Shown here piece after piece: positions 1 to 64,000 of a stretch of DNA of 64,000 nucleotides; positions within the stretch are counted from its first letter, which is position 1; every line of letters begins with the position of its first letter. The stretch covers positions 2,953 through 66,952 of the forward strand of contig CAXUDL010000027.1 in the NCBI GenBank assembly GCA_964249855.1, given 5' to 3'. A model generated the notes under the pieces. It was not told the DNA's origin. It saw only the letters and a list, made by a program, of their open reading frames with translations, and did no database searches. This DNA is from an uncultured Rhizobacter sp. (GTDB lineage: Bacteria > Pseudomonadota > Gammaproteobacteria > Burkholderiales > Burkholderiaceae_C). A program made the translations under genes and the position numbers.

Positions 1-663
1 CTGGTCGAGCATCGTCTGCAGGAAGGCGCGCTGCTCGGGCGGCAGCGGCGAGAACGGGTCGCCGATGCCCTTGTTCCTGCCGGCAGTGAGCAGCCGGCGC
101 TCGACGCCGAGCTTCTCGATCAGGCCGGTCGCGCCCCAGCTGTCCATCAGCACGCCGATCGAGCCGACGATCGACGCCTTGTCGGCATAGATCTCGTCCG
201 CAGCGACGGCGATGTAGTAGGCCCCCGACGCACAGGTCTCGTCGACGACCGCGTAGACCTTCTTCTTGTGCAGCGCCTTCAGACGGCGGATCTCGTCGTT
301 GAGGATGCCGGCCTGCACCGGGCTGCCGCCGGGCGAATTGATCCGCAGCACGACCGCCTTGGCGCCGGCGTCCTCGAACGCGGTGCGGATGCCGGGCAAC
401 AGGTTGTCGGCGCTCGCCGCCATGCCCTCGCCGATTTCTCCGCGGACCTCGATCAGCGCGGTGTGCGGACCGGCCGGCGCCGTGCCGTGGCCGCGGCCGG
501 CCCAGAGCGAGACCACGACGAAGCCGACCACGAGCAGCCAGAAGATCCGCGAGACCCAGCGCCAGCGGCGTTCGCTGCGCCGGTCGCGCAGATAGTCGCG
601 CGCGAAGCGTTCGGCGACGTCGTCCCAGCCCGCGCGGGGCTCGTTGGATTCGTTGGATGTCAT
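1..663 (-). CDS. sppA: signal peptide peptidase SppA / S49 family peptidase (C-terminal part lies beyond base 1)
   Basis: Absent from the ORF track because there is no stop inside the window. My own translation of the minus strand from ATG 663..661 gives MTSNESNEPRAGWDDVAERF..., one TM helix, then LRINSPGGS, CASGAYYIAVAAD and GSIGV motifs typical of S49 peptidases. The frame stays open to base 1. ATGA overlap with the next gene. Confidence 0.8.
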   Translation of the reverse strand, partial: MTSNESNEPRAGWDDVAERFARDYLRDRRSERRWRWVSRIFWLLVVGFVVVSLWAGRGHGTAPAGPHTALIEVRGEIGEGMAASADNLLPGIRTAFEDAGAKAVVLRINSPGGSPVQAGILNDEIRRLKALHKKKVYAVVDETCASGAYYIAVAADEIYADKASIVGSIGVLMDSWGATGLIEKLGVERRLLTAGRNKGIGDPFSPLPPEQRAFLQTMLDQ

Positions 664-1061
664 GGGGGGACTTCTTTGCCGAGGACCGGCCGGGTGTCGC
701 GGGAAGGATACCAATAGACCTCGCCGTCGCGCTCCTCCAGGGCGATGCGGGTCAGCGTGCCGCGACCGCAGGGGCCGCCCGCGCAGCGGCCGGTCGCCGG
801 CGCATAGGCCGCGCCGTGCGTTGCGCAGAGGATGAATTCCTTGCGGCTGTCGAGGAACTCGCCGGGCTGCCAGTCCATTTCCATCGGGACGTGCAGGCAG
901 CGGTTGAGGTAGGCGACCGGCACGCCGTCGAAGCGCAGCGCGAACGCGCGGGCGGCCTGGCGGAAGTGCAGCACGTCGAACGAGACCGCGAGGCCCTTTT
1001 CCGCGAGCTCGGCAGAGGCGCAGAGCCGCTGCGGCGGCAGCTCGGGCGGCGCCTCAAGCAT
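660..1061 (-). CDS. Rieske (2Fe-2S) domain protein
   Basis: 133-aa ORF with the two Rieske cluster boxes: CLHVPMEMD (CxH) and CATHGAAY (CxxH). Tightly packed between sppA and the HAD gene. Confidence 0.8.
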   Translation of the reverse strand: MLEAPPELPPQRLCASAELAEKGLAVSFDVLHFRQAARAFALRFDGVPVAYLNRCLHVPMEMDWQPGEFLDSRKEFILCATHGAAYAPATGRCAGGPCGRGTLTRIALEERDGEVYWYPSRDTRPVLGKEVPP

Positions 1062-1716
1062 GCTCGGTCAGCCAGCCGTGCAGATCGGCGATCGACGCGG
1101 CGACATGCAAGGGCGCGAACGCGGCGAACTCCGACGGGTCGTGGGCGCCGTACGCGACGGCGACGCTCGCGGTGCCGGCGTTGGCCGCGAGCTGCAGGTC
1201 GTGCGTGGTGTCGCCGATCATCAGCGTGCGCGCCGGTGCGGCCGCGAGCGCGTCCATCAATTCGACCAGCATGCGCGGGTCCGGCTTCGACGCCGTCTCG
1301 TCGGCGGTGCGCGTCGCGTCGAACAGACCTGCGAGCGCGGAGCGCGAGAGCACGTCGTCGAGCCCGCGCCGCGACTTGCCGGTCGCGACGGCCAGCCGGT
1401 GCCCGCGCGCCTTCAGCGTCCGCAGCAGCTCGAGCGCGCCGTCGAAGAACACGACCTCGTGCTGGGCCTTGAAGTAATGGTGCCGGTAGCGGTCGGCGAG
1501 ATCCCGGTAGCGCTCGCGCGGCAGGTCGGGCGCGGCGTGCTGCAGCGCTTCGATCAGCCCCATGCCGATCACGAAGCTCGCGTCGCGGTCGCTCGGCACG
1601 CGGATCTCGAGGTCGGCGCAGGCGGCCTGGATGCAGCGGGTGATCAGCGCCGTCGAGTCGAAGAGCGTGCCGTCCCAGTCGAACACGATCAGGTCGAAGC
1701 TTTGGTGCGCGGTCAT
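1054..1716 (-). CDS. HAD-superfamily hydrolase, phosphoglycolate-phosphatase-like
   Basis: MTAHQSFDLIVFDWDGTLFDS (DxDGT motif I) and later GDTTHDLQLAANAG (motif IV). Start moved to the internal ATG at 1716, which forms an ATGA overlap with the rluC stop. Confidence 0.8.
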   Translation of the reverse strand: MTAHQSFDLIVFDWDGTLFDSTALITRCIQAACADLEIRVPSDRDASFVIGMGLIEALQHAAPDLPRERYRDLADRYRHHYFKAQHEVVFFDGALELLRTLKARGHRLAVATGKSRRGLDDVLSRSALAGLFDATRTADETASKPDPRMLVELMDALAAAPARTLMIGDTTHDLQLAANAGTASVAVAYGAHDPSEFAAFAPLHVAASIADLHGWLTEHA

Positions 1717-2741
1717 GGAGCGTGCGCGGCGAGCGCCCGGAGCAAGGCCTCGCATTCTGCCGGGAGCGGTGCGTCGAGCTCGACGGACGAGCCGGTGCCC
1801 GGATGCGTGAAACGGAGATGCCGTGCGTGCAGGAACATCCGCTCGAAGCGGCAGCCCGGCACACGCTCGCCGCGGGCAAGCGACTTGTTGAGCGCGAAGT
1901 CGCCGTACTTCTCGTCGCCGACGATCGGATGGCTTTCGTGGGTGAGGTGGACGCGGATCTGGTGCGTCCGACCGGTCTTGATCGTCACGTCGAGCAGGCT
2001 GAAGCCCGCGAGCTGCGCGCGCACGTCGACGAGCGTGATCGCGCGCCGGCCGTCGGCCGCGGCCTCGACGCGACGCTCGCCGCCGGCGGTCAGGAACTTG
2101 TGCAGCGCCACGTCGACGACCTTCCTGCTCGCCGGCCAGGCGCCGACGACGAGCGCCGCGTAGGTCTTCCGGATCGCCTTCTCGCCGCCGTGCACGCGCA
2201 GCTGGTCTTGCAGCGCGACGAGCGCGGAACGCTTCTTGGCGATCAGCAGCAGCCCCGACGTCTCCTTGTCGAGCCGGTGGACGAGCTCGAGGAACTTCGC
2301 CGCCGGTCGGGCGCGGCGCAACTGCTCGATGACGCCGAAGCTGACGCCGCTGCCGCCGTGGACGGCGACGCCGGCGGGCTTGTCGATCGCGAGCAGGTGA
2401 TCGTCCTCCAGGACGACCGCGAACTCACGCGGCGGCGCCGGGCTTCGCTCCGCGGCGCTCTGCGACGTGCGAACCGGCGGCACGCGGATCTCGTCGCCGA
2501 GCGCGAGCCGCGTGTCGGCGGCCGCGCGACCCTTGTTGACGCGGACCTCGCCCGAGCGGATGACGCGGTAGACGTGCGCCTTCGGCACGCCCTTGAGCAA
2601 CTTGACGAGGAAATTGTCGAGCCGCTGGCCGTCGGACGATTCGTCGACGAGGACCCGCGCGACCGCCGGTGCCGCGCCGGCAGCGGGCCGGTCGCCACCC
2701 GCTTTGGCGCCTATAATTCCCGGTACCGCGTTGTGCTGCAA
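1713..2741 (-). CDS. rluC: 23S rRNA pseudouridine synthase RluC (RluA family); start uncertain (TTG 2741 or TTG 2756)
   Basis: C-terminal 340 aa of the 612-aa track ORF: S4 domain (GQRLDNFLVKLLKGVPKAHVYRVIRSGEVRVNKGR) and catalytic HRLDKETSGLLLIAK. Divergent from rne, as in E. coli. The upstream part of the track ORF is Arg/Gly-rich junk. Confidence 0.8.
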   Translation of the reverse strand: MQHNAVPGIIGAKAGGDRPAAGAAPAVARVLVDESSDGQRLDNFLVKLLKGVPKAHVYRVIRSGEVRVNKGRAAADTRLALGDEIRVPPVRTSQSAAERSPAPPREFAVVLEDDHLLAIDKPAGVAVHGGSGVSFGVIEQLRRARPAAKFLELVHRLDKETSGLLLIAKKRSALVALQDQLRVHGGEKAIRKTYAALVVGAWPASRKVVDVALHKFLTAGGERRVEAAADGRRAITLVDVRAQLAGFSLLDVTIKTGRTHQIRVHLTHESHPIVGDEKYGDFALNKSLARGERVPGCRFERMFLHARHLRFTHPGTGSSVELDAPLPAECEALLRALAAHAP

Positions 2742-3429
2742 GTGTTTGATGCGCAAGAGTTTACCGTTCGGTGGTCGCGACCGACCCGAACGCCGAGCTC
2801 GGCGAGCGCATCGCACCTGCCGGCACGGCGCGGCGGCGGGGCGCGAGCCCCGGCCCCTGGTGATGCAACGCACCGGCGCGTGCGGCAGGACCTGTCCCGA
2901 AGCGACAGGGCGGCCGACAGCCTCGGCGCGGAAGAGCAAACGAAGAACGAACGCATTCAAAGGTTTCCGGCAGGAGACCGGTTCGCTGAGGCAGCCCGAC
3001 GACGGCCCGCCGGTCCCAGCCTCCGACTCTTGCCCGCGTCCAACGGACTCCATGCGGACATCGACCGCCCTGCCCCGATCACCGCGCCCCGTGCGTCCGC
3101 TGCCCCGGCCAAGAGCCGCGGATGCCGCGGGCGACTGCGGCGCGACAGGGGCGCCGGCCAACGATGTCCAGCGCGCATGCCCGCAACTGCCGCTCCGGCA
3201 GCTCGGCACGCGGCGCTCCGCCGAGTTCCCGACCACGCACGCGCCAACGTTGCCGCCCGTCCGGCCGGTCTTCTGACCGCACCGTTCGCAGGCAATCCAG
3301 GGCGACACCCTTCGGTTCCTTCGCCGTTTTCTCGTGCATCGATCGTCGCCTTCCGGCAAGGCCGGCGCGACTGCGTGTGATGCACGGCCCGCTCCCACTT
3401 CCGAGCGGCCCGGGCGAAGGAGTGGTTTG
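2742..3429 (+). promoter_or_regulatory. rluC-rne divergent control region / long rne 5' leader
   Basis: About 690 nt with no credible ORF between divergent rluC and rne. A local AT-rich patch carries TATAAT on the plus strand (2712-2717, just inside or next to the rluC start). E. coli rne is known to carry a long autoregulatory 5' UTR. Structure not verified here. Confidence 0.4.
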
Positions 3430-6400
3430 ATGAAACGCATGCTGATCAATGCGACGCAGCCCGAAGAACGGCGCCTCGCGATCGTCGACGGCCAGAAGCT
3501 GATGGACTTCGAGACCGAGATCGAAGGCCGCGAACAGCGCAAGGGCAACATCTACAAGGCGGTCGTGACGCGCGTCGAGCCGTCGCTCGAAGCCTGCTTC
3601 ATCGACTACGGCGAGGACCGCCACGGCTTCCTGCCGTTCAAGGAAATCGCGAAGACCTACTTCCGCGAAGGAGCCTCGACGCGCGACGCGCGCATCCAGG
3701 ACTGCATCTCGAACGGCCAGGAACTTCTTGTCCAGGTCGAGAAGGAAGAACGCGGCAACAAGGGCGCGGCGCTCACCACCTTCGTCTCGCTCGCCGGCCG
3801 CTACCTCGTGCTGATGCCCAACAACCCGCGCGGCGGCGGCGTCTCGCGCCGCATCGAGGGCGAGGACCGCGAGGAACTGAAGGAAAACCTCGACCAGCTC
3901 GAGTACCCGAAGGGCATGAGCCTGATCGCCCGCACCGCCGGCATCGGCCGCACCGCGCCCGAGCTGCAGTGGGACTTGAACTACATGCTCAAGCTCTGGA
4001 CCGCCATCGACGGCGCGGCCAAGGCGGGCAAGGGCGCGTTCCTGATCTACCAGGAGTCGAGCCTCGTCATCCGCGCGATCCGCGACTACTTCACCGCCGA
4101 CGTCGGCGAGATCCTGATCGACACCGACGACATCTTCGACCAGGCGCAGCAGTTCATGGCGCACGTGATGCCGGAGACGGCGCACAAGGTCAAGCGCTAC
4201 CGCGACGATGCACCGCTCTTCAGCCGCTTCCAGATCGAGCACCAGATCGAGACGGCGTTCTCGCGCACCGTCAACCTGCCGTCGGGCGGCGCGATCGTCA
4301 TCGACCACACCGAAGCGCTCGTCTCGGTCGACGTCAATTCGGCGCGCTCGACGCGCGGCTCGGACATCGAGGAGACCGCGACCCGCACGAACCTCGAGGC
4401 CGCCGACGAGATCGCGCGCCAGATGCGTCTGCGCGACCTGGGCGGCCTGATCGTCGTCGACTTCATCGACATGGAGGAGTCGAAGAACCGCCGCGAGGTC
4501 GAAACCCGCCTGCGCGATGCGCTGCGCCAGGACCGCGCGCGGGTGCAGTTCAGCTCGATCTCGAAGTTCGGCCTGCTCGAGCTCAGCCGCCAGCGCCTGC
4601 GCCCGGCGCTCTCCGAAGGCAGCCACATCACCTGCCCGCGTTGCAACGGCACCGGCCACATCCGCGACACCGAGTCCTCGGCCCTGCAGATCCTGCGCAT
4701 GGTGCAGGAGGAGTCGATGAAGGACAACACCGCCGCCGTGCACGTGCAGGTGCCGGTCGAAGTGACGTCGTTCCTGCTCAACGAGAAGCGCACCGAGATC
4801 ACCAAGATCGAGCTGAAGCAGCGCGTGACCGTGCTGCTGGTGCCCAACAAGACGCTCGAGACGCCGAATTACCGCCTGGAGCGCCTGCGCCACGATGACC
4901 CTCGGCTCGAGAACCTGCAGGCCAGCTACACGATGATCGACGAGCCTGAAGAGGAAGTCGGCATCACGCGGCGCGAGAAGGGCAAGCCGAAGCAGGAGCC
5001 GGTCATCAAGGGCATCCTGCCCGAGACGCCGGCACCGATCGCGGCCCCGAAGCCGGCGCCGGTGGTGGTACCGGAGCCTGCTCCGGCACCGGTCGTCGCG
5101 GCGCCGCCCGCTCCCGCACCTGCGCCCGCGCCCGCGCCTGCCGGCGCCGGCTTCTTCGGCTGGGTGAAGAGTTTGCTGGGCGGTAGCGCTCCGGCACCGG
5201 TCGCCGCGCCGACGCAGTCGCCGGCGATCGTGCCGCCGGCGACGCCGGTCGCTGCGGCCGCTCCTGCAGCCGGCGCGGCACGTGCCGGCGAAGCGCGCGG
5301 CGAGCGGTCGGAGCGCGGCGAGCGTCCGAACCGTGGCGAACGTGGCGGCCGCGGCGGCAGCAAGCGCGGCGAAGGCCGCAGCGCCGAAGGCCGGGCGGCT
5401 GAAGGCCGCAGTGCCGAGGGCCGCAGCGCCGAAGGCCGGGCGGAAGGTCGCGGCGAGGGCCGAGTGGAGGGTCGCGGCGAGGGCCGGCGTGGCCCGCGCA
5501 GCGAACGTGCTCCGGCCGACGGCGTCGCGTTGCCGACCGGCGACGCGGCCGATGCGCCGCGCAACGACGAGCGCCCCGCGCGCGCTCCGCGGGATGAAAC
5601 CCCACGCGCGCCGCGCGACGACGCCTCGCGCCCGCCGCGCGACGAAGCTGCGCGCCCGGAGCGCGCCGACGGCCGCCGCGGGCCGCGCGCCGAGCGCGAG
5701 CCGCGTCGCTCCGAAGCGCTCGACGAGTCGAGCGCCGAAGCCCTGGCCGCGCCGCAGGCGTTGCTGGACGCGACACCGACCGAAGAGGTCGCGGAGAGCG
5801 TCGAGGCGACCGGAGAACGCCAAGGCCGTCGCCGCAACCGCCGCGGCGGGCGGTCGCGCGAGCGTGACGACGCGGTCGAGGCAGGCGCCGACGGTACCGG
5901 CACGGCCGGCGTCGACGGGGCCGCGCCGGGCATGGACGGCGCGAGTGCCGCGGCCACGGAGCGCACCGGCACCTCCGATGCCGACACGCCGTCGACCACG
6001 GTGCAGTCCGAGGCGGCGGCTTCCCGGGACGAGCGCGGCGACGCGCTGCCGGGCGAGGCCGAGTCGGCGTCGACTCCCACGTCGCGTCCGGAGGGCGAAG
6101 GGCGGCGCCGCAGCCGAGGCGGCCGTGGCCGTCGCGAACGCGGTGACGAGGTCGCAGCGACCGAAGGCCAGGCCGCGCCAGCCGACGGCGTGATCGGCGC
6201 GAGCCCGCTCGCCGCGCAGGCGTTCGCCGACGACGTCGGCTCGGTGGGTGCCGCAGCGCCGCTCGAGCAGCCGCCGGCCGCCGAGCCGATGCCGCTGGCC
6301 GAGACCGCCCACGTCGATGTCGACAGCCTGCGCGCCAGCCCGGATGCCGTCCGCCGCGCCGACCGGGCCCCGGCGCTGACCGAGCCGACCACCGCACCGC

Positions 6401-6777
6401 CGGCCATCGAAGAAAGCGACGCGCCGGTGCCGGTACCGACGGCGAGCGCGGCGTCGCCGGCGCCCGCCGAGGCCGCGACGGCGAGCGAGCCTGCAGCGCC
6501 CGCACCGGCCGGGCCGCCCTACGTCCTGCCGATGGACAGTCTGCTCGCGGTCGCCGAGTCGGCCGGCTTGCAGTGGGTCAACTCGGACGCCGAGAAGATC
6601 CGCTCGGCGCAGGCCGAGATGGCCGCCGAGGCGCCGCCGGAGCGGGTGCCGCGCGAGCGGCCGCCGGTGCAGGCGCTCGACGACGGTCCGCTGGTGCTCG
6701 TCGAGACGAAGAAGGACCTGTCGCAGGTCAAGCTGCCCTTCGAGACCGCGCCGACCGACGCACGGCCGGGCGCCTGA
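3430..6777 (+). CDS. rne: ribonuclease E
   Basis: [30 protein letters not shown]..., S1 domain, DNase-I-like and Zn-link ([11 protein letters not shown]) regions. This is followed by a long Arg/Pro/Glu/Ala-rich low-complexity scaffold half. Start set to ATG 3430 rather than the track start at 3334. Confidence 0.95.
5371..5485 (+). repeat. in-frame 15-nt tandem repeats inside the rne scaffold region
   Basis: gaaggccgcagcgcc-type units encode [38 protein letters not shown]. Read directly in the sequence. Confidence 0.6.
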
Positions 6778-6797
6778 CACGAGGCTCGCTCGACACG

Positions 6798-6827
6798 GCC
6801 GCCGGCACACTGCCGGCGGCTTTTTTT
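6798..6827 (+). terminator. rho-independent terminator after rne
   Basis: Perfect 10-bp stem gccgccggca / tgccggcggc with a 3-nt loop, followed by T7 (6821-6827), 20 nt after the rne stop. Confidence 0.75.
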
Positions 6828-6855
6828 CGCCCGCGCGGCGCGCCGGGCAAGCGCG

Positions 6856-7959
6856 TCAGGGCAGGCGCTCGAGCGAGCTGCGGTACGCCGCGTCGTGCAT
6901 CAGTTCGTCCCAGGCGAGCGGCGGCGTCTGCGGCAACAGCGCCAGGCGGCGCGCCTCGCTGTCGGGCTCGGGCTGCCACCGGCCTTGCGCCTGCGCCGCG
7001 GCCAGGCCGTCGAGCAGCGCGTCGAGGCCGCGACCGCCGGCGAGCGACTGGTTGCAAAGCAGGACGAGATCGCAGCCGGCCTGCAGCGCGAGCGTCGCCG
7101 CTTCGGCGAAGTCGAGCCGGCGGCCCTCGAGCGTTCGCGCGCCTTGCATGCTCAGGTCGTCGCTGAAGATGGCGCCGGTGAAGCCGAGCCGCTGGCGCAG
7201 GATCTCCCGCAGCCATCGCGGCGAGAAACCGGCCGGCCGGGCGTCGACCTTCGGGTAGACGACGTGCGCCGGCATCACGCTCTTCAGGCTCGTGCCGAGC
7301 CAGCCGTAGGGCCGGGCGTCGTCGGCGAGGATCGCGCGCAGGCTGCGCCGATCGACCGGCACGTCGGTGTGGCTGTCGGCACGGACGAAGCCGTGACCGG
7401 GAAAGTGCTTGCCGCAAGCCTGCATGCCGCCGAGCAGCAGGCCGTGCATGAGGCTTTTCGCGAGCAGCGTCGCGACGCGTGGATCGCGCGCGAACGCCCG
7501 ATCTCCGATGACGCCGCTCGCACCGAAGTCGAGGTCGAGCACCGGCGTGAAGCTCAAGCCGACGCCGCAGGCGCGCAGCTCGCTCGCGAGGACGTGGCCG
7601 ACGGCGGTCGCGGCCTCGGTCGCCCGCATCGCGCCGCTGCCCGGGCCGCCGCGGCCGTCGGCCATCCAGAGCTCGCCGAGCGCGCGCATCGGCGGCAGCA
7701 CGGTGAAGCCGTCGGTGCGGAAGCGCTGCACCCTGCCGCCTTCCTGATCGACGCAGAGGAGGAGATCCGGGCGCAGCGACTCGATTTCGGCGGTCAGCTC
7801 GACGAGCTGGCGGCGGTCGACCCAGTTGCGCGCGAACAGGATGAGGCCGCCGGTCAGCGGATGGGCGATGCGGCGGCGATCGTCGGCATCGAGCGCCGTG
7901 CCGGCGATGTCGAGCACGACGGGACTGTGCGTCGGCGGCGGTCGGACGGCAGCGTTCAA
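6856..7959 (-). CDS. nagZ: beta-N-acetylhexosaminidase NagZ (GH3)
   Basis: [32 protein letters not shown]..., KHFPGHG and the GH3 core. TTG start forms a TTGA overlap with the acpS stop; a GTG 14 codons downstream (7917) is an alternative. Confidence 0.9.
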
Positions 7960-8360
7960 GAAGTCGGATCCCGGGTTTCAACGACGACGAAGCTCGCGGC
8001 GTAGTCGGCCTCGTCGGTCAGGGTGACATGGGCGCGGAGCTGGCGCGCCTCGAACCAGCGCGCCAGCTCGCCGTGGAGCCGGACCGCGGGCTTGCCGCTC
8101 GGCGCGTTGACGATCTCGCAGTCGCGCCAGGTCATCGGCATGCGCATGCCGAGGCCGATCGCCTTCGAGAACGCTTCCTTGGCCGAGAAGCGCGTCGCGA
8201 GGAAGCCGACGCCGCGGGCGTCGACGCGGCGGCGACGCTCGCGAAAGACGGCGAGCTCGCTGGGGCCGAGCACGCGCTCGGCGAAGCGGTCGCCGCGGCG
8301 CGCGAGCGTCGCCGCGATGCGGCGCATGTCGCAGAGGTCGGTGCCGATGCCGTAGATCAC
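7956..8360 (-). CDS. acpS: holo-[acyl-carrier-protein] synthase
   Basis: [31 protein letters not shown]...[13 protein letters not shown] start at 8360 with a GTGA overlap with pdxJ. Only the C-terminal 134 aa of the 351-aa track ORF are credible. Confidence 0.9.
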
Positions 8361-9145
8361 GCGGCGCCCGCCGCCGCATGGATGCAGCGCAGGTAGTCGA
8401 GCACGGTCTCGCGGTAGCCGAACTCGAGCGCATCGGCGACGAGCGCGTGGCCGATCGAAACCTCGGCGACGCCGGGCACGGCACGCAGGAACGGCGCGAG
8501 GTTGTCGCGGTTCAGGTCGTGGCCGGCGTTGACGCCGAGGCCCTCGGCGATCGCCGCACGGGCGGTGTCGGTGAAGCGGGCGAGGACCGATTCCTCGTCC
8601 GCACCGCCGAACGCCCGCGCATAGCTCTCGGTGTAGAGCTCGACACGGTCGGCACCGAGCACGCGGACCGCGGCCATCGCGTCGGGCAGCGGGTCCATGA
8701 AGAGGCTCACGCGCACGCCGAGCGACCTTGCTTCGTCGATCAGCGGTGCCAGCCGCGCGGCGTCCTGGGGCAGTCGCCAGCCGTGGTCGGACGTGACCTG
8801 CTCGACGCTGTCGGGCACGAAGGTGCACTGCTGCGGCCGCACGGCGCGGACGATGTCCATCAGGTTGTGGAACGGGTTGCCCTCGATGTTGTATTCGGCC
8901 TGCGGCCAGGCCTGCAGCAGTGCGGCGAGCTCGTGGACGTCGCTCGCGCGGATGTGCCGTTCGTCCGGCCGCGGATGCACGGTGATGCCCTGGGCGCCGG
9001 CCTCGAGACACATCGTCGCGGCGCGGACGACGCTCGGGATGCCGATCGTGCGGGTGTTGCGCAGCAGTGCGACCTTGTTGACGTTGACCGACAGCGCGGT
9101 GAAGCCGCGATGCGCGTCGACGCCGGTGGTGACGAGTGGATTCAT
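8357..9145 (-). CDS. pdxJ: pyridoxine 5'-phosphate synthase
   Basis: [15 protein letters not shown]...[12 protein letters not shown]...GHDLN motifs. pdxJ-acpS adjacency as in E. coli. Confidence 0.95.
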
Positions 9146-9155
9146 GGCGGCCCGG

Positions 9156-9935
9156 CTAGAGGTTCTGCAACGCCCGCATCACCTCGCGGGTGCGGAGCTG
9201 CGATGCGCCGAGATGGTATTGCAGGACGCCGCGCAGCACGGCCTTCAGCGCCGGGCCGCTCGCGGCGCACGCCTGCTGCAGGGCAGCCAGGCTGCCGTGC
9301 TGCAGGGCCGCTTGCAGACCGAGCAGCGCGGCACCGCGCACGGCGGCTTCCGGCGCGTCCGCCGGCACGACGCCGGCATCCGGCCGCAGCGCGTGACCGG
9401 CTTCGGCCGCCACCGGCTGCTGCGTCGCGGTGACCACGCTCAGGTCCGGCAGCAGCCCGATCTCCCGCAACAGGACCAGCTCGAACGCGCGGAGCGCGGC
9501 GCCCACCGCCGCGTCCTCGCCCGGACCGAGCGACGGCAAGGTCGCCGCGTAGACGTCGAACAGCGCGGGATGCGGATCGTGGCGGCCGATCAGCTTCATC
9601 AGCAGCTCGTTGAGGTAGAAGCCGTTGAAGAGCGCCGCACCGGTCGGCATGGGGCCGCCGCCGGCCCATTCGGCGGCACGCAGCGTCTGGATCTCGCCTG
9701 CGTCGGCGTCGGTCGCGAGCCGGGTGACGGAGACGCTGAGGCGCTGGAACGGCAGCAGCACCGAGCGGAGCTGCGAGAACGGCCGCCGCGCGCCCTTGGC
9801 GGCGACCGCGATGCGGCCCTGTTCGCGGGTGAAGACATCGAGGATCAGGCTCGACTCGCTCCATTCGTAGCGGTGCAGCACGTAGGCCGCGAGCGGCGCC
9901 GCCGGGCCGCGCCGCGGGCCGGCACGCGTTGCCAC
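9156..9935 (-). CDS. recO: DNA repair protein RecO
   Basis: AAYVLHRYEWSESSLILDVFTREQGRIAVAAKGARRPFSQLRSVLLPFQ. Start moved to GTG 9935, just downstream of the era stop; the track start at 10106 would overlap era. Confidence 0.85.
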   Translation of the reverse strand: MATRAGPRRGPAAPLAAYVLHRYEWSESSLILDVFTREQGRIAVAAKGARRPFSQLRSVLLPFQRLSVSVTRLATDADAGEIQTLRAAEWAGGGPMPTGAALFNGFYLNELLMKLIGRHDPHPALFDVYAATLPSLGPGEDAAVGAALRAFELVLLREIGLLPDLSVVTATQQPVAAEAGHALRPDAGVVPADAPEAAVRGAALLGLQAALQHGSLAALQQACAASGPALKAVLRGVLQYHLGASQLRTREVMRALQNL

Positions 9936-9954
9936 CGCTCGGCCGCTCAGAGTC

Positions 9955-10875
9955 TTACTCGTAGCCGTACGACCGCAGATGCGCTTCGTCGTCCGCCCAG
10001 CCCGAACGGACCTTGACCCAGATCTCGACGAAGACCTTGGCGTCCAGCAGCCGCTCGAGCTCCTGGCGCGCTTCGGAGCCGATGCGCTTGAGCCGCTCGC
10101 CGCCATTGCCGATCACCATGCCCTTGTGCGCATCGCGCTCGACGACGATCGTGGCCGCGATGCGGCGCAGGCCGCCCTCCTCCTCGTACTTGTCGATGAC
10201 GACGGTCGAGGTGTAGGGCAGTTCGTCGCCGGTCAGCCGGAAGAGCTTCTCGCGGATGAGCTCGCTCGCGAGGAAGCGGTCGCTGCGATCGGTTAGCGCG
10301 TCTTGCTCGTAGGCCCACGGCTGCACGGGAAGGTAGGGCTCGAGGATGCCGAGCAGGCGGGTCGCATCGGCCTCCTTGCGCGCCGACAGCGGAACGAACT
10401 CGGCGAAGGCATGGCGCGCCTGCATCGCCTTCAACCACGGCGCGAGCTCGGCGCGGCGCTGCACGGCGTCGAGCTTGTTCGCGATCAGGAACGACGGCTT
10501 GCCGGGCGGCAGCAACGCGAGCACCTTGGCGTCGTCGAGGCCGAAGCGGCCCGCCTCGACGACGAAGAGCACGAGGTCGACGTCCGACAGCACGCTTTGC
10601 ACCGTGCGGTTCAGGTTGCGGTTCAACGCCGCGCCGTGCCGGGTCTGGAAGCCCGGCGTGTCGACGAAGACGAACTGCGCGGCGCCGCTGCTCCGAATGC
10701 CGGTGATGCGGTGGCGCGTCGTCTGCGCCTTGTCGGAAGTGATGCTGACCTTCTGGCCCACGAGCATGTTGAGCAGCGTCGACTTGCCGACGTTGGGCCG
10801 GCCGACGATCGCGACGAGGCCGCAGCGCGTCGGCGCGGGGGCGCTGGAGTCGTCGTCGGCCACCGGCGTCGTCAC
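9955..10875 (-). CDS. era: GTPase Era
   Basis: G1 [24 protein letters not shown] and a C-terminal KH domain. GTG start 10875 makes a GTGA overlap with the rnc stop. Confidence 0.95.
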
Positions 10876-11576
10876 GACTGCAGCGGGCCGCCGGGTTTGT
10901 CGCTGCTCTTGAGCGCGTCGAGCATGCGGCGCGCGGCTTCCTGCTCGGCGACGCGTCGCGACCGGCCCTCGCCCGATTCGACGAGGTGCAACGCGGGCAC
11001 GGCGCACTCGACCTCGAAGGTCTGGGCATGCGCCTGGCCGCGCGTCGCGGCGATGCGGTAGGTCGGCACCGGCAGGCGCCGCGCCTGCAGCCATTCCTGC
11101 AGCTCGGTCTTCGCGTCCTTGGTCCAGCTCGCGACATCGGTCGTCACGATGACTTCGCCGAAGAGGCGCTGGACGACGCCGCGCGCCGCGTCGAAGCCGC
11201 CGTCGACGAATGCAGCGCCGATCAGCGCCTCGAGCGCGTCGGCGAGGATCGATGCCCGCTGAGCGCCGCCGCCACGCGCCTCGCCCTCGCCGAGGCTGAG
11301 CACCTCCGGCAGGCCGAGCTGGACTGCGACGCGGTGGAGGCTGTCCTCGCGCACGAGGTGGGCGCGGACGCGCGTGAGGTCACCTTCGTCGGAGCCGGCG
11401 AAGCGCTCGAAGAGCAGCGCCGAGATCGCGAGGCTCAGGACGGCGTCGCCGAGGAATTCGAGACGCTCGTTGTGATCGGAGCCGAAGCTGCGGTGCGTCA
11501 GCGCACGCCGGATCAACAGGACATCGGCGAAGCGGTGGCCGATGCGTTCCTGCAATGCGTCTCGTCGGTTGTCCAT
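10872..11576 (-). CDS. rnc: ribonuclease III
   Basis: [31 protein letters not shown]...[13 protein letters not shown] signature and a C-terminal dsRBD. Start set to the internal ATG at 11576. Confidence 0.95.
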
Positions 11577-11630
11577 GAAGCTCGATCCTGCAAGAGCGGG
11601 GCGCAATGACTCGGAGCCGAAGCGGCGCCT

Positions 11631-12020
11631 TCAGTTCGACCGTCCTTCGTACTTGATGAGCAGGAAGACGGGGCTGACCAGCTCGATCTCCTTGTCGTAG
11701 GCGAAGCTGATCACGACCTTGTCGTTTTCCTTGGTCACCGCGAGATCCTTGCCCTTGATCGACTGGATCGAGTATTCGATCGACGCCGTGCGGTCGAACG
11801 CGGCGCGGATCTCGGGAACGGTCGTCGCGTTCTCGTTGGCGATCTTGGTGACCGCCTTCTTGATGGTGAAGTATTCGTTCAGTGTCGGCAAGACCTTCAT
11901 GCCGATCAGCGCCGCGAAGCCGACGACGACGGCCCAGAACAACAGGCCGAAGAGCGTCACGCCGCGCTGGCGTCCTGCGGGCACGGGCCGCACGCGGCGC
12001 CCGTCGATCGCAACTGTCAT
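11631..12020 (-). CDS. DUF4845-type small membrane-anchored protein
   Basis: 129 aa with one N-terminal TM helix, then LPTLNEYFTIKKAV... This is the family commonly found between lepB and rnc in beta/gammaproteobacteria (recalled, not searched). Confidence 0.7.
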   Translation of the reverse strand: MTVAIDGRRVRPVPAGRQRGVTLFGLLFWAVVVGFAALIGMKVLPTLNEYFTIKKAVTKIANENATTVPEIRAAFDRTASIEYSIQSIKGKDLAVTKENDKVVISFAYDKEIELVSPVFLLIKYEGRSN

Positions 12021-12081
12021 GGTCGGCCGGGCCTTTCGGGTCAGCAGCGGGCGCCTCGGCGACGTCGTCCGAACCGGGACG

Positions 12082-13059
12082 TCAGTGGAAGGAGCCGATC
12101 CGCTTCAGGTTGCTGAAATTCATCCACACCAGGAAGGCCTTGCCGACGATGTTCTCGTCGGGCACGAAGCCCCAATAGCGCGAGTCCTGGGAATTGTCGC
12201 GGTTGTCGCCCATCATGAAGTACTGGCCGGGAGGTACCTTGCACGTGACGCCCTCGGCACTGTAGCGGCAGTTCTCCTTGAGCGGGAAGCCGTCGAACGG
12301 GACGACGCCCGGCGGCCGCGCGTTGTCGTTCAGCACCTTGTGCGTCGCGCCGCCGAGTTCTTCGGTGAACTGCTGCAGATAGCGCAGGCTCTCGTCGTCG
12401 TAGAAGTCGCGCAGCGGCTGCGTCGCGACGGGCTGGCCGTTGATCGTGAGCCGCTTGTTGAGGTAGGCCACCTCGTCGCCCGGCACGCCGACGACGCGCT
12501 TGATGTAGTCGACGCTCGGATCGACCGGGTAGCGAAACACCATGACGTCGCCGCGCTTCGGGTCGCCGATCGGCACGATCTTCTTGTTGATCACGGGCAG
12601 CCGGATGCCGTAGTCGAACTTGTTGACGAGAATGAGATCGCCGACGAGCAGCGTCGGGATCATCGAGCCGCTCGGGATCTTGAACGGCTCGAACAGGAAC
12701 GAGCGAAGCAGGAAGACGACGACGATGACCGGGAAGAGGCCGGCCGTCCAGTCGAGCCACCAGGGCTGCGCGAGCACCGTGCCGCGGGCCTCGGCCAGGG
12801 TGTCGTCGACCTTGGCGATGCCCTGGTTCGCGAGCCGCGTGCGTCGCGCTGCGTCTTCGCGCTCGAGCGTGCTGGCCGCCGCGGCACGACGCGGTGCGAA
12901 GTAGAGGCGTTCCGCGAGCCAGTAGACGAAGGTCGCGACGGTGAGGACGAAGAGCAGCAGCGAGAAGTTGCCCGACCACTTGCCGAGATACCAGCCGCCG
13001 AGGTAGGCCGCGAGCACCGCGTACAGCGCGCCGGTCAGCGGCCCCATGAGCGCAGCCAT
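12082..13059 (-). CDS. lepB: signal peptidase I
   Basis: IPSGSMIPTLLVGDLILVNKF (catalytic Ser box), GDNRDNSQDSRYWGFVP. ATG 13059 overlaps the lepA stop (ATGA). Confidence 0.9.
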   Translation of the reverse strand: MAALMGPLTGALYAVLAAYLGGWYLGKWSGNFSLLLFVLTVATFVYWLAERLYFAPRRAAAASTLEREDAARRTRLANQGIAKVDDTLAEARGTVLAQPWWLDWTAGLFPVIVVVFLLRSFLFEPFKIPSGSMIPTLLVGDLILVNKFDYGIRLPVINKKIVPIGDPKRGDVMVFRYPVDPSVDYIKRVVGVPGDEVAYLNKRLTINGQPVATQPLRDFYDDESLRYLQQFTEELGGATHKVLNDNARPPGVVPFDGFPLKENCRYSAEGVTCKVPPGQYFMMGDNRDNSQDSRYWGFVPDENIVGKAFLVWMNFSNLKRIGSFH

Positions 13060-14867
13060 CAATCGTCCACCTGCAGAATCGCCAGGAACGCTTCCTGGGG
13101 CACCTCGACCGAACCGATCTGCTTCATCCGCTTCTTGCCGGCCTTCTGCTTTTCCAGGAGCTTCTTCTTTCGCGTGATGTCGCCGCCGTAGCACTTGGCG
13201 ATGACGTTCTTGCGGAGGGCCTTGATTGTCTCACGCGCGATGATGTTGGCGCCGATGGCGGCCTGCACCGCGACGTCGTACTGCTGCCGAGAGATCAGTT
13301 CGCGCATTTTCGCGACGACCGCGCGGCTCCTGAATTGGCTGTTGAGCCGGTGGACGATGATCGACAGCGCGTCGACCTTGTCGCCGTTCAGGAGGATGTC
13401 GACCTTGACGACGTCGGCGGCGCGGTATTCGTTGAACTCGTAGTCCATCGACGCATAGCCGCGCGAGACGCTTTTCAACTTGTCGAAGAAGTCGAGCACG
13501 ATCTCGGCGAGCGGCATCTCGTAGGTCAGCATGACCTGGCGGCCGTGGTAGGCCATGTTCTTCTGTTCGCCGCGCTTGACGTTCGCGAGCGTCATCACCG
13601 GGCCGACGTAGTCCTGCGGCATGTAGAGGTGGACCGTCACGATCGGCTCGCGGATCTCGGCGATGCGGCCGAGGTCGGGCATCTTCGACGGGTTGTCGAC
13701 CTCGACCACCGTGCCGTCGTTCAACTCGACCTGGTAGACGACCGAGGGCGCGGTCGTGATCAGGTCCTGGTCGAACTCGCGCTCGAGCCGCTCCTGCACG
13801 ATCTCCATGTGCAGGAGGCCGAGGAAGCCGCAGCGGAAGCCGAAGCCGAGCGCCTGGCTGACCTCGGGCTCGTAGCGCAGCGAGGAATCGTTGAGCTTGA
13901 GCTTCTCGAGCGCGTCGCGCAGTTGCTCGTATTCGCTCGCCTCGGTCGGGAAGAGGCCGGCGAAGACCTGCGGCTGGATCTCCTTGAAACCGGGCAGCGC
14001 CTCGGTCGCGGTGCCGAGGTTGTTCGGCAGCTTCTTCTCGAGCGTGATCGTGTCGCCGACCTTCGCGGCCTGCAGCTCCTTGATGCCGGCGATGACGAAG
14101 CCGACCTCGCCGGCGGAGAGCCGATCGCGCGAAACCGACTTCGGCGTGAAGACGCCCAGGTGCTCGGCGCCGTAGACCGAGCCGCTCGCCATCAGGCGGA
14201 TGCGCTCGCCGCGCGACAGCGTGCCGTCGACGACGCGCACCAGCATCACGACGCCGACGTAATTGTCGAACCACGAATCGATGATCATCGCGCGCAGCGG
14301 CGCGTCGCGCGTGCCCCGCGGCGCCGGCATGCGGTGGATCACCGCCTCGAGGATGTCGTCGATGCCCATCCCGGTCTTGGCGCTGCACGGGATCGCGTCG
14401 TCCGCGTCGATGCCGATCACGTCCTCGATCTCGGACTTGGCGTTGTCCGGGTCGGCGTTCGGCAGGTCCATCTTGTTGAGGACCGGCACCACCTCCACGC
14501 CGAGGTCGAGCGCGGTGTAGCAGTTCGCGACCGTCTGTGCCTCGACGCCCTGGCTCGCGTCGACGACGAGCAGAGCGCCTTCGCAGGCCGACAGCGACCG
14601 GCTGACCTCGTACGAGAAGTCGACATGGCCCGGCGTGTCGATCAGGTTGAGCTGGTAGGTGCGGCCGTCGCGGGCGCGGTACTCGAGCGCCGCGGTCTGC
14701 GCCTTGATGGTGATGCCGCGTTCGCGCTCGATGTCCATCGAGTCGAGCACCTGGGCTTCCATTTCGCGGTCCGAGAGGCCGCCGCAACGCTGGATGAGTC
14801 GATCGGCGAGCGTGCTCTTGCCGTGGTCGATGTGGGCAATGATCGAGAAGTTGCGGATGTGGTCCAT
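13059..14867 (-). CDS. lepA: translation elongation factor 4 (LepA)
   Basis: [26 protein letters not shown]..., [13 protein letters not shown] and the LepA C-terminal domain. Full length, 602 aa. Confidence 0.97.
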
Positions 14868-14958
14868 GGGGGACGCCGGGCGTACAGAGGAGGTGGTGCG
14901 GACGCTGCCACCGGCCCGGGATCACCGCCGCAGCACGCGTCGCGGCCCGGCAGAGGCT

Positions 14959-14991
14959 AAAAAAAAGGCACGTCGAACGAGTTGACGCGCC
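14959..14991 (-). terminator. hairpin + U8 terminator-like element in the lepA upstream region
   Basis: Minus strand reads GGCGCGTC-AACTCGTTC-GACGTGCC-TTTTTTTT (8-bp stem with one G.U). It lies 92 nt upstream of the lepA ATG. Confidence 0.55.
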
Positions 14992-15029
14992 TTCCAACAA
15001 AACGTATGGCAACTGCTTGTTGGGACTTC

Positions 15030-15058
15030 ATTGTAGTCAAAACCGACCCCGGGTCCAA
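15030..15058 (-). promoter_or_regulatory. candidate sigma70-type promoter (TTGGAC-N17-TACAAT)
   Basis: Minus strand TTGGAC (15058..15053), 17-nt spacer, TACAAT (15035..15030). It sits in the only strongly AT-rich patch of this region. Sequence match only. Confidence 0.3.
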
Positions 15059-15077
15059 CGCCCGCGGATCGGTTTTT
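15039..15077 (-). terminator. bidirectional hairpin terminator after mucD
   Basis: AAAACCGA...TCGGTTTT perfect 8-bp outer stem plus a GC-rich inner part, with T-runs on both strands. It lies 65 nt after the mucD stop. Confidence 0.6.
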
Positions 15078-15141
15078 ATGGAACGCCGGGCTTCGTCATG
15101 CTCTCTTGTCCACAACTTATCAACAGAAGTTGCGCATCGAC

Positions 15142-16653
15142 TCAGCGTGGCGCCGGCTTGAGGATGACGAAATTGACCGCGTCGCCGCGCCGGACGAGCA
15201 CGGTCAACGGCTTCGCCTTGTCGGCCTTGGCGACTGCGGCTTCGAACTGCTTCGAGCTGCCGATCTCGGTGTTGCCGACGGCGAGCAGCACGTCGCCCTC
15301 GCGGATGCCGGCCCGGGCGGCGATGCCCTCCACCGCCTCGACGCGCACGCCGCCGGTGATCTTCAGCTCGCGCCGCTGCGCATCCGTCAAATCGGCGACG
15401 CTCAGGCCGATGCTCGACACCGGCGTCGGCGCCTTCGGCTCGGCGCCCTTCTCGGTCGCGCGCGACACCTTTTCGGGCGCCTCGAACTCGACGACCGTCA
15501 CGCTCACGTCCTTGTAGGCACCGCGCCGGTAGACCTGGATGGTCGTCTTGGAGCCCGGCTTCACCGCGCCGACCATGCGCGGCAATTCGGCGGCCTTCTC
15601 GACCGGCTTGCCGTCGACCTTGGTGATGATGTCGCCCGCCTCGATGCCGGCCTTCTCGGCAGGTCCGCCCGTCTCGACGCTGCGCACGAGCGCGCCGACC
15701 GGCTTGCCGAGGCCGATCGACTCGGCCACGTCCTTCGTGACCTCGCCGATCGCCACACCGATGCGGCCGCGGCTCACCCGCCCGGTCGTTCGGAGCTGAT
15801 CGACGACGCGCGTCGCCTCGTCGATCGGGATCGCGAACGAGATGCCCATGTAGCCGCCCGAGCGGCTGTAGATCTGCGAGTTGATGCCGACGACCTCGCC
15901 GCGCATGTTGATCAGCGGGCCGCCGGAGTTGCCGGGGTTGATCGCGACGTCGGTCTGGATCAGCGGCACGAGCTCGCCGGTGTCGCGCGCCTTGGCGCTG
16001 ACAATGCCGGCGGTCACGGTGTTGTCCAGACCGAAGGGCGCGCCGATCGCGATCACCCATTCGCCCGCCTTCAGCCGGCCGACGTCGCCGATCTTCACGA
16101 ACGGCAGGCCGGTCGCGTCGATCTTGACGAGCGCGACATCGGAGCGCTTGTCGGCGCCGATGGTCTTGGCCTTGAACTCGCGCTTGTCGGGCAGCGTGAC
16201 GATGACCTCGTCGGCACCCTCGACGACGTGCGCGTTGGTCATGACGTAGCCGTCGGCGCTCAGAATGAAGCCCGAGCCGACGCCGCGCTGCTGCGGCTCG
16301 GCGTCGGGCTCCGGCGCCTGCGGTCCGCCCCTCGGATTCGGCCGGTTCGGGATCGGCACGCCGAAGCGGCGGAAGAACTCGAGCATGTCCTCGTCCATCT
16401 CCGGCGTGCCGCCGCTGCGCGCCGCGGCGCGGGCGCGCTCGGTGGTTCGCACGAAGACGACCGCCGGGCCGACCTGCTCGACGAGGCCGGTGAAGTCGGG
16501 CAGGCCCTGCGCGCGTGCAGGGGCGGCCTGCAGCGCGCTGCCGAGGCCGAGGCCGAACGCGAGCAGCAGCACCACGCCGCGCCGCCGCAGCGGCTGCAGA
16601 ACGCTCGCGGGCGGCGTCGACGCGCGGTCGACGGACAACATCAATGACGGCAT
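15142..16653 (-). CDS. mucD: periplasmic Do/DegP-family serine endoprotease (MucD-like), two PDZ domains
   Basis: GSGFILSADGYVMTNAHVV (His), DVALVKI (Asp), NPGNSGGPL (Ser). Signal peptide from ATG 16653. Position downstream of rpoE-rseA-rseB matches the algU-mucABD layout. Confidence 0.9.
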   Translation of the reverse strand: MPSLMLSVDRASTPPASVLQPLRRRGVVLLLAFGLGLGSALQAAPARAQGLPDFTGLVEQVGPAVVFVRTTERARAAARSGGTPEMDEDMLEFFRRFGVPIPNRPNPRGGPQAPEPDAEPQQRGVGSGFILSADGYVMTNAHVVEGADEVIVTLPDKREFKAKTIGADKRSDVALVKIDATGLPFVKIGDVGRLKAGEWVIAIGAPFGLDNTVTAGIVSAKARDTGELVPLIQTDVAINPGNSGGPLINMRGEVVGINSQIYSRSGGYMGISFAIPIDEATRVVDQLRTTGRVSRGRIGVAIGEVTKDVAESIGLGKPVGALVRSVETGGPAEKAGIEAGDIITKVDGKPVEKAAELPRMVGAVKPGSKTTIQVYRRGAYKDVSVTVVEFEAPEKVSRATEKGAEPKAPTPVSSIGLSVADLTDAQRRELKITGGVRVEAVEGIAARAGIREGDVLLAVGNTEIGSSKQFEAAVAKADKAKPLTVLVRRGDAVNFVILKPAPR

Positions 16654-16765
16654 GAACAGGTCTCCCCAGGCACGATCGAACGATGAGCGGCGACGGACGC
16701 CGAACGGTTTGTCAAAGGCGACGGCGACGGCGACGACCGGGAGCGGCAGGCGCCGTACCCGCACC

Positions 16766-17839
16766 TCACGGCCGCCGCTCCAGTCCCTTGGCGAACTGGC
16801 GAAGCGTCTCGGCCGGCACGTCGCCGACGACGGTGATCCACCAGTCGCCCTGCTGGCGCATCAGCGTCTGCGTCGCGCCGACCGACGCGAGCACCTGCTG
16901 CCGGTGTCGCGAAGGGTCGAACGGCTCGATGAAGACCGACACGTAGGTCAGGCCGTCGGAGTAGATGGTCTGGATCACCGGTCGCTCGGGCGGCGCCGCG
17001 TCCGGATCGCCGATGCCGTGCATCGGCCGCTTGACGCAGCTCACCTCGCGGAAACCGGGCACCGTGCGCACCATGTCCCAGCCTTCGGCGGCCAGGCGCG
17101 TCGGCGTCATCGCCGGCTTGACGAGGCGATAGCCGGCCAGCCGCTTCATCGGCAGCAGCACGCTCTCCGGCTGCGGGCGGACGTCGATCGACACCTCCGA
17201 GAACGCCGAACTCTCGACCGTCTCGCCCTGGCCGCCGAGCACGTCGGCGCGCAGCAGCAGGCCCGACGTCTGGTCGGACCAGAGCCGGTAGCCGTACCGC
17301 AGCGCGTCGCGCGGAGTGACGAGCAGCACGCTCGTCTCGCGCCCGGCGACGCGGCCGGTGCCCTGGCGGTGGACGTCGTAGAGCTCGGCGATGCGGTCGT
17401 CGCCCGCCTGCAGCAGGCCGGGAAACGACGCGAGCTGGCCGCGCTGCTCGACGAGGACGACGTGGGCCGCCGGCCACACCGTGTGCACCAGATCGTTGTG
17501 GCGGTAGATGTGGCGCGGCGGGCCGTCGAGCGACTCGCTGCGCTCCCACTGGTCGTCGCCGCTGCAGAAATGCGCGATGCGCGCGCTCGACACGGCTCCG
17601 CCGCCGCTGACGACGAAGGTGCCCTGGAAATTGCGCCGACTCGCGGCGTCGTGGATCTTCATCAGCCAGGCGCGCACTTCCTTCGGCGGCACGGCGGCCG
17701 CCTGCGCGACGCTGGCCGGCTCGGCCGCCACGGCGTTCAGGCCGGTGCAGCCGAGGCCCACCGCCACGAGGGCGAGACGACGCGACAGCAGCCACGCGCG
17801 CCGTGTCGACGGGCGCGGAATCGGACGGGACGACGGCAT
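16766..17839 (-). CDS. rseB: sigma-E regulatory protein RseB/MucB
   Basis: Signal peptide, then WLMKIHDAASRRNFQGTFVV...RIAHF..., typical of the RseB N-domain. Operon position supports the call. Confidence 0.85.
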   Translation of the reverse strand: MPSSRPIPRPSTRRAWLLSRRLALVAVGLGCTGLNAVAAEPASVAQAAAVPPKEVRAWLMKIHDAASRRNFQGTFVVSGGGAVSSARIAHFCSGDDQWERSESLDGPPRHIYRHNDLVHTVWPAAHVVLVEQRGQLASFPGLLQAGDDRIAELYDVHRQGTGRVAGRETSVLLVTPRDALRYGYRLWSDQTSGLLLRADVLGGQGETVESSAFSEVSIDVRPQPESVLLPMKRLAGYRLVKPAMTPTRLAAEGWDMVRTVPGFREVSCVKRPMHGIGDPDAAPPERPVIQTIYSDGLTYVSVFIEPFDPSRHRQQVLASVGATQTLMRQQGDWWITVVGDVPAETLRQFAKGLERRP

Positions 17840-17872
17840 CGGGGAGGAGGGTGGCGACGAGACGCTGCGGCT

Positions 17873-18619
17873 TCAGCGGTCGGCCGCGTCGGCGGTGGCG
17901 TTGCGCAGGAAGCCCGACGGCACGCCGAGCGCGGAACTGCCCGCGAACTGCTTGTGCGCGGAGAGGTAGCGGTCGAGCCGCACGTCGCGGATCAACTGAC
18001 CGCTCGCGACGCTCGGCCGGGCATCGGCGACGGCAGCCGGCGTCGCCGCCACCGTCGGAACCGGCACGGTGTCGGCGCGAGCGGTCGCGACCTGCGCCGG
18101 GATACCGGTCGATCGGGCGACGGACGGCCCGTCGGAGCCGGTCGTCGGCAGCCGTGTCGCGACGACGACGCCGATCACCGCGACGAAGCCCGCAGCGACC
18201 GCGACAGGCGTCCGCCACGCGCGGCGGCGCGACGTGGCCGCGAGCGGCAACGGTGCAATGTCGCGGTCGCGGTTGCCGGCAAGCGGATGACGCGCGAGCA
18301 CGACCGGTTCATCGGCGAGCCGCGCCCGCAGCGCGACGACGAAGTCGAGGTCGCGGCTCGGCTCGGCGCACAGGTCCTCGGAGCGCAACGCGTCGCCGAT
18401 GAGCTGATAGGCGTGCCAGGTCGCGCGCAGCTCCGGATCGCTGCGCCAGTGCTGGCACGACTCTGCCGCCTGCGCATCGCCGACTTCGCCGTCGGCGAGC
18501 GCCGACAGTTGTTCTCGCGCGGCATCGCGCTCGGGTTGTCGCGCAGCGTCGCGCTCCGATGCTCGCGCGGCTTCGCGCTCGGGCTCGTGCGCAGCATCGC
18601 GTTCGGTCGATTCGGTCAT
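17873..18619 (-). CDS. rseA: anti-sigma-E factor RseA/MucA-like with a repeat-containing N-terminal extension
   Basis: REQLSALADGEVGD...DPELRATWHAYQLIGDALRSED matches the RseA N-domain (E. coli MQKEQLSALMDGE...). One TM helix (WRTPVAVAAGFVAVIGVVVA). Start set at ATG 18619. Confidence 0.7.
   Translation of the reverse strand: MTESTERDAAHEPEREAARASERDAARQPERDAAREQLSALADGEVGDAQAAESCQHWRSDPELRATWHAYQLIGDALRSEDLCAEPSRDLDFVVALRARLADEPVVLARHPLAGNRDRDIAPLPLAATSRRRAWRTPVAVAAGFVAVIGVVVATRLPTTGSDGPSVARSTGIPAQVATARADTVPVPTVAATPAAVADARPSVASGQLIRDVRLDRYLSAHKQFAGSSALGVPSGFLRNATADAADR
18509..18604 (-). repeat. 4 x 24-nt in-frame tandem repeat (ERDAAxxP octapeptides) at the rseA 5' end
   Basis: Plus-strand units ttgttctcgcgcggcatcgcgctc / gggttgtcgcgcagcgtcgcgctc / cgatgctcgcgcggcttcgcgctc / gggctcgtgcgcagcatcgcgttc. 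They encode ERDAAHEP EREAARAS ERDAARQP ERDAAREQ. Confidence 0.7.
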
Positions 18620-18705
18620 CCTGCCACCCTCCTGTCTCTCAACCCATCGCGCCGAACCGGCCGCGTCACCTTCGGTTCCATCCTCGCACTGCCGTCGGGC
18701 GCGCC

Positions 18706-19314
18706 TCACCAGCGCGTCCCGTCGCGCGTGTCGAGCAAGGGCTTCAACCGCGCCGCAATGGCTTCGCGGGCGCGAAAGATGCGCGACCGCACCGTGCCGA
18801 TCGGGCAGCTCATCAGCTCCGCGATCTCCTCGTAGCTCAGCCCCTCGATCTCTCGCAGCGTGATCGCCTGACGCAGATCGTCGGACAGCGAATCGATCGC
18901 CGAGTTCACCGCGGCGGCGATCTGCTTGCTCGCGAGCACGGCGTCCGGCGTCTCGCCGTCGGTTAGTTCGTTTTCGACGCGCGAAGTTTCATCGTCGTCC
19001 TCCCGCGAGGCGCGCGCCGATTCGGAAACCAGCGGATCGCGCTTCAACTCCATCAGCGCCTTCTTCGCGGTGTTGACGGCGATGCGGTAGAGCCAGGTGT
19101 AGAACGCGCTCTCGCCGCGGAAGTTGGGGATCGCGCGATAGGCGCGGATGAACGTTTCCTGGGCGATGTCCGGCACGAGGTCGACGTCGCGGACCATCCG
19201 ACCGATCAGCCGTTCGATCCGGCGCTGGTACTTGATGACCAGCATCTCGAAGGCCTTGGTGTCGCCCAGCCGCACGCGCGCGAGCAGCGCGGCGTCGGCA
19301 TCGGGGGACGTCAT
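18706..19314 (-). CDS. rpoE: ECF RNA polymerase sigma factor RpoE (sigma-24)
   Basis: LLARVRLGDTKAFEMLVIKYQRRIERLI...DIAQETFIRAYRAI...FYTWLYRIAVN and a region 4 HTH (LSYEEIAELMSCPIGTVRSRIFRAREA). Start at ATG 19314. Confidence 0.92.
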   Translation of the reverse strand: MTSPDADAALLARVRLGDTKAFEMLVIKYQRRIERLIGRMVRDVDLVPDIAQETFIRAYRAIPNFRGESAFYTWLYRIAVNTAKKALMELKRDPLVSESARASREDDDETSRVENELTDGETPDAVLASKQIAAAVNSAIDSLSDDLRQAITLREIEGLSYEEIAELMSCPIGTVRSRIFRAREAIAARLKPLLDTRDGTRW

Positions 19315-19336
19315 GCCGGTCACGGTCAGCCGTCCG

Positions 19337-19878
19337 TCACTCGACGGCCGCATCCGCGGCGGCGGGGGCCTGCGGCGGCGCATGCACGGCGCAACGGACC
19401 GCATGCCACGACCGCTCGAGGCCGCGGCGCTGCAAGGGCAGCCAGGTCGGCGCGACCGTGCCGACCCGGCGCTCGGCGACGAAGCGCAGCAGCAGCCAGC
19501 TGCCGAGGTCGATCATCACGACCACGTCGCCGGCGACCGGGTCGACGGCAGCGAAGGGCGCCGTCGACGGCGAGAGGAACCAGCACCGACCGTCCCAGTG
19601 CAGCGCGAACGGCCGGACCTCGGCGAGGCGCCAGGCGAACCACGACACCACGAGCAGCGCAGCCACGGCGACGGCAACGACCGCCACCGGCGGTGGGCCG
19701 CCGCGGGCGAGCGCATGAGAGACCACCCACGCGACGACGACCGCCCAGACCAGCGCGAGCAGGGCAGCCACCGCCGCCCGCCAGACACGGAAGCGCGTGA
19801 CCGTCACATGGACCGACGCAGTGGCTCGCATGGAGTTGCGCCGGACGACGTCGTGCAGCCGCGCCGCGACGCCCGACA

Positions 19879-19879
<1 letters not shown>
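19337..19879 (-). CDS. hypothetical two-TM membrane protein coupled to fabF
   Basis: 180 aa (MSGVAARLHDVV...), with two hydrophobic helices followed by HWDGRCWFLSP...VVMIDLGSWLLLRF. ATG 19879 overlaps the fabF stop (ATGA). Weak by-eye resemblance to YgfX/CptA-type proteins, not verifiable here. Confidence 0.55.
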
Positions 19880-21126
<1,247 letters not shown>

Positions 21127-21166
21127 GAATCGTCCTGTGGGAAGAGGCAGGGAGACCGAAGCGGCC

Positions 21167-21523
<357 letters not shown>

Positions 21524-22273
21524 TCAGGTCATGAACATGCCGCCGTTGACGTGCAGCTCGCTGCCCGTGATGTAGCCGGCTTCGGGCGATGCGAGAAAGG
21601 CGACCGCATGCGCCACGTCGCTCGCCGCGCCGAGCCGTCCGAGCGGGATCTGCGCCATCAGCGCGCTGGTCTGCGCCTCGCTCAGCGACTTCGTCATGTC
21701 GGTCGCGATGAAGCCCGGCGCGACGCAGTTGACGGTGACGTTGCGGCTTCCGAGCTCGCGCGCGAGCGAGCGCGTGAGGCCGGCGACGCCCGCCTTGGCC
21801 GCCGCGTAGTTCGCCTGGCCGGCGTTGCCGCTCGCACCGACGACCGACGTGATGTTGACGATGCGGCCGTAGCGCTGCTTCATCATCGGCCGCATCACCG
21901 CGCGGCTCGTGCGGAACACCGCCTTCAGGTTGGTGTCGACGACCGCGTCCCAATCGGCGTCGCGCATCCGCATCGAGAGGCCGTCCCGCGTGATGCCGGC
22001 GTTGTTGACGAGCACGTGGAGCGCGTCGTGCTCGGCGACGATCGCGGCGACGGCGGCGTCGACGCCCGGCGCGTCGTTGACGTCGAGCCGGATGCCGCGG
22101 CAGCCGGCGAAGGCGGCGAGCGCCTCGCCGATCGCGGCCGCACCGGCGTCGGACGTGGCCGTGCCGACGACCTTGACGCCCCGGCCGGCCAGCACGAGCG
22201 CGATGGCCTTGCCGATGCCGCGCGACGCGCCGGTCACGAGCGCGACCTGGCCTTCCAGGCGGGGGAAATTCAT
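21524..22273 (-). CDS. fabG: 3-oxoacyl-ACP reductase
   Basis: ALVTGASRGIGKAIA, NNAGI, YAAAKAG (YxxxK). 249 aa from ATG 22273, overlapping the fabD stop. Confidence 0.95.
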   Translation of the reverse strand: MNFPRLEGQVALVTGASRGIGKAIALVLAGRGVKVVGTATSDAGAAAIGEALAAFAGCRGIRLDVNDAPGVDAAVAAIVAEHDALHVLVNNAGITRDGLSMRMRDADWDAVVDTNLKAVFRTSRAVMRPMMKQRYGRIVNITSVVGASGNAGQANYAAAKAGVAGLTRSLARELGSRNVTVNCVAPGFIATDMTKSLSEAQTSALMAQIPLGRLGAASDVAHAVAFLASPEAGYITGSELHVNGGMFMT

Positions 22274-23211
22274 GCGAGCAAACCTTTCGTCGCGGCGACC
22301 GAGTCCGGGTCGAGCACCGTCGCGGTCGTGGTGGCGGGCTCGATGCGCTTGACCATGCCGGCAAGGACCTTGCCCGGTCCGCACTCGATCACGTGGAGGA
22401 CCGGGCGGGCGACGATCGCCTGCACCACCTCGACCCAGCGCACCGGCGCGAAGGCCTGCCGGTAGAGCGCGTCGCGGATGCGGTCGGGCGCCGTCTCGAC
22501 CGCGACATCGACGTTGTTGACGACGGCGATCGTCGGTTCGGCGACCGCCGTCGACGCCAGCCGGTCGCGCAGGCGGTCGGCGGCCGGCTTCATCAGGCTC
22601 GAGTGGAACGGCGCCGACACCGCCAGCGGCAGCGCCCGCTTCGCGCCTCTGGCCTTCAGGGCATCGCAGGCCTGGTCGACGCCAGCCCGGCTGCCGGCGA
22701 TCACGGTCTGCTTCGGGTCGTTGAAGTTGACCGCCTCGACGACTTCGCCGGTCGCCGCCGCGACCTCGTTGCAGCCGTCGCGAACCGCCGCAGCGTCGAG
22801 GCCGAGGATCGCCGCCATCGCGCCGACGCCGACCGGCACCGCCTCCTGCATCGCCTGGGCACGGAAGCGCACGAGCGGCAAGGCATCGGCGAGCGTCAGC
22901 GCCCCGGCAGCGACGAGCGCCGTGTACTCGCCGAGCGAATGGCCGGCGACGACCGCCGGGACGAGACCGGTGTCGGCGAGCCACGCGCGGTAGCAGGCGA
23001 TGCCCGCGGTCAGCATCACCGGCTGGGTGTTCGTCGTGAGGTCGAGCTGCTCCTTCGGACCGTCGCGCACCAGCCGGGCGACGTCTTCGTCGAGCGCATC
23101 GGATGCTTCGGCGAGCGTCTGCCGCACGGCCGGATGGTCGCCCCAGGCGTCGAGCATGCCGACGGACTGCGAGCCCTGGCCGGGGAACACGAAGGCGAAC
23201 GGCAGCGTCAT
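22270..23211 (-). CDS. fabD: ACP S-malonyltransferase
   Basis: MTLPFAFVFPGQGSQSVGM and GHSLGEY active site. Start at ATG 23211. Confidence 0.93.
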   Translation of the reverse strand: MTLPFAFVFPGQGSQSVGMLDAWGDHPAVRQTLAEASDALDEDVARLVRDGPKEQLDLTTNTQPVMLTAGIACYRAWLADTGLVPAVVAGHSLGEYTALVAAGALTLADALPLVRFRAQAMQEAVPVGVGAMAAILGLDAAAVRDGCNEVAAATGEVVEAVNFNDPKQTVIAGSRAGVDQACDALKARGAKRALPLAVSAPFHSSLMKPAADRLRDRLASTAVAEPTIAVVNNVDVAVETAPDRIRDALYRQAFAPVRWVEVVQAIVARPVLHVIECGPGKVLAGMVKRIEPATTTATVLDPDSVAATKGLLA

Positions 23212-23290
23212 CGCGGTCCTTCCCTGGAACATGTGGATGGGCCGCGACGGGAGGCCGGGGAGCGTCTCTGATGCACGAGCGGGCGTCGTC

Positions 23291-24280
23291 TCACAGGTCG
23301 AGCAGCACTGCGCCCCAGGTGAAGCCGCCGCCGACGCCTTCGAGCAGCACCGTGTCGCCCTTTGCGATCATGCCGCTCCGGACAGAGTCGTCGAGCGCGA
23401 GCGGAATCGACGCGGCCGACGTGTTGCCGTGGCGGTCGACGGTGACGACGAGCTTTTCCGGCGGCAGCTTCAGCCGCTTGGCGGTGCTCTGCAGGATGCG
23501 GACGTTGGCCTGGTGCGGGATCAGCCAGTCGACGTCGTCGGCAGTGCGGCCGGCCTTCTCGAGCACCGAGCGCGCGACCTCGTCGAGCACGGCCACGGCG
23601 AGCTTGAAGACCGCGGGACCGTCCATCTTCAGGAGCGGGTCGCCGAGGACCGCGCCGCCGGACACGGTGCCCGGCACGCAGAGGATGCCGACGTGGCGGC
23701 CGTCGGCGTGCAGTTCGCTCGCGAGGATGCCCGGCGTCTCGCTCGCCTCGAGCACGACCGCGCCGGCGCCGTCGCCGAACAGCACGCAGGTGCCGCGGTC
23801 CTTGAAGTCGAGGATGCGCGAGAAGACCTCGGCGCCGATGACCAGCGCCTTGCGGGCGGTGCCGGTGCGGATCATCGAATCGGCGACCGCGAGCGCGTAG
23901 ACGAAGCCCGAGCACACCGCCTGCACGTCGAACGCGGCGCAGCCATGGACGCCGAGCTTCTGCTGGACGAGGCACGCGGTCGACGGGAAGATCATGTCGG
24001 GCGTCGACGTGGCGACGATGATCAGGTCGATGGCGGCCGCATCGCAGTCGGCAGCGGCGAGCGCGCGCGTCGCGGCTTCGAACGCGAGGTCGCTCGAGCC
24101 GACGTCGGGCGCGGCGAAATGGCGCGCGCGAATGCCGGTGCGCTCGACGATCCATTGGTCCGACGTCTCGATGCCGTCCGCCGCGAGCTGCGCCGCGAGA
24201 TCGTCGTTCGTCAGCCGGCGCGGCGGCAGGAAACTGCCCGTGCCGGTGATGCGCGAATGGCGGGGCGAAAGGACGTTCAT
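23291..24280 (-). CDS. fabH: 3-oxoacyl-ACP synthase III
   Basis: [18 protein letters not shown]...[23 protein letters not shown] (Cys), HQANVRI (His), GNTSAAS (Asn). Confidence 0.95.
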
Positions 24281-25410
24281 GCCGTGAGGATCGAGTCGGG
24301 GCCGATGGAGTCTTGCGCCGCGCCGCCGGCCGTCCCGGGCACCGAAGGGCCGACCGGCAGCGTGCGCACGATCCGGTCGTGGACGCGCTCGAGCAAGCCG
24401 TTGCGCGCGGCATCATAAGCCCGGCCCATGGCCCGCTCGAAGGCATAGGCGTCCGACGATCCGTGGGCCTTGAAGACGAGCCCGCGCAGGCCGAGCAGCG
24501 AGCCGCCGCTGTAGCGCCGATGGTCGAGGCGGCTGCGGAAGCGCTTCAGGACCGGCAGCGCCGCGGCCGCCGCCAGCCGCGTCAGGACACTGCGCCCGAA
24601 CTCCTCGCGCACGATCGCGACGAACATCGCCGCCGCGCCCTCGGCGGTCTTCAGCGCGACGTTGCCGACGAAGCCGTCGCAGACGACGATGTCGGTCGTG
24701 CCCTTGAAGATGTCGTTGCCCTCGACGTTGCCGTGGAAGTTGAGGTGGCCGCGCTCGGCCGCCCGGCGCAGCAGTTCTCCCGCCTGCTTGATGATCTCGC
24801 TGCCCTTGATCGCCTCCTCGCCGATGTTGAGCAGGCCGACCGACGGGTTCTCGGTGCCGTCGACCGCCGAGACGAGCGCGCTGCCCATGACCGCGAACTG
24901 CAGCAGGTGCTCGGCCGTGCAGTCGACGTTGGCGCCGAGATCGAGCATCGTCGTGTAGCCGCCGCGCTGGTGCGGAATGACCGCGGCGATCGCGGGACGG
25001 TCGATGCCGGGGAGCGTCTTCAGCACGTGGCGCGACACCGCCATCAGCGCGCCCGTGTTGCCGGCCGAGATGCAGGCCTGCGCCCGGGATTCACCGCCGG
25101 CCTGCGGCTTGGCCTGCTCGATCGCGAGCCGCAGCGACGACTGCCGCTTGCGGCGCAGCGCCACCTCGACCGAATCGTGCATCTCGATCACTTCGGTCGC
25201 CGCGACGATGGTGCAGCGCGGCCAGGCGGCGGCCTCGGCCAGCGCATCGGGTCGGCCGACGAGGATCAGTTCGGCAGTGGGGTGCGCGTCGAGGAAGGAG
25301 CGGCAGGCCGGCAGGGTGACCGACGGACCGTGGTCGCCGCCCATGCAATCCACGGCGATGCGGACGACGGAGACCGGCAGGCGTGTCGCGGCGGCACCGG
25401 CAGCGGTCAT
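24277..25410 (-). CDS. plsX: phosphate acyltransferase PlsX
   Basis: [13 protein letters not shown]..., [18 protein letters not shown] motifs. Overlaps the fabH start (ATGA). Confidence 0.93.
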
Positions 25411-25601
25411 GGCAGGCAGCGGGCGGCTGGCGGGACGTCGGGCCGCGAGGGTCGGCGCTCGCCGGCAGGCGTGTCAGCGGTCCGGGTCGACGGTGACCGG
25501 ACCGCGGCCGCGACGGGCTCGGCAGCGGGCTCGAACCCGCGCCAGCGCCGAACGGCGGGCCGGGCGGGCAGGCGGGGACGCGACAATCGCCGGACGGCGA
25601 A

Positions 25602-25784
25602 TCAGGCGTCGGCCTTGGTCTTCAGCACCTTGCGGCCACGGTAGAAGCCGTTCGGGCTGATGTGATGGCGCAGGTGCGACTCGCCCGTGGTCGGCTCGAT
25701 CGCGGTGCCCGGCGTGCCGAGCGCGTAGTGCGCACGGTGCATGCCGCGCTTCGACGGGGATTTCTTGTTCTGCTGAACGGCCAT
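25602..25784 (-). CDS. rpmF: 50S ribosomal protein L32
   Basis: [19 protein letters not shown]... 60 aa from ATG 25784; the longer track ORF start is not credible. Confidence 0.95.
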
Positions 25785-26062
25785 GGTGTTCTCCTGGAGC
25801 CCGATCGCCTCTGGGGCCGGGCGGCAAGCGGTGGGCGGCGGGCCCGGAATGCGACGTTTCGGCGGCAGGCTCCGGTCCGGGTCGTCGGCGCTTCGACACG
25901 CTCGATGCCGAGGCGCAGACCGGGATGCCCTGCTGCCGACCCTCGGGACAAAGCCCGGGTACCGCATCCAAGAGTACCGCTTCGACTACCGCACCCGGAA
26001 GTGTCGCACTCGGATGTGACAGCTCGATCCGCCTTGCCCCGCCGACACGCGCGAAGCCCGCG

Positions 26063-26071
26063 ATTCTAGCA
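26063..26071 (-). promoter_or_regulatory. candidate extended -10 element (TGCTAGAAT) in the yceD-rpmF spacer
   Basis: The minus strand reads GATGCTAGAATCG about 40 nt after the yceD stop. The -35 is poor (TTTCCG at 17 nt). Sequence match only. Confidence 0.3.
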
Positions 26072-26109
26072 TCGCCCGCCGGGCGCGGAAACGGGTGTCG
26101 GCGCCCGCG

Positions 26110-26661
26110 TCAGTTCGGCCGCGGATCGCGCTTGAGCGCCGCCAGCGCGGCGAACGGATTCGCCGGCTCGACGTCGACCAGCGCATCAACCGGTGCGACG
26201 AGCGGCTCCGGGCAGACCGCGTGGCGCGGCACGAGCGGCATCGCAAGCAGGAGCTCGTCCTCGACGAGGTCGCGCAGGTCGAACGCGGCGGTGAGCGCGA
26301 GAACATCGTCGTCGGTGTCGTCGTCGAGCCGGGCCGCCTCGTCTTCGCCCGCGACGAACAGGAAGCTCCGGTCGACCTCGAGCGCCACGGGCACCGGGCC
26401 CAGGCAGCGCTGGCACACCAGCGACATCGACGCCCGGGCGTGCAGGTGCAGCCACGTCTGCGGCGCACTGCCGCGCACCGGCCGGCTCTCGCCGCGGACC
26501 GACCAGGTGGCGGTGTCGGTGCCCGAGACCGGAGCATCGGGCGGCGCGCTTTCCGCCACGCGGACCAGCGACGCGAGCGGCCAGGTGCCGTCGAGTTCGG
26601 CCGCCTGGGTCGCGACCGCGGCCACGTCGAGCCGCCGGGGATCAAGTGCGCGCGAAGTCAT
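26110..26661 (-). CDS. yceD: YceD/DUF177 family protein
   Basis: 183 aa from ATG 26661. CQRCLGPV...RHAVCPEP Cys pairs and an acidic middle segment. Conserved position upstream of rpmF-plsX-fab. Confidence 0.85.
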   Translation of the reverse strand: MTSRALDPRRLDVAAVATQAAELDGTWPLASLVRVAESAPPDAPVSGTDTATWSVRGESRPVRGSAPQTWLHLHARASMSLVCQRCLGPVPVALEVDRSFLFVAGEDEAARLDDDTDDDVLALTAAFDLRDLVEDELLLAMPLVPRHAVCPEPLVAPVDALVDVEPANPFAALAALKRDPRPN

Positions 26662-26700
26662 CGCCGCCGAGTGTAGGCGCGCGGACGGGCGGCGGCGCCG

Positions 26701-27339
26701 ATGGGAGAATCCGCCGCCATGACGCCTGCCGCGCCCGCACCGAGCCCCCGGCTGATCCTCGGCTCGACGTCGCGCTACCGGCGCGAGCTGCTCGAGCGGT
26801 TGCGGTTGCCGTTCGACGTCGTCGCGCCCGACGTCGACGAGACGCCGCGCACCGGCGAAGCGCCCGCCGCGCTCGCGCTGCGGCTCGCGGTCGCCAAGGC
26901 CCGTGCCGTCGCGGCGCAGCACCCCGACGCGGTCGTGATCGGCTCGGACCAGGTCGCCGACCTCGACGGCCAGCCGATCGGCAAGCCCGGCGCGCACGAG
27001 CGCGCGGTCGAGCAACTGCGGCGGATGAGCGGCCGGCGGCTCGTGTTCCAGACCGCGGTGGCGGTCGTCGTCGCCCGACGCGGTTTCGAAGCCAGCGAAC
27101 TCGCCGCCGTGCACGTTCGCTTCCGGACGCTGACCGACGCGCAGATCGAACGCTATCTGCGGCTCGAGACGCCCTACGACTGCGCCGGGAGCGCCAAGTC
27201 CGAGACGCTCGGCATCGCACTCCTCGACGCGATCGAGTCGGACGATCCGACGGCGCTCGTCGGCTTGCCGCTGATCCGCACCTGCCGGCTGCTGCGCCTG
27301 GCGGGGATCGAGCCGCTCGAGGCCGGGCCCGGCCGATGA
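26701..27339 (+). CDS. maf: Maf-like nucleoside triphosphate pyrophosphatase (YceF type)
   Basis: LILGSTSRYRRELLERLRLPFDVVAPDVDE...VIGSDQV...GKPG...YDCAGS motifs. Divergent from yceD, as in E. coli. Confidence 0.88.
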   Translation: MGESAAMTPAAPAPSPRLILGSTSRYRRELLERLRLPFDVVAPDVDETPRTGEAPAALALRLAVAKARAVAAQHPDAVVIGSDQVADLDGQPIGKPGAHERAVEQLRRMSGRRLVFQTAVAVVVARRGFEASELAAVHVRFRTLTDAQIERYLRLETPYDCAGSAKSETLGIALLDAIESDDPTALVGLPLIRTCRLLRLAGIEPLEAGPGR

Positions 27340-28154
27340 CGCCGCCGGGCGCACCGGCGCGGCTCGACGGTCCGCCCGCGAGCGTGGTCGGCGAACGCCT
27401 CGGCACCGTGTGGCTCGTGCCCAACACGCTCGACTTCGGCACGCTGCCGCCCTGGCCCGCGCTGTCGTCGCAGTTGCCGCAGGACGTGATCGAACGGGCG
27501 GCGCGACTGGCGCACTGGGTCGCGGAGAACGCGAAGACGGCGCGCGCGTTCCTGAAGCGCGTCGATGCCGTCGTGCCGCTCGTGCAGCCGATCCAGGCGA
27601 TCGACATCGTCGAGCTGCCGCGGCCCCGCAAGGGCGCCGCCGCGGGCGTTGCCGAGCCCGAGGTCGACCACCTGCTCGCGCCGGCGCGAACCGGCGCCGA
27701 TGTCGGCCTGATCTCCGAAGCAGGCCTGCCGGGCGTCGCCGATCCCGGTGCGGCGCTGGTCGCCGCCGCGCACCGGCTCGGCATCCGCGTCGTCGCGCTG
27801 TCCGGGCCGAATTCGCTGATGCTCGCGCTGGCCGCGAGCGGGCTCAACGGCCAGAGCTTCGCCTTCGTCGGCTATCTGCCGGTCGAGGCGGCCGAACGCG
27901 CCGCGCGCCTGCGCGACCTCGAGGCCGCGTCGCGCCGCCAGCGCCAGACGCAACTCGTCATCGAGACGCCGTACCGCAACGCCGGCCTGCTGGCGGCGAT
28001 GCTCTCGACGCTGCAGCCGGAGACGCGGCTGTCGGTGAGCTGCGGATTGACGCTCGCGGGCGGGTTCTCGCGCACGCTGCCCGTCGCCGGCTGGCGGCGG
28101 GCGGGCGTCGAACTGCCGAGCGACGTGCCGGCGGTGTTCGCGCTGCTTGCGTAG
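27335..28154 (+). CDS. SAM-dependent methyltransferase of the tetrapyrrole-methylase (RsmI-like) fold
   Basis: LISEAGLPGVADPGAALVAAAHRLGIRVVALSGPNSLMLALAASGLNGQSFAFVGYLP resembles the RsmI core. ATG 27335 overlaps the maf stop. Only the C-terminal 272 aa of the 502-aa track ORF are used. Confidence 0.75.
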
Positions 28155-28413
28155 CGCGTGGTCGACGGACAGGCGAGAACGCGTCCTTCATGCCGATGCC
28201 GTCCGCCGCTGCCTCGCGGCGGGCCGGCGTCGCGCTATCGGGCGACGTGCAGACAATGTCGCGCTGCTGGTTCGGCGCCCCGTCGGCGGAGCGGGCGCCG
28301 CTGCCGCGCGTCATCGGACGGTGTCGTCCGTGGTCAGGTGTTCCGGCGCCCAGCCGATTGCGGGTCGACGACGCATGCGACCCGGCCCCGCGGACCATCC
28401 GCACGCGGGCGGA

Positions 28414-29904
<1,491 letters not shown>

Positions 29905-30151
29905 TGATTATCCTCCGTCCGCAAGCTGCGTGGCCAGCGCAGCTGTCCTGGACTTGGTTCCCCGTCCCGTCCCGAGCGCCGCCAACCTCATGGCGCTTTC
30001 TTGGCGACATAGAATCCGCCGCAGCCGTAGGGCCACTTGCCCGGCAAGCGAGAGGTTCTGCGTCTTGGCCGGGCGGCGCCGACCGATTTGAATAACGGCT
30101 AGGCAACGGTCCGGGCACGAGCAGCGACCCGAACATCGACGGAACGATTCA

Positions 30152-30931
30152 ATGAGAGCAGTGATCCTTGCAGGGGGCTTCGGCACTCGGCTCAGTGAGG
30201 AAACGTCGACGCGTCCCAAGCCGATGGTCGAGATCGGCGGCAGGCCGATCCTCTGGCACATCCTGAAGACCTACGCGCATCACGGCGTCAACGACTTCGT
30301 CATCTGCTGCGGATACAAGGGCTATGTCATCAAGGAATACTTTGCGAATTACTTTTTGCACATGTCGGACGTGACCTTCGACATGCGGAACAACCGGATG
30401 GAGGTGCATCAGAAACGCGCCGAACCGTGGAATGTGACGCTTGTCGACACCGGCGACGATTCGATGACCGGGGGCCGGCTGCTGCGGGTCGAGAAGTTCC
30501 TGCGCGATGAGGAAGCGTTCTGCTTTACGTACGGCGACGGCGTGGGCGATGTGGACATCGGCGCGACACTGGCCTTTCACCGTCGACATGGCAAGCTTGC
30601 AACGCTCACGGCGACGCGCCCGCCGGGGCGCTTTGGGGCGCTTGACATCCACGAGGAGGAAGTTCAGAGCTTCACCGAAAAGCCTCAGGGCGACGGCGGA
30701 ATGATCAACGGTGGCTTCTTCGTGCTCAGTCCGGAAGTGCTTCGCTACTGCACGCAGGGAGACGCCACGGTTTGGGAACAGGAGCCGCTGCAGCGGCTTG
30801 CGAAAGAGGGGCAGCTCATGGCGTACGAGCACACCGGCTTCTGGCAACCGATGGACACGCTGCGCGACAAGCACCACCTCGAGGAGCTGTGGACTTCCGG
30901 CAAGGCACCGTGGAAGCTTTGGGATCGATGA
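30152..30931 (+). CDS. rfbF: glucose-1-phosphate cytidylyltransferase
   Basis: [38 protein letters not shown]...GGRL, full-length match in style to RfbF/DdhA. Confidence 0.9.
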
Positions 30932-32031
30932 CCGCTTTGCGCGCCGGTCCCTCGGCTTCGCGCCGGCAGCTTCCTGATCCCGCCTACTGGCGCGGCCGGC
31001 GCGTCTTGCTGACGGGGCACACGGGCTTCAAGGGAAGCTGGCTTGCGCTGTGGCTGCAGTCGATGGGCGCGACGGTACGCGGGCTGGCGCTCGAACCACC
31101 GACAGTGCCTTCGCTGTTCGTGGAAGCCAGGGTCGCCTCCGGCATGGACAGCCTCGTTGTCGACGTCGCCGATCGCGCCGGTGTCCAGGCCGCCCTATCG
31201 GCGCACCAGCCGGAGGTCGTACTGCATTTGGCGGCGCAATCCCTCGTGCGCCACTCGTACGTCGATCCCGTGACCACCTACGTCACCAATGTGCTCGGCA
31301 CAGTCAACGTGCTGGAGGCGACGCGACATGTCGCCGGAGTCCGGGCCATCGTGAACGTGACTACCGACAAGTGCTACGAGAACCAAGAGTGGCTCTGGGG
31401 TTACCGCGAGAATGAAGCGATGGGCGGCCGCGACCCTTATTCGAGCAGCAAGGGTTGCGCAGAACTCGTGTCGGCCGCCTACCGCGACTCGTTCCTACGC
31501 GATGCCGGGATTGGCCTGGCAACGGCGCGTGCCGGCAACGTCGTCGGAGGCGGAGACTGGGCCCAAGACCGTCTGGTGCCCGACTTCTTCCGCGCCGCGG
31601 CGGCGGGCACGGCCCTGCGCGTCCGGCATCCGGAAGCGACGCGGCCCTGGCAACACGTGCTCGAGCCTCTCGCGGGGTATCTGATGCTGGCCGAGCGGCT
31701 GCATGCGGGCGAACCGGCGGCGGCTTCGGCCTTTAATTTTGGCCCGTCCGAGAACGACGTCCAGCCGGTGGCAGAGATTCTCGATCGGCTGACGGCCCTA
31801 GTGCCAGGAACGCGCTGGCACGCGGAGAAGTCGGACGAAATGCACGAAGCCGGCCTTTTAAAGCTCGATAGTGCCAAGGCGCGCAGCATCCTTGGCTGGC
31901 GGCCTCGTTTCGACCTCGAGCGGACGCTCGCTACGACAGCGGCCTGGTTCGAGGCGCACTCGCGTGGAGAGGACATGCGCGAGACCACGCTCGCGCAGAT
32001 CGCCGCCTATACGACTCCCGATACGGCATGA
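30928..32031 (+). CDS. rfbG: CDP-glucose 4,6-dehydratase
   Basis: [17 protein letters not shown] (Rossmann), YSSSKGCAE (YxxxK), TDKCYEN. ATG 30928 overlaps the rfbF stop (ATGA). Confidence 0.9.
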
Positions 32032-32600
32032 ATCGTTTCAAACTTATGCGGACCCCAATCGCCGGCGTCGTCCGGGTCGATCGTCACCGCCTGATCGATG
32101 CCCGGGGATTCTTCAGCCGCTTGTTCTGCAGCGACGAGCTCGCCGAAGCCGGGCTCGGTTTTGCCGTCGCGCAGATCAACCACACTCTCACGCATCGGCA
32201 GGGCGCCGCGCGCGGACTTCACTTCCAACATCCGCCCCACGCGGAAGTGAAACTTGTGAGCTGCTTGCGAGGCGCCGTGTTCGATGTCGCGGTTGATGTG
32301 CGCGTTGGTTCGCAGACGTTCCTGCAATGGCACGCGGAAGTTCTGTCGGCCGAGAACGCGCGCTCACTGTTGATTCCGCAAGGATGCGCACACGGCTTTC
32401 AAGCCCTGACGGACGACTGCGAGCTGGTCTACCTGCACTCGCATCGCTACGAGCCGTCCGCGGAGGGAGCGCTCAATCTTCTAGACCCGCGCTTGTCCAT
32501 CCCTTGGCCTGAGCCGCTGACCGAGCTCTCCGACCGCGACCGGGGGCATTCGCTCCTTGGCGCTGAATATCAAGGAATTGAAGTAGGAACACCCAGATGA
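32028..32600 (+). CDS. RmlC-like cupin sugar-nucleotide 3,5-(or 5-)epimerase
   Basis: RGFFSRLF..., GLHFQHPPHAEVKLVSCLRGAVFDVAVDVR, AHGFQAL and YLHS match the dTDP-4-dehydrorhamnose 3,5-epimerase fold. ATGA overlaps on both sides. Confidence 0.8.
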   Translation: MNRFKLMRTPIAGVVRVDRHRLIDARGFFSRLFCSDELAEAGLGFAVAQINHTLTHRQGAARGLHFQHPPHAEVKLVSCLRGAVFDVAVDVRVGSQTFLQWHAEVLSAENARSLLIPQGCAHGFQALTDDCELVYLHSHRYEPSAEGALNLLDPRLSIPWPEPLTELSDRDRGHSLLGAEYQGIEVGTPR

Positions 32601-33823
32601 ACTGCCGCCACTGCGGAGCCGAGCTCACCGCCTGCTTCGCCGACCTCGGCACCGCGCCTCCGTCGAACGCCTACCTGAGCGAGGGCGAACTGGGTCGCCC
32701 GGAGACGTGGTATCCGCTCCGCGTTTTCGCCTGCGATCGGTGCAGGCTCGTGCAGACGGAAGACTATGCCCACCGCGCTGCGCTGTTCTCACCCGACTAT
32801 GCTTATTTCAGCTCATTCTCGACAACTTGGCTCGCTCATGCGGAGCGCTATGTTCAAGAGATGACAGATCGCTTCCGGCTTGGAGCCGAATCGCGTGTCG
32901 TCGAGGTGGCGTCCAACGACGGCTACCTTCTTCGGTTCGTCTGCGAGCGTGGCATCCCCTGCGTTGGCATCGAGCCGACGGCGAGCACCGCGGCGGCGGC
33001 GCGAGCGAAAGGGGTGGAGACGATCGAGGAATTCTTCGGCACCGGGCTCGCGGACCGGTTGGCCGCCGAAGGTCGAACCGCCGATTTGACGGTGGCGAAC
33101 AACGTGCTTGCCCACGTGCCGGACATCAATGACTTCGTCGCCGGTTTCGCACGACTGCTAAAGCCGCACGGTGTCGCGACATTTGAATTCCCGCACCTTG
33201 AGCAGCTTGTAGCGAAGGGCCAGTTCGACACGATCTACCACGAGCACTTCTCGTACCTTTCGCTGATTACGGTCGAGCGGATCTGCCGAGCCAACGGGCT
33301 TCGTGTATTCGACGTCGGGTCGCTGCCCACGCACGGTGGAAGCCTGCGAGTGTTCGCCCAGCGCAGCGACACCGGCGCGCACCCTGTCTCGCCGTCGGTC
33401 GCCGCCTTGCTAGAGCACGAACGCAGCATGGGGGTCGACACCGCCGCGTACTACGCCGGATTCCAGGATCGCGTGGAGTCCATCTGCGATGCATTGCTCG
33501 CCTTCCTGCTCAATGCTCGGGCTGAGGGCCGCAAGGTGGTTGGATATGGTGCGGCGGCCAAGGGCAACACCTTGTTCAATCACGCCGGCGTGCGACGCTC
33601 GCTCGTGCAATGGGTCGTCGACCGAAACCCTGCGAAGCAAGGGAAATACCTCCCAGGTAGCCGAATCCCAGTCGTCGGCGAGGAGCGCCTGCGAGACGAG
33701 CAGCCTGACTTCGTGTTGATCCTGCCGTGGAATCTCAAGGCCGAGGTGGTGTCGCAACTCGCCTACATCCGGGATTGGGGTGGCCGCTTCGTCACGGCCG
33801 TCCCTTCGCTCGCGATCGAATGA
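32597..33823 (+). CDS. NDP-hexose C-methyltransferase (TylCIII-like: Zn-ribbon + class I MTase + C-MTase C-domain)
   Basis: N-terminal CRHCGAEL...CDRCRLVQ zinc ribbon, YAYFSSFS, SAM box VVEVASNDGYLL and HEHFSYLS, hallmark motifs of the sugar 3-C-methyltransferase family as I recall it. Confidence 0.75.
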   Translation: MNCRHCGAELTACFADLGTAPPSNAYLSEGELGRPETWYPLRVFACDRCRLVQTEDYAHRAALFSPDYAYFSSFSTTWLAHAERYVQEMTDRFRLGAESRVVEVASNDGYLLRFVCERGIPCVGIEPTASTAAAARAKGVETIEEFFGTGLADRLAAEGRTADLTVANNVLAHVPDINDFVAGFARLLKPHGVATFEFPHLEQLVAKGQFDTIYHEHFSYLSLITVERICRANGLRVFDVGSLPTHGGSLRVFAQRSDTGAHPVSPSVAALLEHERSMGVDTAAYYAGFQDRVESICDALLAFLLNARAEGRKVVGYGAAAKGNTLFNHAGVRRSLVQWVVDRNPAKQGKYLPGSRIPVVGEERLRDEQPDFVLILPWNLKAEVVSQLAYIRDWGGRFVTAVPSLAIE

Positions 33824-34695
33824 AGGTCGCGGTGACGGGGGCGAGCGGCTTCCTCGGACGCCACGTCCTGGAACGCCTGCTCTGCCGCCGCGATCTGCGC
33901 ATCGTCGCAAGCTCTCGCAGCAAGCCAGCCGCTTTGCCCGAGGGCCTCGCTGGCCTGGCCTGGGTGCCGATGGACATGGCAGATGCATCGGAGCAGTCCT
34001 TTGTCAGGCTCGGAGAGCCGGATGTGCTGATCCACATGGCTTGGGGCGGATTGCCGCGCTACCGCTCGTTGCATCACTATGAAGTCGAGCTCGGACTTCA
34101 GTACCGGTTCCTCGCGGCCCTGCTGAGGGCGGGACTGGCCCGCCTCGTCTGCACCGGCACCTGCTTCGAGTACGGCATGCGCTTCGGACCGCAGCACGAG
34201 AGCGATGTGCCAGACCCTGGCAACCCCTACGGCCTGGCCAAGCACGTACTGCGGCGCCAGCTCGACTTCCTGAACGGTGAAAAGTCTTTCTCGCTGCTAT
34301 GGGCCCGGCTGTTCTACCTGTACGGGCCCGGACAAGCCCCTTCCTCGCTGTACTGTCAGTTGCATGCGGCCATCGAGCGAGGCGACGCGGCGTTTCCGAT
34401 GTCGGGTGGGGAGCAGCTGCGCGATTTCCTGCCGGTGACCGAGGCTGCGGAATCGATCGTGCAGCTGGCGCTCGATTCCGGCGCCGAGGGCTTGGTCAAC
34501 ATCTGCTCCGGGCAGCCGGTGTCGGTGCGCTCGCTCGTCGAACGCTGGCGCGACGAAGCGAGGGCGAGCCTGGTCCTAGAGCGCGGCCGCTTCCCTTACC
34601 CCAACCACGAGCCGCTGGCGTTCTGGGGTTCGCGCGAGCGCCTGGACGCGCTGCTGCGGCGCGCAGATTTGACGGCCGGTTCTGCTGCTTCGTGA
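33820..34695 (+). CDS. NAD(P)-dependent SDR, likely NDP-4-keto-sugar reductase
   Basis: MKVAVTGASGFLGRHV (GxxGxxG), YGLAKHV (YxxxK). ATG 33820 overlaps the C-MTase stop. Confidence 0.75.
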   Translation: MKVAVTGASGFLGRHVLERLLCRRDLRIVASSRSKPAALPEGLAGLAWVPMDMADASEQSFVRLGEPDVLIHMAWGGLPRYRSLHHYEVELGLQYRFLAALLRAGLARLVCTGTCFEYGMRFGPQHESDVPDPGNPYGLAKHVLRRQLDFLNGEKSFSLLWARLFYLYGPGQAPSSLYCQLHAAIERGDAAFPMSGGEQLRDFLPVTEAAESIVQLALDSGAEGLVNICSGQPVSVRSLVERWRDEARASLVLERGRFPYPNHEPLAFWGSRERLDALLRRADLTAGSAAS

Positions 34696-36044
34696 ATACG
34701 CTGCTGATCCTGGCGGCTTCGCTGTGGTCGATCGCCATGCTGATCGTCAGCCTGCGACTGCCGACGCCGCTCGGACGGTACCGACCTGCGAGCCTGCTGA
34801 TCGCGCTGCTCTGCGCTTACAACGTCGTTCCCTTCCTCCTCGTAGGCCTTTTCCGCACCGAGGCCGAGGCCTTGATCAGCGGCGTCTTCGAGTACTACGC
34901 GCCAGACCGACTGGTCGCGCTCCTGGGCTACGTCGCGGCAGTCACCACGTCGACGGTCGGCGGCCAGGCGCTAGCCCTTCACCTGGGCGGGCGCCAAAGG
35001 CGGCAGGGCCGCAGGGCCCCTGTCTGGTTTCCAGCGTCGGCGATGGATTCGCGGCGGGCCGGGATGGTGGCCTTCTGGCTGGCGACGGCGCTGGCGGCGA
35101 CCCTTTCCTATCAATTGCGCGGCTTGCTGCTCGGTGGCTACCATGAGTCGTTCGGCGAGGACGATGCCGAAGTGTTTCACCGCGGCACGCTGTCGTCCGC
35201 CTTCGTGTTGATGCTCGTCGCCTATCTGTTCGTCCGCTTCGTGTCTCAGGGCCGCTGGCTCGCCAAGCCGCACCGTCTCGCCGACCTGGCGTCGACGCTT
35301 GCCTTGCTAGGGATCGGCGGGGCGCTGCTGTCGCTCGGCGGGCGGCTCTATGTCGTTTCGGCGCTCGTGCTGTTGCTGATGCTCCGCGCGAGTCGCAACG
35401 CGGCGCCCTTGCGGAACGCGCGGCGCCTCTGGCTGCTGACAGGCGCGGGGATGACCGCCATCTCGCTGGTCGGCTTGTGGCGGACCGATGCCGACTTCTC
35501 GATTACCGCGCTGCTGATCAACCTGCTGTCCGAGCCAGGGTTCGTCTCGATCTCGCTCGCCTCCCTGATGGGGGCGAACGCCGTTCCGGCGCTGCACGCG
35601 CCCACGTTCCTGCTCGGCGACGCGGTCGGGCTCGCGCCGGCCTTCGTCTACCCGGACAAGATCAATCGGCTGTTTTCTCTTCGGCAGGAATTCGACGTCA
35701 GTTCGCCCTTCGGCGGGTTGAACGGCTTGGCGTCGACGACTGCCAATTTCGGCTGGGCCGGCGCGATCGTCGTTGCGTTCTTGCTCGGTGCCGCGACCAC
35801 CGCTTTCTCGGTATGGGCGTCACGCGCGTCACCGTACGCAAGACGGCGCTGGGTAGTCGTCGTAGCCACTGCGCTGCCGGCGTTGTCGCTGTACCGCGAC
35901 CCGTTTGTGATCTCGGTCTACAAAAACCTGCTGCAGAATGCGATCGTCTTCCCGTTGTTGCTCGTGGTGGCGGGGCACGGCTGGGGAATTCTCCGACGCG
36001 GCGGTGTGAGACTCCCGACCGCCTCGGCCGCACGGCCCGCGTGA
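34692..36044 (+). CDS. polytopic membrane protein, probable O-antigen/repeat-unit polymerase (Wzy-like)
   Basis: About 450 aa from GTG 34692 (GTGA overlap), with at least 10 hydrophobic segments and no soluble domain. Wzy assignment rests on context and topology only. Confidence 0.5.
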   Translation: MNTLLILAASLWSIAMLIVSLRLPTPLGRYRPASLLIALLCAYNVVPFLLVGLFRTEAEALISGVFEYYAPDRLVALLGYVAAVTTSTVGGQALALHLGGRQRRQGRRAPVWFPASAMDSRRAGMVAFWLATALAATLSYQLRGLLLGGYHESFGEDDAEVFHRGTLSSAFVLMLVAYLFVRFVSQGRWLAKPHRLADLASTLALLGIGGALLSLGGRLYVVSALVLLLMLRASRNAAPLRNARRLWLLTGAGMTAISLVGLWRTDADFSITALLINLLSEPGFVSISLASLMGANAVPALHAPTFLLGDAVGLAPAFVYPDKINRLFSLRQEFDVSSPFGGLNGLASTTANFGWAGAIVVAFLLGAATTAFSVWASRASPYARRRWVVVVATALPALSLYRDPFVISVYKNLLQNAIVFPLLLVVAGHGWGILRRGGVRLPTASAARPA

Positions 36045-36046
36045 CA

Positions 36047-36976
36047 ATGCTTAGCCGTCGGATCCGGATTTACTACCACCTCTTCAACGGACCATCCTGG
36101 CAGCCCGTCTGGGCGATGCATCGTCCTCGACTCCAAACCTTGATCGAACACGACGCCGTCGATCGGCTCGTCGTCTGCGCCTTTGGCTTTGACGCCAAGC
36201 CGGAGCTCGGCTTGCAAGTGCGGCACGGCGTCGACTTGCGGCTGTCGCGGCGGTTGCCGACGCTGGTCAACGAGTTCGATACGCTCGCCGAATTGCGCCG
36301 CGATGCCTGCGGGCCGGATCCGGCGTTCGCACACGTAGCCTATCTGCACAGCAAGGGCGCGTCGGCGCCGCGGTTGACGCTTCAGGCATCGAGTTGGACC
36401 GACTGGCTGAGCGACGCACACGCGGGGCTGGTCACTCGCTTCGACGGACTGGCGCGTGCGGGGTTCGGCGCTGCCGGCGCCAATCTCGCGTGGGGCGTGT
36501 TCGACCATTTCGAGCCGCCACGCTTGCACTACTCCGGCAATTTCTGGTGCGCGACGCGCGAGCAGGTGCGCGCGGCGCCTTCAATCAACCCCGACCAGCG
36601 CCAGTCATCGATACGGCACAATGCTGAATGGTGGCTTTCGGCGGGCTCGAAGCTTCCGCATTTCAACCTCTTTTGCTCCGGGCTAGACCATTACGCCCCC
36701 GAGGGGGTCGAGATCGACCGGCTCCGGTTGGCCGCCCGGCTTTCTGCACTCGACGGTGCCCTCGACGTGGTCGGGCGGGCCATGGCGCAACAGGACTTCG
36801 TGTGCCGTCAGCTGCGGTCGGCTATCGGAGCGGCGCCGTGGCGCCGATGCCTAGCCATCATGTCGCTGGCTGCGCTGCCCTATGGCCGCTGGCCGCGACT
36901 CTTCTTGGCCCATGACCGGGCCATGCGGCTTCTCGGATCGCGGAAATCGACCTACTTCTACTGCCCCGAAACGTGA
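36047..36976 (+). CDS. hypothetical soluble protein, family not recognised (YLHSKG ... HYSGNFWCA motifs)
   Basis: 309 aa from ATG 36047, 2 nt after the Wzy-like stop. The GT2 start overlaps its stop (GTGA). Coding-like composition. Confidence 0.6.
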   Translation: MLSRRIRIYYHLFNGPSWQPVWAMHRPRLQTLIEHDAVDRLVVCAFGFDAKPELGLQVRHGVDLRLSRRLPTLVNEFDTLAELRRDACGPDPAFAHVAYLHSKGASAPRLTLQASSWTDWLSDAHAGLVTRFDGLARAGFGAAGANLAWGVFDHFEPPRLHYSGNFWCATREQVRAAPSINPDQRQSSIRHNAEWWLSAGSKLPHFNLFCSGLDHYAPEGVEIDRLRLAARLSALDGALDVVGRAMAQQDFVCRQLRSAIGAAPWRRCLAIMSLAALPYGRWPRLFLAHDRAMRLLGSRKSTYFYCPET

Positions 36977-38013
36977 ACACCCCTGCGCCGGAAGCCTTGC
37001 TGGGATTCGCCATCCCTGTCTATAACCGACCCGAATTCCTTGACTCAGCGCTTGCGAGCATCGTGCCGCAGGCCGGGCCTATCGGCGCACCGATCTTTAT
37101 CCCGGACAACGCTTGCGGACCGACGCACGTCGAGGTGATTGCCCGCTGGCGGCAACGCCATCCGAACATCGTCCACGAGATCAACGACACCAACATCGGC
37201 ATCGACGCCAACGTCGACAAGGCTATCGCACGTTGCCCTGCGCGCTATGTTTTCGTTCTCGGCGATGACGACCTGATCCTTCCGGGCTTCGTTAGTGCCG
37301 TGCTCGACGTGCTGCGTCGCGACCAACCCGCACACATCCTGTGCGCGTACATGTATCTCGACAACGCCCAACGGCCGATTACCGGCCGTTCCGTCCTGCC
37401 AGCCGAAGCCGCCGGCCGGACTTTTGGGGCGGTCCTCGTCGAGCACGGATGGGCGCTCGGCTTCATCGGTGCCCACATTTTCAACCGTGCACGCTACACC
37501 CGCTGCGCGGCCTCGGCGATGGGCTCCTACTTCAATCACGTTGCCAAGATCATCGCGGTCGTACAGCCGGATGATCAGATCCCGATCATCACCACGCCGC
37601 GGGTCGGAAACCGGGCCGACGACGAAACGACGCCGACCTGGTCGGGAGACCGGCTCAACGTCCTGTTCGGGCTAGAGCGAGTGATGCGGCAGTCGATGGC
37701 AGGGCGTTATGCCCCACAGGACATCGAAGCGGCGGTATTCAACGCCCGCAGACAGCTCGGTTATGCGCAGACCGTGCGTTTGCTTTACTGGGCCGCACTG
37801 GCGAAGGCGTCGGGTCGCGCCGACGGCTACTGGCAGTCTTTGGCCGCGCTTGTGCCGTTCGAGCAATACCGTCGTCTTCGGCGGTTTCCTGCACCGTTGC
37901 TGCCGCTCCTGGCCCGATTGTTCCCGCTGGCTCGCCGACTCAAGCGCTACCGGGCCAAGCGCGCGTTGATCGCCTTTTCGCCAACGCCGACGGCGCGCGA
38001 CTCCGCGGCGTGA
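36973..38013 (+). CDS. glycosyltransferase family 2
   Basis: FAIPVYNRPEFLDSALASI..., PDNACGP and LGDDDLI (DxD) GT-A signatures. Confidence 0.8.
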   Translation: MNTPAPEALLGFAIPVYNRPEFLDSALASIVPQAGPIGAPIFIPDNACGPTHVEVIARWRQRHPNIVHEINDTNIGIDANVDKAIARCPARYVFVLGDDDLILPGFVSAVLDVLRRDQPAHILCAYMYLDNAQRPITGRSVLPAEAAGRTFGAVLVEHGWALGFIGAHIFNRARYTRCAASAMGSYFNHVAKIIAVVQPDDQIPIITTPRVGNRADDETTPTWSGDRLNVLFGLERVMRQSMAGRYAPQDIEAAVFNARRQLGYAQTVRLLYWAALAKASGRADGYWQSLAALVPFEQYRRLRRFPAPLLPLLARLFPLARRLKRYRAKRALIAFSPTPTARDSAA

Positions 38014-38056
38014 AGGCGCTCGCGGAGCGCGGCTTGAAAGGCCTGCGGGGGGGCGA

Positions 38057-39352
38057 ATGAGCATCGTCCGAAACAGCGCCTGGAACACCTTGGGGGTGGT
38101 GGTCCCTTCCCTTGTTGCTATTCCGACATTCGCCTTCTATGCGCGCGTCCTCGGCGTCGAACGGCTGGGATTGCTGACCATTGCCCTGGCGGCGATGGGC
38201 TACGCATCGAGTCTCGACCTCGGACTTTCGAGGGCGCTGATCAGGCAGGTTGCCATCGATCAGGATCAACCGGCAACGGTGCGATCGCTGATGAGCACAG
38301 CAACACTGTGCGTCTTCGCCTTGTCGTTGGCGCTCGCACTTGGCGGGTGGTTGGCCGCACCGGCGCTGGCGGGCTACCTAAAGGTGTCGGCCGATGTCCG
38401 GCCGGACGCGATCGCAGGATTCCACTGGTTGAGTCTCACGATCGTTCCCTACCTTCTTGCCATCGTCGGCTCCGCGTACTTCGAAGGGCGCGAGGACTTC
38501 GTCGCCGTGAACGTCATACGCACCGTCACGGCGCTGGTGAACGCCGTCGGCGGGGTGGCGGCACTCCTGTTGAGCCCGACGCTCGAGGCAGCGCTGATTG
38601 CGTTGTTTGTTGCACGCCTGCTCACCTGCGCCGTGACCTTTCACTGGTATTGGGTCCGCATCAAGCGAGATGCGGGCGGACGGGTGCCCGCGTTCCGCGC
38701 CGACCTGCTGTCCAAGCTGCTGCACTATGGAAGTTGGCTGACCGTCAGCAACATCGTCGGACCGCTGATGTCGCACTTCGATCGGTTCGTGCTCTCCAAC
38801 ATTTCGGGTGCGAGCGTGGTCGCCTTCTACACGGTGCCCGCCGAAGCGGTCGTCCGCGCGTCGATGTTCCCGTCCGCCGTGTCGAGAGCGCTGTTTCCCC
38901 GTCTCAGTCGCGGCGGCCTTTCCTCGGAATCGGACCGTCGAATCGCGCGTCGACTCACCCTTTCGAGCTGCGCCCTAACGCTACTCCCACTGTTCATCGG
39001 TGCCAACTGGGTGCTTGGGGTATGGATCGGGCCCGAATACGTCGGAACGCCTGGACTGGTGCTGCGCATCCTCGTGATCGGCTGGTTCTTCAACGCCCTT
39101 GCGCTCGACCCATTCACTCACCTACAGGCCAAAGGGCAATCGAGGGTGACCGCGCTGATCCATGCCGGCGAGCTGCTGCCGTACCTCGGGCTCCTGTACG
39201 TGCTCACGCTGAACTTCGGCATAGTCGGAACCGCCGTCGCCTGGACGTTGCGGTCGCTGATCGACTATCTGCTCATGGCCTTCTGCGCACGGACGCCGCG
39301 AGCCGTCATCGCTTCGCACGCGCCTGGCGCAGTCGGTGAGCCAGGCGGCTGA
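38057..39352 (+). CDS. wzx: Wzx-type oligosaccharide flippase (MOP superfamily)
   Basis: MSIVRNSAWNTLGVVVPSLVAIPTFAFYARVLGVERLGLLTIA..., about 12 TM segments, the typical polysaccharide-biosynthesis-protein N-terminus. Confidence 0.8.
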   Translation: MSIVRNSAWNTLGVVVPSLVAIPTFAFYARVLGVERLGLLTIALAAMGYASSLDLGLSRALIRQVAIDQDQPATVRSLMSTATLCVFALSLALALGGWLAAPALAGYLKVSADVRPDAIAGFHWLSLTIVPYLLAIVGSAYFEGREDFVAVNVIRTVTALVNAVGGVAALLLSPTLEAALIALFVARLLTCAVTFHWYWVRIKRDAGGRVPAFRADLLSKLLHYGSWLTVSNIVGPLMSHFDRFVLSNISGASVVAFYTVPAEAVVRASMFPSAVSRALFPRLSRGGLSSESDRRIARRLTLSSCALTLLPLFIGANWVLGVWIGPEYVGTPGLVLRILVIGWFFNALALDPFTHLQAKGQSRVTALIHAGELLPYLGLLYVLTLNFGIVGTAVAWTLRSLIDYLLMAFCARTPRAVIASHAPGAVGEPGG

Positions 39353-40040
39353 CGACCGGGACAGGCGGGGTGATGAAGTCCTCGATCGACGAATGGCCGC
39401 GGCGCTCATGCGATGGCGCCTCCATGGGCCGCTTCTCGATGACCAGAACGCTGTCGTAATAGTGAAGCGAATGAACCGAGCGGGTGAAGTCGGACACCGC
39501 GAGCTGATTCTCATCGCGCGAATGCCAGGCATTGATCCGGTCGATAAAGTCCTTGCTGTATTCGATGAAGGAACCGGGGCGACGCACCCCCCCGCCGAAG
39601 TGCTTCCAGTACGAGGTGTGCAGGTCTTCGATGAGGTAGACGCCATTGGCCTTGACCTTGCCGAACAGTTCCTCGAACGTGTGTTTCTGCTGACGCATCG
39701 TGTGGCCACCGTCGTCAATCAGAATGTCAATATCGGGAACCTCCGTTGCGACCGAACGCAAGAAGTTGCGGTCTTCCTGGTCGCCGATCAAGATGCGGAT
39801 ACCAGGCCCCTCAAATTGTTTGCAGGCGGCGTTGATGTCGACGCCGAAGATCTCGACCTGATCGCCGAAATAGTCTTGCCACATCTGCACAGAGCCGCCC
39901 TGCGAGACGCCGAACTCGAGCAGCTTGACCGGTCGACCGCGAAAGCGAGAGAAGTGCCTATCGTAGATTTCGAAGTAATGACGCCACTTGTGGATCAGGC
40001 GTCCATCGTGTCGATCAAAGAATTTTTGCAGGTCGTTCAT
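39306..40040 (-). CDS. class I SAM-dependent methyltransferase (sugar O-methyltransferase-like)
   Basis: MNDLQKFFDRHDGRLIHKWRHYFEIYDRHF..LLEFGVSQGGS..IDDGGHTMRQQ..YLIEDLHTSYW. ATG at 40040. It is the only minus-strand gene in module A and overlaps the wzx 3' end by 47 nt. Lower GC. Confidence 0.75.
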   Translation of the reverse strand: MNDLQKFFDRHDGRLIHKWRHYFEIYDRHFSRFRGRPVKLLEFGVSQGGSVQMWQDYFGDQVEIFGVDINAACKQFEGPGIRILIGDQEDRNFLRSVATEVPDIDILIDDGGHTMRQQKHTFEELFGKVKANGVYLIEDLHTSYWKHFGGGVRRPGSFIEYSKDFIDRINAWHSRDENQLAVSDFTRSVHSLHYYDSVLVIEKRPMEAPSHERRGHSSIEDFITPPVPVVSRLAHRLRQARAKR

Positions 40041-40199
40041 GTGAAGTTGAGGCGTCTTTCTTCCGGCCGCGATGATAGTTCGACCCGAAGCTTGGCCCTG
40101 AAGCATGTCGGCGAGGCCGATGCTGAGCGGTAGACTCGCAGATGCCGATCTGCAGCCCGTCGGGCCCACGGCCGAGAATGCAGCGCGAGCCTTTTCATC

Positions 40200-41264
40200 T
40201 TGAACACAACGCCGTTCAAACGCTCGATTGACGATGACTGGCCGGCCGCCGGTCTCGAGCGCATCCTCGCATGTCCTGTCTGCCGCTCGCGGGCGCGCGA
40301 ACCGCTGCACCGCGCGCTCGAGGACGAGACGTTTCACACGGCGCCGGGCCGGTGGGACCTCTTTCGATGCCGGTCCTGCGCCTCGGCGTACCTCGATCCG
40401 CGGCCTTCAGAAGACACCATCGGACTTGCCTACGAGCGCTACTACACACATGGCGATAGCCCTGCGCCCACTGACGGCCGTCTGAAGGCGGCACTGCGCC
40501 GGGTGATCGATCGCTGGTCGTCTGCTTATGAGCGGCAGCGGCTGTTGCGGTCGCCCGTGACGCGCCTCGACCGCTGGCGCGCGAACGTCGTCGCCGCCAT
40601 CGGCCCGGCCAGGGAAGTGCTCGACGCGAAGTACCGGCACCTTCGGAGTGACAGCGCCCGACTGCGGGTGCTCGACGTGGGATGCGGCGATGGAGCGTTT
40701 CTCCGGCGCGCTCGCGACATCGGCTGCGACACCGAGGGCATCGACTTCGACGCCAACGCCGTCGCCGCCGCAAGACGCCAGGGCTTCGACGTAACGCTCG
40801 GGTCCATCGACACCTATTCGGACCTTCGCGATGCCTTCGACGTCATTACCTGCAACCACGTGATCGAGCACGTGCCGGACGCCTTGCATCTCCTCCGCGC
40901 GTTGCACCGACTGCTCAAGCCCGGCGGCCTGCTCTGGCTCGAGACCCCGAACGTCGACGCCGTCGGCCACGAGCTGTTTGGACGGCACTGGCGCGGCTTG
41001 GAGGTGCCGCGCCACGTGACGATATTCAGCCATCAAGGGCTGCTGCGAAGCGTCCGCGAAGCGGGATTTGAAATCCGCAATGCCACCCCGTGGAACTTCA
41101 AGCACATCCTCTACATGCATGCCGCTAGCCGTCAGTTGCAAACATCCGCCGGTGTTGGCGTCGGCAGGGTCGCCTCGCATTTCCGCGCTCTGTCGATGCT
41201 GGTCCGCGAAGCTTTGAATCCGGCACGGCGCGAGTTCGTTCTCGTGCGATGCCGCAAGCCCTGA
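40200..41264 (+). CDS. class I SAM-dependent methyltransferase with N-terminal Cys4 zinc ribbon
   Basis: CPVCRS...CRSCAS, SAM box VLDVGCGDGAFL, FDVITCNHVIEHVPD, LKPGGLLWLETPN. TTG start as in the track. Confidence 0.75.
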   Translation: MNTTPFKRSIDDDWPAAGLERILACPVCRSRAREPLHRALEDETFHTAPGRWDLFRCRSCASAYLDPRPSEDTIGLAYERYYTHGDSPAPTDGRLKAALRRVIDRWSSAYERQRLLRSPVTRLDRWRANVVAAIGPAREVLDAKYRHLRSDSARLRVLDVGCGDGAFLRRARDIGCDTEGIDFDANAVAAARRQGFDVTLGSIDTYSDLRDAFDVITCNHVIEHVPDALHLLRALHRLLKPGGLLWLETPNVDAVGHELFGRHWRGLEVPRHVTIFSHQGLLRSVREAGFEIRNATPWNFKHILYMHAASRQLQTSAGVGVGRVASHFRALSMLVREALNPARREFVLVRCRKP

Positions 41265-42445
41265 GCGCGTCGTCGGACGGCAGTCTTGATCCGGGCCGCC
41301 GTCCCGCGTCGACGCGCGCGCGCGCCGTTGCGGGCGGCCGCCCCGGTTCGCCGTTCGGGATCGGCTGCCTGATCGTCGCCCGCAATCTCGGCGACGCGGC
41401 CATGACCGCCCGAGTGGCGCAGTCGTTGATCGAGTCGGGCCGTTTTTCTCGGCTCGTCGTCTGGACGTTTCCGCAGGCGCGCTTTCTCTTCGACGCCCTG
41501 CCGGGGTGCCGAGTCGTGGTCTCCGACTTTCCAATGGGTGCCACGCTACGCCACTTCGGCCGCGGTGGATGGCGCAGCTTCGTCGAGGCGCTTCGCACAC
41601 TGCGGGTCATGCGTCCGGACACGTCGATCGAGCTTGTGGGCGACCTGCGCGAGCGGCTCGTCGCGGCGCTGATCGGCGCGCGTTTCCGCGTGTCCCCAGC
41701 GTGGCATCGGCGCCATCCGTTCCGTCACCACATCCGCCTGCCGGGCCCGCCCCGGGCCGGCGTCGCACCCGTCCCCGACGAGGTGCCCAACATCTATGCG
41801 GCGCAACGCCTGATCCTCGCACGCGACTTCGGCATCAACGTCAGCGCGACTGCTCGGATGGCGGCACCCCTGGAAGCGAGCCGTCGCTTGACAATCGGCT
41901 TCCATCCGTTCGCATCGCATCGCTGCAAAGCGTGGCCGGATGCGTGTTGGCGGGAATGGCTGCAGCAAGTCGGCTCGCGCGGACATCGCATCATCGGCTA
42001 CTGCGCCCCAGCAGACCGCGAGCGCCTCGCCAGCTTGATCCCAACCGGCCTCGCGAACGTCGCCCTCGTGACCGTGCCGTTGCCGCAGCTGCCGGACGCG
42101 ATGCGGCAGCTCGACGTGCTGGTCGGGCTCGATAGCTTCGCTGTGCACCTGGCCGACAAGGTCGGAGTGCGAAGCGTGGTCCTCGTGGGGCCGAACGATC
42201 CGCGTGTTTTCACGCCTCCCCGGGCGACCGCCGTGTTCGTGCCCGCGGCCTGTCCGATCCAGCCCTGCCACGGCAAGCCGCGCTGCGAAGGCACGTCGTT
42301 CGAATTCGCTTGCATGCGCTCGATCCCAGTGGCCGCAGTGACAGCGCTTGCCGAGGGGCACGACACGGCGACGTTGTCCGGCGTCGCCACGTACGTCCCG
42401 GCGCCGTCGGGCGGCGAGGGAGTTGAGCCATGCGCGACGTCCTGA
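41249..42445 (+). CDS. glycosyltransferase family 9 (heptosyltransferase-like)
   Basis: CLIVARNLGDAAM (compare ILVIRLSALGDVVM), CKAWP, LVGLDSFAVHLA and VVLVGPNDP are GT9 hallmarks. The start may lie downstream of 41249. Confidence 0.7.
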   Translation: MPQALSASSDGSLDPGRRPASTRARAVAGGRPGSPFGIGCLIVARNLGDAAMTARVAQSLIESGRFSRLVVWTFPQARFLFDALPGCRVVVSDFPMGATLRHFGRGGWRSFVEALRTLRVMRPDTSIELVGDLRERLVAALIGARFRVSPAWHRRHPFRHHIRLPGPPRAGVAPVPDEVPNIYAAQRLILARDFGINVSATARMAAPLEASRRLTIGFHPFASHRCKAWPDACWREWLQQVGSRGHRIIGYCAPADRERLASLIPTGLANVALVTVPLPQLPDAMRQLDVLVGLDSFAVHLADKVGVRSVVLVGPNDPRVFTPPRATAVFVPAACPIQPCHGKPRCEGTSFEFACMRSIPVAAVTALAEGHDTATLSGVATYVPAPSGGEGVEPCATS

Positions 42446-43215
42446 CGCTCTCAGTCGTGAGCCATGGTCACGGCGCACTGCTCGCTCGCTTGCTCGCTCA
42501 GCTCAACGCTGCCTCGGCGCTCCGCGGCATAGCGGTGTTCGTAACGCTCAACCTCGCCGACGAACCGCTCGACGTCGCGCGATATCAAAACCTCGCCCTC
42601 GAGGTGCGGCGCAACGACACGCCTCGTGGCTTCGGCCAAAACCACAATGCCGCCTTCGGGCGCTGCACCACGCCGTGCTTCGGCATCCTCAATCCCGACC
42701 TGGCCCTGGCGGCGAGCGAGCCCTTCACGGCCCTCGTCGAACGCTTGCTTGCTGAGCGAGACTCCGGCGCGGTGGCGCCGCAGGTCTTGTCCGCCGCGGG
42801 CTCGGTCGAAGACTCGGTCCGGGCCAACTTGACGCCGGCCTCGCTCTTTGCTCGCCAGTTACTGCGCCGACGCGAGCGCCTCGACACCCAGGTGCCGGCG
42901 CGTCGTGGAGTGCCCTTCTACTGGCTGGCCGGCATGTGCCTGGTCGTCGATTCGCAGGCGTTCCGTTTCGTCGGCGGATTCGACGAGCGTTACTTTCTCT
43001 ATTGCGAAGACTACGACTTGTGCGCGCGGCTCTACCTGTCGGGGCGGTCGCTCGTGGTCGAGCCACGCGCCCGAATCGTCCACGACGCGCGCCGCGACAG
43101 CCACGGCTCTCTTCGCCATCTGCGCTGGCACCTGCAGAGCCTGCTCAAGGTCTGGACATCGACAGCCTTCTGGCGCGTCACTCTCGGGCGTCACATGGCA
43201 TCCGGGCAAAGGTGA
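42430..43215 (+). CDS. glycosyltransferase family 2 (rhamnosyltransferase-like)
   Basis: LSVVSHGHGALL, NDTPRGFGQNHN and YFLYCEDYDLCARL motifs. Confidence 0.75.
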   Translation: MRDVLTLSVVSHGHGALLARLLAQLNAASALRGIAVFVTLNLADEPLDVARYQNLALEVRRNDTPRGFGQNHNAAFGRCTTPCFGILNPDLALAASEPFTALVERLLAERDSGAVAPQVLSAAGSVEDSVRANLTPASLFARQLLRRRERLDTQVPARRGVPFYWLAGMCLVVDSQAFRFVGGFDERYFLYCEDYDLCARLYLSGRSLVVEPRARIVHDARRDSHGSLRHLRWHLQSLLKVWTSTAFWRVTLGRHMASGQR

Positions 43216-43299
43216 AACGGCGTCGATGCCGCGCAACGCCCGGTGTCGGCGCCCGTTCCCCGTCCCGAATAATCCTTTAGTCGATCGTCGACCGCCACC

Positions 43300-44406
43300 A
43301 TGACCCATCTCATCGTCAGCTTCCTGACTTCGCTATTCGTCAACCTGGCCCTGATCCGCTCGGCGCGGCTTCATGGCGGGCTGTCGGCGGATGCGGACCT
43401 GACGGGACCGCAAAAATTTCATGTCGCGCCGGTGCCGCGAATTGGCGGCATCGGCGTGTTCATCGCGTCGGTGGTCGGCACGTCGTTCGCTTGGGTCCTC
43501 GTCGGGGCGGTGGCGCACGATGCAGCGCTACTGATGCTGTGCAGCTTGCCGGCGTTCCTGTCGGGTGTTGCCGAGGACCTGACGAAGAACGTCTCGCCGC
43601 GGCGACGCCTCTTCTTCACCTGTCTCTCGGCCGCGCTGGGCTGCTGGTTGCTTGGAGCGGTCCTGCCGCGCACGGACATCCCGGGCATCGACTTGCTGAT
43701 GCCGTGGCTGCCGTTTGCTGTCGGCCTCACGTTGCTCTCAGTGACCGGTGTCGCCAACGCGGTCAACATCATCGACGGATTCAACGGCCTCGCGTCGATG
43801 TGCGTGCTGCTGATCTTGCTGGCCATCGCCTATTGCGCAATGCGGGTCGGCGATAGCCTGGTCCTCACCATGGCGCTGATCTCGGCCGGCGCGGTCCTTG
43901 GTTTCTTCGTGTGGAACTTCCCGGTTGGGCTCGTTTTCCTGGGCGACGGTGGCGCTTACTTCCTCGGCTTCATCGTGGCTGAACTAGGCGTCCTGCTGAT
44001 TGCGCGCAATCCCACCGTCTCGCCGCTCTTCCCCCTGCTGGCTTGCGCTTACCCCATCTTCGAGACGCTCTTCACCATCTATAGACGCAAGATCCTTAAG
44101 GGCGTGCCGACCGGTGCACCGGACGGCATCCACCTCCACACGCTGATCCACCGACGTATCGTCCGGCAGGCCATCCGCGGCCTGAGCGGCGGCTTTGATC
44201 GGCGGCAGACGGTCCGCAACGCGATGACCTCGCCGTACCTCTGGCTCGTCTGCCTGTTCTCGGTGATGCCGAGCATCGTCTGGTGGGACGATTCACGAAT
44301 CCTCGCGACGTTCCTCCTGTTGTTCATCGTCTCCTACATTTGGCTCTACCGCTGCATCGTCCGCTTCGGTACACCGAAGTGGCTGATATTCGGCGACCAG
44401 CGCTAA
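43300..44406 (+). CDS. WecA/WbpL-type polyprenyl-phosphate HexNAc-1-phosphate transferase (MraY superfamily)
   Basis: NAVNIIDGFNGLA, FLGDGGAYFLGF, multiple TM segments; last gene of module A. Confidence 0.85.
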   Translation: MTHLIVSFLTSLFVNLALIRSARLHGGLSADADLTGPQKFHVAPVPRIGGIGVFIASVVGTSFAWVLVGAVAHDAALLMLCSLPAFLSGVAEDLTKNVSPRRRLFFTCLSAALGCWLLGAVLPRTDIPGIDLLMPWLPFAVGLTLLSVTGVANAVNIIDGFNGLASMCVLLILLAIAYCAMRVGDSLVLTMALISAGAVLGFFVWNFPVGLVFLGDGGAYFLGFIVAELGVLLIARNPTVSPLFPLLACAYPIFETLFTIYRRKILKGVPTGAPDGIHLHTLIHRRIVRQAIRGLSGGFDRRQTVRNAMTSPYLWLVCLFSVMPSIVWWDDSRILATFLLLFIVSYIWLYRCIVRFGTPKWLIFGDQR

Positions 44407-44529
44407 AGGTGCTCGAGGCAGTTGGGCGGGTCGGTACCCGACCACGTGGTTGCGCAGCCGGCGCTTCAAATCTGCGCCCTCCGTCGGCAGGGACCGTGTG
44501 GCGGCGAAGATCGGGATCGTGATCGTCGT

Positions 44530-44889
44530 TGGATCGTCGTAGCCGGCGGGATGCCGGTTCACAATCCACAACTGCGGCGTGCCGACGCCACCGTGCGCTC
44601 CCCATCCGGCAGCAACTCCTCGGAAGATCCGGCCGTGAACGACGGGCCGGAAGAACTGGCTCTTCGTGGGTACACTGATGGTCAGCAGACGCGCCGCCGC
44701 GATCACGAGCCTCATCGAGTCGGCCAAGCTCAACAGGCACGATCCGTATGCCTACCTCAAGGACGTGCTGACCAGGCTCCCGACTAAGCGAGCACGCGAC
44801 ATCGGCGAACTGCTGCCTCATCGGTGGGACCCACTGAGCTGATCGTCGGTATCGAGGCAACGGTCAAGATGACTTGACCGGCCGCTTAT
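44530..44889 (+). mobile_element. IS66-family transposase 3' remnant with putative right terminal repeat
   Basis: Reading 44641-44842 gives TTGRKNWLFVGTLMVSRRAAAITSLIESAKLNRHDPYAYLKDVLTRLPTKRARDIGELLPHRWDPLS*. This is the IS66 TnpC C-terminal signature (GRKNWLF...AKLNG.DP.AYL...LLPW), preceded by an in-frame TGA and frame-shifted homology. The sequence ...GGCCGCTTAT at 44880-44889 resembles the IS66 end ...CGCTTAC. No intact transposase. Confidence 0.7.
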
Positions 44890-45300
44890 GATGGATCAGT
44901 TCCAGTGCCTTGAAGAATAGCCTCCGCAGGCGGGCGGGCATCTGCCAGCAGCGCCGCAACGTCTTGCTATAGGGAAGTTGCGAGAAAGTCGTGTCGCCCT
45001 GCGTGAGACGCATCGTGGTCGTCCACAAGACCGCTGCGCGGGATGCCGCCACGCAGACAGAGCTGCTGCAGATCGGCGAGGCCGGATACCGGCAGTTCGG
45101 AAGCAACCAGCGGCGTGAGTTTGAGGTACACGCCCCGCCCGCTAAGGACTCGTTCGACTGGCGCGACAGATCGCCGGACGTCGAGCCTAGCAACAGAAAG
45201 CGCGCACCATAGCGTGCGGGCTCGACGAGCCGTTGCTATCGCACCGGAACACCTGAAGGCGAACCCGCATCTCACGGTGAAGCGTCGGCGGCAGTTGTCG
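44890..45300 (-). pseudogene. AAA+ ATPase (DUF4143 family) gene fragment, frameshifted and truncated at both ends
   Basis: Minus-strand frames joined by eye: ARFLLLGSTSGDLSRQSNESLAGG / RGVYLKLTPLVASELPVSG..LQQLCLRGGIPRSGLVDDHDAS...DFLATSL* / LPYSKTLRRCWQMPARL. The family pattern as I recall it is RFLLLGSAS..LLRQSSESLAGR..YLELTPL...LWLRGGFP.S...TLRRFW.MLA. It needs at least 2 frame changes, and the 3' side abuts the IS66 end at 44889. Confidence 0.5.
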
Positions 45301-45340
45301 GCACATGTGCTGCCCGGGCAGCGGGCCGGCCCCGTCCCTT

Positions 45341-47254
45341 TCACCCGGGCCGATACTCGGCGACGTGACGCTGCAACCAGCGCTTGACTGCAGCGCGGCC
45401 AGACGTCGGCCCCGCCGTATCGAAGCTCTGCCCGAGGTCGGTCAAGAGCCGCACGCCGTCACTTGCGTCGAGCCGCGCGATCCGCAATCTCGGATGCGCA
45501 GACGCCACCGTCCGGTCCGCATCCGCCAGCAACTCCTCGTACAACTTCTCCCCCGGCCGTAGTCCCGTGAACACGATCCCGATCTCCCCCTCCCGGTGCC
45601 CGCTCAGTCGAATCAGATCCCGCGCCAGGTCCACGATCCGCACCGGCTCGCCCATGTCCAGCACGTGCACCTGCCCGCTCTGCGCGAGCACCGCCGCTTG
45701 CAGCACCAGCCGCGCCGCCTCCGGGATCGTCATGAAGTAGCGCGTGATCTCGGGGTGCGTCACCGTCACCGGCCCGCCCTTCGCGATCTGCTCCTTGAAC
45801 TTCGGGATCACGCTGCCGCTCGACCCGAGCACATTGCCGAAACGAACCGCGGAAAAGCGCGTGAGATGACCCTGCGTCGCCATGTGCGACAGCACCATCT
45901 CCGCCGCCCGCTTCGTCGCCCCCATCACGTTGGTCGGATTCACCGCCTTGTCGGTCGAGATCAGCACGAAGCGGTCGACGCCGACCTCCGCCGCCGCGGT
46001 CGCCGCATTCCACGTGCCGACCACGTTGTTCTGCAGCGCCGCCCAGGCGTTCTCGTCCTCCATCAACGGCACGTGCTTGAACGCCGCGGCGTGGAAGACG
46101 AGCTGCGGCCGCTGCGCCGCGAAGGTCGCGCGCAGGTGGGCGACATCCTTCACGTCACCCATCAGGCGCACCAGCGGCAGTTGCGGATGCAGCTCGCCCA
46201 GCTGCTGCTCGATCCGGTAGAGCGCGAACTCGCCCAGCTCGTAGAGAACGATCCGCCCGGGGCCGTAGCGCGCCACTTGGCGGCAGAGCTCGCTGCCGAT
46301 CGAGCCGCCCGCGCCGGTCACGAGCACGGTCTTGCCCGAGATCATCTCGGCGATGCCGGCCTCGTCGAGCTCGACCGGCTCGCGGCCGAGCAGGTCGTCG
46401 GGCTCGATGCTGCGCACGCGCTCGATGCGGGCGCTGCCCGACTGCAGCTCGCTCGCCGACGGCACGGTCAACACCTTGAGGCCCGTGCCCGCGGCGAGCG
46501 CGATCGCGCGGCGGCGTTCGGCGGCGGTGGCGCCGGGCAAGGCGACGATGGCGTGCGTGGCGTCGCCGCGGACCGCCGGATCGGTCACCGCCTCGAGCGG
46601 CCCGAGCACCGAGACGCTGCCGATGCGCGCATCGCGCTTGGCCGGGTCGTCGTCGAGCAGGCCGGTGACGATCCAGCCCTGCTGGTGGACCATCGCGAGC
46701 AGCCGCTGCGCCGCCTCGCCGGCACCGAGCACGACGGCGCGCCGCACACCGGCATCGCTGCCCGAGAGCCGCGACCGGATGTGCTCGTACAGCATCCGGT
46801 AGCCGACCCGCACCATGCACAGACCGATCAGCGTGATGAACGGGTGCAGCGCCAGCACCGCCCGCGGCACGGCCGTCAGCTGCGCCATCAGCACCGCGAC
46901 GGCACAGAAGAGCCCGGCCGCGCCGCAGGCGAGCGTCAGCCGCTTCACCTCGCCGAAGCCCGAGAAGCGCCACATGCCGCGCGGAATGCCGGCGAGCGAG
47001 AACACGGCGAGATAGACCGCGACGACGAAGACGAGCACACCGCCGTCGTAGCTCGGCCGCGCCTGCACCCAGCGCTCGAAGCCGAGGCGGAACAGATAGG
47101 TGACGTTCCAGCAGATCGCGACGACGACGCCGTCGACGGCGAGCGAGATCGGACGCCGGTGCGGTCGCACGCGCCCGAGGACGCGATCCAGGCGCTGCCA
47201 GAACAAGAGCGTCGACGCGTCGGCCCCGCGGGTGCCGACGTGCGGGCCGTTCAC
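45341..47254 (-). CDS. membrane-anchored UDP-HexNAc 4,6-dehydratase (WbpM/PglF/CapD family)
   Basis: Four N-terminal TM helices, then VLVTGAGGSIGSELCRQV, STDKAVNPTNVMGATKR. 637 aa, GTG start. Confidence 0.88.
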   Translation of the reverse strand: MNGPHVGTRGADASTLLFWQRLDRVLGRVRPHRRPISLAVDGVVVAICWNVTYLFRLGFERWVQARPSYDGGVLVFVVAVYLAVFSLAGIPRGMWRFSGFGEVKRLTLACGAAGLFCAVAVLMAQLTAVPRAVLALHPFITLIGLCMVRVGYRMLYEHIRSRLSGSDAGVRRAVVLGAGEAAQRLLAMVHQQGWIVTGLLDDDPAKRDARIGSVSVLGPLEAVTDPAVRGDATHAIVALPGATAAERRRAIALAAGTGLKVLTVPSASELQSGSARIERVRSIEPDDLLGREPVELDEAGIAEMISGKTVLVTGAGGSIGSELCRQVARYGPGRIVLYELGEFALYRIEQQLGELHPQLPLVRLMGDVKDVAHLRATFAAQRPQLVFHAAAFKHVPLMEDENAWAALQNNVVGTWNAATAAAEVGVDRFVLISTDKAVNPTNVMGATKRAAEMVLSHMATQGHLTRFSAVRFGNVLGSSGSVIPKFKEQIAKGGPVTVTHPEITRYFMTIPEAARLVLQAAVLAQSGQVHVLDMGEPVRIVDLARDLIRLSGHREGEIGIVFTGLRPGEKLYEELLADADRTVASAHPRLRIARLDASDGVRLLTDLGQSFDTAGPTSGRAAVKRWLQRHVAEYRPG

Positions 47255-47258
47255 CCTC

Positions 47259-47855
47259 TCACCTCCACCAGACGCGCCGCAGGGTCTGCCCGATCAGCCG
47301 CAGGTCGGTCGCGAGCGACATCGTCTCGACATAGCGCACGGAATGGCGCAGCTTCGTCGGCATCACCTCCTCGACGTAGACGCGCTCGGGGTCGCTCGCG
47401 AGGGCGAGCAGCGCGTTCTCGTCGCGGTACGCGATCGACGCCGGGTCGGTGATGCCCGGCCGCACACTCAGCACCTTGGCGCGAAGTTCGGCGGGGTAGA
47501 GCGCGACATAGCGCGGCACCTCGGGCCGCGGGCCGACGAGGCTCATGGTGCCGGCGATCACGTCGAACAGCTGGGGCAGCTCGTCGAGCTTGGTGCGGCG
47601 CAGGAGCCGGCCGACCCGGGTGATGCGCGGGTCGGCGCCGACGGTGATCTGCGGCCCGCTTCCGACCGCGTCCGCGCGCATGGTGCGGAACTTGTGGATG
47701 CGGAACGGCACGCCGCGCCGGCCGACTCTTTGCTGGCGGAAGAACACCGGACCGGGCGAATCGAGCTTGATGACGAGGGCGATGAGCACCATCGAGGGTG
47801 CCAAGACGAGCAGGGCGAAGGAGGCGGCGAACAGGTCGAACAGGCGCTTGGCCAT
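47259..47855 (-). CDS. small monotopic phosphoglycosyl transferase (PglC/WbaP-C-domain type bacterial sugar transferase)
   Basis: MAKRLFDLFAASFALLVLAPSMVLIALVIKLDSPGPVFFRQQRVG..., KFRTM, DELPQLFDV, SLVGPRP, PGITD. 198 aa from ATG 47855. Confidence 0.88.
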   Translation of the reverse strand: MAKRLFDLFAASFALLVLAPSMVLIALVIKLDSPGPVFFRQQRVGRRGVPFRIHKFRTMRADAVGSGPQITVGADPRITRVGRLLRRTKLDELPQLFDVIAGTMSLVGPRPEVPRYVALYPAELRAKVLSVRPGITDPASIAYRDENALLALASDPERVYVEEVMPTKLRHSVRYVETMSLATDLRLIGQTLRRVWWR

Positions 47856-47863
47856 CCGCAGGA

Positions 47864-48448
47864 TCACGGCGCCTCGGGGTTCGTCTCCGCCGGGGGATCG
47901 ACGCCGTCGAAGACGTCGGCGAGCGCGACCGAACAGCCGATGCTGGCGGCTTCCAAGGCCTCGGCCTGGCTCATGTCGTGGAACGTCCACTGCCCGTCGG
48001 CGGTCCGGCGGAAACTCTCGACGCGGTGGGTGCCCGGGTCGACGAGGACGTATTCGCGCAACGACTCGAGCCGGCGGTAGAGCGCGAACTTCTGGCTGCG
48101 GTCGTAGGCCTGGGTCGCCGGCGACAGGACTTCGACGACGAACGTCGGCGCGCGGAAGATCCGCTCGGTGGCGAGGTCCGCCTTGTCGCAAGTCACGAAA
48201 ACGTCGGGGTAGAGGATCGAGTCGTCGCCGATTTGAAGCTGCATCCCTTCGGTGAAGACCTGGCAGGGTGACCCCTTCAACTGCCTTCTCAGTTCGCCGT
48301 TCAGATTCGAGACGATGCGACCGTGCACCCGCTCGGCGCCGACCATGGCGAACACCTCGCCCTTGGAGAACTCGTTCCGCCCGGGCTGCAACTCCTCCCA
48401 GGCAAGGAAGTCGGCGAGCGAAAAACAAAGCTGGGTGCGTGCGTTCAT
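47864..48448 (-). CDS. Uma2 (DUF820) family PD-(D/E)xK-like endonuclease
   Basis: 194 aa; PTFVVEVLSPATQAYDRSQKFALYRRLESLREYVLVDP is the characteristic Uma2 core. Sits 8 nt upstream of the sugar transferase and 21 nt downstream of the aminotransferase. Confidence 0.75.
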   Translation of the reverse strand: MNARTQLCFSLADFLAWEELQPGRNEFSKGEVFAMVGAERVHGRIVSNLNGELRRQLKGSPCQVFTEGMQLQIGDDSILYPDVFVTCDKADLATERIFRAPTFVVEVLSPATQAYDRSQKFALYRRLESLREYVLVDPGTHRVESFRRTADGQWTFHDMSQAEALEAASIGCSVALADVFDGVDPPAETNPEAP

Positions 48449-48469
48449 GCGGCCTCCGCTGCGTGACCC

Positions 48470-49627
48470 TCATCCTAGCGCTGTGCGCACAGCCCCTGCG
48501 ACGCGCTCGACATCGGCGTCTCCCATCCGCGTGTAGATCGGCAGGCTGAGCATGCGCTCGTAGGCATGCTGGCTGTGCGGGAACGCCTCCGGCCGCAGGC
48601 CGTACCGATCGCGCCAGTACGGCTGCTGGTGCAGCGGGATGTAGTGCACGCTGCAGCCGATTCCCTGCTTGAACAGGTACTCGATCAGCGCGTCGCGGCC
48701 GATCGGCGCACCCTCGGCGAGCCGCAGGACGTAGAGGTGCCACGCGTGCATGTCGCCCGCCGGCGCACCGGGCGGCACGACGACCGGCAGGTCGGCGAAC
48801 GCCGCGTCGTACCGCGCGGCGATCTCGGCGCGGCGCTGCCGGAACGCGTGCACGCGCTTCAATTGCTGCAGCCCGAGCGCCGCCGCGATGTCCGTCAGGT
48901 TGTACTTGAACCCCGGGGCGACGATCTCGTAGTACCAACTCGGCGCCTTGGCGGTGAAGCGGTCGAAGGCGTCGCGGCTCATGCCGTGCAGGCGCATCAC
49001 GGCGATGCGCCGGGCGAGCGCGGCGTCACGCGTGACCACCATGCCGCCCTCGCCGGTCGTCATCGTCTTGTTGGCGTAGAAGCTGAAGACGGTGACGTCG
49101 GAGTCGAGCGTGCCGACGAGCCGCCCGCCGATCGTCGTCGGCAAGGCGTGCGCGGCGTCCTCGACGACCTTCAGGCCGTGGCGCCGGGCGATGTCGAGGA
49201 TCGCCGGCATGTCGGCCGCGAGCCCGCCGAAGTGCACCGGCACGATGGCCTTGGTGCGCGGCGTGACCGCGGCCTCAACCAGCGCCGGGTCGATGCAGAG
49301 CGTCTTCGGATCGATGTCGACGAGCACCACGTCGGCGCCGAGATAGCGCGCGACCTCGGCGGTGGCGGTGAAGGTGTGCGTCGTCGTGATGACCTCGTCG
49401 CCCGGCCCGATGCCGAGCGCCTCGAGCGCGAGGTGCAGGCCGGCCGTCGCCGAATTGACGGCGAGCGACCGGAGCGAGGGGTCGCCGAGGAAAGCGCTGA
49501 AATCGTCCTCGAAGCGCTTGGCCTTCGGGCCGGTCGTGACCCAGCCCGAGCGCAGCGTGTCGACCACTTCGGCGATTTCGGCCTCGCCGATGTCGGGCTG
49601 GGCGAAGGGGAGGAAAACGGGGATCAC
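48470..49627 (-). CDS. DegT/DnrJ/EryC1/StrS-family PLP aminotransferase (PglE/WbpE-like sugar 4-aminotransferase)
   Basis: [28 protein letters not shown]..., [21 protein letters not shown] (PLP Lys). GTG 49627 overlaps the vapC stop (GTGA). Confidence 0.88.
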
Positions 49628-50061
49628 GAAACGATGCCCAAAGTGACCAGGTGCTTGACTGCAGCGCCTGGCACCGCCGCGATCGAAATGCCTCGGTCGA
49701 AGGTCACGAAGCGTGCGTCCCGTTCCACTGCAAGCGACAGCAGGTAGGTATCCGTGATCTGGCGCGAGGTCAGCACTCGATCCCAGCGCAAGCGTCCTTC
49801 GTCCAGGAGACTGAAGGAATCCGGCCAGAACTCGTGACTCCGATCGATCGCGGCGCGCAAACTCCGAACGATCACCGCAGTCGGCTGCGAGTTGGCGTAA
49901 GACGGCTGGGAGAGAACACGCAAACAGCCGTTTTGCGTCGATGGGCAGGAAGCCCAGCCCTGGCGGCGGTGCGTCTGCAGCCAGTCGCAGGACGCCCGAT
50001 GGTGAAGGTGGCCCTCATCGAGAAGCGCCACGCGCACGTCGACATCGAGCAGTGCCCGCAC
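49624..50061 (-). CDS. vapC: PIN-domain ribonuclease toxin VapC
   Basis: GTG 50061, then [21 protein letters not shown]...[23 protein letters not shown]: N-terminal Asp, DxYL and TFD acidic positions of PIN toxins. Starts 1 nt after the vapB stop. Confidence 0.75.
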
Positions 50062-50062
50062 C

Positions 50063-50320
50063 TCAGATGCCTTCCTCGTCGCGAGTGCGATTGACCATTC
50101 CGTTGGTGACGACCACCCCGGGCTTGGCTGGAAAGGGCACGAACCCGAGCACCCCACGGCGCCGCTTGGACGGTGGCACCTCGTCGTTGGAACCGCTCGT
50201 CCCGGTCAACGAGCGCCGCAGCAGCGCCGAAACGACCTGCCCGGCGGTTCGATTCTCGCGGCGGGCCAGTTCCTTGGCCGCGGACAGCAGGTCATCGTCG
50301 ATGTCGATGGTCGTACGCAT
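50063..50320 (-). CDS. vapB: type II antitoxin VapB
   Basis: MRTTIDIDDDLLSAAKELARRENRTAGQVVSALLRRSL, the stereotyped N-terminus of VapB-family antitoxins. 85 aa from ATG 50320. Confidence 0.75.
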   Translation of the reverse strand: MRTTIDIDDDLLSAAKELARRENRTAGQVVSALLRRSLTGTSGSNDEVPPSKRRRGVLGFVPFPAKPGVVVTNGMVNRTRDEEGI

Positions 50321-51071
50321 GGGAACTCCCGGAGATGCTGTGATGAGGCGATGCGCCGATTCTCGGTGGCCTTTCGATCCAGGCCAGCACATGCGTTCGC
50401 AGAGGCGCGAACGCGTTCAGCAAGCGGTACAGCGCTGGATGCCACCGCGCCACCACCCGGGCGATCGGCGGCGCCAGCGTGACCCGCCGGGCATCGATCC
50501 GGCCTTCCGGGAACAGCGCCCGGATGCGCGCCAGCGGTACGCCGCGCACATCCCGGTTCCGCGGGTTGTCGACGGTGAAGTCGTACCAGAGCACGCCGCC
50601 GCCCGGGCGCACGCACGCCCACATGCGGTCGGCGAGGCGCTGCTGGAACGCGTCGTCGAGCAGCGAAGAGAAGACGGTCGCCTGGTGGACGATGTCGAAG
50701 CTCGCCGGCGCGAAGTCGCAGACCGCCGGATCGGCGGCGTCGCCGAGGCGCAGGTCGAGCCCCGCCGGCAGCCGCGCGCGGGCGTCTTCGAAGCGCTCGG
50801 GCAGCAGCTCGATGCCGCAGAGGCGGTCGGCGGCGAAGCCGAAGCGCAGGAAGTCGAGCAGGTTGCCGCCGCTGCCGCAGCCGACCTCGAGCAGGCGCAG
50901 CGACGGCAGGTCGGTCAGGCGGTGCTCGCGCAGCAGCTGCAGCGTGACGCGCTGGCGTTCCTGGTGCGCCGCGAGCGCGGCGGCGTCGAAGAAGCTGTAG
51001 CGCGGGTCGTGGGCGAGGCGGCGCGCATACCGTGCGCGAACGCCTTCGGCGCCTTCGTCGTCGTCGTGCAT
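50292..51071 (-). CDS. class I SAM-dependent methyltransferase
   Basis: 259 aa from ATG 51071 (ATGA overlap with the upstream GT2). SAM box LLEVGCGSGGNL, FDIVHQATVFSSL, VRPGGGVLWYDF. The odd His/Ser/Arg-rich tail overlaps the vapB start by 29 nt. Confidence 0.8.
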   Translation of the reverse strand: MHDDDEGAEGVRARYARRLAHDPRYSFFDAAALAAHQERQRVTLQLLREHRLTDLPSLRLLEVGCGSGGNLLDFLRFGFAADRLCGIELLPERFEDARARLPAGLDLRLGDAADPAVCDFAPASFDIVHQATVFSSLLDDAFQQRLADRMWACVRPGGGVLWYDFTVDNPRNRDVRGVPLARIRALFPEGRIDARRVTLAPPIARVVARWHPALYRLLNAFAPLRTHVLAWIERPPRIGASPHHSISGSSHAYDHRHRR

Positions 51072-52114
51072 CAGCGGGTCAGCGACGCGAAGCGGTCGCG
51101 GCCGGCGCCGCGGCGTGCCGCGTCCCAGGCGCCGAGCAGCGAACCGATGCCGTAGCCGAAGTGATAGGCGCCGATCGCGAGCGGCACGCGCAACGCCGCC
51201 GCGGCATCGATCCGCACCGACCCGACGACGAGTGCGGTCATGGCGACGACCGCGTAGCCGTACGTCAGCGCCAGGGCGGCGAGCGGCCAGCGCGGGCCGC
51301 CGACGAGCGCGAGCAGCAGCGTCGACGCCAGCATCGCGACGAAGGCGCCGGGGATCAGCTGCCGCGCCGACGCCGCCTGCCCGTGCTTCTTCATCACGAA
51401 GGGCTTCCAGTAGCCGTACTGCAGATATTGCCGGAAGACCTGCGCGAGCCGCGCCCGCGGCCGGTAGGCGCTGCGGATCGCCGCCGATTGCCACACCCGC
51501 CCGCCGCCGCGGACGATGCGCAGGTTGTGCTCGTCGTCCTGGTTGCGCACGAGCGTCTCGTCGAAGCCGCCGACGCGCTCGAAGGTGGCACGCGGCCAGC
51601 AGCCGAGGTAGACGGTGTCGACCGGGCCGCTGTAGGCCAGGTCCCGCGAGCGCGCGCCGCCGGCGACCCAGCGCGACTGGAACGCCGCGGCCACGGCGCA
51701 CTGCGTCGGCCCGGCACCGGCGTCGGGCTCGGCGCGCCAGGGGCCGCCGACGTTGTCCGCGCCGCTCGCGGCCAGCGCCTCGAGACACGCGGCGATGTAG
51801 TCGGCCGCGTAGTCGGTGTGCACGTCCATCCGGACGACGACCTCGCCGGAGGCCCGGGCGAGCGCGGCGTTCAGGCCGCTCGAGACGATGCGGCGCGGAT
51901 TCGGCAGGCACTCGATGCGCGGATCGGCGGCCGCGAGGCGCTGCAGCAGCTCGGCGCTGCCGTCGTCGCTGGCGCCGTCGGCGACGAGCAGTTGCAGGCT
52001 GCGGCCGGCCGGCAGGCGCTGGCCGAGCACGGCCACGCAGAAGGCCTCGAGGTAGCGCCGCTCGTTGCGGCACGGCACGATCACCGACACCCGGCCCGGC
52101 ACGGCGTCACGCAT
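51071..52114 (-). CDS. glycosyltransferase family 2 with C-terminal TM segments
   Basis: VSVIVPCRNERRYLEA, ADGASDDGS, VRNQDDEHNLR, then hydrophobic helices. Confidence 0.82.
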   Translation of the reverse strand: MRDAVPGRVSVIVPCRNERRYLEAFCVAVLGQRLPAGRSLQLLVADGASDDGSAELLQRLAAADPRIECLPNPRRIVSSGLNAALARASGEVVVRMDVHTDYAADYIAACLEALAASGADNVGGPWRAEPDAGAGPTQCAVAAAFQSRWVAGGARSRDLAYSGPVDTVYLGCWPRATFERVGGFDETLVRNQDDEHNLRIVRGGGRVWQSAAIRSAYRPRARLAQVFRQYLQYGYWKPFVMKKHGQAASARQLIPGAFVAMLASTLLLALVGGPRWPLAALALTYGYAVVAMTALVVGSVRIDAAAALRVPLAIGAYHFGYGIGSLLGAWDAARRGAGRDRFASLTR

Positions 52115-53252
52115 GCCGTGCCCGTCCCTCGGCGACGGATCGGATCAGCGCGGTCCAGCGCCCGAAATGCGCCTGCGGGCCGAAGTGCTCGCCGCTGCGC
52201 CGCCAGGCCGCCCGCCCCATCTGCCGGCGCAGCGCCGGGCGGCCGAGCAGCGTCGCGAGCGCACCGGCCAACGCCGGGATGTCGCCCGCCGGCACGACGA
52301 GGCCGGTGTCGGCGCCGACGATCTCGGCCGGCCCCGTCGGGCAGTCGAAGGCGACCGCCGGCAGCCCCATCGCCTGGGCTTCGAGCAGCACCAGCGGCAG
52401 GCCCTCGTAGCGCGACGGCAGCACGAAGACGGCGGCTTCGCGGTAGTGGCGCTCGATGTCGGGCGTCGGCATCCGCCACTCGACCGCGGCGCCGAGGCCG
52501 AGGCGCCGGCTCTCGGCGATCAGCGCCTCGCGGAGCGGCCCGTCGCCGACGACGCGCAGGCGCGCGGACGGGTGCAGCCGCAGCACCTGCTGCCACGCCG
52601 GCAGCAGCAGGTCGAAGCCCTTCTGCGCGACGCAGCGGCCGATGGCGAGCACCAGCGGCATCGGCTCCGGCACCGCCGTGTCGTCGTCGCGCGGAGCGGT
52701 GCTGCGAAGCGTCGACGCGTTCGCGATCACCTCGGTGCGCGGGTTGAGCGCCCGGAACTTCGGCGCGTCGGTCTCGGTCAGGCTGACGAGCGCCGCGACC
52801 TTCGGATAGAGCCGGGCGCGCAGCCAGCGCCACGGCGTCGAGCGGGCGTCGAAATGGTTGTGGTCGCAGCAGATCGCCCGCGCCGCGCAGCCGGGGCAGA
52901 GCAGCAGCACCGAGCAGGCGGTCGTCAGACCGTTCAGGACGACGACGTCCGGCCGCTCGGCGCGGATCAGCAGGCCGAGCGCACGGCCGGTGCGCCACTG
53001 GTTGCGCAGCAGGTGCCAGCGCCGCGCCGGGCCGGTCGGGTCCGAGGCCGCTGGATTCGACGGTCGCGCGGTGAGCAGGCGCACGCCGGGGTCCAGCGGG
53101 TAGGCCACGGCGCCCGCCGGTGTGTCGACGCTGCCGAGCGCGGTCGCGACGCCCTGCCCGGCCAGGTGGTTCGCCAGCGCGCAGGCGAAGCGCTCGACGC
53201 CGCCGGCCAGGTCGAGGCTCTGGCACAGCAGCAGGACGCGTGGCGCGGTCAT
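52107..53252 (-). CDS. glycosyltransferase family 4 (GT-B)
   Basis: RVLLLCQSLDLAGGVERF..., PSRYEGLPLVLLEAQAMGLPAVAFD (E-x7-E). Confidence 0.85.
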   Translation of the reverse strand: MTAPRVLLLCQSLDLAGGVERFACALANHLAGQGVATALGSVDTPAGAVAYPLDPGVRLLTARPSNPAASDPTGPARRWHLLRNQWRTGRALGLLIRAERPDVVVLNGLTTACSVLLLCPGCAARAICCDHNHFDARSTPWRWLRARLYPKVAALVSLTETDAPKFRALNPRTEVIANASTLRSTAPRDDDTAVPEPMPLVLAIGRCVAQKGFDLLLPAWQQVLRLHPSARLRVVGDGPLREALIAESRRLGLGAAVEWRMPTPDIERHYREAAVFVLPSRYEGLPLVLLEAQAMGLPAVAFDCPTGPAEIVGADTGLVVPAGDIPALAGALATLLGRPALRRQMGRAAWRRSGEHFGPQAHFGRWTALIRSVAEGRARHA

Positions 53253-53307
53253 CGGATGACCTTCGCGCTGCGCACGCCGGTCGTCGCGCTCGGGCGGCCC
53301 GTCGCGC

Positions 53308-54243
53308 TCATGCCGCCGCGTTCGCCGTCCGCCGGATCAGCGGCTCGACGTCGAGCCGCCGGTAGTCGGGCGCGGGCAGCTCGAAGCCGCTGGTCCGGAT
53401 CGCCCGCAGCCGTTCCCGGACCGATCGCGCGATGTCGATCAGCCCGAGCGCGGCGAGCCGCGCCGCGATCGCCTGGCGCGACCGCGGCGGTGGCGGCGCA
53501 GTGCCGGCCACCGGTGCCTGCCAGGCCTGCTCGGCGTAGTCCGACTGCTGCGGCGCCGGGAGCGGCCCGGCGGTCTCGCGGAGCTTCCGGGCCAGCACCA
53601 GCAGGTAGACCTCGTGGCTGTTGCGCAGGTTGACCCGCCGGCCCAGGTCCCGCGGATTGGCGACCTGCCACCAGCGGCTCGGATCGGCCTTCAGCGCGAC
53701 ATACAGCGCCTGCAGTTCGAAGCCGCGCTCCGGGCGGTAGAGGTTGAAGAACAGCTCCGGCGAGAACTGGTAGAAGCCGTGTCCCGCCAGATTGTTCGCC
53801 GGCAGCGCGTGCAGCAGATGGCCGCCCACGCGGCAGAGCTCGACGCAGTTGCGCCAGGCGACCGGGAAGTCGAAGACGTGCTCGAGGCAACCGAAATCGA
53901 GCACCGCGTCGAAGCGGCCGCGTTCGGCGGCGAGCGGGCCGTCGGCGGGCCAGGGCAGGTTCATGTCGTGGATCAGGCGCGCTTGCTCGTACGCCGAGGC
54001 GTCGACCGAATCGACCACCCGCGCACCGAACCACTGCTGCAGCATCGGCTCGAAATAGACCGGCGCGCCGACGACCGGCGGCAGCTCACGAAGCGGCGCG
54101 AGACCGCGCGCGGCCCGGTGCCGCGCCAGCATCCAGTCGTCGATGAAGACCGCCTGCCGGCCGATGCCGATGCTGGCGTCGAAGCGCACGCCGAGGTCGG
54201 CCGCATGCGCCATGAAATTGAGGTTGTGGATGTCGATGCCCAT
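53308..54243 (-). CDS. class I methyltransferase-fold protein (divergent SAM motif I)
   Basis: FDAVLDFGCLEHVFDFPVAWRNCVELCRVGGHLLHALPANNLAGHGFYQFSPELFF, a pattern I recognise from glycan-cluster methyltransferases. Motif I is atypical (VVDSVDAS). Confidence 0.6.
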   Translation of the reverse strand: MGIDIHNLNFMAHAADLGVRFDASIGIGRQAVFIDDWMLARHRAARGLAPLRELPPVVGAPVYFEPMLQQWFGARVVDSVDASAYEQARLIHDMNLPWPADGPLAAERGRFDAVLDFGCLEHVFDFPVAWRNCVELCRVGGHLLHALPANNLAGHGFYQFSPELFFNLYRPERGFELQALYVALKADPSRWWQVANPRDLGRRVNLRNSHEVYLLVLARKLRETAGPLPAPQQSDYAEQAWQAPVAGTAPPPPRSRQAIAARLAALGLIDIARSVRERLRAIRTSGFELPAPDYRRLDVEPLIRRTANAAA

Positions 54244-54253
54244 GACAGCGCGG

Positions 54254-55567
54254 TCAGGCCGGTCGCCGGCGACGGCGGGTGATGGCGATGCCGGCGACGG
54301 CGAGCACGATCACCAACAGCTCCACCGACAGCGACGTCCACGCCAGGCCGACGGCGCCCGAGGCGCCGCCGACGGTCGCCGCCGCGGCCGTGCCGACGAC
54401 ACCGCCGGCGACGACGCAGCCACGGTACGCGGTGTCGAAGCGGCCGCTGCCGAGCATCCAGTAGCCGATGAATTTCCAGCCGAGCAGCAGCGGCAGCAGG
54501 GCGCCGAGCACCGCCAGCACCGCCTGCAACCGCTGCGGGTCGAGGCCGGCGAAGCGCTCCGGCGCATGCAGCAGGGCGAGCGGCCAGCAGACCGCACCGA
54601 GCACCAGCAGGCCCGACCCGGCCACGAACCCCGCCGCCGCCCAGCGGCCGGCATAGCCGAGCGCGGCCCGGCCGCCCCGCGCGAAGCGCGCGACGATGCG
54701 TGGATAGACGACCGAGAAGAGCGGGTCGGCCGCGCCGAGCACGGCGCGCACCAGCCGGTCGGCCATGAAGTACACGCCCAGCTCGGCTTTGGGCAGCTGG
54801 CTCGAGGCGGCGGCAGGCAATGCGAACGAATAGGCGGCGCCGGCGATCGAGACCGGCAGCATGGTCCAGCCGAGCGCCAGGCCGGCGCGCAGCTGTGGCG
54901 GCGACCAGAGCCGCGGCCCCGCAGCCGGGTCCGCACTACCCGCCAGATCACGACGCAGCCAGCGCCAGCCGAGCACCGCCAGCGCGCTGCTCGACGCGAA
55001 CTGCAGCGCCACGAACGCCTCGACGCTGTGCGCCCAGGCCCAGCACAGCAGCAACAGCAGCGCCGACACGCCGAACTCGACCCGCGCCCACCGGCCGAGT
55101 TGCTCGCTCGCCTGCAGATACCAGGTGGCCGGCCAGCCAAGGGCGCACGCGAGCAGCGCGATCGCCACGGTGTCGACCAGCGGCCGGCCGCCGCCGGACT
55201 CGGCCCAGCGCACCGCGACCGCGGCCAGCAGCGCCGCGGGCGGGCAGAGCGCGCAGCGGGCGGTGAACACCTGCTGCGCGAGCTGCCATCGCCGCGCCGG
55301 GCCGGCAGCCACCGCGAGCCGGGTCGCGCTGGCGAGGAAACCGCCCTCCACCACCATTGCCAGCAGGCCGGCCCAGACGAGGATGAAGCTCAGCCGGCCG
55401 AAAGCCTCGGCGCCGACGCGCGACGCCATCATCGGCAGCACCAGCACCGGCAGCAGCAGGCGCAGCGCCGCGGCGGCGTAGATCGCCGGCAGCGCACCGG
55501 CCAGGCTGCCGGTGCCGGGCGGCAGCGCGCGGGCCGCGCCGCCGGCATCGCGCGGCGCTTTCATCAT
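54254..55567 (-). CDS. second Wzx-type flippase (MOP superfamily)
   Basis: 437 aa, at least 10 hydrophobic segments, N-terminal LLPVLVLPMMASRVGAEAFGRLSFILVWAGL typical of polysaccharide flippases. Confidence 0.7.
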   Translation of the reverse strand: MMKAPRDAGGAARALPPGTGSLAGALPAIYAAAALRLLLPVLVLPMMASRVGAEAFGRLSFILVWAGLLAMVVEGGFLASATRLAVAAGPARRWQLAQQVFTARCALCPPAALLAAVAVRWAESGGGRPLVDTVAIALLACALGWPATWYLQASEQLGRWARVEFGVSALLLLLCWAWAHSVEAFVALQFASSSALAVLGWRWLRRDLAGSADPAAGPRLWSPPQLRAGLALGWTMLPVSIAGAAYSFALPAAASSQLPKAELGVYFMADRLVRAVLGAADPLFSVVYPRIVARFARGGRAALGYAGRWAAAGFVAGSGLLVLGAVCWPLALLHAPERFAGLDPQRLQAVLAVLGALLPLLLGWKFIGYWMLGSGRFDTAYRGCVVAGGVVGTAAAATVGGASGAVGLAWTSLSVELLVIVLAVAGIAITRRRRRPA

Positions 55568-55573
55568 CCGCCG

Positions 55574-56329
55574 TCAGGCCTTGACGACCAGCCGGGCGGT
55601 GTAGTCGACCCGGTGCAGGAACACCGGCTCGGCGCTCGCCGCGAAGTGCTCGTCGACCGCCCGGCGCGCGCCGTCCCAGTGCCCGTAGTCGTCGACGATG
55701 AGGATGCCGTGGCGCGCGAGCCGCGGATAGAGGTGCTGCAATTCGTGCCGGGTCGACGCGTACCAGTCGGTGTCGAGCCGCAGCAGCGCGAGGGCACCGG
55801 CGGGCAGCGTCGCGGGGATCGTGTCCTCGACCTTGCCGACGACGAAGTGGATCCGCTCGCGCGGGTAGCCGGTCGACCACAGGTTGGCCTGCACGTCGTC
55901 GAGGCCGGCTTCGCACCAGACGACGTCGGTGCGCGCCGAGCGGGCGAGCCGCGCCGCGGCCGGTTCGCCGTCGATGGCGCTGCGGTCGGCATCGGTCGGC
56001 GCGCTCATGCCCTCGAACGTGTCGTAGAGCCAGAGGTGGCGCGAGGTGTCGCCGCGCGCCATCAGCGCGAGCGCCGCGGCCATCATGCTGCCGCCGCGCC
56101 AGACGCCGCATTCGACGATGTCGCCGGCGATGCGGTGGCGCACGACGTGGTCGATCGCGCCGATCAGGCCGGCCCGCCGGTCGAGACTGGTCATGGTGAA
56201 CGGCTCGACCCGGGCGACGATGGCGCGGTCGGCCGCGCTCAGGTCGGCGAGCGCCTGGGCCTCGCGGTCGGCGGGCGTCGTCAGCTCCAGGCCGCCGCGG
56301 GCGAGAGCGCTCTTGATCAGTTGCTTCAT
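55574..56329 (-). CDS. TylF/MycF-family (macrocin-type) sugar O-methyltransferase
   Basis: GDIVECGVWRGGSMM, LWLYDTFEGM, LLRLDTDWYASTRHELQHLYPRLARHGILIVDDYGHW. ATG at 56329. Confidence 0.85.
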   Translation of the reverse strand: MKQLIKSALARGGLELTTPADREAQALADLSAADRAIVARVEPFTMTSLDRRAGLIGAIDHVVRHRIAGDIVECGVWRGGSMMAAALALMARGDTSRHLWLYDTFEGMSAPTDADRSAIDGEPAAARLARSARTDVVWCEAGLDDVQANLWSTGYPRERIHFVVGKVEDTIPATLPAGALALLRLDTDWYASTRHELQHLYPRLARHGILIVDDYGHWDGARRAVDEHFAASAEPVFLHRVDYTARLVVKA

Positions 56330-56382
56330 GGAGGCCGGGAATGACAGGGTCCGCCTGCCGGCGACCGGGCGCGGCACGCCGG

Positions 56383-57564
56383 TCAACGGGGCCGGATTGT
56401 CTCACCCCGGTTCGCGCGCCTCGGCGCGCGGTAGACCGCGGCGGCTGCTGGCCAGATCGCCTCCCAGCTCGACTGCCGCTGGGCCGCGGCGAACGCCTTG
56501 TGCACGGCCTCGGGTGCCGCCTGCAGCCGGTCGAGGCAGGCCAGCACCGCGTCGGCGTCACGGCCCTGCAGCAGCAGATCGTCGAGCGCGAAGCGGCGGT
56601 GGAAAGCGCCGACATCGCCGACATCGCTGCTCGCGAAGACGCGGCCGGCGTGCAGCAGCGTGTAGAGCGCCCCGGACTGCGACGCCTCCCGGTACGGCAG
56701 CAGGAACAGCGCGTCGCGGGCGAGCAGGGCGCGGAGTCGGGCAGCGTCGAGAAAACGGTCGTGCACGTCGATCCCGAGGCCGATCAGTTCCCGGCGCAGC
56801 GGCGCCATCGCCTGCGCCCAGGCCCCGTGGACTTCCAGCCGCAGGCCGCGGCGCCGCACCTCCGCCGACCGCGCCAGCGCCGCGAACAGCTCGACGCCCT
56901 TGTACGGCTGCACGTTGCCCCAGAAGATCAACGCGGTCGGCGGCGCGGCCGGCGCGCGGTACGGCACCGGCGCCCGATCGGCCGTTGCCGGCGGCAGCAG
57001 CCCATGCGGCAGCACGCGCGACCGGGCGCGGAACCGGCGCTCGCCGTACCGCCGCAGGAAGTCGTCACGACTGAAGTCGCTGACGAAGACGAGCTCCCGG
57101 GCCAGCGCGGCGATCCAGCCGGTGGGCCGGTGGCGCACGCCTGCGAAGCCGTGCGGCACCGGGTTGTGGACGGTGAAGACGAGGCGCCGGCGCCAGCGGA
57201 GCAGGAACGGCAGTTCCAGCGGCCAGGCGGCGCTGAACTGCAGATTGATCGTGGCGTAACGGTGGCTGCGGCCATGGAGCCGGAGCAGCAGCCGCAAATA
57301 GGCGAGCGCGCCCCGGCCACGCGGCGCGACCGAGCCGGACACGTCGGCAAGATGCACGCTCGCGCCTGCCGTCGTGGCGAGCGACGCCAGCAGCTCGCCG
57401 TTGTAGCGGGTTCGCGAGGCGTAGACATCGACCGGGACACCGTGGCCCGCGAGCATCCGGATCAGTTCGGCGTCGTAGGGCAGCACGAAGGAGCCGCCAT
57501 CGAGGATCGCCACCGGCGCGGCGGGCTCGCCGAACGCCGCGCCCGCCGCCACCGTCGTCGTCAA
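56383..57564 (-). CDS. GT-B fold glycosyltransferase (GT4-like); start uncertain
   Basis: [21 protein letters not shown] and [20 protein letters not shown] resemble GT-B donors. TTG 57564 gives a TTGA overlap with the acetyltransferase stop. Confidence 0.65.
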
Positions 57565-58118
57565 TGCGCCAGCCAGAAGCGCCGCGCCAGCCGGTAGGCC
57601 GGCACGCCCTCGCGGGCACCGATGTCCTGCGCCGGGTTGCCGCCGACGATGCGGTAGGGCGCCACGCTCTTGGTGACGACCGCGCCTGCCATCACCACCG
57701 AGCCGGCGCCCAGATGCACGCCCGGCATCACCATCGCGCCGGCGAACAGCACCGCGAAGTCGTCGATGCGCACCGGCTGCGGCTTGTCCTCGAAGCCGCC
57801 GCCGTGGATCTCGTGGCCAAGGCTGTAGATGCGCACGTCGTGCGCGATCGAGACCTGCTGCCCGATCGTCAGGCCGCCGCGGTTGTCGAGATAGACGCCG
57901 CGGTTGATCAGCGTGCCCGCGCCGACGCGGAGCCGGCCGATGTGGAAGAAGCGGATGCCGCCCTGCAGCGTCGCGCTGCGGTCGACCGTGAAGCCGCAGA
58001 GCCGGTAGAGCGCGGGCCGCAGGCAGAACGGCAGCAGGCCGTGCACGCGGTTCATCAGTGCGAGACCGAGAAAATAGGCCTGCGCGGTGAACCGGGGGAA
58101 GCGCTGCTGCGGGGTCAT
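57561..58118 (-). CDS. left-handed beta-helix (hexapeptide-repeat) acyl/acetyltransferase
   Basis: 185 aa from ATG 58118; hexapeptide run [33 protein letters not shown]...[26 protein letters not shown]. The rest of the 732-aa track ORF is antisense to lysS. Confidence 0.85.
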
Positions 58119-58211
58119 GAGCGGTCGGGACGCGGAATTGTCGCACCGCCGTCCAGTGGCGCCGGCCGCCCCAGAGCGGCTCCTAGAATGCCCGGCCAAC
58201 CCGACCTCACC

Positions 58212-59747
58212 ATGACCGAACCGAATCCGCCGCCGCCGGCCGCGCCGCTGCTGCCCGCCGACCGCCCTGCCCTCGACGAGAACAAGCTGATCGCCGAGCG
58301 GCGCGAAAAGCTCGCGGCGATCCGGCGCCAGGGCATCGCCTTTCCGAACGACTTCAAGCCGACCGAGCACGCCGCCGAGCTGCAGCGGCGGCACGGTGAA
58401 GACGACAACGCCGAGCTCGAACCGCGCGCCCTTCGCGTGTCGCTGGCCGGCCGCCTGATGCTCAAGCGGGTGATGGGCAAGGCGAGCTTCGCGACGTTGC
58501 AGGACGGCTCGGGCGCGATCCAGCTCTTCGTCGCCCGCGACGCCGTCGGCGACGACGCATACGCCGCGTTCAAGCACTGGGACCTGGGCGACATCCTCGG
58601 CGCCGAGGGCACGCTGTTCAAGACGCGGACCGGCGAGCTGTCGGTGCGCGCGACGTCGTTGCGGCTGCTCACCAAGAGCCTGCGCCCGCTGCCCGACAAG
58701 TTCCACGGCATGGCCGACCAGGAGCAGAAGTACCGCCAGCGCTACGTCGACCTCATCACCGACGCCGATGCCCGCGCGCGCTTCGCCGCGCGCAGCAAGA
58801 CGCTCGCGTCGATCCGCCAGTTCATGGTCGAGCACCATTTCATGGAGGTCGAGACGCCGATGCTGCACCCGATCCCGGGCGGTGCGAACGCCAGGCCCTT
58901 CGTCACGCACCACAACGCCCTCGATCAGCAGATGTTCCTGCGCATCGCGCCGGAGCTCTACCTGAAGCGCCTGATCGTCGGCGGCTTCGAGCGCGTTTTC
59001 GAGATCAACCGGAGCTTCCGCAACGAGGGCATCTCGGTGCGGCACAACCCCGAGTTCACGATGATGGAGTTCTACGCCGCCTACTGGACCCATCACGACC
59101 TGATGGACTACACCGAGGAGGTGCTGCGCCACGCGGCCAGGACCGCGACGGGCTCGGCGGCGATCGTCTACGCCGGCCGGCCGGTCGATCTCGACAAGCG
59201 CTTCGCGCGGATGACGGTGCGCGAAGCGCTCGTCGTCCACGCCGGCCTCTCGGACGCGGACGCCGGCGATGCCGCAGTGCTGCGCGCGAAGCTCGCCGCG
59301 CTCGGCGAACAGGCGCCCGCGCACTGGACGCTCGCCGAGCTGCAGTTCGGCCTCTTCGAAGCCGCGGTCGAGGCGCAGCTCTGGCAGCCGACCTTCATCG
59401 TCGACTATCCGGTCGAGGTGTCGCCGCTCGCCCGCGCGTCCGACGCCGACCCGTCGGTCACCGAGCGCTTCGAACTCTTCATCGCCGGCCGCGAGGTGGC
59501 CAACGGCTTCTCCGAGCTCAACGATCCCGAGGACCAGGCAGCGCGCTTCCAGGCCCAGGCGGCGAACAAGGAGGCAGGCGACGAGGAAGCGATGTACTAC
59601 GACGCCGACTACATCCGCGCGCTCGAATACGGCATGCCGCCGACGGGCGGTTGCGGCATCGGCATCGACCGGCTGGTGATGCTGATCACCGATTCGGCGA
59701 GCATCCGCGACGTCATCCTGTTCCCGTCGCTGCGCAAGGAAGGCTGA
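58212..59747 (+). CDS. lysS: lysine--tRNA ligase (class II)
   Basis: [19 protein letters not shown]..., OB-fold, class II motifs FRNEG and [13 protein letters not shown] at 58212. Confidence 0.95.
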
Positions 59748-61500
59748 GCCGCTCCGCACGGGTTTCGCGCTCGACGAGCCAGCAGCCGGCGGCCTCGGCT
59801 TCCATCGGCCGGGCGAAGAAGTAGCCCTGCGCCTTGTCGCAGCCGAGCCGCTCGAGCTCGTCGGCCTGCCCCGGCGTCTCGATGCCTTCGGCGACGGTGC
59901 TCATGCCGAGGCTGCGCGCGACCTTCACCGTCGCTTCGACGAGCACGCGGTGGTGCGCGCTCGACTCGAGCTGCGAGACGAACGAACGGTCGATCTTGAC
60001 GACGTCGACCGGCAGCTGGTGCAGGCTCGACAGCGACGAGTAGCCGGTGCCGAAATCGTCGAGCGCGATCGTCACGCCGAGCGCCTTGAGCTCGTGCAGC
60101 CGGGCGCGGACGTTCTCGTCGCGGCCGGCGAGACTCTCGGTCACTTCGAGCTGCAGGCGTGCCGCCGGCAGGCCGCTCGCGAGCAGCGCCTCGCGCACGA
60201 TGTCGATGAAACGACCGTCGCCGAGCTGCGCCTTCGACACGTTGACCGACACCGTCTTCGGCGCCGCCGACCCGAGCACGCGCTGCCAGCGGGCGAGCTG
60301 CGTGCAGGCCTGCGCGAGGACGAAGCTGCCGAGCGACACGATCAGCCCGGTCTCCTCGGCGATCTCGATGAAGTCGATCGGCGGCACGATGCCGCGCACG
60401 CGATGCCGCCAGCGCACGAGCGCCTCGACGCCGGCGCACGCCGCGCGGTCGCCGCCGAAGGCGAGGATCGGCTGGTAGACGACGAACAGCTCGCCGGCCG
60501 CGATGCCGTCGCGCAGTTCGCTCTCGATGCTGCCGCGGCGTGCGGCACGGTCCTTCATCGCCGGGTGGAAGCGGCTCCAGCCGGCGCCGCCCGCACGCTT
60601 GGCCTCGTGCATCGCGATGTTCGCGCTCTGCAGCACCTCCTCGGGGTCGCCGACCGCGGCATCGCCCTCGACGACGCCGAGGCTCGCCGTCAGGTGCACG
60701 ATGTGCTCGCCGATCACGTAGGGCTCGGCGAGCACGTCGACGATGCGCCGGGCGATCGCGGCGGCGGCGGCGGCGTCCGCGAGGTCGCGCACCACGAGCA
60801 CGAACGCATCGGCGCCGAGGCGGGCCGCGGCCGGTTCGCCGGGCGCCTCCTCGCCGAGCGGTGCGTGCGGCCGCAGCGCCGCGTTGAGGCGCCTGCCGAC
60901 CGCCCGCAGCAGTTCGTCGCCGACGGTCGGGCCGAGCGTCACGTTGACGCGGTCGAAGCGGTCGCAGTCGACGACGATGACGGCGAAGCGCTCGACGGCG
61001 TCGTCGCGGCGCGCGTCGAGCGCCGCGGCGATCCGCTCGATCGCGACCAGGCGATTCGGCAGGCGCGTCAATGGGTCCTGGCGCGACGCATCCTTCCGCG
61101 TCGAGCGGATCTGCGCACGTTCGCGTTCGACGAGCAGGCTGACGTCGTTGATGCTCGCGACGAGCGTCTCGGCGTCGAGCTTGAAGAGGCTGAGCGCCAG
61201 CGTCCGCAGCCCGACCGCGCCGCGCGATTCGGGCGCGCGCACTTCGAAGCGCAGGTCGTCGCAGACGATGCCGTCGGATGCCGCCGTCGCCGCCGCACGC
61301 TCGCGCAGGTCCGGGGCGACGGCCTCGAGCACCTCGAAGAGGTTGAGCAGGTCGCCATTGGGCACGAGCGGCATCAGGAGCTGCGCCGACATCGGGTTGA
61401 TCATGGCGATCTCGCCCGAGGCGTCGGTCTGCAGCAGCCCGATCGGCGCGCGGTAGAGGAAGCGAAGCAGCGCGTCGTGCGGCGACGGATCCATCGTCAT
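59713..61500 (-). CDS. PAS-like / degenerate GGDEF (GADAF) / EAL protein, probable c-di-GMP phosphodiesterase
   Basis: [24 protein letters not shown]...; DPLTRLPNR...DCDRFDRVN...[11 protein letters not shown] (GGDEF replaced by GADAF). EAL domain has an intact [37 protein letters not shown]. Confidence 0.88.
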
Positions 61501-61504
61501 CGCC

Positions 61505-62299
61505 TCAGACGCGGTCCGGCGACTCGCCCGCCGCGGCGGCCGTGGCCTTGCGCAGGACGAAGCTGAACGCCGGCGCGTCGTCGCCCGGTTGCGCCGGATC
61601 GGCGGGCACGAGCAGCGCGCTGCCGTCGTGCGCCGAGCCGTCGGCGTGTTGGAAGCGGCCCTCCTCGAGCAGCCAGCCGTCGCGTCGCGCAGCGGCGAGC
61701 CGGGCGGCCACGCTGTCGTCGGGCGCCGCGCCGGCCGGGCCGAAGATCGCGATGCTGCGGCCGAGCGTGTCCGCGGCGGCGAAGCCGGTGACGTCGGCGA
61801 CGCCGGCATTCCAGCTGCGCACGCGGCCGGCGCGGTCGAGCGACATCAGCGCGTAGTCGCCGCGCCCGGAGACGAAGCTCGCGATCCAGTCGCGGCTCTG
61901 GCGCAGCGCAGCCTCGCGGCGCACGGCGAGCGTGACGTCGTCGATCACCGCCATCAGCCGCGTCGCGTCGAGCTTGAGGAGCGTCAGCGAGAGCGTCTGC
62001 ACGCGCGCGTCGCGGCCCTCGGTCGAGACCTGCAGCGTCAGGTTGTCGCAGACCCTGCCGTGCGGCAGCGCGTAGGCGTCCGCCTGCAGGCGCAGATCCG
62101 GTGCGACCGGCAGCAGCGCGTCGAACAGGTTGACCAGCCCCGAATCGCCCGCGAGCGGCAGCAGCAGCTGCGCAGCCATCGGGTTGAGCAGCAGGATCTC
62201 GCCGTCGCTCGCCGCCTGGACGAGGCCGATCGGCGCGAGGTAGAGGAATTGCGTCAGCGACTCGAGTTCGTGCTCTGCCGTGCCGGGCTGGAGGTCCAT
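61505..62299 (-). CDS. output-less PAS-PAS sensor protein
   Basis: The N-terminal domain is a paralog of the N-terminus of the GGDEF/EAL protein. The second PAS is YALMSLDRAGRVRSWNAGVADVTGFAAADTLGRSI. 4-nt gap to the next gene. Confidence 0.75.
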   Translation of the reverse strand: MDLQPGTAEHELESLTQFLYLAPIGLVQAASDGEILLLNPMAAQLLLPLAGDSGLVNLFDALLPVAPDLRLQADAYALPHGRVCDNLTLQVSTEGRDARVQTLSLTLLKLDATRLMAVIDDVTLAVRREAALRQSRDWIASFVSGRGDYALMSLDRAGRVRSWNAGVADVTGFAAADTLGRSIAIFGPAGAAPDDSVAARLAAARRDGWLLEEGRFQHADGSAHDGSALLVPADPAQPGDDAPAFSFVLRKATAAAAGESPDRV

Positions 62300-62306
62300 G
62301 CCGGAC

Positions 62307-62699
62307 TCAGACCCGCCGCAGGACGAGCACGAAGCGCGTCGCGCCGCCGGGTGCGGCGAGCAGCCGCAGCTTCACCTTGACGGGACGCATCCGCAACGTC
62401 AGCACGTAGTCGATCGTCGCGTCGAGCGGCGCGGCGTCGACGGCAGCGTCCTCGAAGCGCTGGGCGACGAGGAAGTTGTTCATGCAAGGCGCGACGGTCG
62501 TGAACAGCGGATGGCCGACCACACGTTCGGTCGACAGGCCGGCGCACTGCGATTCGTAGCGGTTGTAGCGGCAGACGAGGCCGTCGGCGTCGAAGCCGAT
62601 CACGCCGAAGTCGAGCGCATCGAGCTCTTCGTCGGTGGCGCGGGCGAGCGCGGGCAGCAGGTCGGCGTCGGTGAAGGCGAGGGACAGCAATGGAGTCAT
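62307..62699 (-). CDS. pyp: photoactive yellow protein (PYP) homolog
   Basis: 130 aa alignable end to end with Halorhodospira halophila PYP (from memory): [24 protein letters not shown] / [33 protein letters not shown] / KDVAPCTDS (chromophore Cys); [11 protein letters not shown]...RFVLVLRRV / MTPTKVKVHMK...YWVFVKRV. Confidence 0.9.
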   Translation of the reverse strand: [130 protein letters not shown]

Positions 62700-62866
62700 G
62701 ACAGCTTTCTCGGCGGCCGCCGGCGAGGCGGGCGGCGCCAGAAGTCGATGGGGGCGGCAGGTGCGTGCAAGGCTATCGGCGCGCCGCGCGGCGACTTGAA
62801 GCCCGCGTGCACATGCCGGCGCGTCGGCCGCCCGGCCGCGGCTGCGGCTCGCTCACGGCGAGCCGG

Positions 62867-64000
62867 TCAGCCGGCGACCGTTCCCTGGCCGAAGCGGACG
62901 CGGCAGCCGCCGTCGGCATCGAGGTCGGTCTGCCACACCAGCACGGCGCGCCCATCGACCGACGGCAGCAGCGACGTGCTGTAGTTCCAGCACCAGTTCG
63001 ACACGGTCGGCGCATCGGCGAGCCCGACGGGCATCGCGACGCGCGTCCATGCACCCGCGCCTTCGCGCCTGTCGTTGACGAGCATCGTCCGCCCGCTGGC
63101 CGCCACGTCGGTCACGCCCGACGCCGACGTGAACAGCTGCCCGGCCAGCACCAGGCGGCCGTCGGCGCTTCCGGGGAACGGCGTCCAGACGAGCGTCGGC
63201 GTGTGGCGGAAGAAGCTGCCGTCTGCCGTCTCGGGACGCGTGCCCATGTCGCCAGCCGGTCCCCACGCGAGCCCGTCGTCCGACATCTTGACGTGGGCGG
63301 CGCAATCGAGCCGAGCGGTGCTGCACGTCTCGAAGCTCATCGCATACCGCCCGCTCGGCAGCTTCGCCACGTTGGCCATGCCGGGGCGGTCCGCTTGATC
63401 GGCGCCCGCGACGATGGTGACCGGCGCCGTCCACTGCACGCCGTCGAGCGTCTTCGTCAGCCTGAGCACCTGCGAAGCCCCGTGAACGGTCTCGTCCGAA
63501 TAGATGCAGGCGAGCGCGCCGTCGCCGGCGACGAAGAACACCGGCTCCCAGACGCCCGTGCCGGCCTCGCCGGGCACGCGCGGCAGTGCGGACGCGCCGC
63601 AGAGCGCCTGGCCCAGCCGCTGGAACGACCGCCCCGCGTCGCTGCTCACGTAGATGCGGTTCTGCATGAAGGTGCCGGCCGAGTCGTGGCCGACCGACAC
63701 CGCGACCACCAGCATGCCGGTCGCGAGGACGCCGACCGGCTGCGGCAGCTCGTACACCGAGCCGCAGCACACGCCCTTGTCGAAGTCGGGATCGTCGATC
63801 GAGCCGCGGCGCGAGAAGGTCGCGCCCTGGTCGTCGCTGACGTGGACTCCGGGCTTCCAACGACCGTCGACTCTTTCGGTCACGGTGCCGAGGACGAGTC
63901 CGTTCTGCGTCCGGTCGGCCTGATGCGCCAGCCGCACGAGACGGGGGTAGGTGCCCCAGTCGGACTGCAACAGCGCGCCGACGACGGTGGCCGGCGCGAC
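62867..64000 (-). CDS. BNR/Asp-box repeat protein of the sialidase (beta-propeller glycosidase) fold; N-terminus probably beyond the window
   Basis: Three Asp-boxes read in the translation: SDDQGATF, SSDAGRSF, SDDGLAWG. The frame is still open at base 64000; the track start at 63970 is a TTG. Confidence 0.65.
   Translation of the reverse strand, partial: VAPATVVGALLQSDWGTYPRLVRLAHQADRTQNGLVLGTVTERVDGRWKPGVHVSDDQGATFSRRGSIDDPDFDKGVCCGSVYELPQPVGVLATGMLVVAVSVGHDSAGTFMQNRIYVSSDAGRSFQRLGQALCGASALPRVPGEAGTGVWEPVFFVAGDGALACIYSDETVHGASQVLRLTKTLDGVQWTAPVTIVAGADQADRPGMANVAKLPSGRYAMSFETCSTARLDCAAHVKMSDDGLAWGPAGDMGTRPETADGSFFRHTPTLVWTPFPGSADGRLVLAGQLFTSASGVTDVAASGRTMLVNDRREGAGAWTRVAMPVGLADAPTVSNWCWNYSTSLLPSVDGRAVLVWQTDLDADGGCRVRFGQGTVAG

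Follow-up and report, generated by a model that had tools for sequence, protein, structure and literature searches.

Which sugar is made by the five genes that occupy positions 30152-34695 (+) of the analysed window, a 64,000-nucleotide stretch of DNA from an uncultured Rhizobacter sp.? All five open reading frames are intact and each of the four internal junctions is an ATGA overlap of 4 nt, as an earlier note on this DNA had described, and the five enzyme identities given there were borne out by Pfam/NCBIfam profiles, PDB matches and the retention of catalytic residues. Judged from sequence, the genes very probably convert glucose-1-phosphate to a 6-deoxy sugar that is methyl-branched and CDP-activated. 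The reading that we favour, and regard as reasonably likely, is that they form one translationally coupled module supplying a CDP-activated C-methyl-branched 6-deoxyhexose, predicted to be CDP-6-deoxy-3-C-methyl-L-hexose, as a repeat-unit sugar of a surface polysaccharide built by the Wzx/Wzy route.

The entry into this pathway is firmly predicted. The product of rfbF (30152-30931, +), a glucose-1-phosphate cytidylyltransferase of 259 aa, scores 465.8 bits against the equivalog TIGR02623 (NCBIfam cut-off 300) and is the sole copy in the assembly, with one match above cut-off genome-wide; this score makes it firm that RfbF would convert Glc-1-P and CTP into CDP-D-glucose. CDP-4-keto-6-deoxy-D-glucose would then be formed, equally firmly, by the 367 aa CDP-glucose 4,6-dehydratase encoded by rfbG (30928-32031, +), which reaches 470 bits against TIGR02622 (cut-off 278), matches the Yersinia enzyme (PDB 1rkx) with an E-value of 2e-125 and has intact TxDKCY and PYSxSK motifs. 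The E1 and E3 genes of the 3,6-dideoxyhexose route had been described as absent from the window; for E1 this holds, and that route is unlikely, as a profile search of the window and of the entire assembly (97.7% complete) found no RfbH above cut-off.

The fourth gene (32597-33823, +) encodes an NDP-hexose C-methyltransferase of 408 aa and of the TylC3/TcaB9/KijD1 family, the genome's sole PF08484 protein, in which a Zn-ribbon, a SAM domain and a C-terminal domain (PF08421 + PF13489 + PF08484) make up the full-length TylC3/TcaB9 type and confirm the assignment to the C-methyltransferase family. Its PDB matches, KijD1 (E 5e-74), TcaB9 and MtmC, are likewise full-length, and all four cysteines of the Zn site are conserved, as is the Y-x-E-H motif with its catalytic Tyr, Glu and His. 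The enzyme would transfer a methyl group from SAM to an enolate carbon; C3, the position used by the Bacillus cereus CDP enzyme, is the likeliest. While the TylCIII-type family proposed earlier thus stands, the C3 position is not readable from the sequence, which scores approximately 240 bits against both kinds of enzyme (237-253 bits for C3 enzymes; 245 and 237 bits for the C5 enzymes SgcA3 and NovU), and NovU and the C3-methylase MtmC score 449 bits against each other despite their different target carbons. Every actinomycete enzyme gives about 240 bits, with identities to the dTDP-sugar enzymes of some 35-40%, whereas the B. cereus-group CDP-type enzyme, a plasmid-borne reference sharing its 90% cluster with no entry tied to the characterised ATCC 14579 protein, gives 397 bits. 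In the tree, a branch with 98% SH-aLRT support has the cassette's methyltransferase clade and the B. cereus-type enzyme on one side and SgcA3, which we take to be the C5-methylase of the C-1027 pathway, on the other.

The third gene (32028-32600, +) encodes an RmlC-like cupin epimerase of 190 aa (PF00908, E 6e-57), which falls under the TIGR01221 cut-off (142.5 against 155.75 bits) and is a second, divergent paralogue, the true rmlC of the genome lying on contig C4. It retains the equivalents of His63, Lys73, Tyr133 and Asp170; however, the mono-epimerases NovW and ChmJ possess the full RmlC catalytic set as well, and a comparison of catalytic residues does not separate mono- from di-epimerases. 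Its best PDB matches are NovW, the 3-mono-epimerase partner of a C5-methylase, at 115.7 bits and RmlC at 111.8 bits, scores that are about equal.

These scores also suit a noviose-type pathway on CDP, in which a NovW-like 3-epimerase and NovU/SgcA3-like C5 methylation would yield a CDP-5-C-methyl-6-deoxyhexose with a gem-dimethyl C5. In its logic the five-enzyme set matches NovV/T/W/U/S, the pathway to the sugar of novobiocin; within the methyltransferase family C3 and C5 enzymes are near neighbours, and epimerase-methyltransferase fusions occur among the relatives of NovU and SgcA3. We nevertheless consider this rather unlikely: the clearly nearest characterised-type relative belongs to the B. 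cereus CDP-linked C3-methylase group, vinelose, cereose and cillose, the only C-methyl sugars that we know to be CDP-linked, all carry the methyl branch at C3, and we know of no polysaccharide that contains a 5-C-methyl sugar.

Another improbable product is a 3-C-methyl-6-deoxyhexose of the D-series, a stereoisomer of the cereose, cillose or virenose kind, for which the epimerase would be a mono-epimerase that spares C5 or would be catalytically idle. The B. cereus-type operon gives D-series products without any epimerase, and NovW and ChmJ match the cassette enzyme as well as RmlC does; yet the epimerase gene adjoins the methyltransferase gene in 72 of the 80 best related loci and is also retained in a second gene order (rfbF-rfbG-methyltransferase-epimerase), and is therefore under selection. 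Furthermore, the epimerase-linked methyltransferases form a clade of their own, to which the B. cereus and S. meliloti forms, which lack an epimerase, do not belong. Since the intermediate of C3 methylation is an enolate that is planar at C3, an earlier 3-epimerisation would be redundant; in the favoured reading the useful contribution of the epimerase would therefore be at C5, and it is from this that we infer the L-configuration of the product. In the favoured pathway to CDP-6-deoxy-3-C-methyl-L-hexose, the RmlC-like enzyme would accordingly epimerise beside the keto group before the methyl group is added.

The last step, reduction of the 4-keto group with NADPH, would fall to a short extended SDR of 291 aa (33820-34695, +; PF01370), a predicted 4-ketoreductase. 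In a set of 41 orthologues GxxGxxG, the catalytic Thr of GT(C) and YxxxK are conserved, and the 'SSRS' that follows strand beta-2 suggests that the cofactor is NADP(H). The best PDB matches of the SDR include 4-epimerases as well as reductases, and it shares only 27% identity with its B. cereus-type counterpart. Among the 80 best related loci the methyltransferase gene is followed by a similar SDR in 41, by a DegT aminotransferase in 12 and by a hexapeptide acyltransferase in five; this alternation of SDR and aminotransferase is as expected for a 4-keto intermediate. The end product would have the talo or manno configuration. Of the earlier prediction of a CDP-6-deoxy-3-C-methyl-L-hexose, the CDP-activated C-methyl 6-deoxyhexose is upheld by the enzyme families and the rfbF-rfbG linkage, while C3 and the L-form are what we infer.

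Chance does not account for the arrangement: rfbF, rfbG, epimerase and methyltransferase genes follow one another in this order at 65 of the 80 best related loci, which come from many phyla. A survey of cassette frequency, proposed previously, also found the methyltransferase in approximately 13% of the sampled genomes of the same order as the host; the gene set is common among bacteria. It sits oddly with this that 3-C-methyl sugars are called 'quite uncommon' among known glycans. Given this conserved placement directly after rfbF-rfbG-epimerase, and the presence here of the genome's one rfbF, CDP is the best reading of the sugar carrier. That the last three enzymes should instead act on dTDP-4-keto-6-deoxyglucose from the rml genes, leaving rfbF-rfbG to serve another product, is scarcely credible, for although a complete dTDP-rhamnose set lies apart from the cassette on contig C4 and every crystallised relative of the methyltransferase binds dTDP-sugars, the rfbF-rfbG linkage is tight (many phyla, 4-nt overlaps here), nothing else that would consume CDP-4-keto-6-deoxyglucose was found, no RfbH scoring above cut-off, and one CDP-using family member is characterised.

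At 37 of the 80 best loci the cassette is followed by a PF04989 'rhamnosyl O-methyltransferase/CmcI' gene, which fits an L-rhamnose-like product. This CmcI-type gene is missing at the Rhizobacter locus, so the nucleotide sugar is probably not O-methylated; any O-methylation would be carried out by other methyltransferases of the island, possibly after glycosyl transfer. CDP-vinelose, a metabolite of Azotobacter vinelandii known since the 1960s, is CDP-6-deoxy-3-C-methyl-2-O-methyl-L-talose, and rfbF and rfbG with a 3,5-epimerase, a C3-methylase and a 4-reductase would give just such a CDP-linked 3-C-methyl 6-deoxy-L-hexose, although one lacking the 2-O-methyl group. The suggestion of vinelose is thus weaker here than for many genomes, and vinelose itself is not predicted; the literature searched contained no mention of it and no defined biosynthetic genes, in agreement with the earlier note.

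Actinomycete antibiotic pathways share the families and logic of the cassette (4,6-dehydratase, RmlC-like epimerase, C-methyltransferase, 4-ketoreductase), as in nogalose (SnogF/SnogG2/SnogC), mycarose (TylC3, MtmC), tetronitrose (TcaB9), kijanose (KijD1) and noviose (NovW/NovU/NovS), but use dTDP and place their sugars in secondary metabolites, whereas CDP and a surface polysaccharide are predicted here. The B. cereus ATCC 14579 operon for CDP-cereose and CDP-cillose reportedly comprises four genes and yields D-series products without an epimerase; these are D-gulo and D-allo sugars. Like the cassette, it combines a cytidylyltransferase, a CDP-glucose 4,6-dehydratase, a TylC3-type SAM C-methyltransferase and an SDR 4-reductase (a B. 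cereus-group plasmid operon shows 56%, 43%, 44% and 27% identity to genes 1, 2, 4 and 5), with the same carrier and a 3-C-methyl-6-deoxyhexose product, predicted in our case. It serves spore glycans rather than a Gram-negative Wzx/Wzy island, and has no RmlC-like enzyme, which in the cassette stands between dehydratase and methyltransferase. In PMC7725333 (citing Li et al. 2017, J Biol Chem 292:7636), both pathways are listed among those experimentally characterised, as is the B. cereus nucleotide-sugar C-methyltransferase Q81B31. The earlier statement that characterised enzymes of this type use dTDP sugars is therefore out of date. In Coxiella burnetii LPS, a GDP-linked pathway with a TylC3-like methyltransferase has been proposed for virenose, a 6-deoxy-3-C-methyl hexose of the O-antigen, although this derives from GDP-mannose, leads to a D-gulo product and has only in silico support for its methylation step (PMC3539893, PMC3204966).

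The cassette heads a surface-polysaccharide island with a GC content of 0.61-0.70 against 0.70-0.75 in the flanks. The SDR gene runs into the next gene (34692-36044, +; 450 aa) through a further 4-nt overlap, a GTG start within GTGA; this continuation of the chain had been described previously and stands, whereas the Wzy label is weak for a multi-pass protein with 6-9 hydrophobic segments and a match to PF14296 below cut-off (E 0.005). The Pfam/NCBIfam scan then identified, between 36047 and 44406, an uncharacterised 309-aa protein (+), a GT2 (36973-38013, +), a Wzx flippase (38057-39352, +), a methyltransferase-like gene (39306-40337, -), a class I methyltransferase (40200-41264, +), GT9-like (41249-42445, +) and GT2-like (42430-43215, +) genes and a WecA-type initiating transferase (43300-44406, +), none of which is conserved with the cassette at other loci. 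Because Wzx, the Wzy-like protein, the WecA-type initiator and the glycosyltransferases share this low-GC island, the sugar would be used in a surface glycan. The four-gene CDP-linked 3-C-methyl pathway is already known and the added epimerase is what differs: the cassette would represent the B. cereus CDP-cereose/cillose pathway with one epimerase added.

The five genes of the cassette are intact open reading frames on the + strand, namely gene 1 (rfbF; 30152-30931), gene 2 (rfbG; 30928-32031), gene 3 (specifying an RmlC-like cupin epimerase; 32028-32600), gene 4 (a C-methyltransferase; 32597-33823) and gene 5 (a 291-aa extended SDR; 33820-34695), with an ATGA overlap at every stop-start junction. 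Through a GTGA overlap, which supplies its GTG start, the series runs into a Wzy-like gene (34692-36044) whose 450-aa product contains six to nine hydrophobic segments and gives a sub-threshold Wzy-family match; the five-gene chain, its four ATGA junctions and its continuation by overlap into the Wzy-like gene are all as the earlier note had described them. The cassette heads a block, extending from 30152 to approximately 44400, with a GC content of 0.61–0.70 per gene, lower than the approximately 70–75% of the window, and the remainder of this island comprises GT2, Wzx, two methyltransferase-like genes, GT9-like and GT2-like genes and a WecA-type initiator. No ops/JUMPstart element (GGCGGTAG) was found near the operon, and a promoter/terminator scan returned a number of sites no higher than expected by chance.

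Three further features of this region were noted. Wedged between the Wzy-like gene and GT2 is a + strand gene (36047-36976) for a 309-aa soluble protein, which matches nothing in Pfam or NCBIfam and for which the roughly 90 loci that bear the cassette yielded no relative. The sole minus-strand gene within the island (39306-40337) gives a weak Methyltransf_24 match (E 3e-4); its homologues, 35–49% identical, were encountered close to the cassette in three loci of Chitinophagales, two of which belong to Chitinophagaceae, and in one of Coxiellaceae. The minus strand at 45341-56386 holds a second glycan module, which is convergent, is richer in GC and specifies a dehydratase resembling WbpM/PseB, an aminotransferase resembling PseC/ArnB, glycosyltransferases of the GT2 and GT4 families, a TylF-type O-methyltransferase and methyltransferases of class I.

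Gene 1 scores 465.8 bits against the RfbF equivalog model TIGR02623 (cut-off 300.25) over residues 1–257 of 259, and is the single rfbF in an assembly that is 97.7% complete. Gene 2 likewise exceeds the cut-off of the RfbG model TIGR02622 (470 versus 278 bits) and aligns with the Yersinia CDP-glucose 4,6-dehydratase 1rkx (E 2e-125), retaining TTDKCY, which contains the Asp-Lys pair, and PYSSSK (Tyr-xxx-Lys); a C4-dehydrogenase variant was rejected for gene 2 on these grounds. The claimed absence of E1 (rfbH) holds for the whole assembly, in which the best match to NF011936, at 154 bits, falls short of the cut-off (423 bits). The DegT protein specified at 48470-49627 was considered as a candidate E1 and rejected as being PseC/ArnB-like.

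Gene 4 had been put forward as a TylCIII-type Zn-ribbon C-methyltransferase, and HMM assignment substantiated this, since PF08421 (76 bits), the SAM domain PF13489 (55 bits) and the C-terminal PF08484 (216 bits) were all matched. Its product can be aligned over its entire length with those of KijD1, TcaB9 and MtmC (E 5e-74 to 4e-69) and keeps the four Zn cysteines (CxxC...CxxC) and an IYHEHF motif (Tyr-x-Glu-His), aligned to their counterparts in KijD1; the residue roles are those that Bruender and Holden are said to have described in 2012, the catalytic residues of TcaB9 reportedly being Tyr222, Glu224 and His225. It is the genome's only gene of this three-domain NDP-hexose C-methyltransferase type.

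Taken as a whole, the cassette is most aptly viewed as the B. cereus pathway, i.e. that of the four-gene CDP-cereose/CDP-cillose operon, with the addition of an RmlC-like epimerase. Li and colleagues are said to have reported in 2017 that this operon specifies a cytidylyltransferase, a 4,6-dehydratase, a C3-methyltransferase and a 4-reductase, its products reportedly being 3-C-methyl-6-deoxy-gulose and -allose. All four of these enzymes are present in the cassette, in which the extra epimerase gene is placed between those of the dehydratase and the methyltransferase; in contrast, a B. cereus-group plasmid has the four genes in this order and no epimerase gene, and the proteins that they specify are 56%, 43%, 44% and 27% identical to those of genes 1, 2, 4 and 5, respectively. 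Sinorhizobium (S.) meliloti 1021 pSymB also carries a contiguous rfbF-rfbG-C-methyltransferase set without an epimerase between (locus L089:5151-8218, a stretch that bears no annotation in the PLSDB record of this plasmid), and no gene-5-like SDR was found within 7 kb of this set. CDP-cereose and CDP-cillose are treated as experimentally established CDP pathways in a source whose supplement groups B. cereus Q81B31 with five other entries as a single family of nucleotide-sugar C-methyltransferases characterised by experiment (PMC7725333). Because the B. cereus CDP pathway, with Q81B31, is counted as characterised in that source, the earlier note's statement that characterised C-methyltransferases act on dTDP sugars is outdated (PMC7725333).

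Whether gene 4 directs methylation to C3 or C5 was addressed by comparison of HMMER bit scores. The score was 397 bits against the B. cereus-type CDP enzyme, a C3 reference represented by the B. cereus-group plasmid protein rather than by Q81B31 itself; no tie between this protein and the characterised Q81B31 was found via its 90% cluster. From their accessions and lengths, we take the five other family entries to include TylC3, NovU, TcaB9 and KijD1. Gene 4 is equidistant (about 240 bits) from the actinomycete C3 enzymes (KijD1, 253 bits; TcaB9, 244; MtmC, 237) and C5 enzymes (SgcA3, 245 bits; NovU, 237), SgcA3 of the C-1027 pathway and NovU of the novobiocin pathway being presumed C5-methylases. 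Furthermore, NovU (P0207, C5) and MtmC (PDB 4rv9, C3) score 449 bits against each other, indicating that regiochemistry has been switched within a tight clade and is unreadable from the tree, and that few residues must set it in this family; phylogeny was consequently no longer relied upon to tell C3 from C5 methylation. C3 methylation by the gene 4 product is favoured, since its nearest relative of a characterised type is a C3 enzyme acting on a CDP sugar and since, to our knowledge, every CDP-linked C-methyl sugar is a 3-C-methyl sugar.

Gene 3 matches PF00908 (E 5.7e-57) and, when aligned to 1dzr, possesses counterparts of His63, Lys73, Tyr133 and Asp170, while its score against the equivalog model of RmlC proper, TIGR01221 (142.5 bits), falls just under the cut-off of 155.75. 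The true rmlC of the genome (246 bits to TIGR01221) resides on another contig of the same assembly, C4, and since this rmlB...rmlC set is separate from the cassette, gene 3 is regarded as a dedicated paralogue. In six proteins of approximately 600 aa that are relatives of NovU and SgcA3 (P0197, P0214, P0220, P0233, P0236 and P0237), PF00908 occurs inside the C-methyltransferase architecture, thus constituting a natural fusion of two enzymes that adjoin in the cassette.

Against the 3-epimerases NovW and ChmJ and the 3,5-epimerase RmlC, gene 3 scores 104–116 bits throughout, and mono- and di-epimerases are not separable by sequence in this case. This, together with the similar distances of gene 4 from C3 and C5 enzymes, is compatible with a scheme in which the gene 4 product adds the methyl group at C5 and epimerisation is confined to C3, leading to a noviose-like 5-C-methyl (gem-dimethyl) 6-deoxyhexose on CDP that would enter a Gram-negative surface polysaccharide. 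We consider this improbable; such sugars are known to us from a few antibiotics only, and never from a glycan. With C3 methylation, the favoured reading, the configuration of the product may be approached as follows. A C3-methylase works via a C3 enolate, so that any preceding 3-epimerisation would be erased; with the methyl group at C3 and the epimerase conserved, the latter must therefore matter at C5. The epimerase would thus invert C5, and C-methylation at C3 would yield a product for which we infer the L-configuration, with either talo or manno stereochemistry as the alternatives at C4.

Of 41 gene 5 orthologues, at least 90% share its motifs TGASGFLG (GxxGxxG), GTC (catalytic Thr) and YGLAK (Tyr-xxx-Lys). 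Among the 80 best of at least 588 loci, the gene following the methyltransferase is a gene-5-like SDR in 41, a DegT aminotransferase in 12 and a hexapeptide acyltransferase in five. A 4-keto sugar is normally either reduced or transaminated, and the alternation of SDR and aminotransferase argues that the four-gene core very probably ends in a CDP-4-keto-6-deoxy-C-methyl-hexose, with gene 5 as its 4-ketoreductase; the latter role is suggested by gene position, by this alternation and by the 27% identity to the B. cereus-type reductase. The loci with an aminotransferase or acyltransferase (L011:7179-8345, L017:7224-8330, L027:7179-7718 and others) are predicted to produce 4-amino(acyl)-4,6-dideoxy C-methyl sugars on CDP.

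The earlier note had called for a survey of cassette frequency, for which relatives of gene 4 were sought in one genome per species. They were found in at least 588 species-representative genomes from many phyla, and the methyltransferases of the 80 best loci, 51–66% identical to gene 4, derive from Pseudomonadota, Bacteroidota, Planctomycetota, Verrucomicrobiota, Cyanobacteriota, Acidobacteriota, Spirochaetota and Chloroflexota, as well as one Asgard-archaeon MAG. The order rfbF-rfbG-epimerase-methyltransferase is kept in 65 of these 80 best loci, and all five cassette genes are present in 38. A close homologue of gene 4 (E <= 1e-130) occurs in 6 of the 25 species genomes searched in the genus, the window's own included, and an even sample of Burkholderiales contains a homologue (E <= 1e-80) in 40 of 299 good genomes (about 13%), representing 34 of 145 genera. 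More than 8000 protein clusters match gene 4, and the named ones among the matches listed (e.g. those of Variovorax, Rhizobacter and Thiocapsa) have generic names only; RefSeq annotation is equally generic for a Desulfolutivibrio plasmid with the identical five-gene set. Candidate carriers available in culture are Variovorax paradoxus or V. boronicumulans, Methylophilus methylotrophus DSM 46235, Propionivibrio dicarboxylicus DSM 5885 and Desulfolutivibrio sulfodismutans DSM 3696. The methyltransferase tree is out of step with taxonomy, and the glycosyltransferases, Wzx and Wzy of the island are not conserved with the cassette elsewhere, from which it would appear that the cassette is a mobile unit that has been inserted into a variety of glycan loci.

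Variant arrangements were also encountered. Several Burkholderiales genomes (L094–L109, e.g. L102:7114-11464) show a second arrangement, rfbF-rfbG-methyltransferase-epimerase-(SDR), with methyltransferases about 50–57% identical to gene 4. The Brachyspira hyodysenteriae plasmid pBHZ526 (about 32 kb; L092:4530-8215) carries rfbF, a radical SAM protein, an RmlC-like epimerase and a C-methyltransferase that shares 50% identity with gene 4; the radical SAM protein occupies the place of the 4,6-dehydratase, and this set is another way of activating a CDP-sugar. A search, with a weak query, for flagellin beside the cassette in 16 same-order loci found none.

To identify genes that regularly accompany the cassette, all neighbours in the 80 best loci (of at least 588) were clustered without bias. 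In 37 of these 80 loci (L004:8192-8941, L006:8132-8917 and 35 more), the cassette is followed, no more than 5 kb downstream and in the same orientation, by a gene of the PF04989 family ("rhamnosyl O-methyltransferase/CmcI") as a sixth member, and this partnership fits an L-rhamnose-like product. No such gene is present in the window, and the genome's only match is weak and on another contig, while the island's two nearby methyltransferases accompany the cassette in four and five of about 90 loci and are thus not regular partners. Vinelose-type CDP sugars are known chemically. The predicted product, devoid of an O-methyl group, is of the direct precursor type of vinelose; vinelose itself is not predicted for the source organism because the CmcI-type O-methyltransferase is missing, and any O-methylation would need the island's other methyltransferases. 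In line with the earlier note, which knew of no defined vinelose genes, the literature search found neither a paper on vinelose nor a genetic definition of vinelose-type CDP sugars. No Azotobacter was found among the 80 best loci (of at least 588 relatives) or in the best 120 matches to the S. meliloti pSymB enzyme.

On these sequence comparisons, the cassette is genuine, complete and widespread, a predicted variant of a known pathway, and its surprise to the specialist is modest because its chemistry extends that of the B. cereus pathway in an expected way. Bacterial glycans are considered to contain methyl-branched sugars only rarely (PMC9912281), yet the methyltransferase of the cassette is present in about 13% of the order sample and in at least 588 species genomes. 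The chief value of the cassette lies in this mismatch between common genes and seldom reported sugars, and in the ease of an experimental test, the enzymes required being few and soluble. If the prediction is true, a whole class of surface sugars has been overlooked, and the cassette would give direct access to the way in which vinelose-type CDP sugars are made.

Follow-up and report, generated by a model that had tools for sequence, protein, structure and literature searches.

The stand-alone photoactive yellow protein (PYP) of an uncultured Rhizobacter sp. is encoded at the head of a three-gene cassette in which the two partner proteins, gene 2 and gene 3, begin with a common domain of about 130 residues, here called PAS*, and among the closest relatives PYP and PAS* accompany each other reciprocally. 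We read the cassette, with a probability of roughly 60%, as a module of the kind associated with clade C PYPs of Burkholderiales, coupling blue light to c-di-GMP, in which PYP signals via PAS*. The notion of a PYP operon acting on c-di-GMP, put forward in the original prediction, was already in print (Xing 2022, PMC9664959; Dohmen 2025, PMC12826048). Burkholderiales clade C PYPs often adjoin GGDEF/EAL genes, and PYP has been proposed to modulate these adjacent proteins (Xing, Gumerov & Zhulin 2022, PMC9664959, Fig. 4B/6D), while GGDEF is reported in 29/113 and EAL in 22/113 predicted pyp operons (Dohmen et al. 2025, PMC12826048). The link between PAS* and PYP is a useful addition to this published but uncharacterised cassette type; the portions of the two papers drawn on here make no mention of PAS* on the partners or of its reciprocity with PYP.

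The window (the whole 64,000-nucleotide stretch analysed) carries the cassette as three intact ORFs on the minus strand, with the boundaries originally predicted. The TGA stop of pyp (62307-62309) is separated from the ATG of gene 2 (62299) by the expected 7 nt, GTCCGGC on the coding strand. The next gap, predicted to be 4 nt, has that length if gene 3 starts at the ATG at 61500 but extends to 10 nt from a second candidate ATG at 61494, which is preceded by GAGG at a better spacing and serves as start codon in the public 593-residue record P0123. The arrangement of pyp with two genes for signalling proteins is real and packed as one cassette. The 167-nt upstream intergenic region (62700..62866, minus strand), presumed to hold the cassette promoter, contains neither a recognisable sigma-70 consensus nor a terminator-like site and matches nothing in Rfam; a GC-rich hairpin (62845-62865) directly follows the upstream BNR-like gene. 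No TAL or pCL homolog was found in the 64-kb window.

The 130-residue product of 62307..62699 (minus strand) is, as had been proposed, a genuine PYP-family protein; it belongs to clade C, the Burkholderiales type. It matches the TIGR02373 (photo_yellow) model over residues 8-128 (E = 9e-23), though its 80.6 bits fall below the equivalog cut-off of 143 bits, and every chain that phmmer retrieves from the PDB is a PYP or a Ppr (E = 3e-18 to 1e-14). Its AF2 model (pLDDT 85.8) aligns in Foldseek with PYP structures, that of H. halophila among them, at TM 0.85-0.89 and an rmsd of 1.9 Å, the top 40 structure matches all being PYP, Ppr-PYP or engineered FAST/nanoFAST chains. Each of the motifs named in the original prediction is present: YNRYE (residues 45-49, nt 62553-62567) contains the Tyr42 and Glu46 equivalents Y45 and E49, VAPC (residues 69-72, nt 62484-62495) ends in C72, equivalent to the chromophore-binding Cys69, and the strands VKVKL and VLVLRRV are found in the translation; M104 corresponds to Met100. 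Y45, E49 and C72 are invariant across 50 homologs (alignments A1/A4), and S47, A50, L52 and T97 are the PYP-family consensus residues (PMC12826048), while Phe92, Phe96 and Trp119 are lost in clade C, both in our alignment and in PMC9664959. According to the latter source no clade C PYP has been biochemically characterised, and none of the 12 characterised PYPs listed in PMC12826048 comes from Burkholderiales.

Gene 3 (59713..61500, minus strand) encodes 595 residues or, from the ATG at 61494, the 593 of P0123, to which it is identical. The GADAF and EAL regions originally assigned to it are both there, but the protein's own N-terminal PAS* domain (residues 1-135, 61096..61500), paralogous to that of gene 2, had been overlooked. 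Pfam recognises GGDEF (99 bits) and EAL (239 bits) domains. The former (60589..61080) has GADAF in place of GG(D/E)EF (residues 229-233, nt 60802-60816) and deviates at 8/44 conserved positions, where no ortholog exceeds 4; most orthologs have an intact motif, with GADEF and GSDEF as minor variants. The window domain is predicted to have no catalytic activity. The EAL domain (59716..60546) has the full set of catalytic motifs (EALVR, the N in VNVS, EVTES, DDFGTG, KIDRSF, AEGIET and QGYFF), and none of its 11 deviations in 128 conserved columns lies within them. Gene 3 is predicted to be a c-di-GMP phosphodiesterase.

PAS* finds no match in Pfam, and it is by structure prediction only that a PAS fold is predicted for it. 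The AF2 model of the gene 3 domain (pLDDT 84.4, pTM 0.74) has the topology H-EE-HHH-EEE-H and retrieves only PAS domains in Foldseek, at TM 0.4-0.55; a near-invariant cysteine, Cys80, lies in the predicted G-beta strand. The 264-residue PAS*-PAS product of gene 2 (61505..62299, minus strand) had been described as a PAS-PAS protein, which Pfam (PAS/PAS_4) and NCBIfam (TIGR00229) bear out for the second domain (residues 150-227, 61619..61852), the only one they detect. Its first domain (residues 1-135, 61895..62299) matches nothing in Pfam even at E <= 10 and belongs to a sequence-orphan family; it probably shares the PAS fold given its homology to the modelled N-terminus of gene 3, with 51% identity and, for the two ortholog sets, an hhalign probability of 100% (E = 2.5e-60).

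Gene 2 is orthologous to a PAS*-PAS-GGDEF diguanylate cyclase of about 440 residues, from which it differs in having lost the GGDEF domain entirely: the alignment with orthologs stops 14 residues past the last PAS strand, while the nearest PYP relatives retain forms of 444-471 residues. Its second PAS domain deviates at 9/36 conserved positions, where the maximum among 67 orthologs is 5. The two PAS* copies in the window deviate at 4/51 and 5/34 positions, no more than the largest values in any ortholog yet above the ortholog medians of 1 and 0.

The adjacency extends well beyond one strain. A gene beginning with the same PAS* domain follows PYP, on the same strand and at about 0-150 nt, in 83/83 related genome loci and, looking in the reverse direction from PAS*, PYP lies just upstream in 73/73 informative metagenome loci. 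The loci were the best 80 of each scan, that is the closest relatives, and PAS* proteins lacking a PYP may occur at greater evolutionary distance. Genes flanking the cassette vary in six annotated contexts (L001, L002, L084, L086, L169, L172), so that only the cassette itself is conserved there, and the arrangement of pyp and its partners is found in hundreds of related bacteria. The common cassette comprises PYP, a PAS*-PAS-GGDEF cyclase and a PAS*-GGDEF-EAL protein. The three-component layout of the original prediction stands as a three-gene cassette, but the window version, with gene 2 lacking GGDEF, occurs in only 1/76 classifiable genome loci and 0/41 metagenome loci. It is a rare derived form, in which the gene 2 cyclase domain has gone and the gene 3 GGDEF has degenerated; another locus (L030) independently has a short counterpart of gene 2.

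Wherever checked, PAS* is found beside PYP across types of output. A HisKA_3 kinase with C-terminal PAS* adjoins a divergent 130-residue PYP, a PAS*-PAS*-HisKA-HATPase-REC protein is encoded 44 nt after a PYP, and at one locus (L174) PYP and the gene 2 counterpart are followed by a bacteriophytochrome-GGDEF-PAS*-GGDEF-EAL protein. There is also one metagenomic single-chain fusion, PYP-PAS*-PAS-GGDEF, as a complete ORF. The conserved cysteine is not retained in the tandem kinase-linked PAS* copies. Genes connected with the chromophore are seen in the same clade: a pCL-like AMP-ligase adjoins pyp in 25/87 genome loci, and in Methyloversatilis a TAL-like aromatic lyase, a ligase and pyp succeed one another on one strand.

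The gene identities, conserved residues, domain loss and reciprocal co-occurrence are direct observations; chromophore loading, contact between PYP and PAS*, and the direction of regulation are inferred. In the proposed mechanism PYP, with p-coumaric acid bound to Cys72, would be the photoreceptor, and photoisomerisation would produce a signalling state with altered association with PAS* on the presumably co-transcribed proteins, changing the activity of their output domains. In the common cassette, where both a diguanylate cyclase (PAS*-PAS-GGEEF) and a GGDEF-EAL protein carry PAS*, light could shift the balance of c-di-GMP synthesis and hydrolysis. The window system would be reduced to a light-controlled EAL phosphodiesterase and an output-less PAS*-PAS protein, which most plausibly competes for PYP, serves it as an adaptor, or pairs with the phosphodiesterase through a PAS*-PAS* contact.

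The cassette might instead be co-regulated with no physical relay, PAS* being an ordinary dimerisation or ligand-sensing PAS domain, possibly redox-responsive through its conserved cysteine; it could then pair cyclase and phosphodiesterase as homo- or heterodimers, while PYP signals elsewhere or only tunes expression. The 51% identity of the two copies is what a shared dimerisation module would display, and the near-invariant G-beta cysteine fits too. Mirror-tree correlations point the same way: PAS* covaries more with the other partner domains (Spearman 0.64-0.76) than with PYP (0.45-0.53), the latter range showing no excess over PYP with other domains (0.35-0.56). Nevertheless, the near-obligate reciprocity of PYP and PAS*, the persistence of the pairing where histidine kinases are the output, the PYP-PAS* fusion and the loss of the cysteine from kinase-linked tandem copies lead us to consider the absence of a relay unlikely.

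Signalling by PYP via PAS* could also have been lost in this particular lineage. With the cyclase domain lost, GGDEF dead and chromophore genes lacking nearby, PYP may be an apo-protein and gene 3 a constitutive or otherwise regulated phosphodiesterase, in a module decaying or repurposed; the excess substitutions in the second PAS of gene 2 and in the gene 3 GGDEF could mean decay, as could the rarity of the layout. Such a loss seems distinctly improbable given three intact and closely spaced ORFs, intact PYP pocket residues and EAL catalytic motifs, PAS* deviations within the ortholog maximum and the independent short gene in L030, which suggests a viable architecture; moreover, pCL lies near only about 30% of pyp genes in any clade (PMC9664959 and our own loci). 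Very improbable, in our view, is that clade C 'PYP' is a PAS sensor of some other small molecule, or of redox state via its cysteine, that relays to c-di-GMP enzymes. The sub-threshold TIGR02373 score, the three lost aromatic residues in a never characterised clade and the light-to-redox shift that Xing 2022 proposes for methylobacterial Ppr-PYPs without Cys69 are compatible with it, but the conserved or invariant equivalents of Tyr42, Glu46, Cys69 and Met100, the TAL-like and pCL-like neighbours and a PYP-like fold including the N-terminal cap argue for a photoreceptor.

The closest known systems are those of clade C (PMC9664959, PMC12826048), which share with the window PYP a PAS_4-type Pfam match, a sub-threshold TIGR02373 score, loss of F92/F96/W119 and retention of M100, as well as downstream GGDEF/EAL genes and a proposed light control of c-di-GMP and biofilm; the window differs in a first partner without cyclase domain and a second with GADAF. 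The stand-alone PYP of Idiomarina loihiensis likewise adjoins a gene for a c-di-GMP enzyme, and biofilm formation there responds to light (van der Horst et al. 2009, in PMC9664959), but it belongs to clade A and the enzyme is a cyclase rather than a phosphodiesterase. The original statement that the downstream partner of single-domain PYPs is biochemically undefined holds only roughly: I. loihiensis PYP has this link to biofilm, and the Rc-PYP/PBP interaction has been studied (bioRxiv 10.1101/2021.06.01.446672). The prototype, Halorhodospira halophila PYP, shares fold, key residues and N-terminal cap but is only about 31% identical (T50A and R52L in the window protein), is encoded in a pyp-pCL-TAL operon and has phototaxis as output, with no known partner.

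Among split systems, PapB-PapA of Rhodopseudomonas palustris is a BLUF-EAL pair in which a small stand-alone blue-light sensor adjoins and binds a c-di-GMP phosphodiesterase, and other short BLUF/LOV proteins act on separate effectors. The window cassette may work alike, with a different photoreceptor family and p-coumarate instead of flavin; we know of no dedicated receiver PAS domain in PapB-PapA-type systems. Ppd of Thermochromatium tepidum (PYP-bacteriophytochrome-GGDEF-EAL) and Ppr (PYP-Bph-histidine kinase) similarly have PYP feeding GGDEF/EAL or kinase outputs but are single polypeptides with clade A PYP, whereas the window PYP is separate and linked via a separate PAS*; the likeness extends to relatives of the cassette with the bacteriophytochrome-fused second partner (gene B, L174) and kinase partners.

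The cassette comprises three ORFs lying head to tail on the minus strand, in a window whose G+C content is ~72%; judged from the relatives of its sequence, the source is a Burkholderiales-like betaproteobacterium. The leading gene, pyp (62307-62699), encodes the 130-aa photoactive yellow protein (PYP) and is followed after 7 nt by gene 2 (61505-62299; 264 aa), encoding a PAS*-PAS protein, and then after 4 nt by gene 3, whose PAS*-GGDEF-EAL product has 595 aa when read from the ATG at 61500 to 59713. PAS* denotes the ~130-aa N-terminal domain common to the products of genes 2 and 3. The identical public protein P0123, of 593 aa, begins at a second gene 3 ATG (61494, with GAGG ~8 nt upstream), so that the gap between genes 2 and 3 is 4 or 10 nt. 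At its 3' end, gene 3 overlaps by 35 nt (59713-59747) the 3' end of a convergent class II tRNA synthetase gene of Lys/Asp/Asn type (~58215-59747, plus strand), and no terminator-like structure was found between the two. Upstream, a 167-nt spacer separates pyp from a BNR-like gene (62867-63970, minus strand; 367 aa), which has a weak match, under the Pfam cut-off, to the sialidase-like repeat BNR_2 and whose adjacency to pyp is not kept in other genomes. Directly 3' of this gene is a perfect 8-bp GC-rich hairpin (62845-62865). The cassette scan revealed no sigma-70 consensus or terminator-like site, and no Rfam family was matched at 59-64 kb.

The original observation of a PYP-headed three-gene arrangement is borne out by these ORFs and their spacing, and by the PYP itself. 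The 130-aa product matches TIGR02373 over its full length (E 9e-23, 80.6 bits), though under the equivalog cut-off of 143.05 bits; only ~20% of PYP homologs are recovered by this model (Xing 2022, PMC9664959). A search of PDB sequences matched PYP and Ppr-PYP chains only. The AlphaFold2 (AF2) model (pLDDT 85.8, pTM 0.81) has the PYP fold, a PAS core with a two-helix N-terminal cap, and its best 40 Foldseek matches come without exception from PYP or its derivatives (PYP, Ppr-PYP and the engineered FAST/nanoFAST), the best PYP crystal structures superposing with TM scores of 0.85-0.89 and an rmsd of 1.9 Å over ~125 columns. Cys72 in VAPC corresponds to Cys69, which forms the thioester to p-coumaric acid, while Tyr45 and Glu49 (YNRYE) correspond to the chromophore hydrogen-bonding Tyr42 and Glu46; all three are invariant in 50 homologs. 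Alignment with Halorhodospira halophila PYP shows Met100 to be kept, as Met104, and Thr50 and Arg52 to be replaced by Ala and Leu. These two replacements are no warning sign, because Ala50 and Leu52, along with Ser47 and Thr97, are the PYP-family consensus (Dohmen 2025, PMC12826048). In the alignment with H. halophila PYP, F92 becomes I, F96 becomes L and W119 becomes F or Y. The best Pfam match is PAS_4, and there are homologs in Aquincola, Rhizobacter, Massilia, Rubrivivax and others. By its sequence features, namely loss of F92, F96 and W119, retention of M100, a mostly Burkholderiales distribution and PAS_4 type, the window PYP is assigned to clade C, no member of which has been characterised (Xing 2022, PMC9664959).

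Of the two downstream products, that of gene 3 is the predicted enzyme. It matches Pfam GGDEF (99 bits) and EAL (239 bits), and its EAL domain carries every catalytic motif: EALVR (359-363), VNVS (419-422), EVTES (452-456), DDFGTG (481-486), KIDRSF (502-507), AEGIET (537-542) and QGYFF (558-562). This is the signature of an active-type c-di-GMP phosphodiesterase, an activity that is thus predicted for gene 3. Its GGDEF motif reads GADAF (aa 229-233) in place of an intact GG(D/E)EF. Gene 2 has no GGDEF domain whatsoever and a single PAS domain recognisable with Pfam and NCBIfam, at aa 150-227.

The first ~135 residues of the gene 2 and gene 3 products are 51% identical. This shared domain, PAS*, has no Pfam match even at E<=10, and its profile finds nothing among PDB sequences (best E 0.14). 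The AF2 model of the gene 3 copy (pLDDT 84.4) runs from an N-cap helix through two strands, three short helices and three long strands to a C-terminal helix. Foldseek matches it to PAS domains only, at a probability of ~1.0 and TM scores of 0.4-0.55, among them Rv1364c, FixL, DosP, LOV and PYP. The PAS superfamily is defined by a five-stranded antiparallel sheet with flanking helices, plus recognition by sequence models; PAS* would qualify by comparison of its modelled fold, and sequence models do not recognise it. The resemblance of LF..VAPD in PAS* to LFT.VAPC raised the idea of a PYP copy that has lost its Cys. This was rejected at the sequence level, hhalign giving ~2% probability for PAS* against PYP, as it does against the second PAS domain; generic PAS domains also outrank PYP among the Foldseek matches. 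PAS* has a near-invariant Cys of its own in the predicted G-beta strand (Cys80 in gene 3, nt 61261-61263; Cys84 in gene 2). Its motif, V/I-C-D/E, is kept in copies linked to GGDEF/EAL and HisKA_3 and absent from the tandem PAS* kinase; the residue could be a cofactor or redox site.

The genomic distribution of the cassette was assessed from both ends. Starting from the window PYP, 4067 relatives were found in a protein collection clustered at 90%, and clade-specific motifs located PYP in 416 species-representative genomes, nearly all of them Burkholderiales (Massilia, Aquincola, Rubrivivax, Paucibacter, Methyloversatilis, Variovorax, Hydrogenophaga and Piscinibacter). Layouts were counted on the 76 genome loci with sufficient downstream sequence. 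In 59, PYP is followed by a PAS*-PAS-GGDEF cyclase of ~440 aa with intact GGEEF (gene A, the counterpart of gene 2) and a PAS*-GGDEF-EAL protein of ~590 aa (gene B, the counterpart of gene 3), the latter mostly with intact GGDEF, EALVR and DDFGTG motifs. Gene B alone follows PYP in 11 loci and the cyclase alone in 4, one locus has a single PAS*-PAS-GGDEF-EAL chain, and one (L030) resembles the window in having a short gene A without GGDEF before gene B. Many gene B products (P0128, P0130 and others) are ~900 aa long with an additional C-terminal PAS_7-GGDEF. Across six annotated contexts the flanking genes vary, and only the cassette itself is conserved.

Starting instead from PAS* alone, a metagenome scan yielded 521 relatives, and a clade C PYP lies just upstream in 73 of the 79 loci kept; the remaining six begin too near, or within, gene A to be informative. 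If a pyp-PAS* cassette is defined as one or two PAS*-led genes with PYP directly ahead of them on the same strand, then it is found in the window, in all 83 genome loci examined (at a distance of ~0-150 nt) and in all 73 informative metagenome loci. The proposed check of pyp and partner co-occurrence across genomes thus came out positive.

Set against these loci, the window has a derived form of the cassette. The alignment of gene 2 with its gene A orthologs spans PAS* and the second PAS domain and ends 14 residues further on, the entire GGDEF domain being missing. The nearest PYP relatives (77-79% identity) retain a full cyclase of 444-471 aa. Deviations were scored in columns conserved by 90% or more of the orthologs, and the excess falls in the second PAS domain of gene 2 (9 of 36 columns; ortholog maximum 5) and the GGDEF domain of gene 3 (8 of 44; maximum 4), where GADAF replaces the orthologous GGDEF motif. 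The PAS* domains of gene 2 (4 of 51; maximum 8) and gene 3 (5 of 34; maximum 5) are within the ortholog maximum and above the ortholog medians of 1 and 0, respectively. The EAL domain (11 of 128) is one over its maximum of 10, with catalytic motifs intact. The alignments indicate that both cyclase functions were lost in the window lineage, which retains PYP, the two PAS* domains and the phosphodiesterase. Its cassette is a rare cyclase-less form of a known, uncharacterised kind.

Association with PYP extends to PAS* proteins of other architectures. An exhaustive phmmer search with PAS* gave 568 representative proteins, compared with only 2 from a word-index homolog search with the isolated domain, and places it almost always at residues ~5-135. 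PYP was present each time an exceptional architecture was checked. P0385, a complete 558-aa ORF, is a PYP-PAS*-PAS-GGDEF fusion; P0314, a HisKA_3 kinase with C-terminal PAS*, lies next to a divergently oriented 130-aa PYP gene in three assemblies; P0248 (PAS*-PAS*-HisKA-HATPase-REC) lies 44 nt past a PYP; and P0271, a bacteriophytochrome-PAS-GGDEF-PAS*-GGDEF-EAL chain, has PYP and gene A ahead of it. The link of PAS* to PYP therefore holds across four output classes.

PAS* histidine kinases adjoin clade C-like PYPs at two loci, L169 (4435-6479) and L172 (4670-7019). One type is a HisKA_3 kinase with PAS* at its C terminus, the other a hybrid kinase with N-terminal PAS* in tandem. In one of the PYPs at these loci, VAQC takes the place of VAPC. 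The kinase loci suggest PYP-to-two-component signalling through PAS*. At another locus, L174 (3229-6875), gene B is fused behind a bacteriophytochrome-PAS-GGDEF module, making it a split analogue of Ppd in which red and blue light inputs are combined.

Few photoreceptors have been studied as intensively in biophysics as PYP. The way in which a single-domain PYP transmits its signal is still regarded as an important gap (PMC12826048), an existing partner study being that of Rc-PYP with its PYP-binding protein (bioRxiv 10.1101/2021.06.01.446672). Xing 2022 (PMC9664959) reported that clade C PYPs frequently have GGDEF proteins as neighbours, with many GGDEF and EAL genes nearby, and proposed modulation of those proteins by PYP (Fig. 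6D). Among 113 predicted pyp operons, Dohmen 2025 (PMC12826048) counted GGDEF genes in 29, EAL in 22 and HisKA/HATPase genes in 17, and termed such associations testable hypotheses. The three-component blue-light c-di-GMP switch originally proposed for the window is thus supported in part, by the cassette, and as an idea is not new; the window extends by one the published, uncharacterised class in which clade C pyp neighbours GGDEF/EAL genes. Comparison adds that a specific PAS domain, so far unannotated, is common to the partners; it lay beside PYP in all informative cases, with several types of output, and is in one protein fused to it. The available text of Xing 2022 and Dohmen 2025 makes no mention of this shared N-terminal domain, which the gene-context review of Meyer et al. 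2012 may already mention, and our literature search found no biochemical work on clade C PYPs or their partners. It is the PYP-PAS* association that merits further work.

The best-supported reading is that blue light would enter through PYP, acting on PAS*-bearing effectors. In the window organism the effector would be the predicted EAL phosphodiesterase, and the PAS*-PAS protein may serve as adaptor or competitor. We infer the PYP-PAS* contact from co-occurrence, portability and the one fusion; a mirror-tree correlation of pairwise distances gave no specific co-evolution signal for PYP and PAS* and was uninformative. More fully, and tentatively, PAS* may be a dedicated, portable PYP-receiver (docking) domain that marks the long-sought direct partners of stand-alone PYPs, whether their output is cyclase, phosphodiesterase or histidine kinase; the PAS*-PAS protein of the window would on this view be an adaptor or anti-adaptor that depends on light and vies with the EAL enzyme for PYP in a three-protein c-di-GMP partner-switching circuit. 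We put the probability of this at roughly 40%. PAS* in any case offers a concrete ~130-aa target for binding, structural and optogenetic work, and the cyclase-less window version a simple test system of PYP, one adaptor-like protein and one phosphodiesterase.

Motif scans for MIO and AMP-ligase and tblastn with clade-associated proteins found no gene in the 64-kb window for the chromophore enzymes TAL or pCL. Elsewhere, pyp has a neighbour from a distinct pCL-like AMP-ligase family in 25 of 87 genome loci, and a TAL-like lyase next to it in 5. The ligase is divergent from pyp in Massilia, and in Methyloversatilis an aromatic amino-acid lyase (Pfam, 524 bits), ligase and pyp, in that order, share one strand. 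This adjacency supports a hydroxycinnamate chromophore in clade C. In some genomes a further PYP paralog, divergent and 35-41% identical to that of the window, sits a few kb away from the clade C cassette (L029, ~12.8 kb; L072, ~2.3 kb; L063, L156 and L158). It has TAL-like and pCL-like genes as neighbours in L029, L072, L156 and L158; in L063 the pCL-like ligase alone was matched.

A ~27-kb polysaccharide or O-antigen-type biosynthesis region (30000-57600) lies alongside the pyp cassette and the neighbouring tRNA synthetase gene. It encodes an NAD-dependent epimerase/dehydratase (best Pfam match GDP_Man_Dehyd), C-methyltransferases, GT2, GT4 and GT9 glycosyltransferases, Wzx-like flippases, a TylF-type O-methyltransferase and a Polysacc_synt_2 protein. 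At 30-45 kb the G+C content is lower, 60-67% compared with 72%, suggesting that this part was acquired horizontally. It is conceivable that the region is functionally linked to c-di-GMP control.
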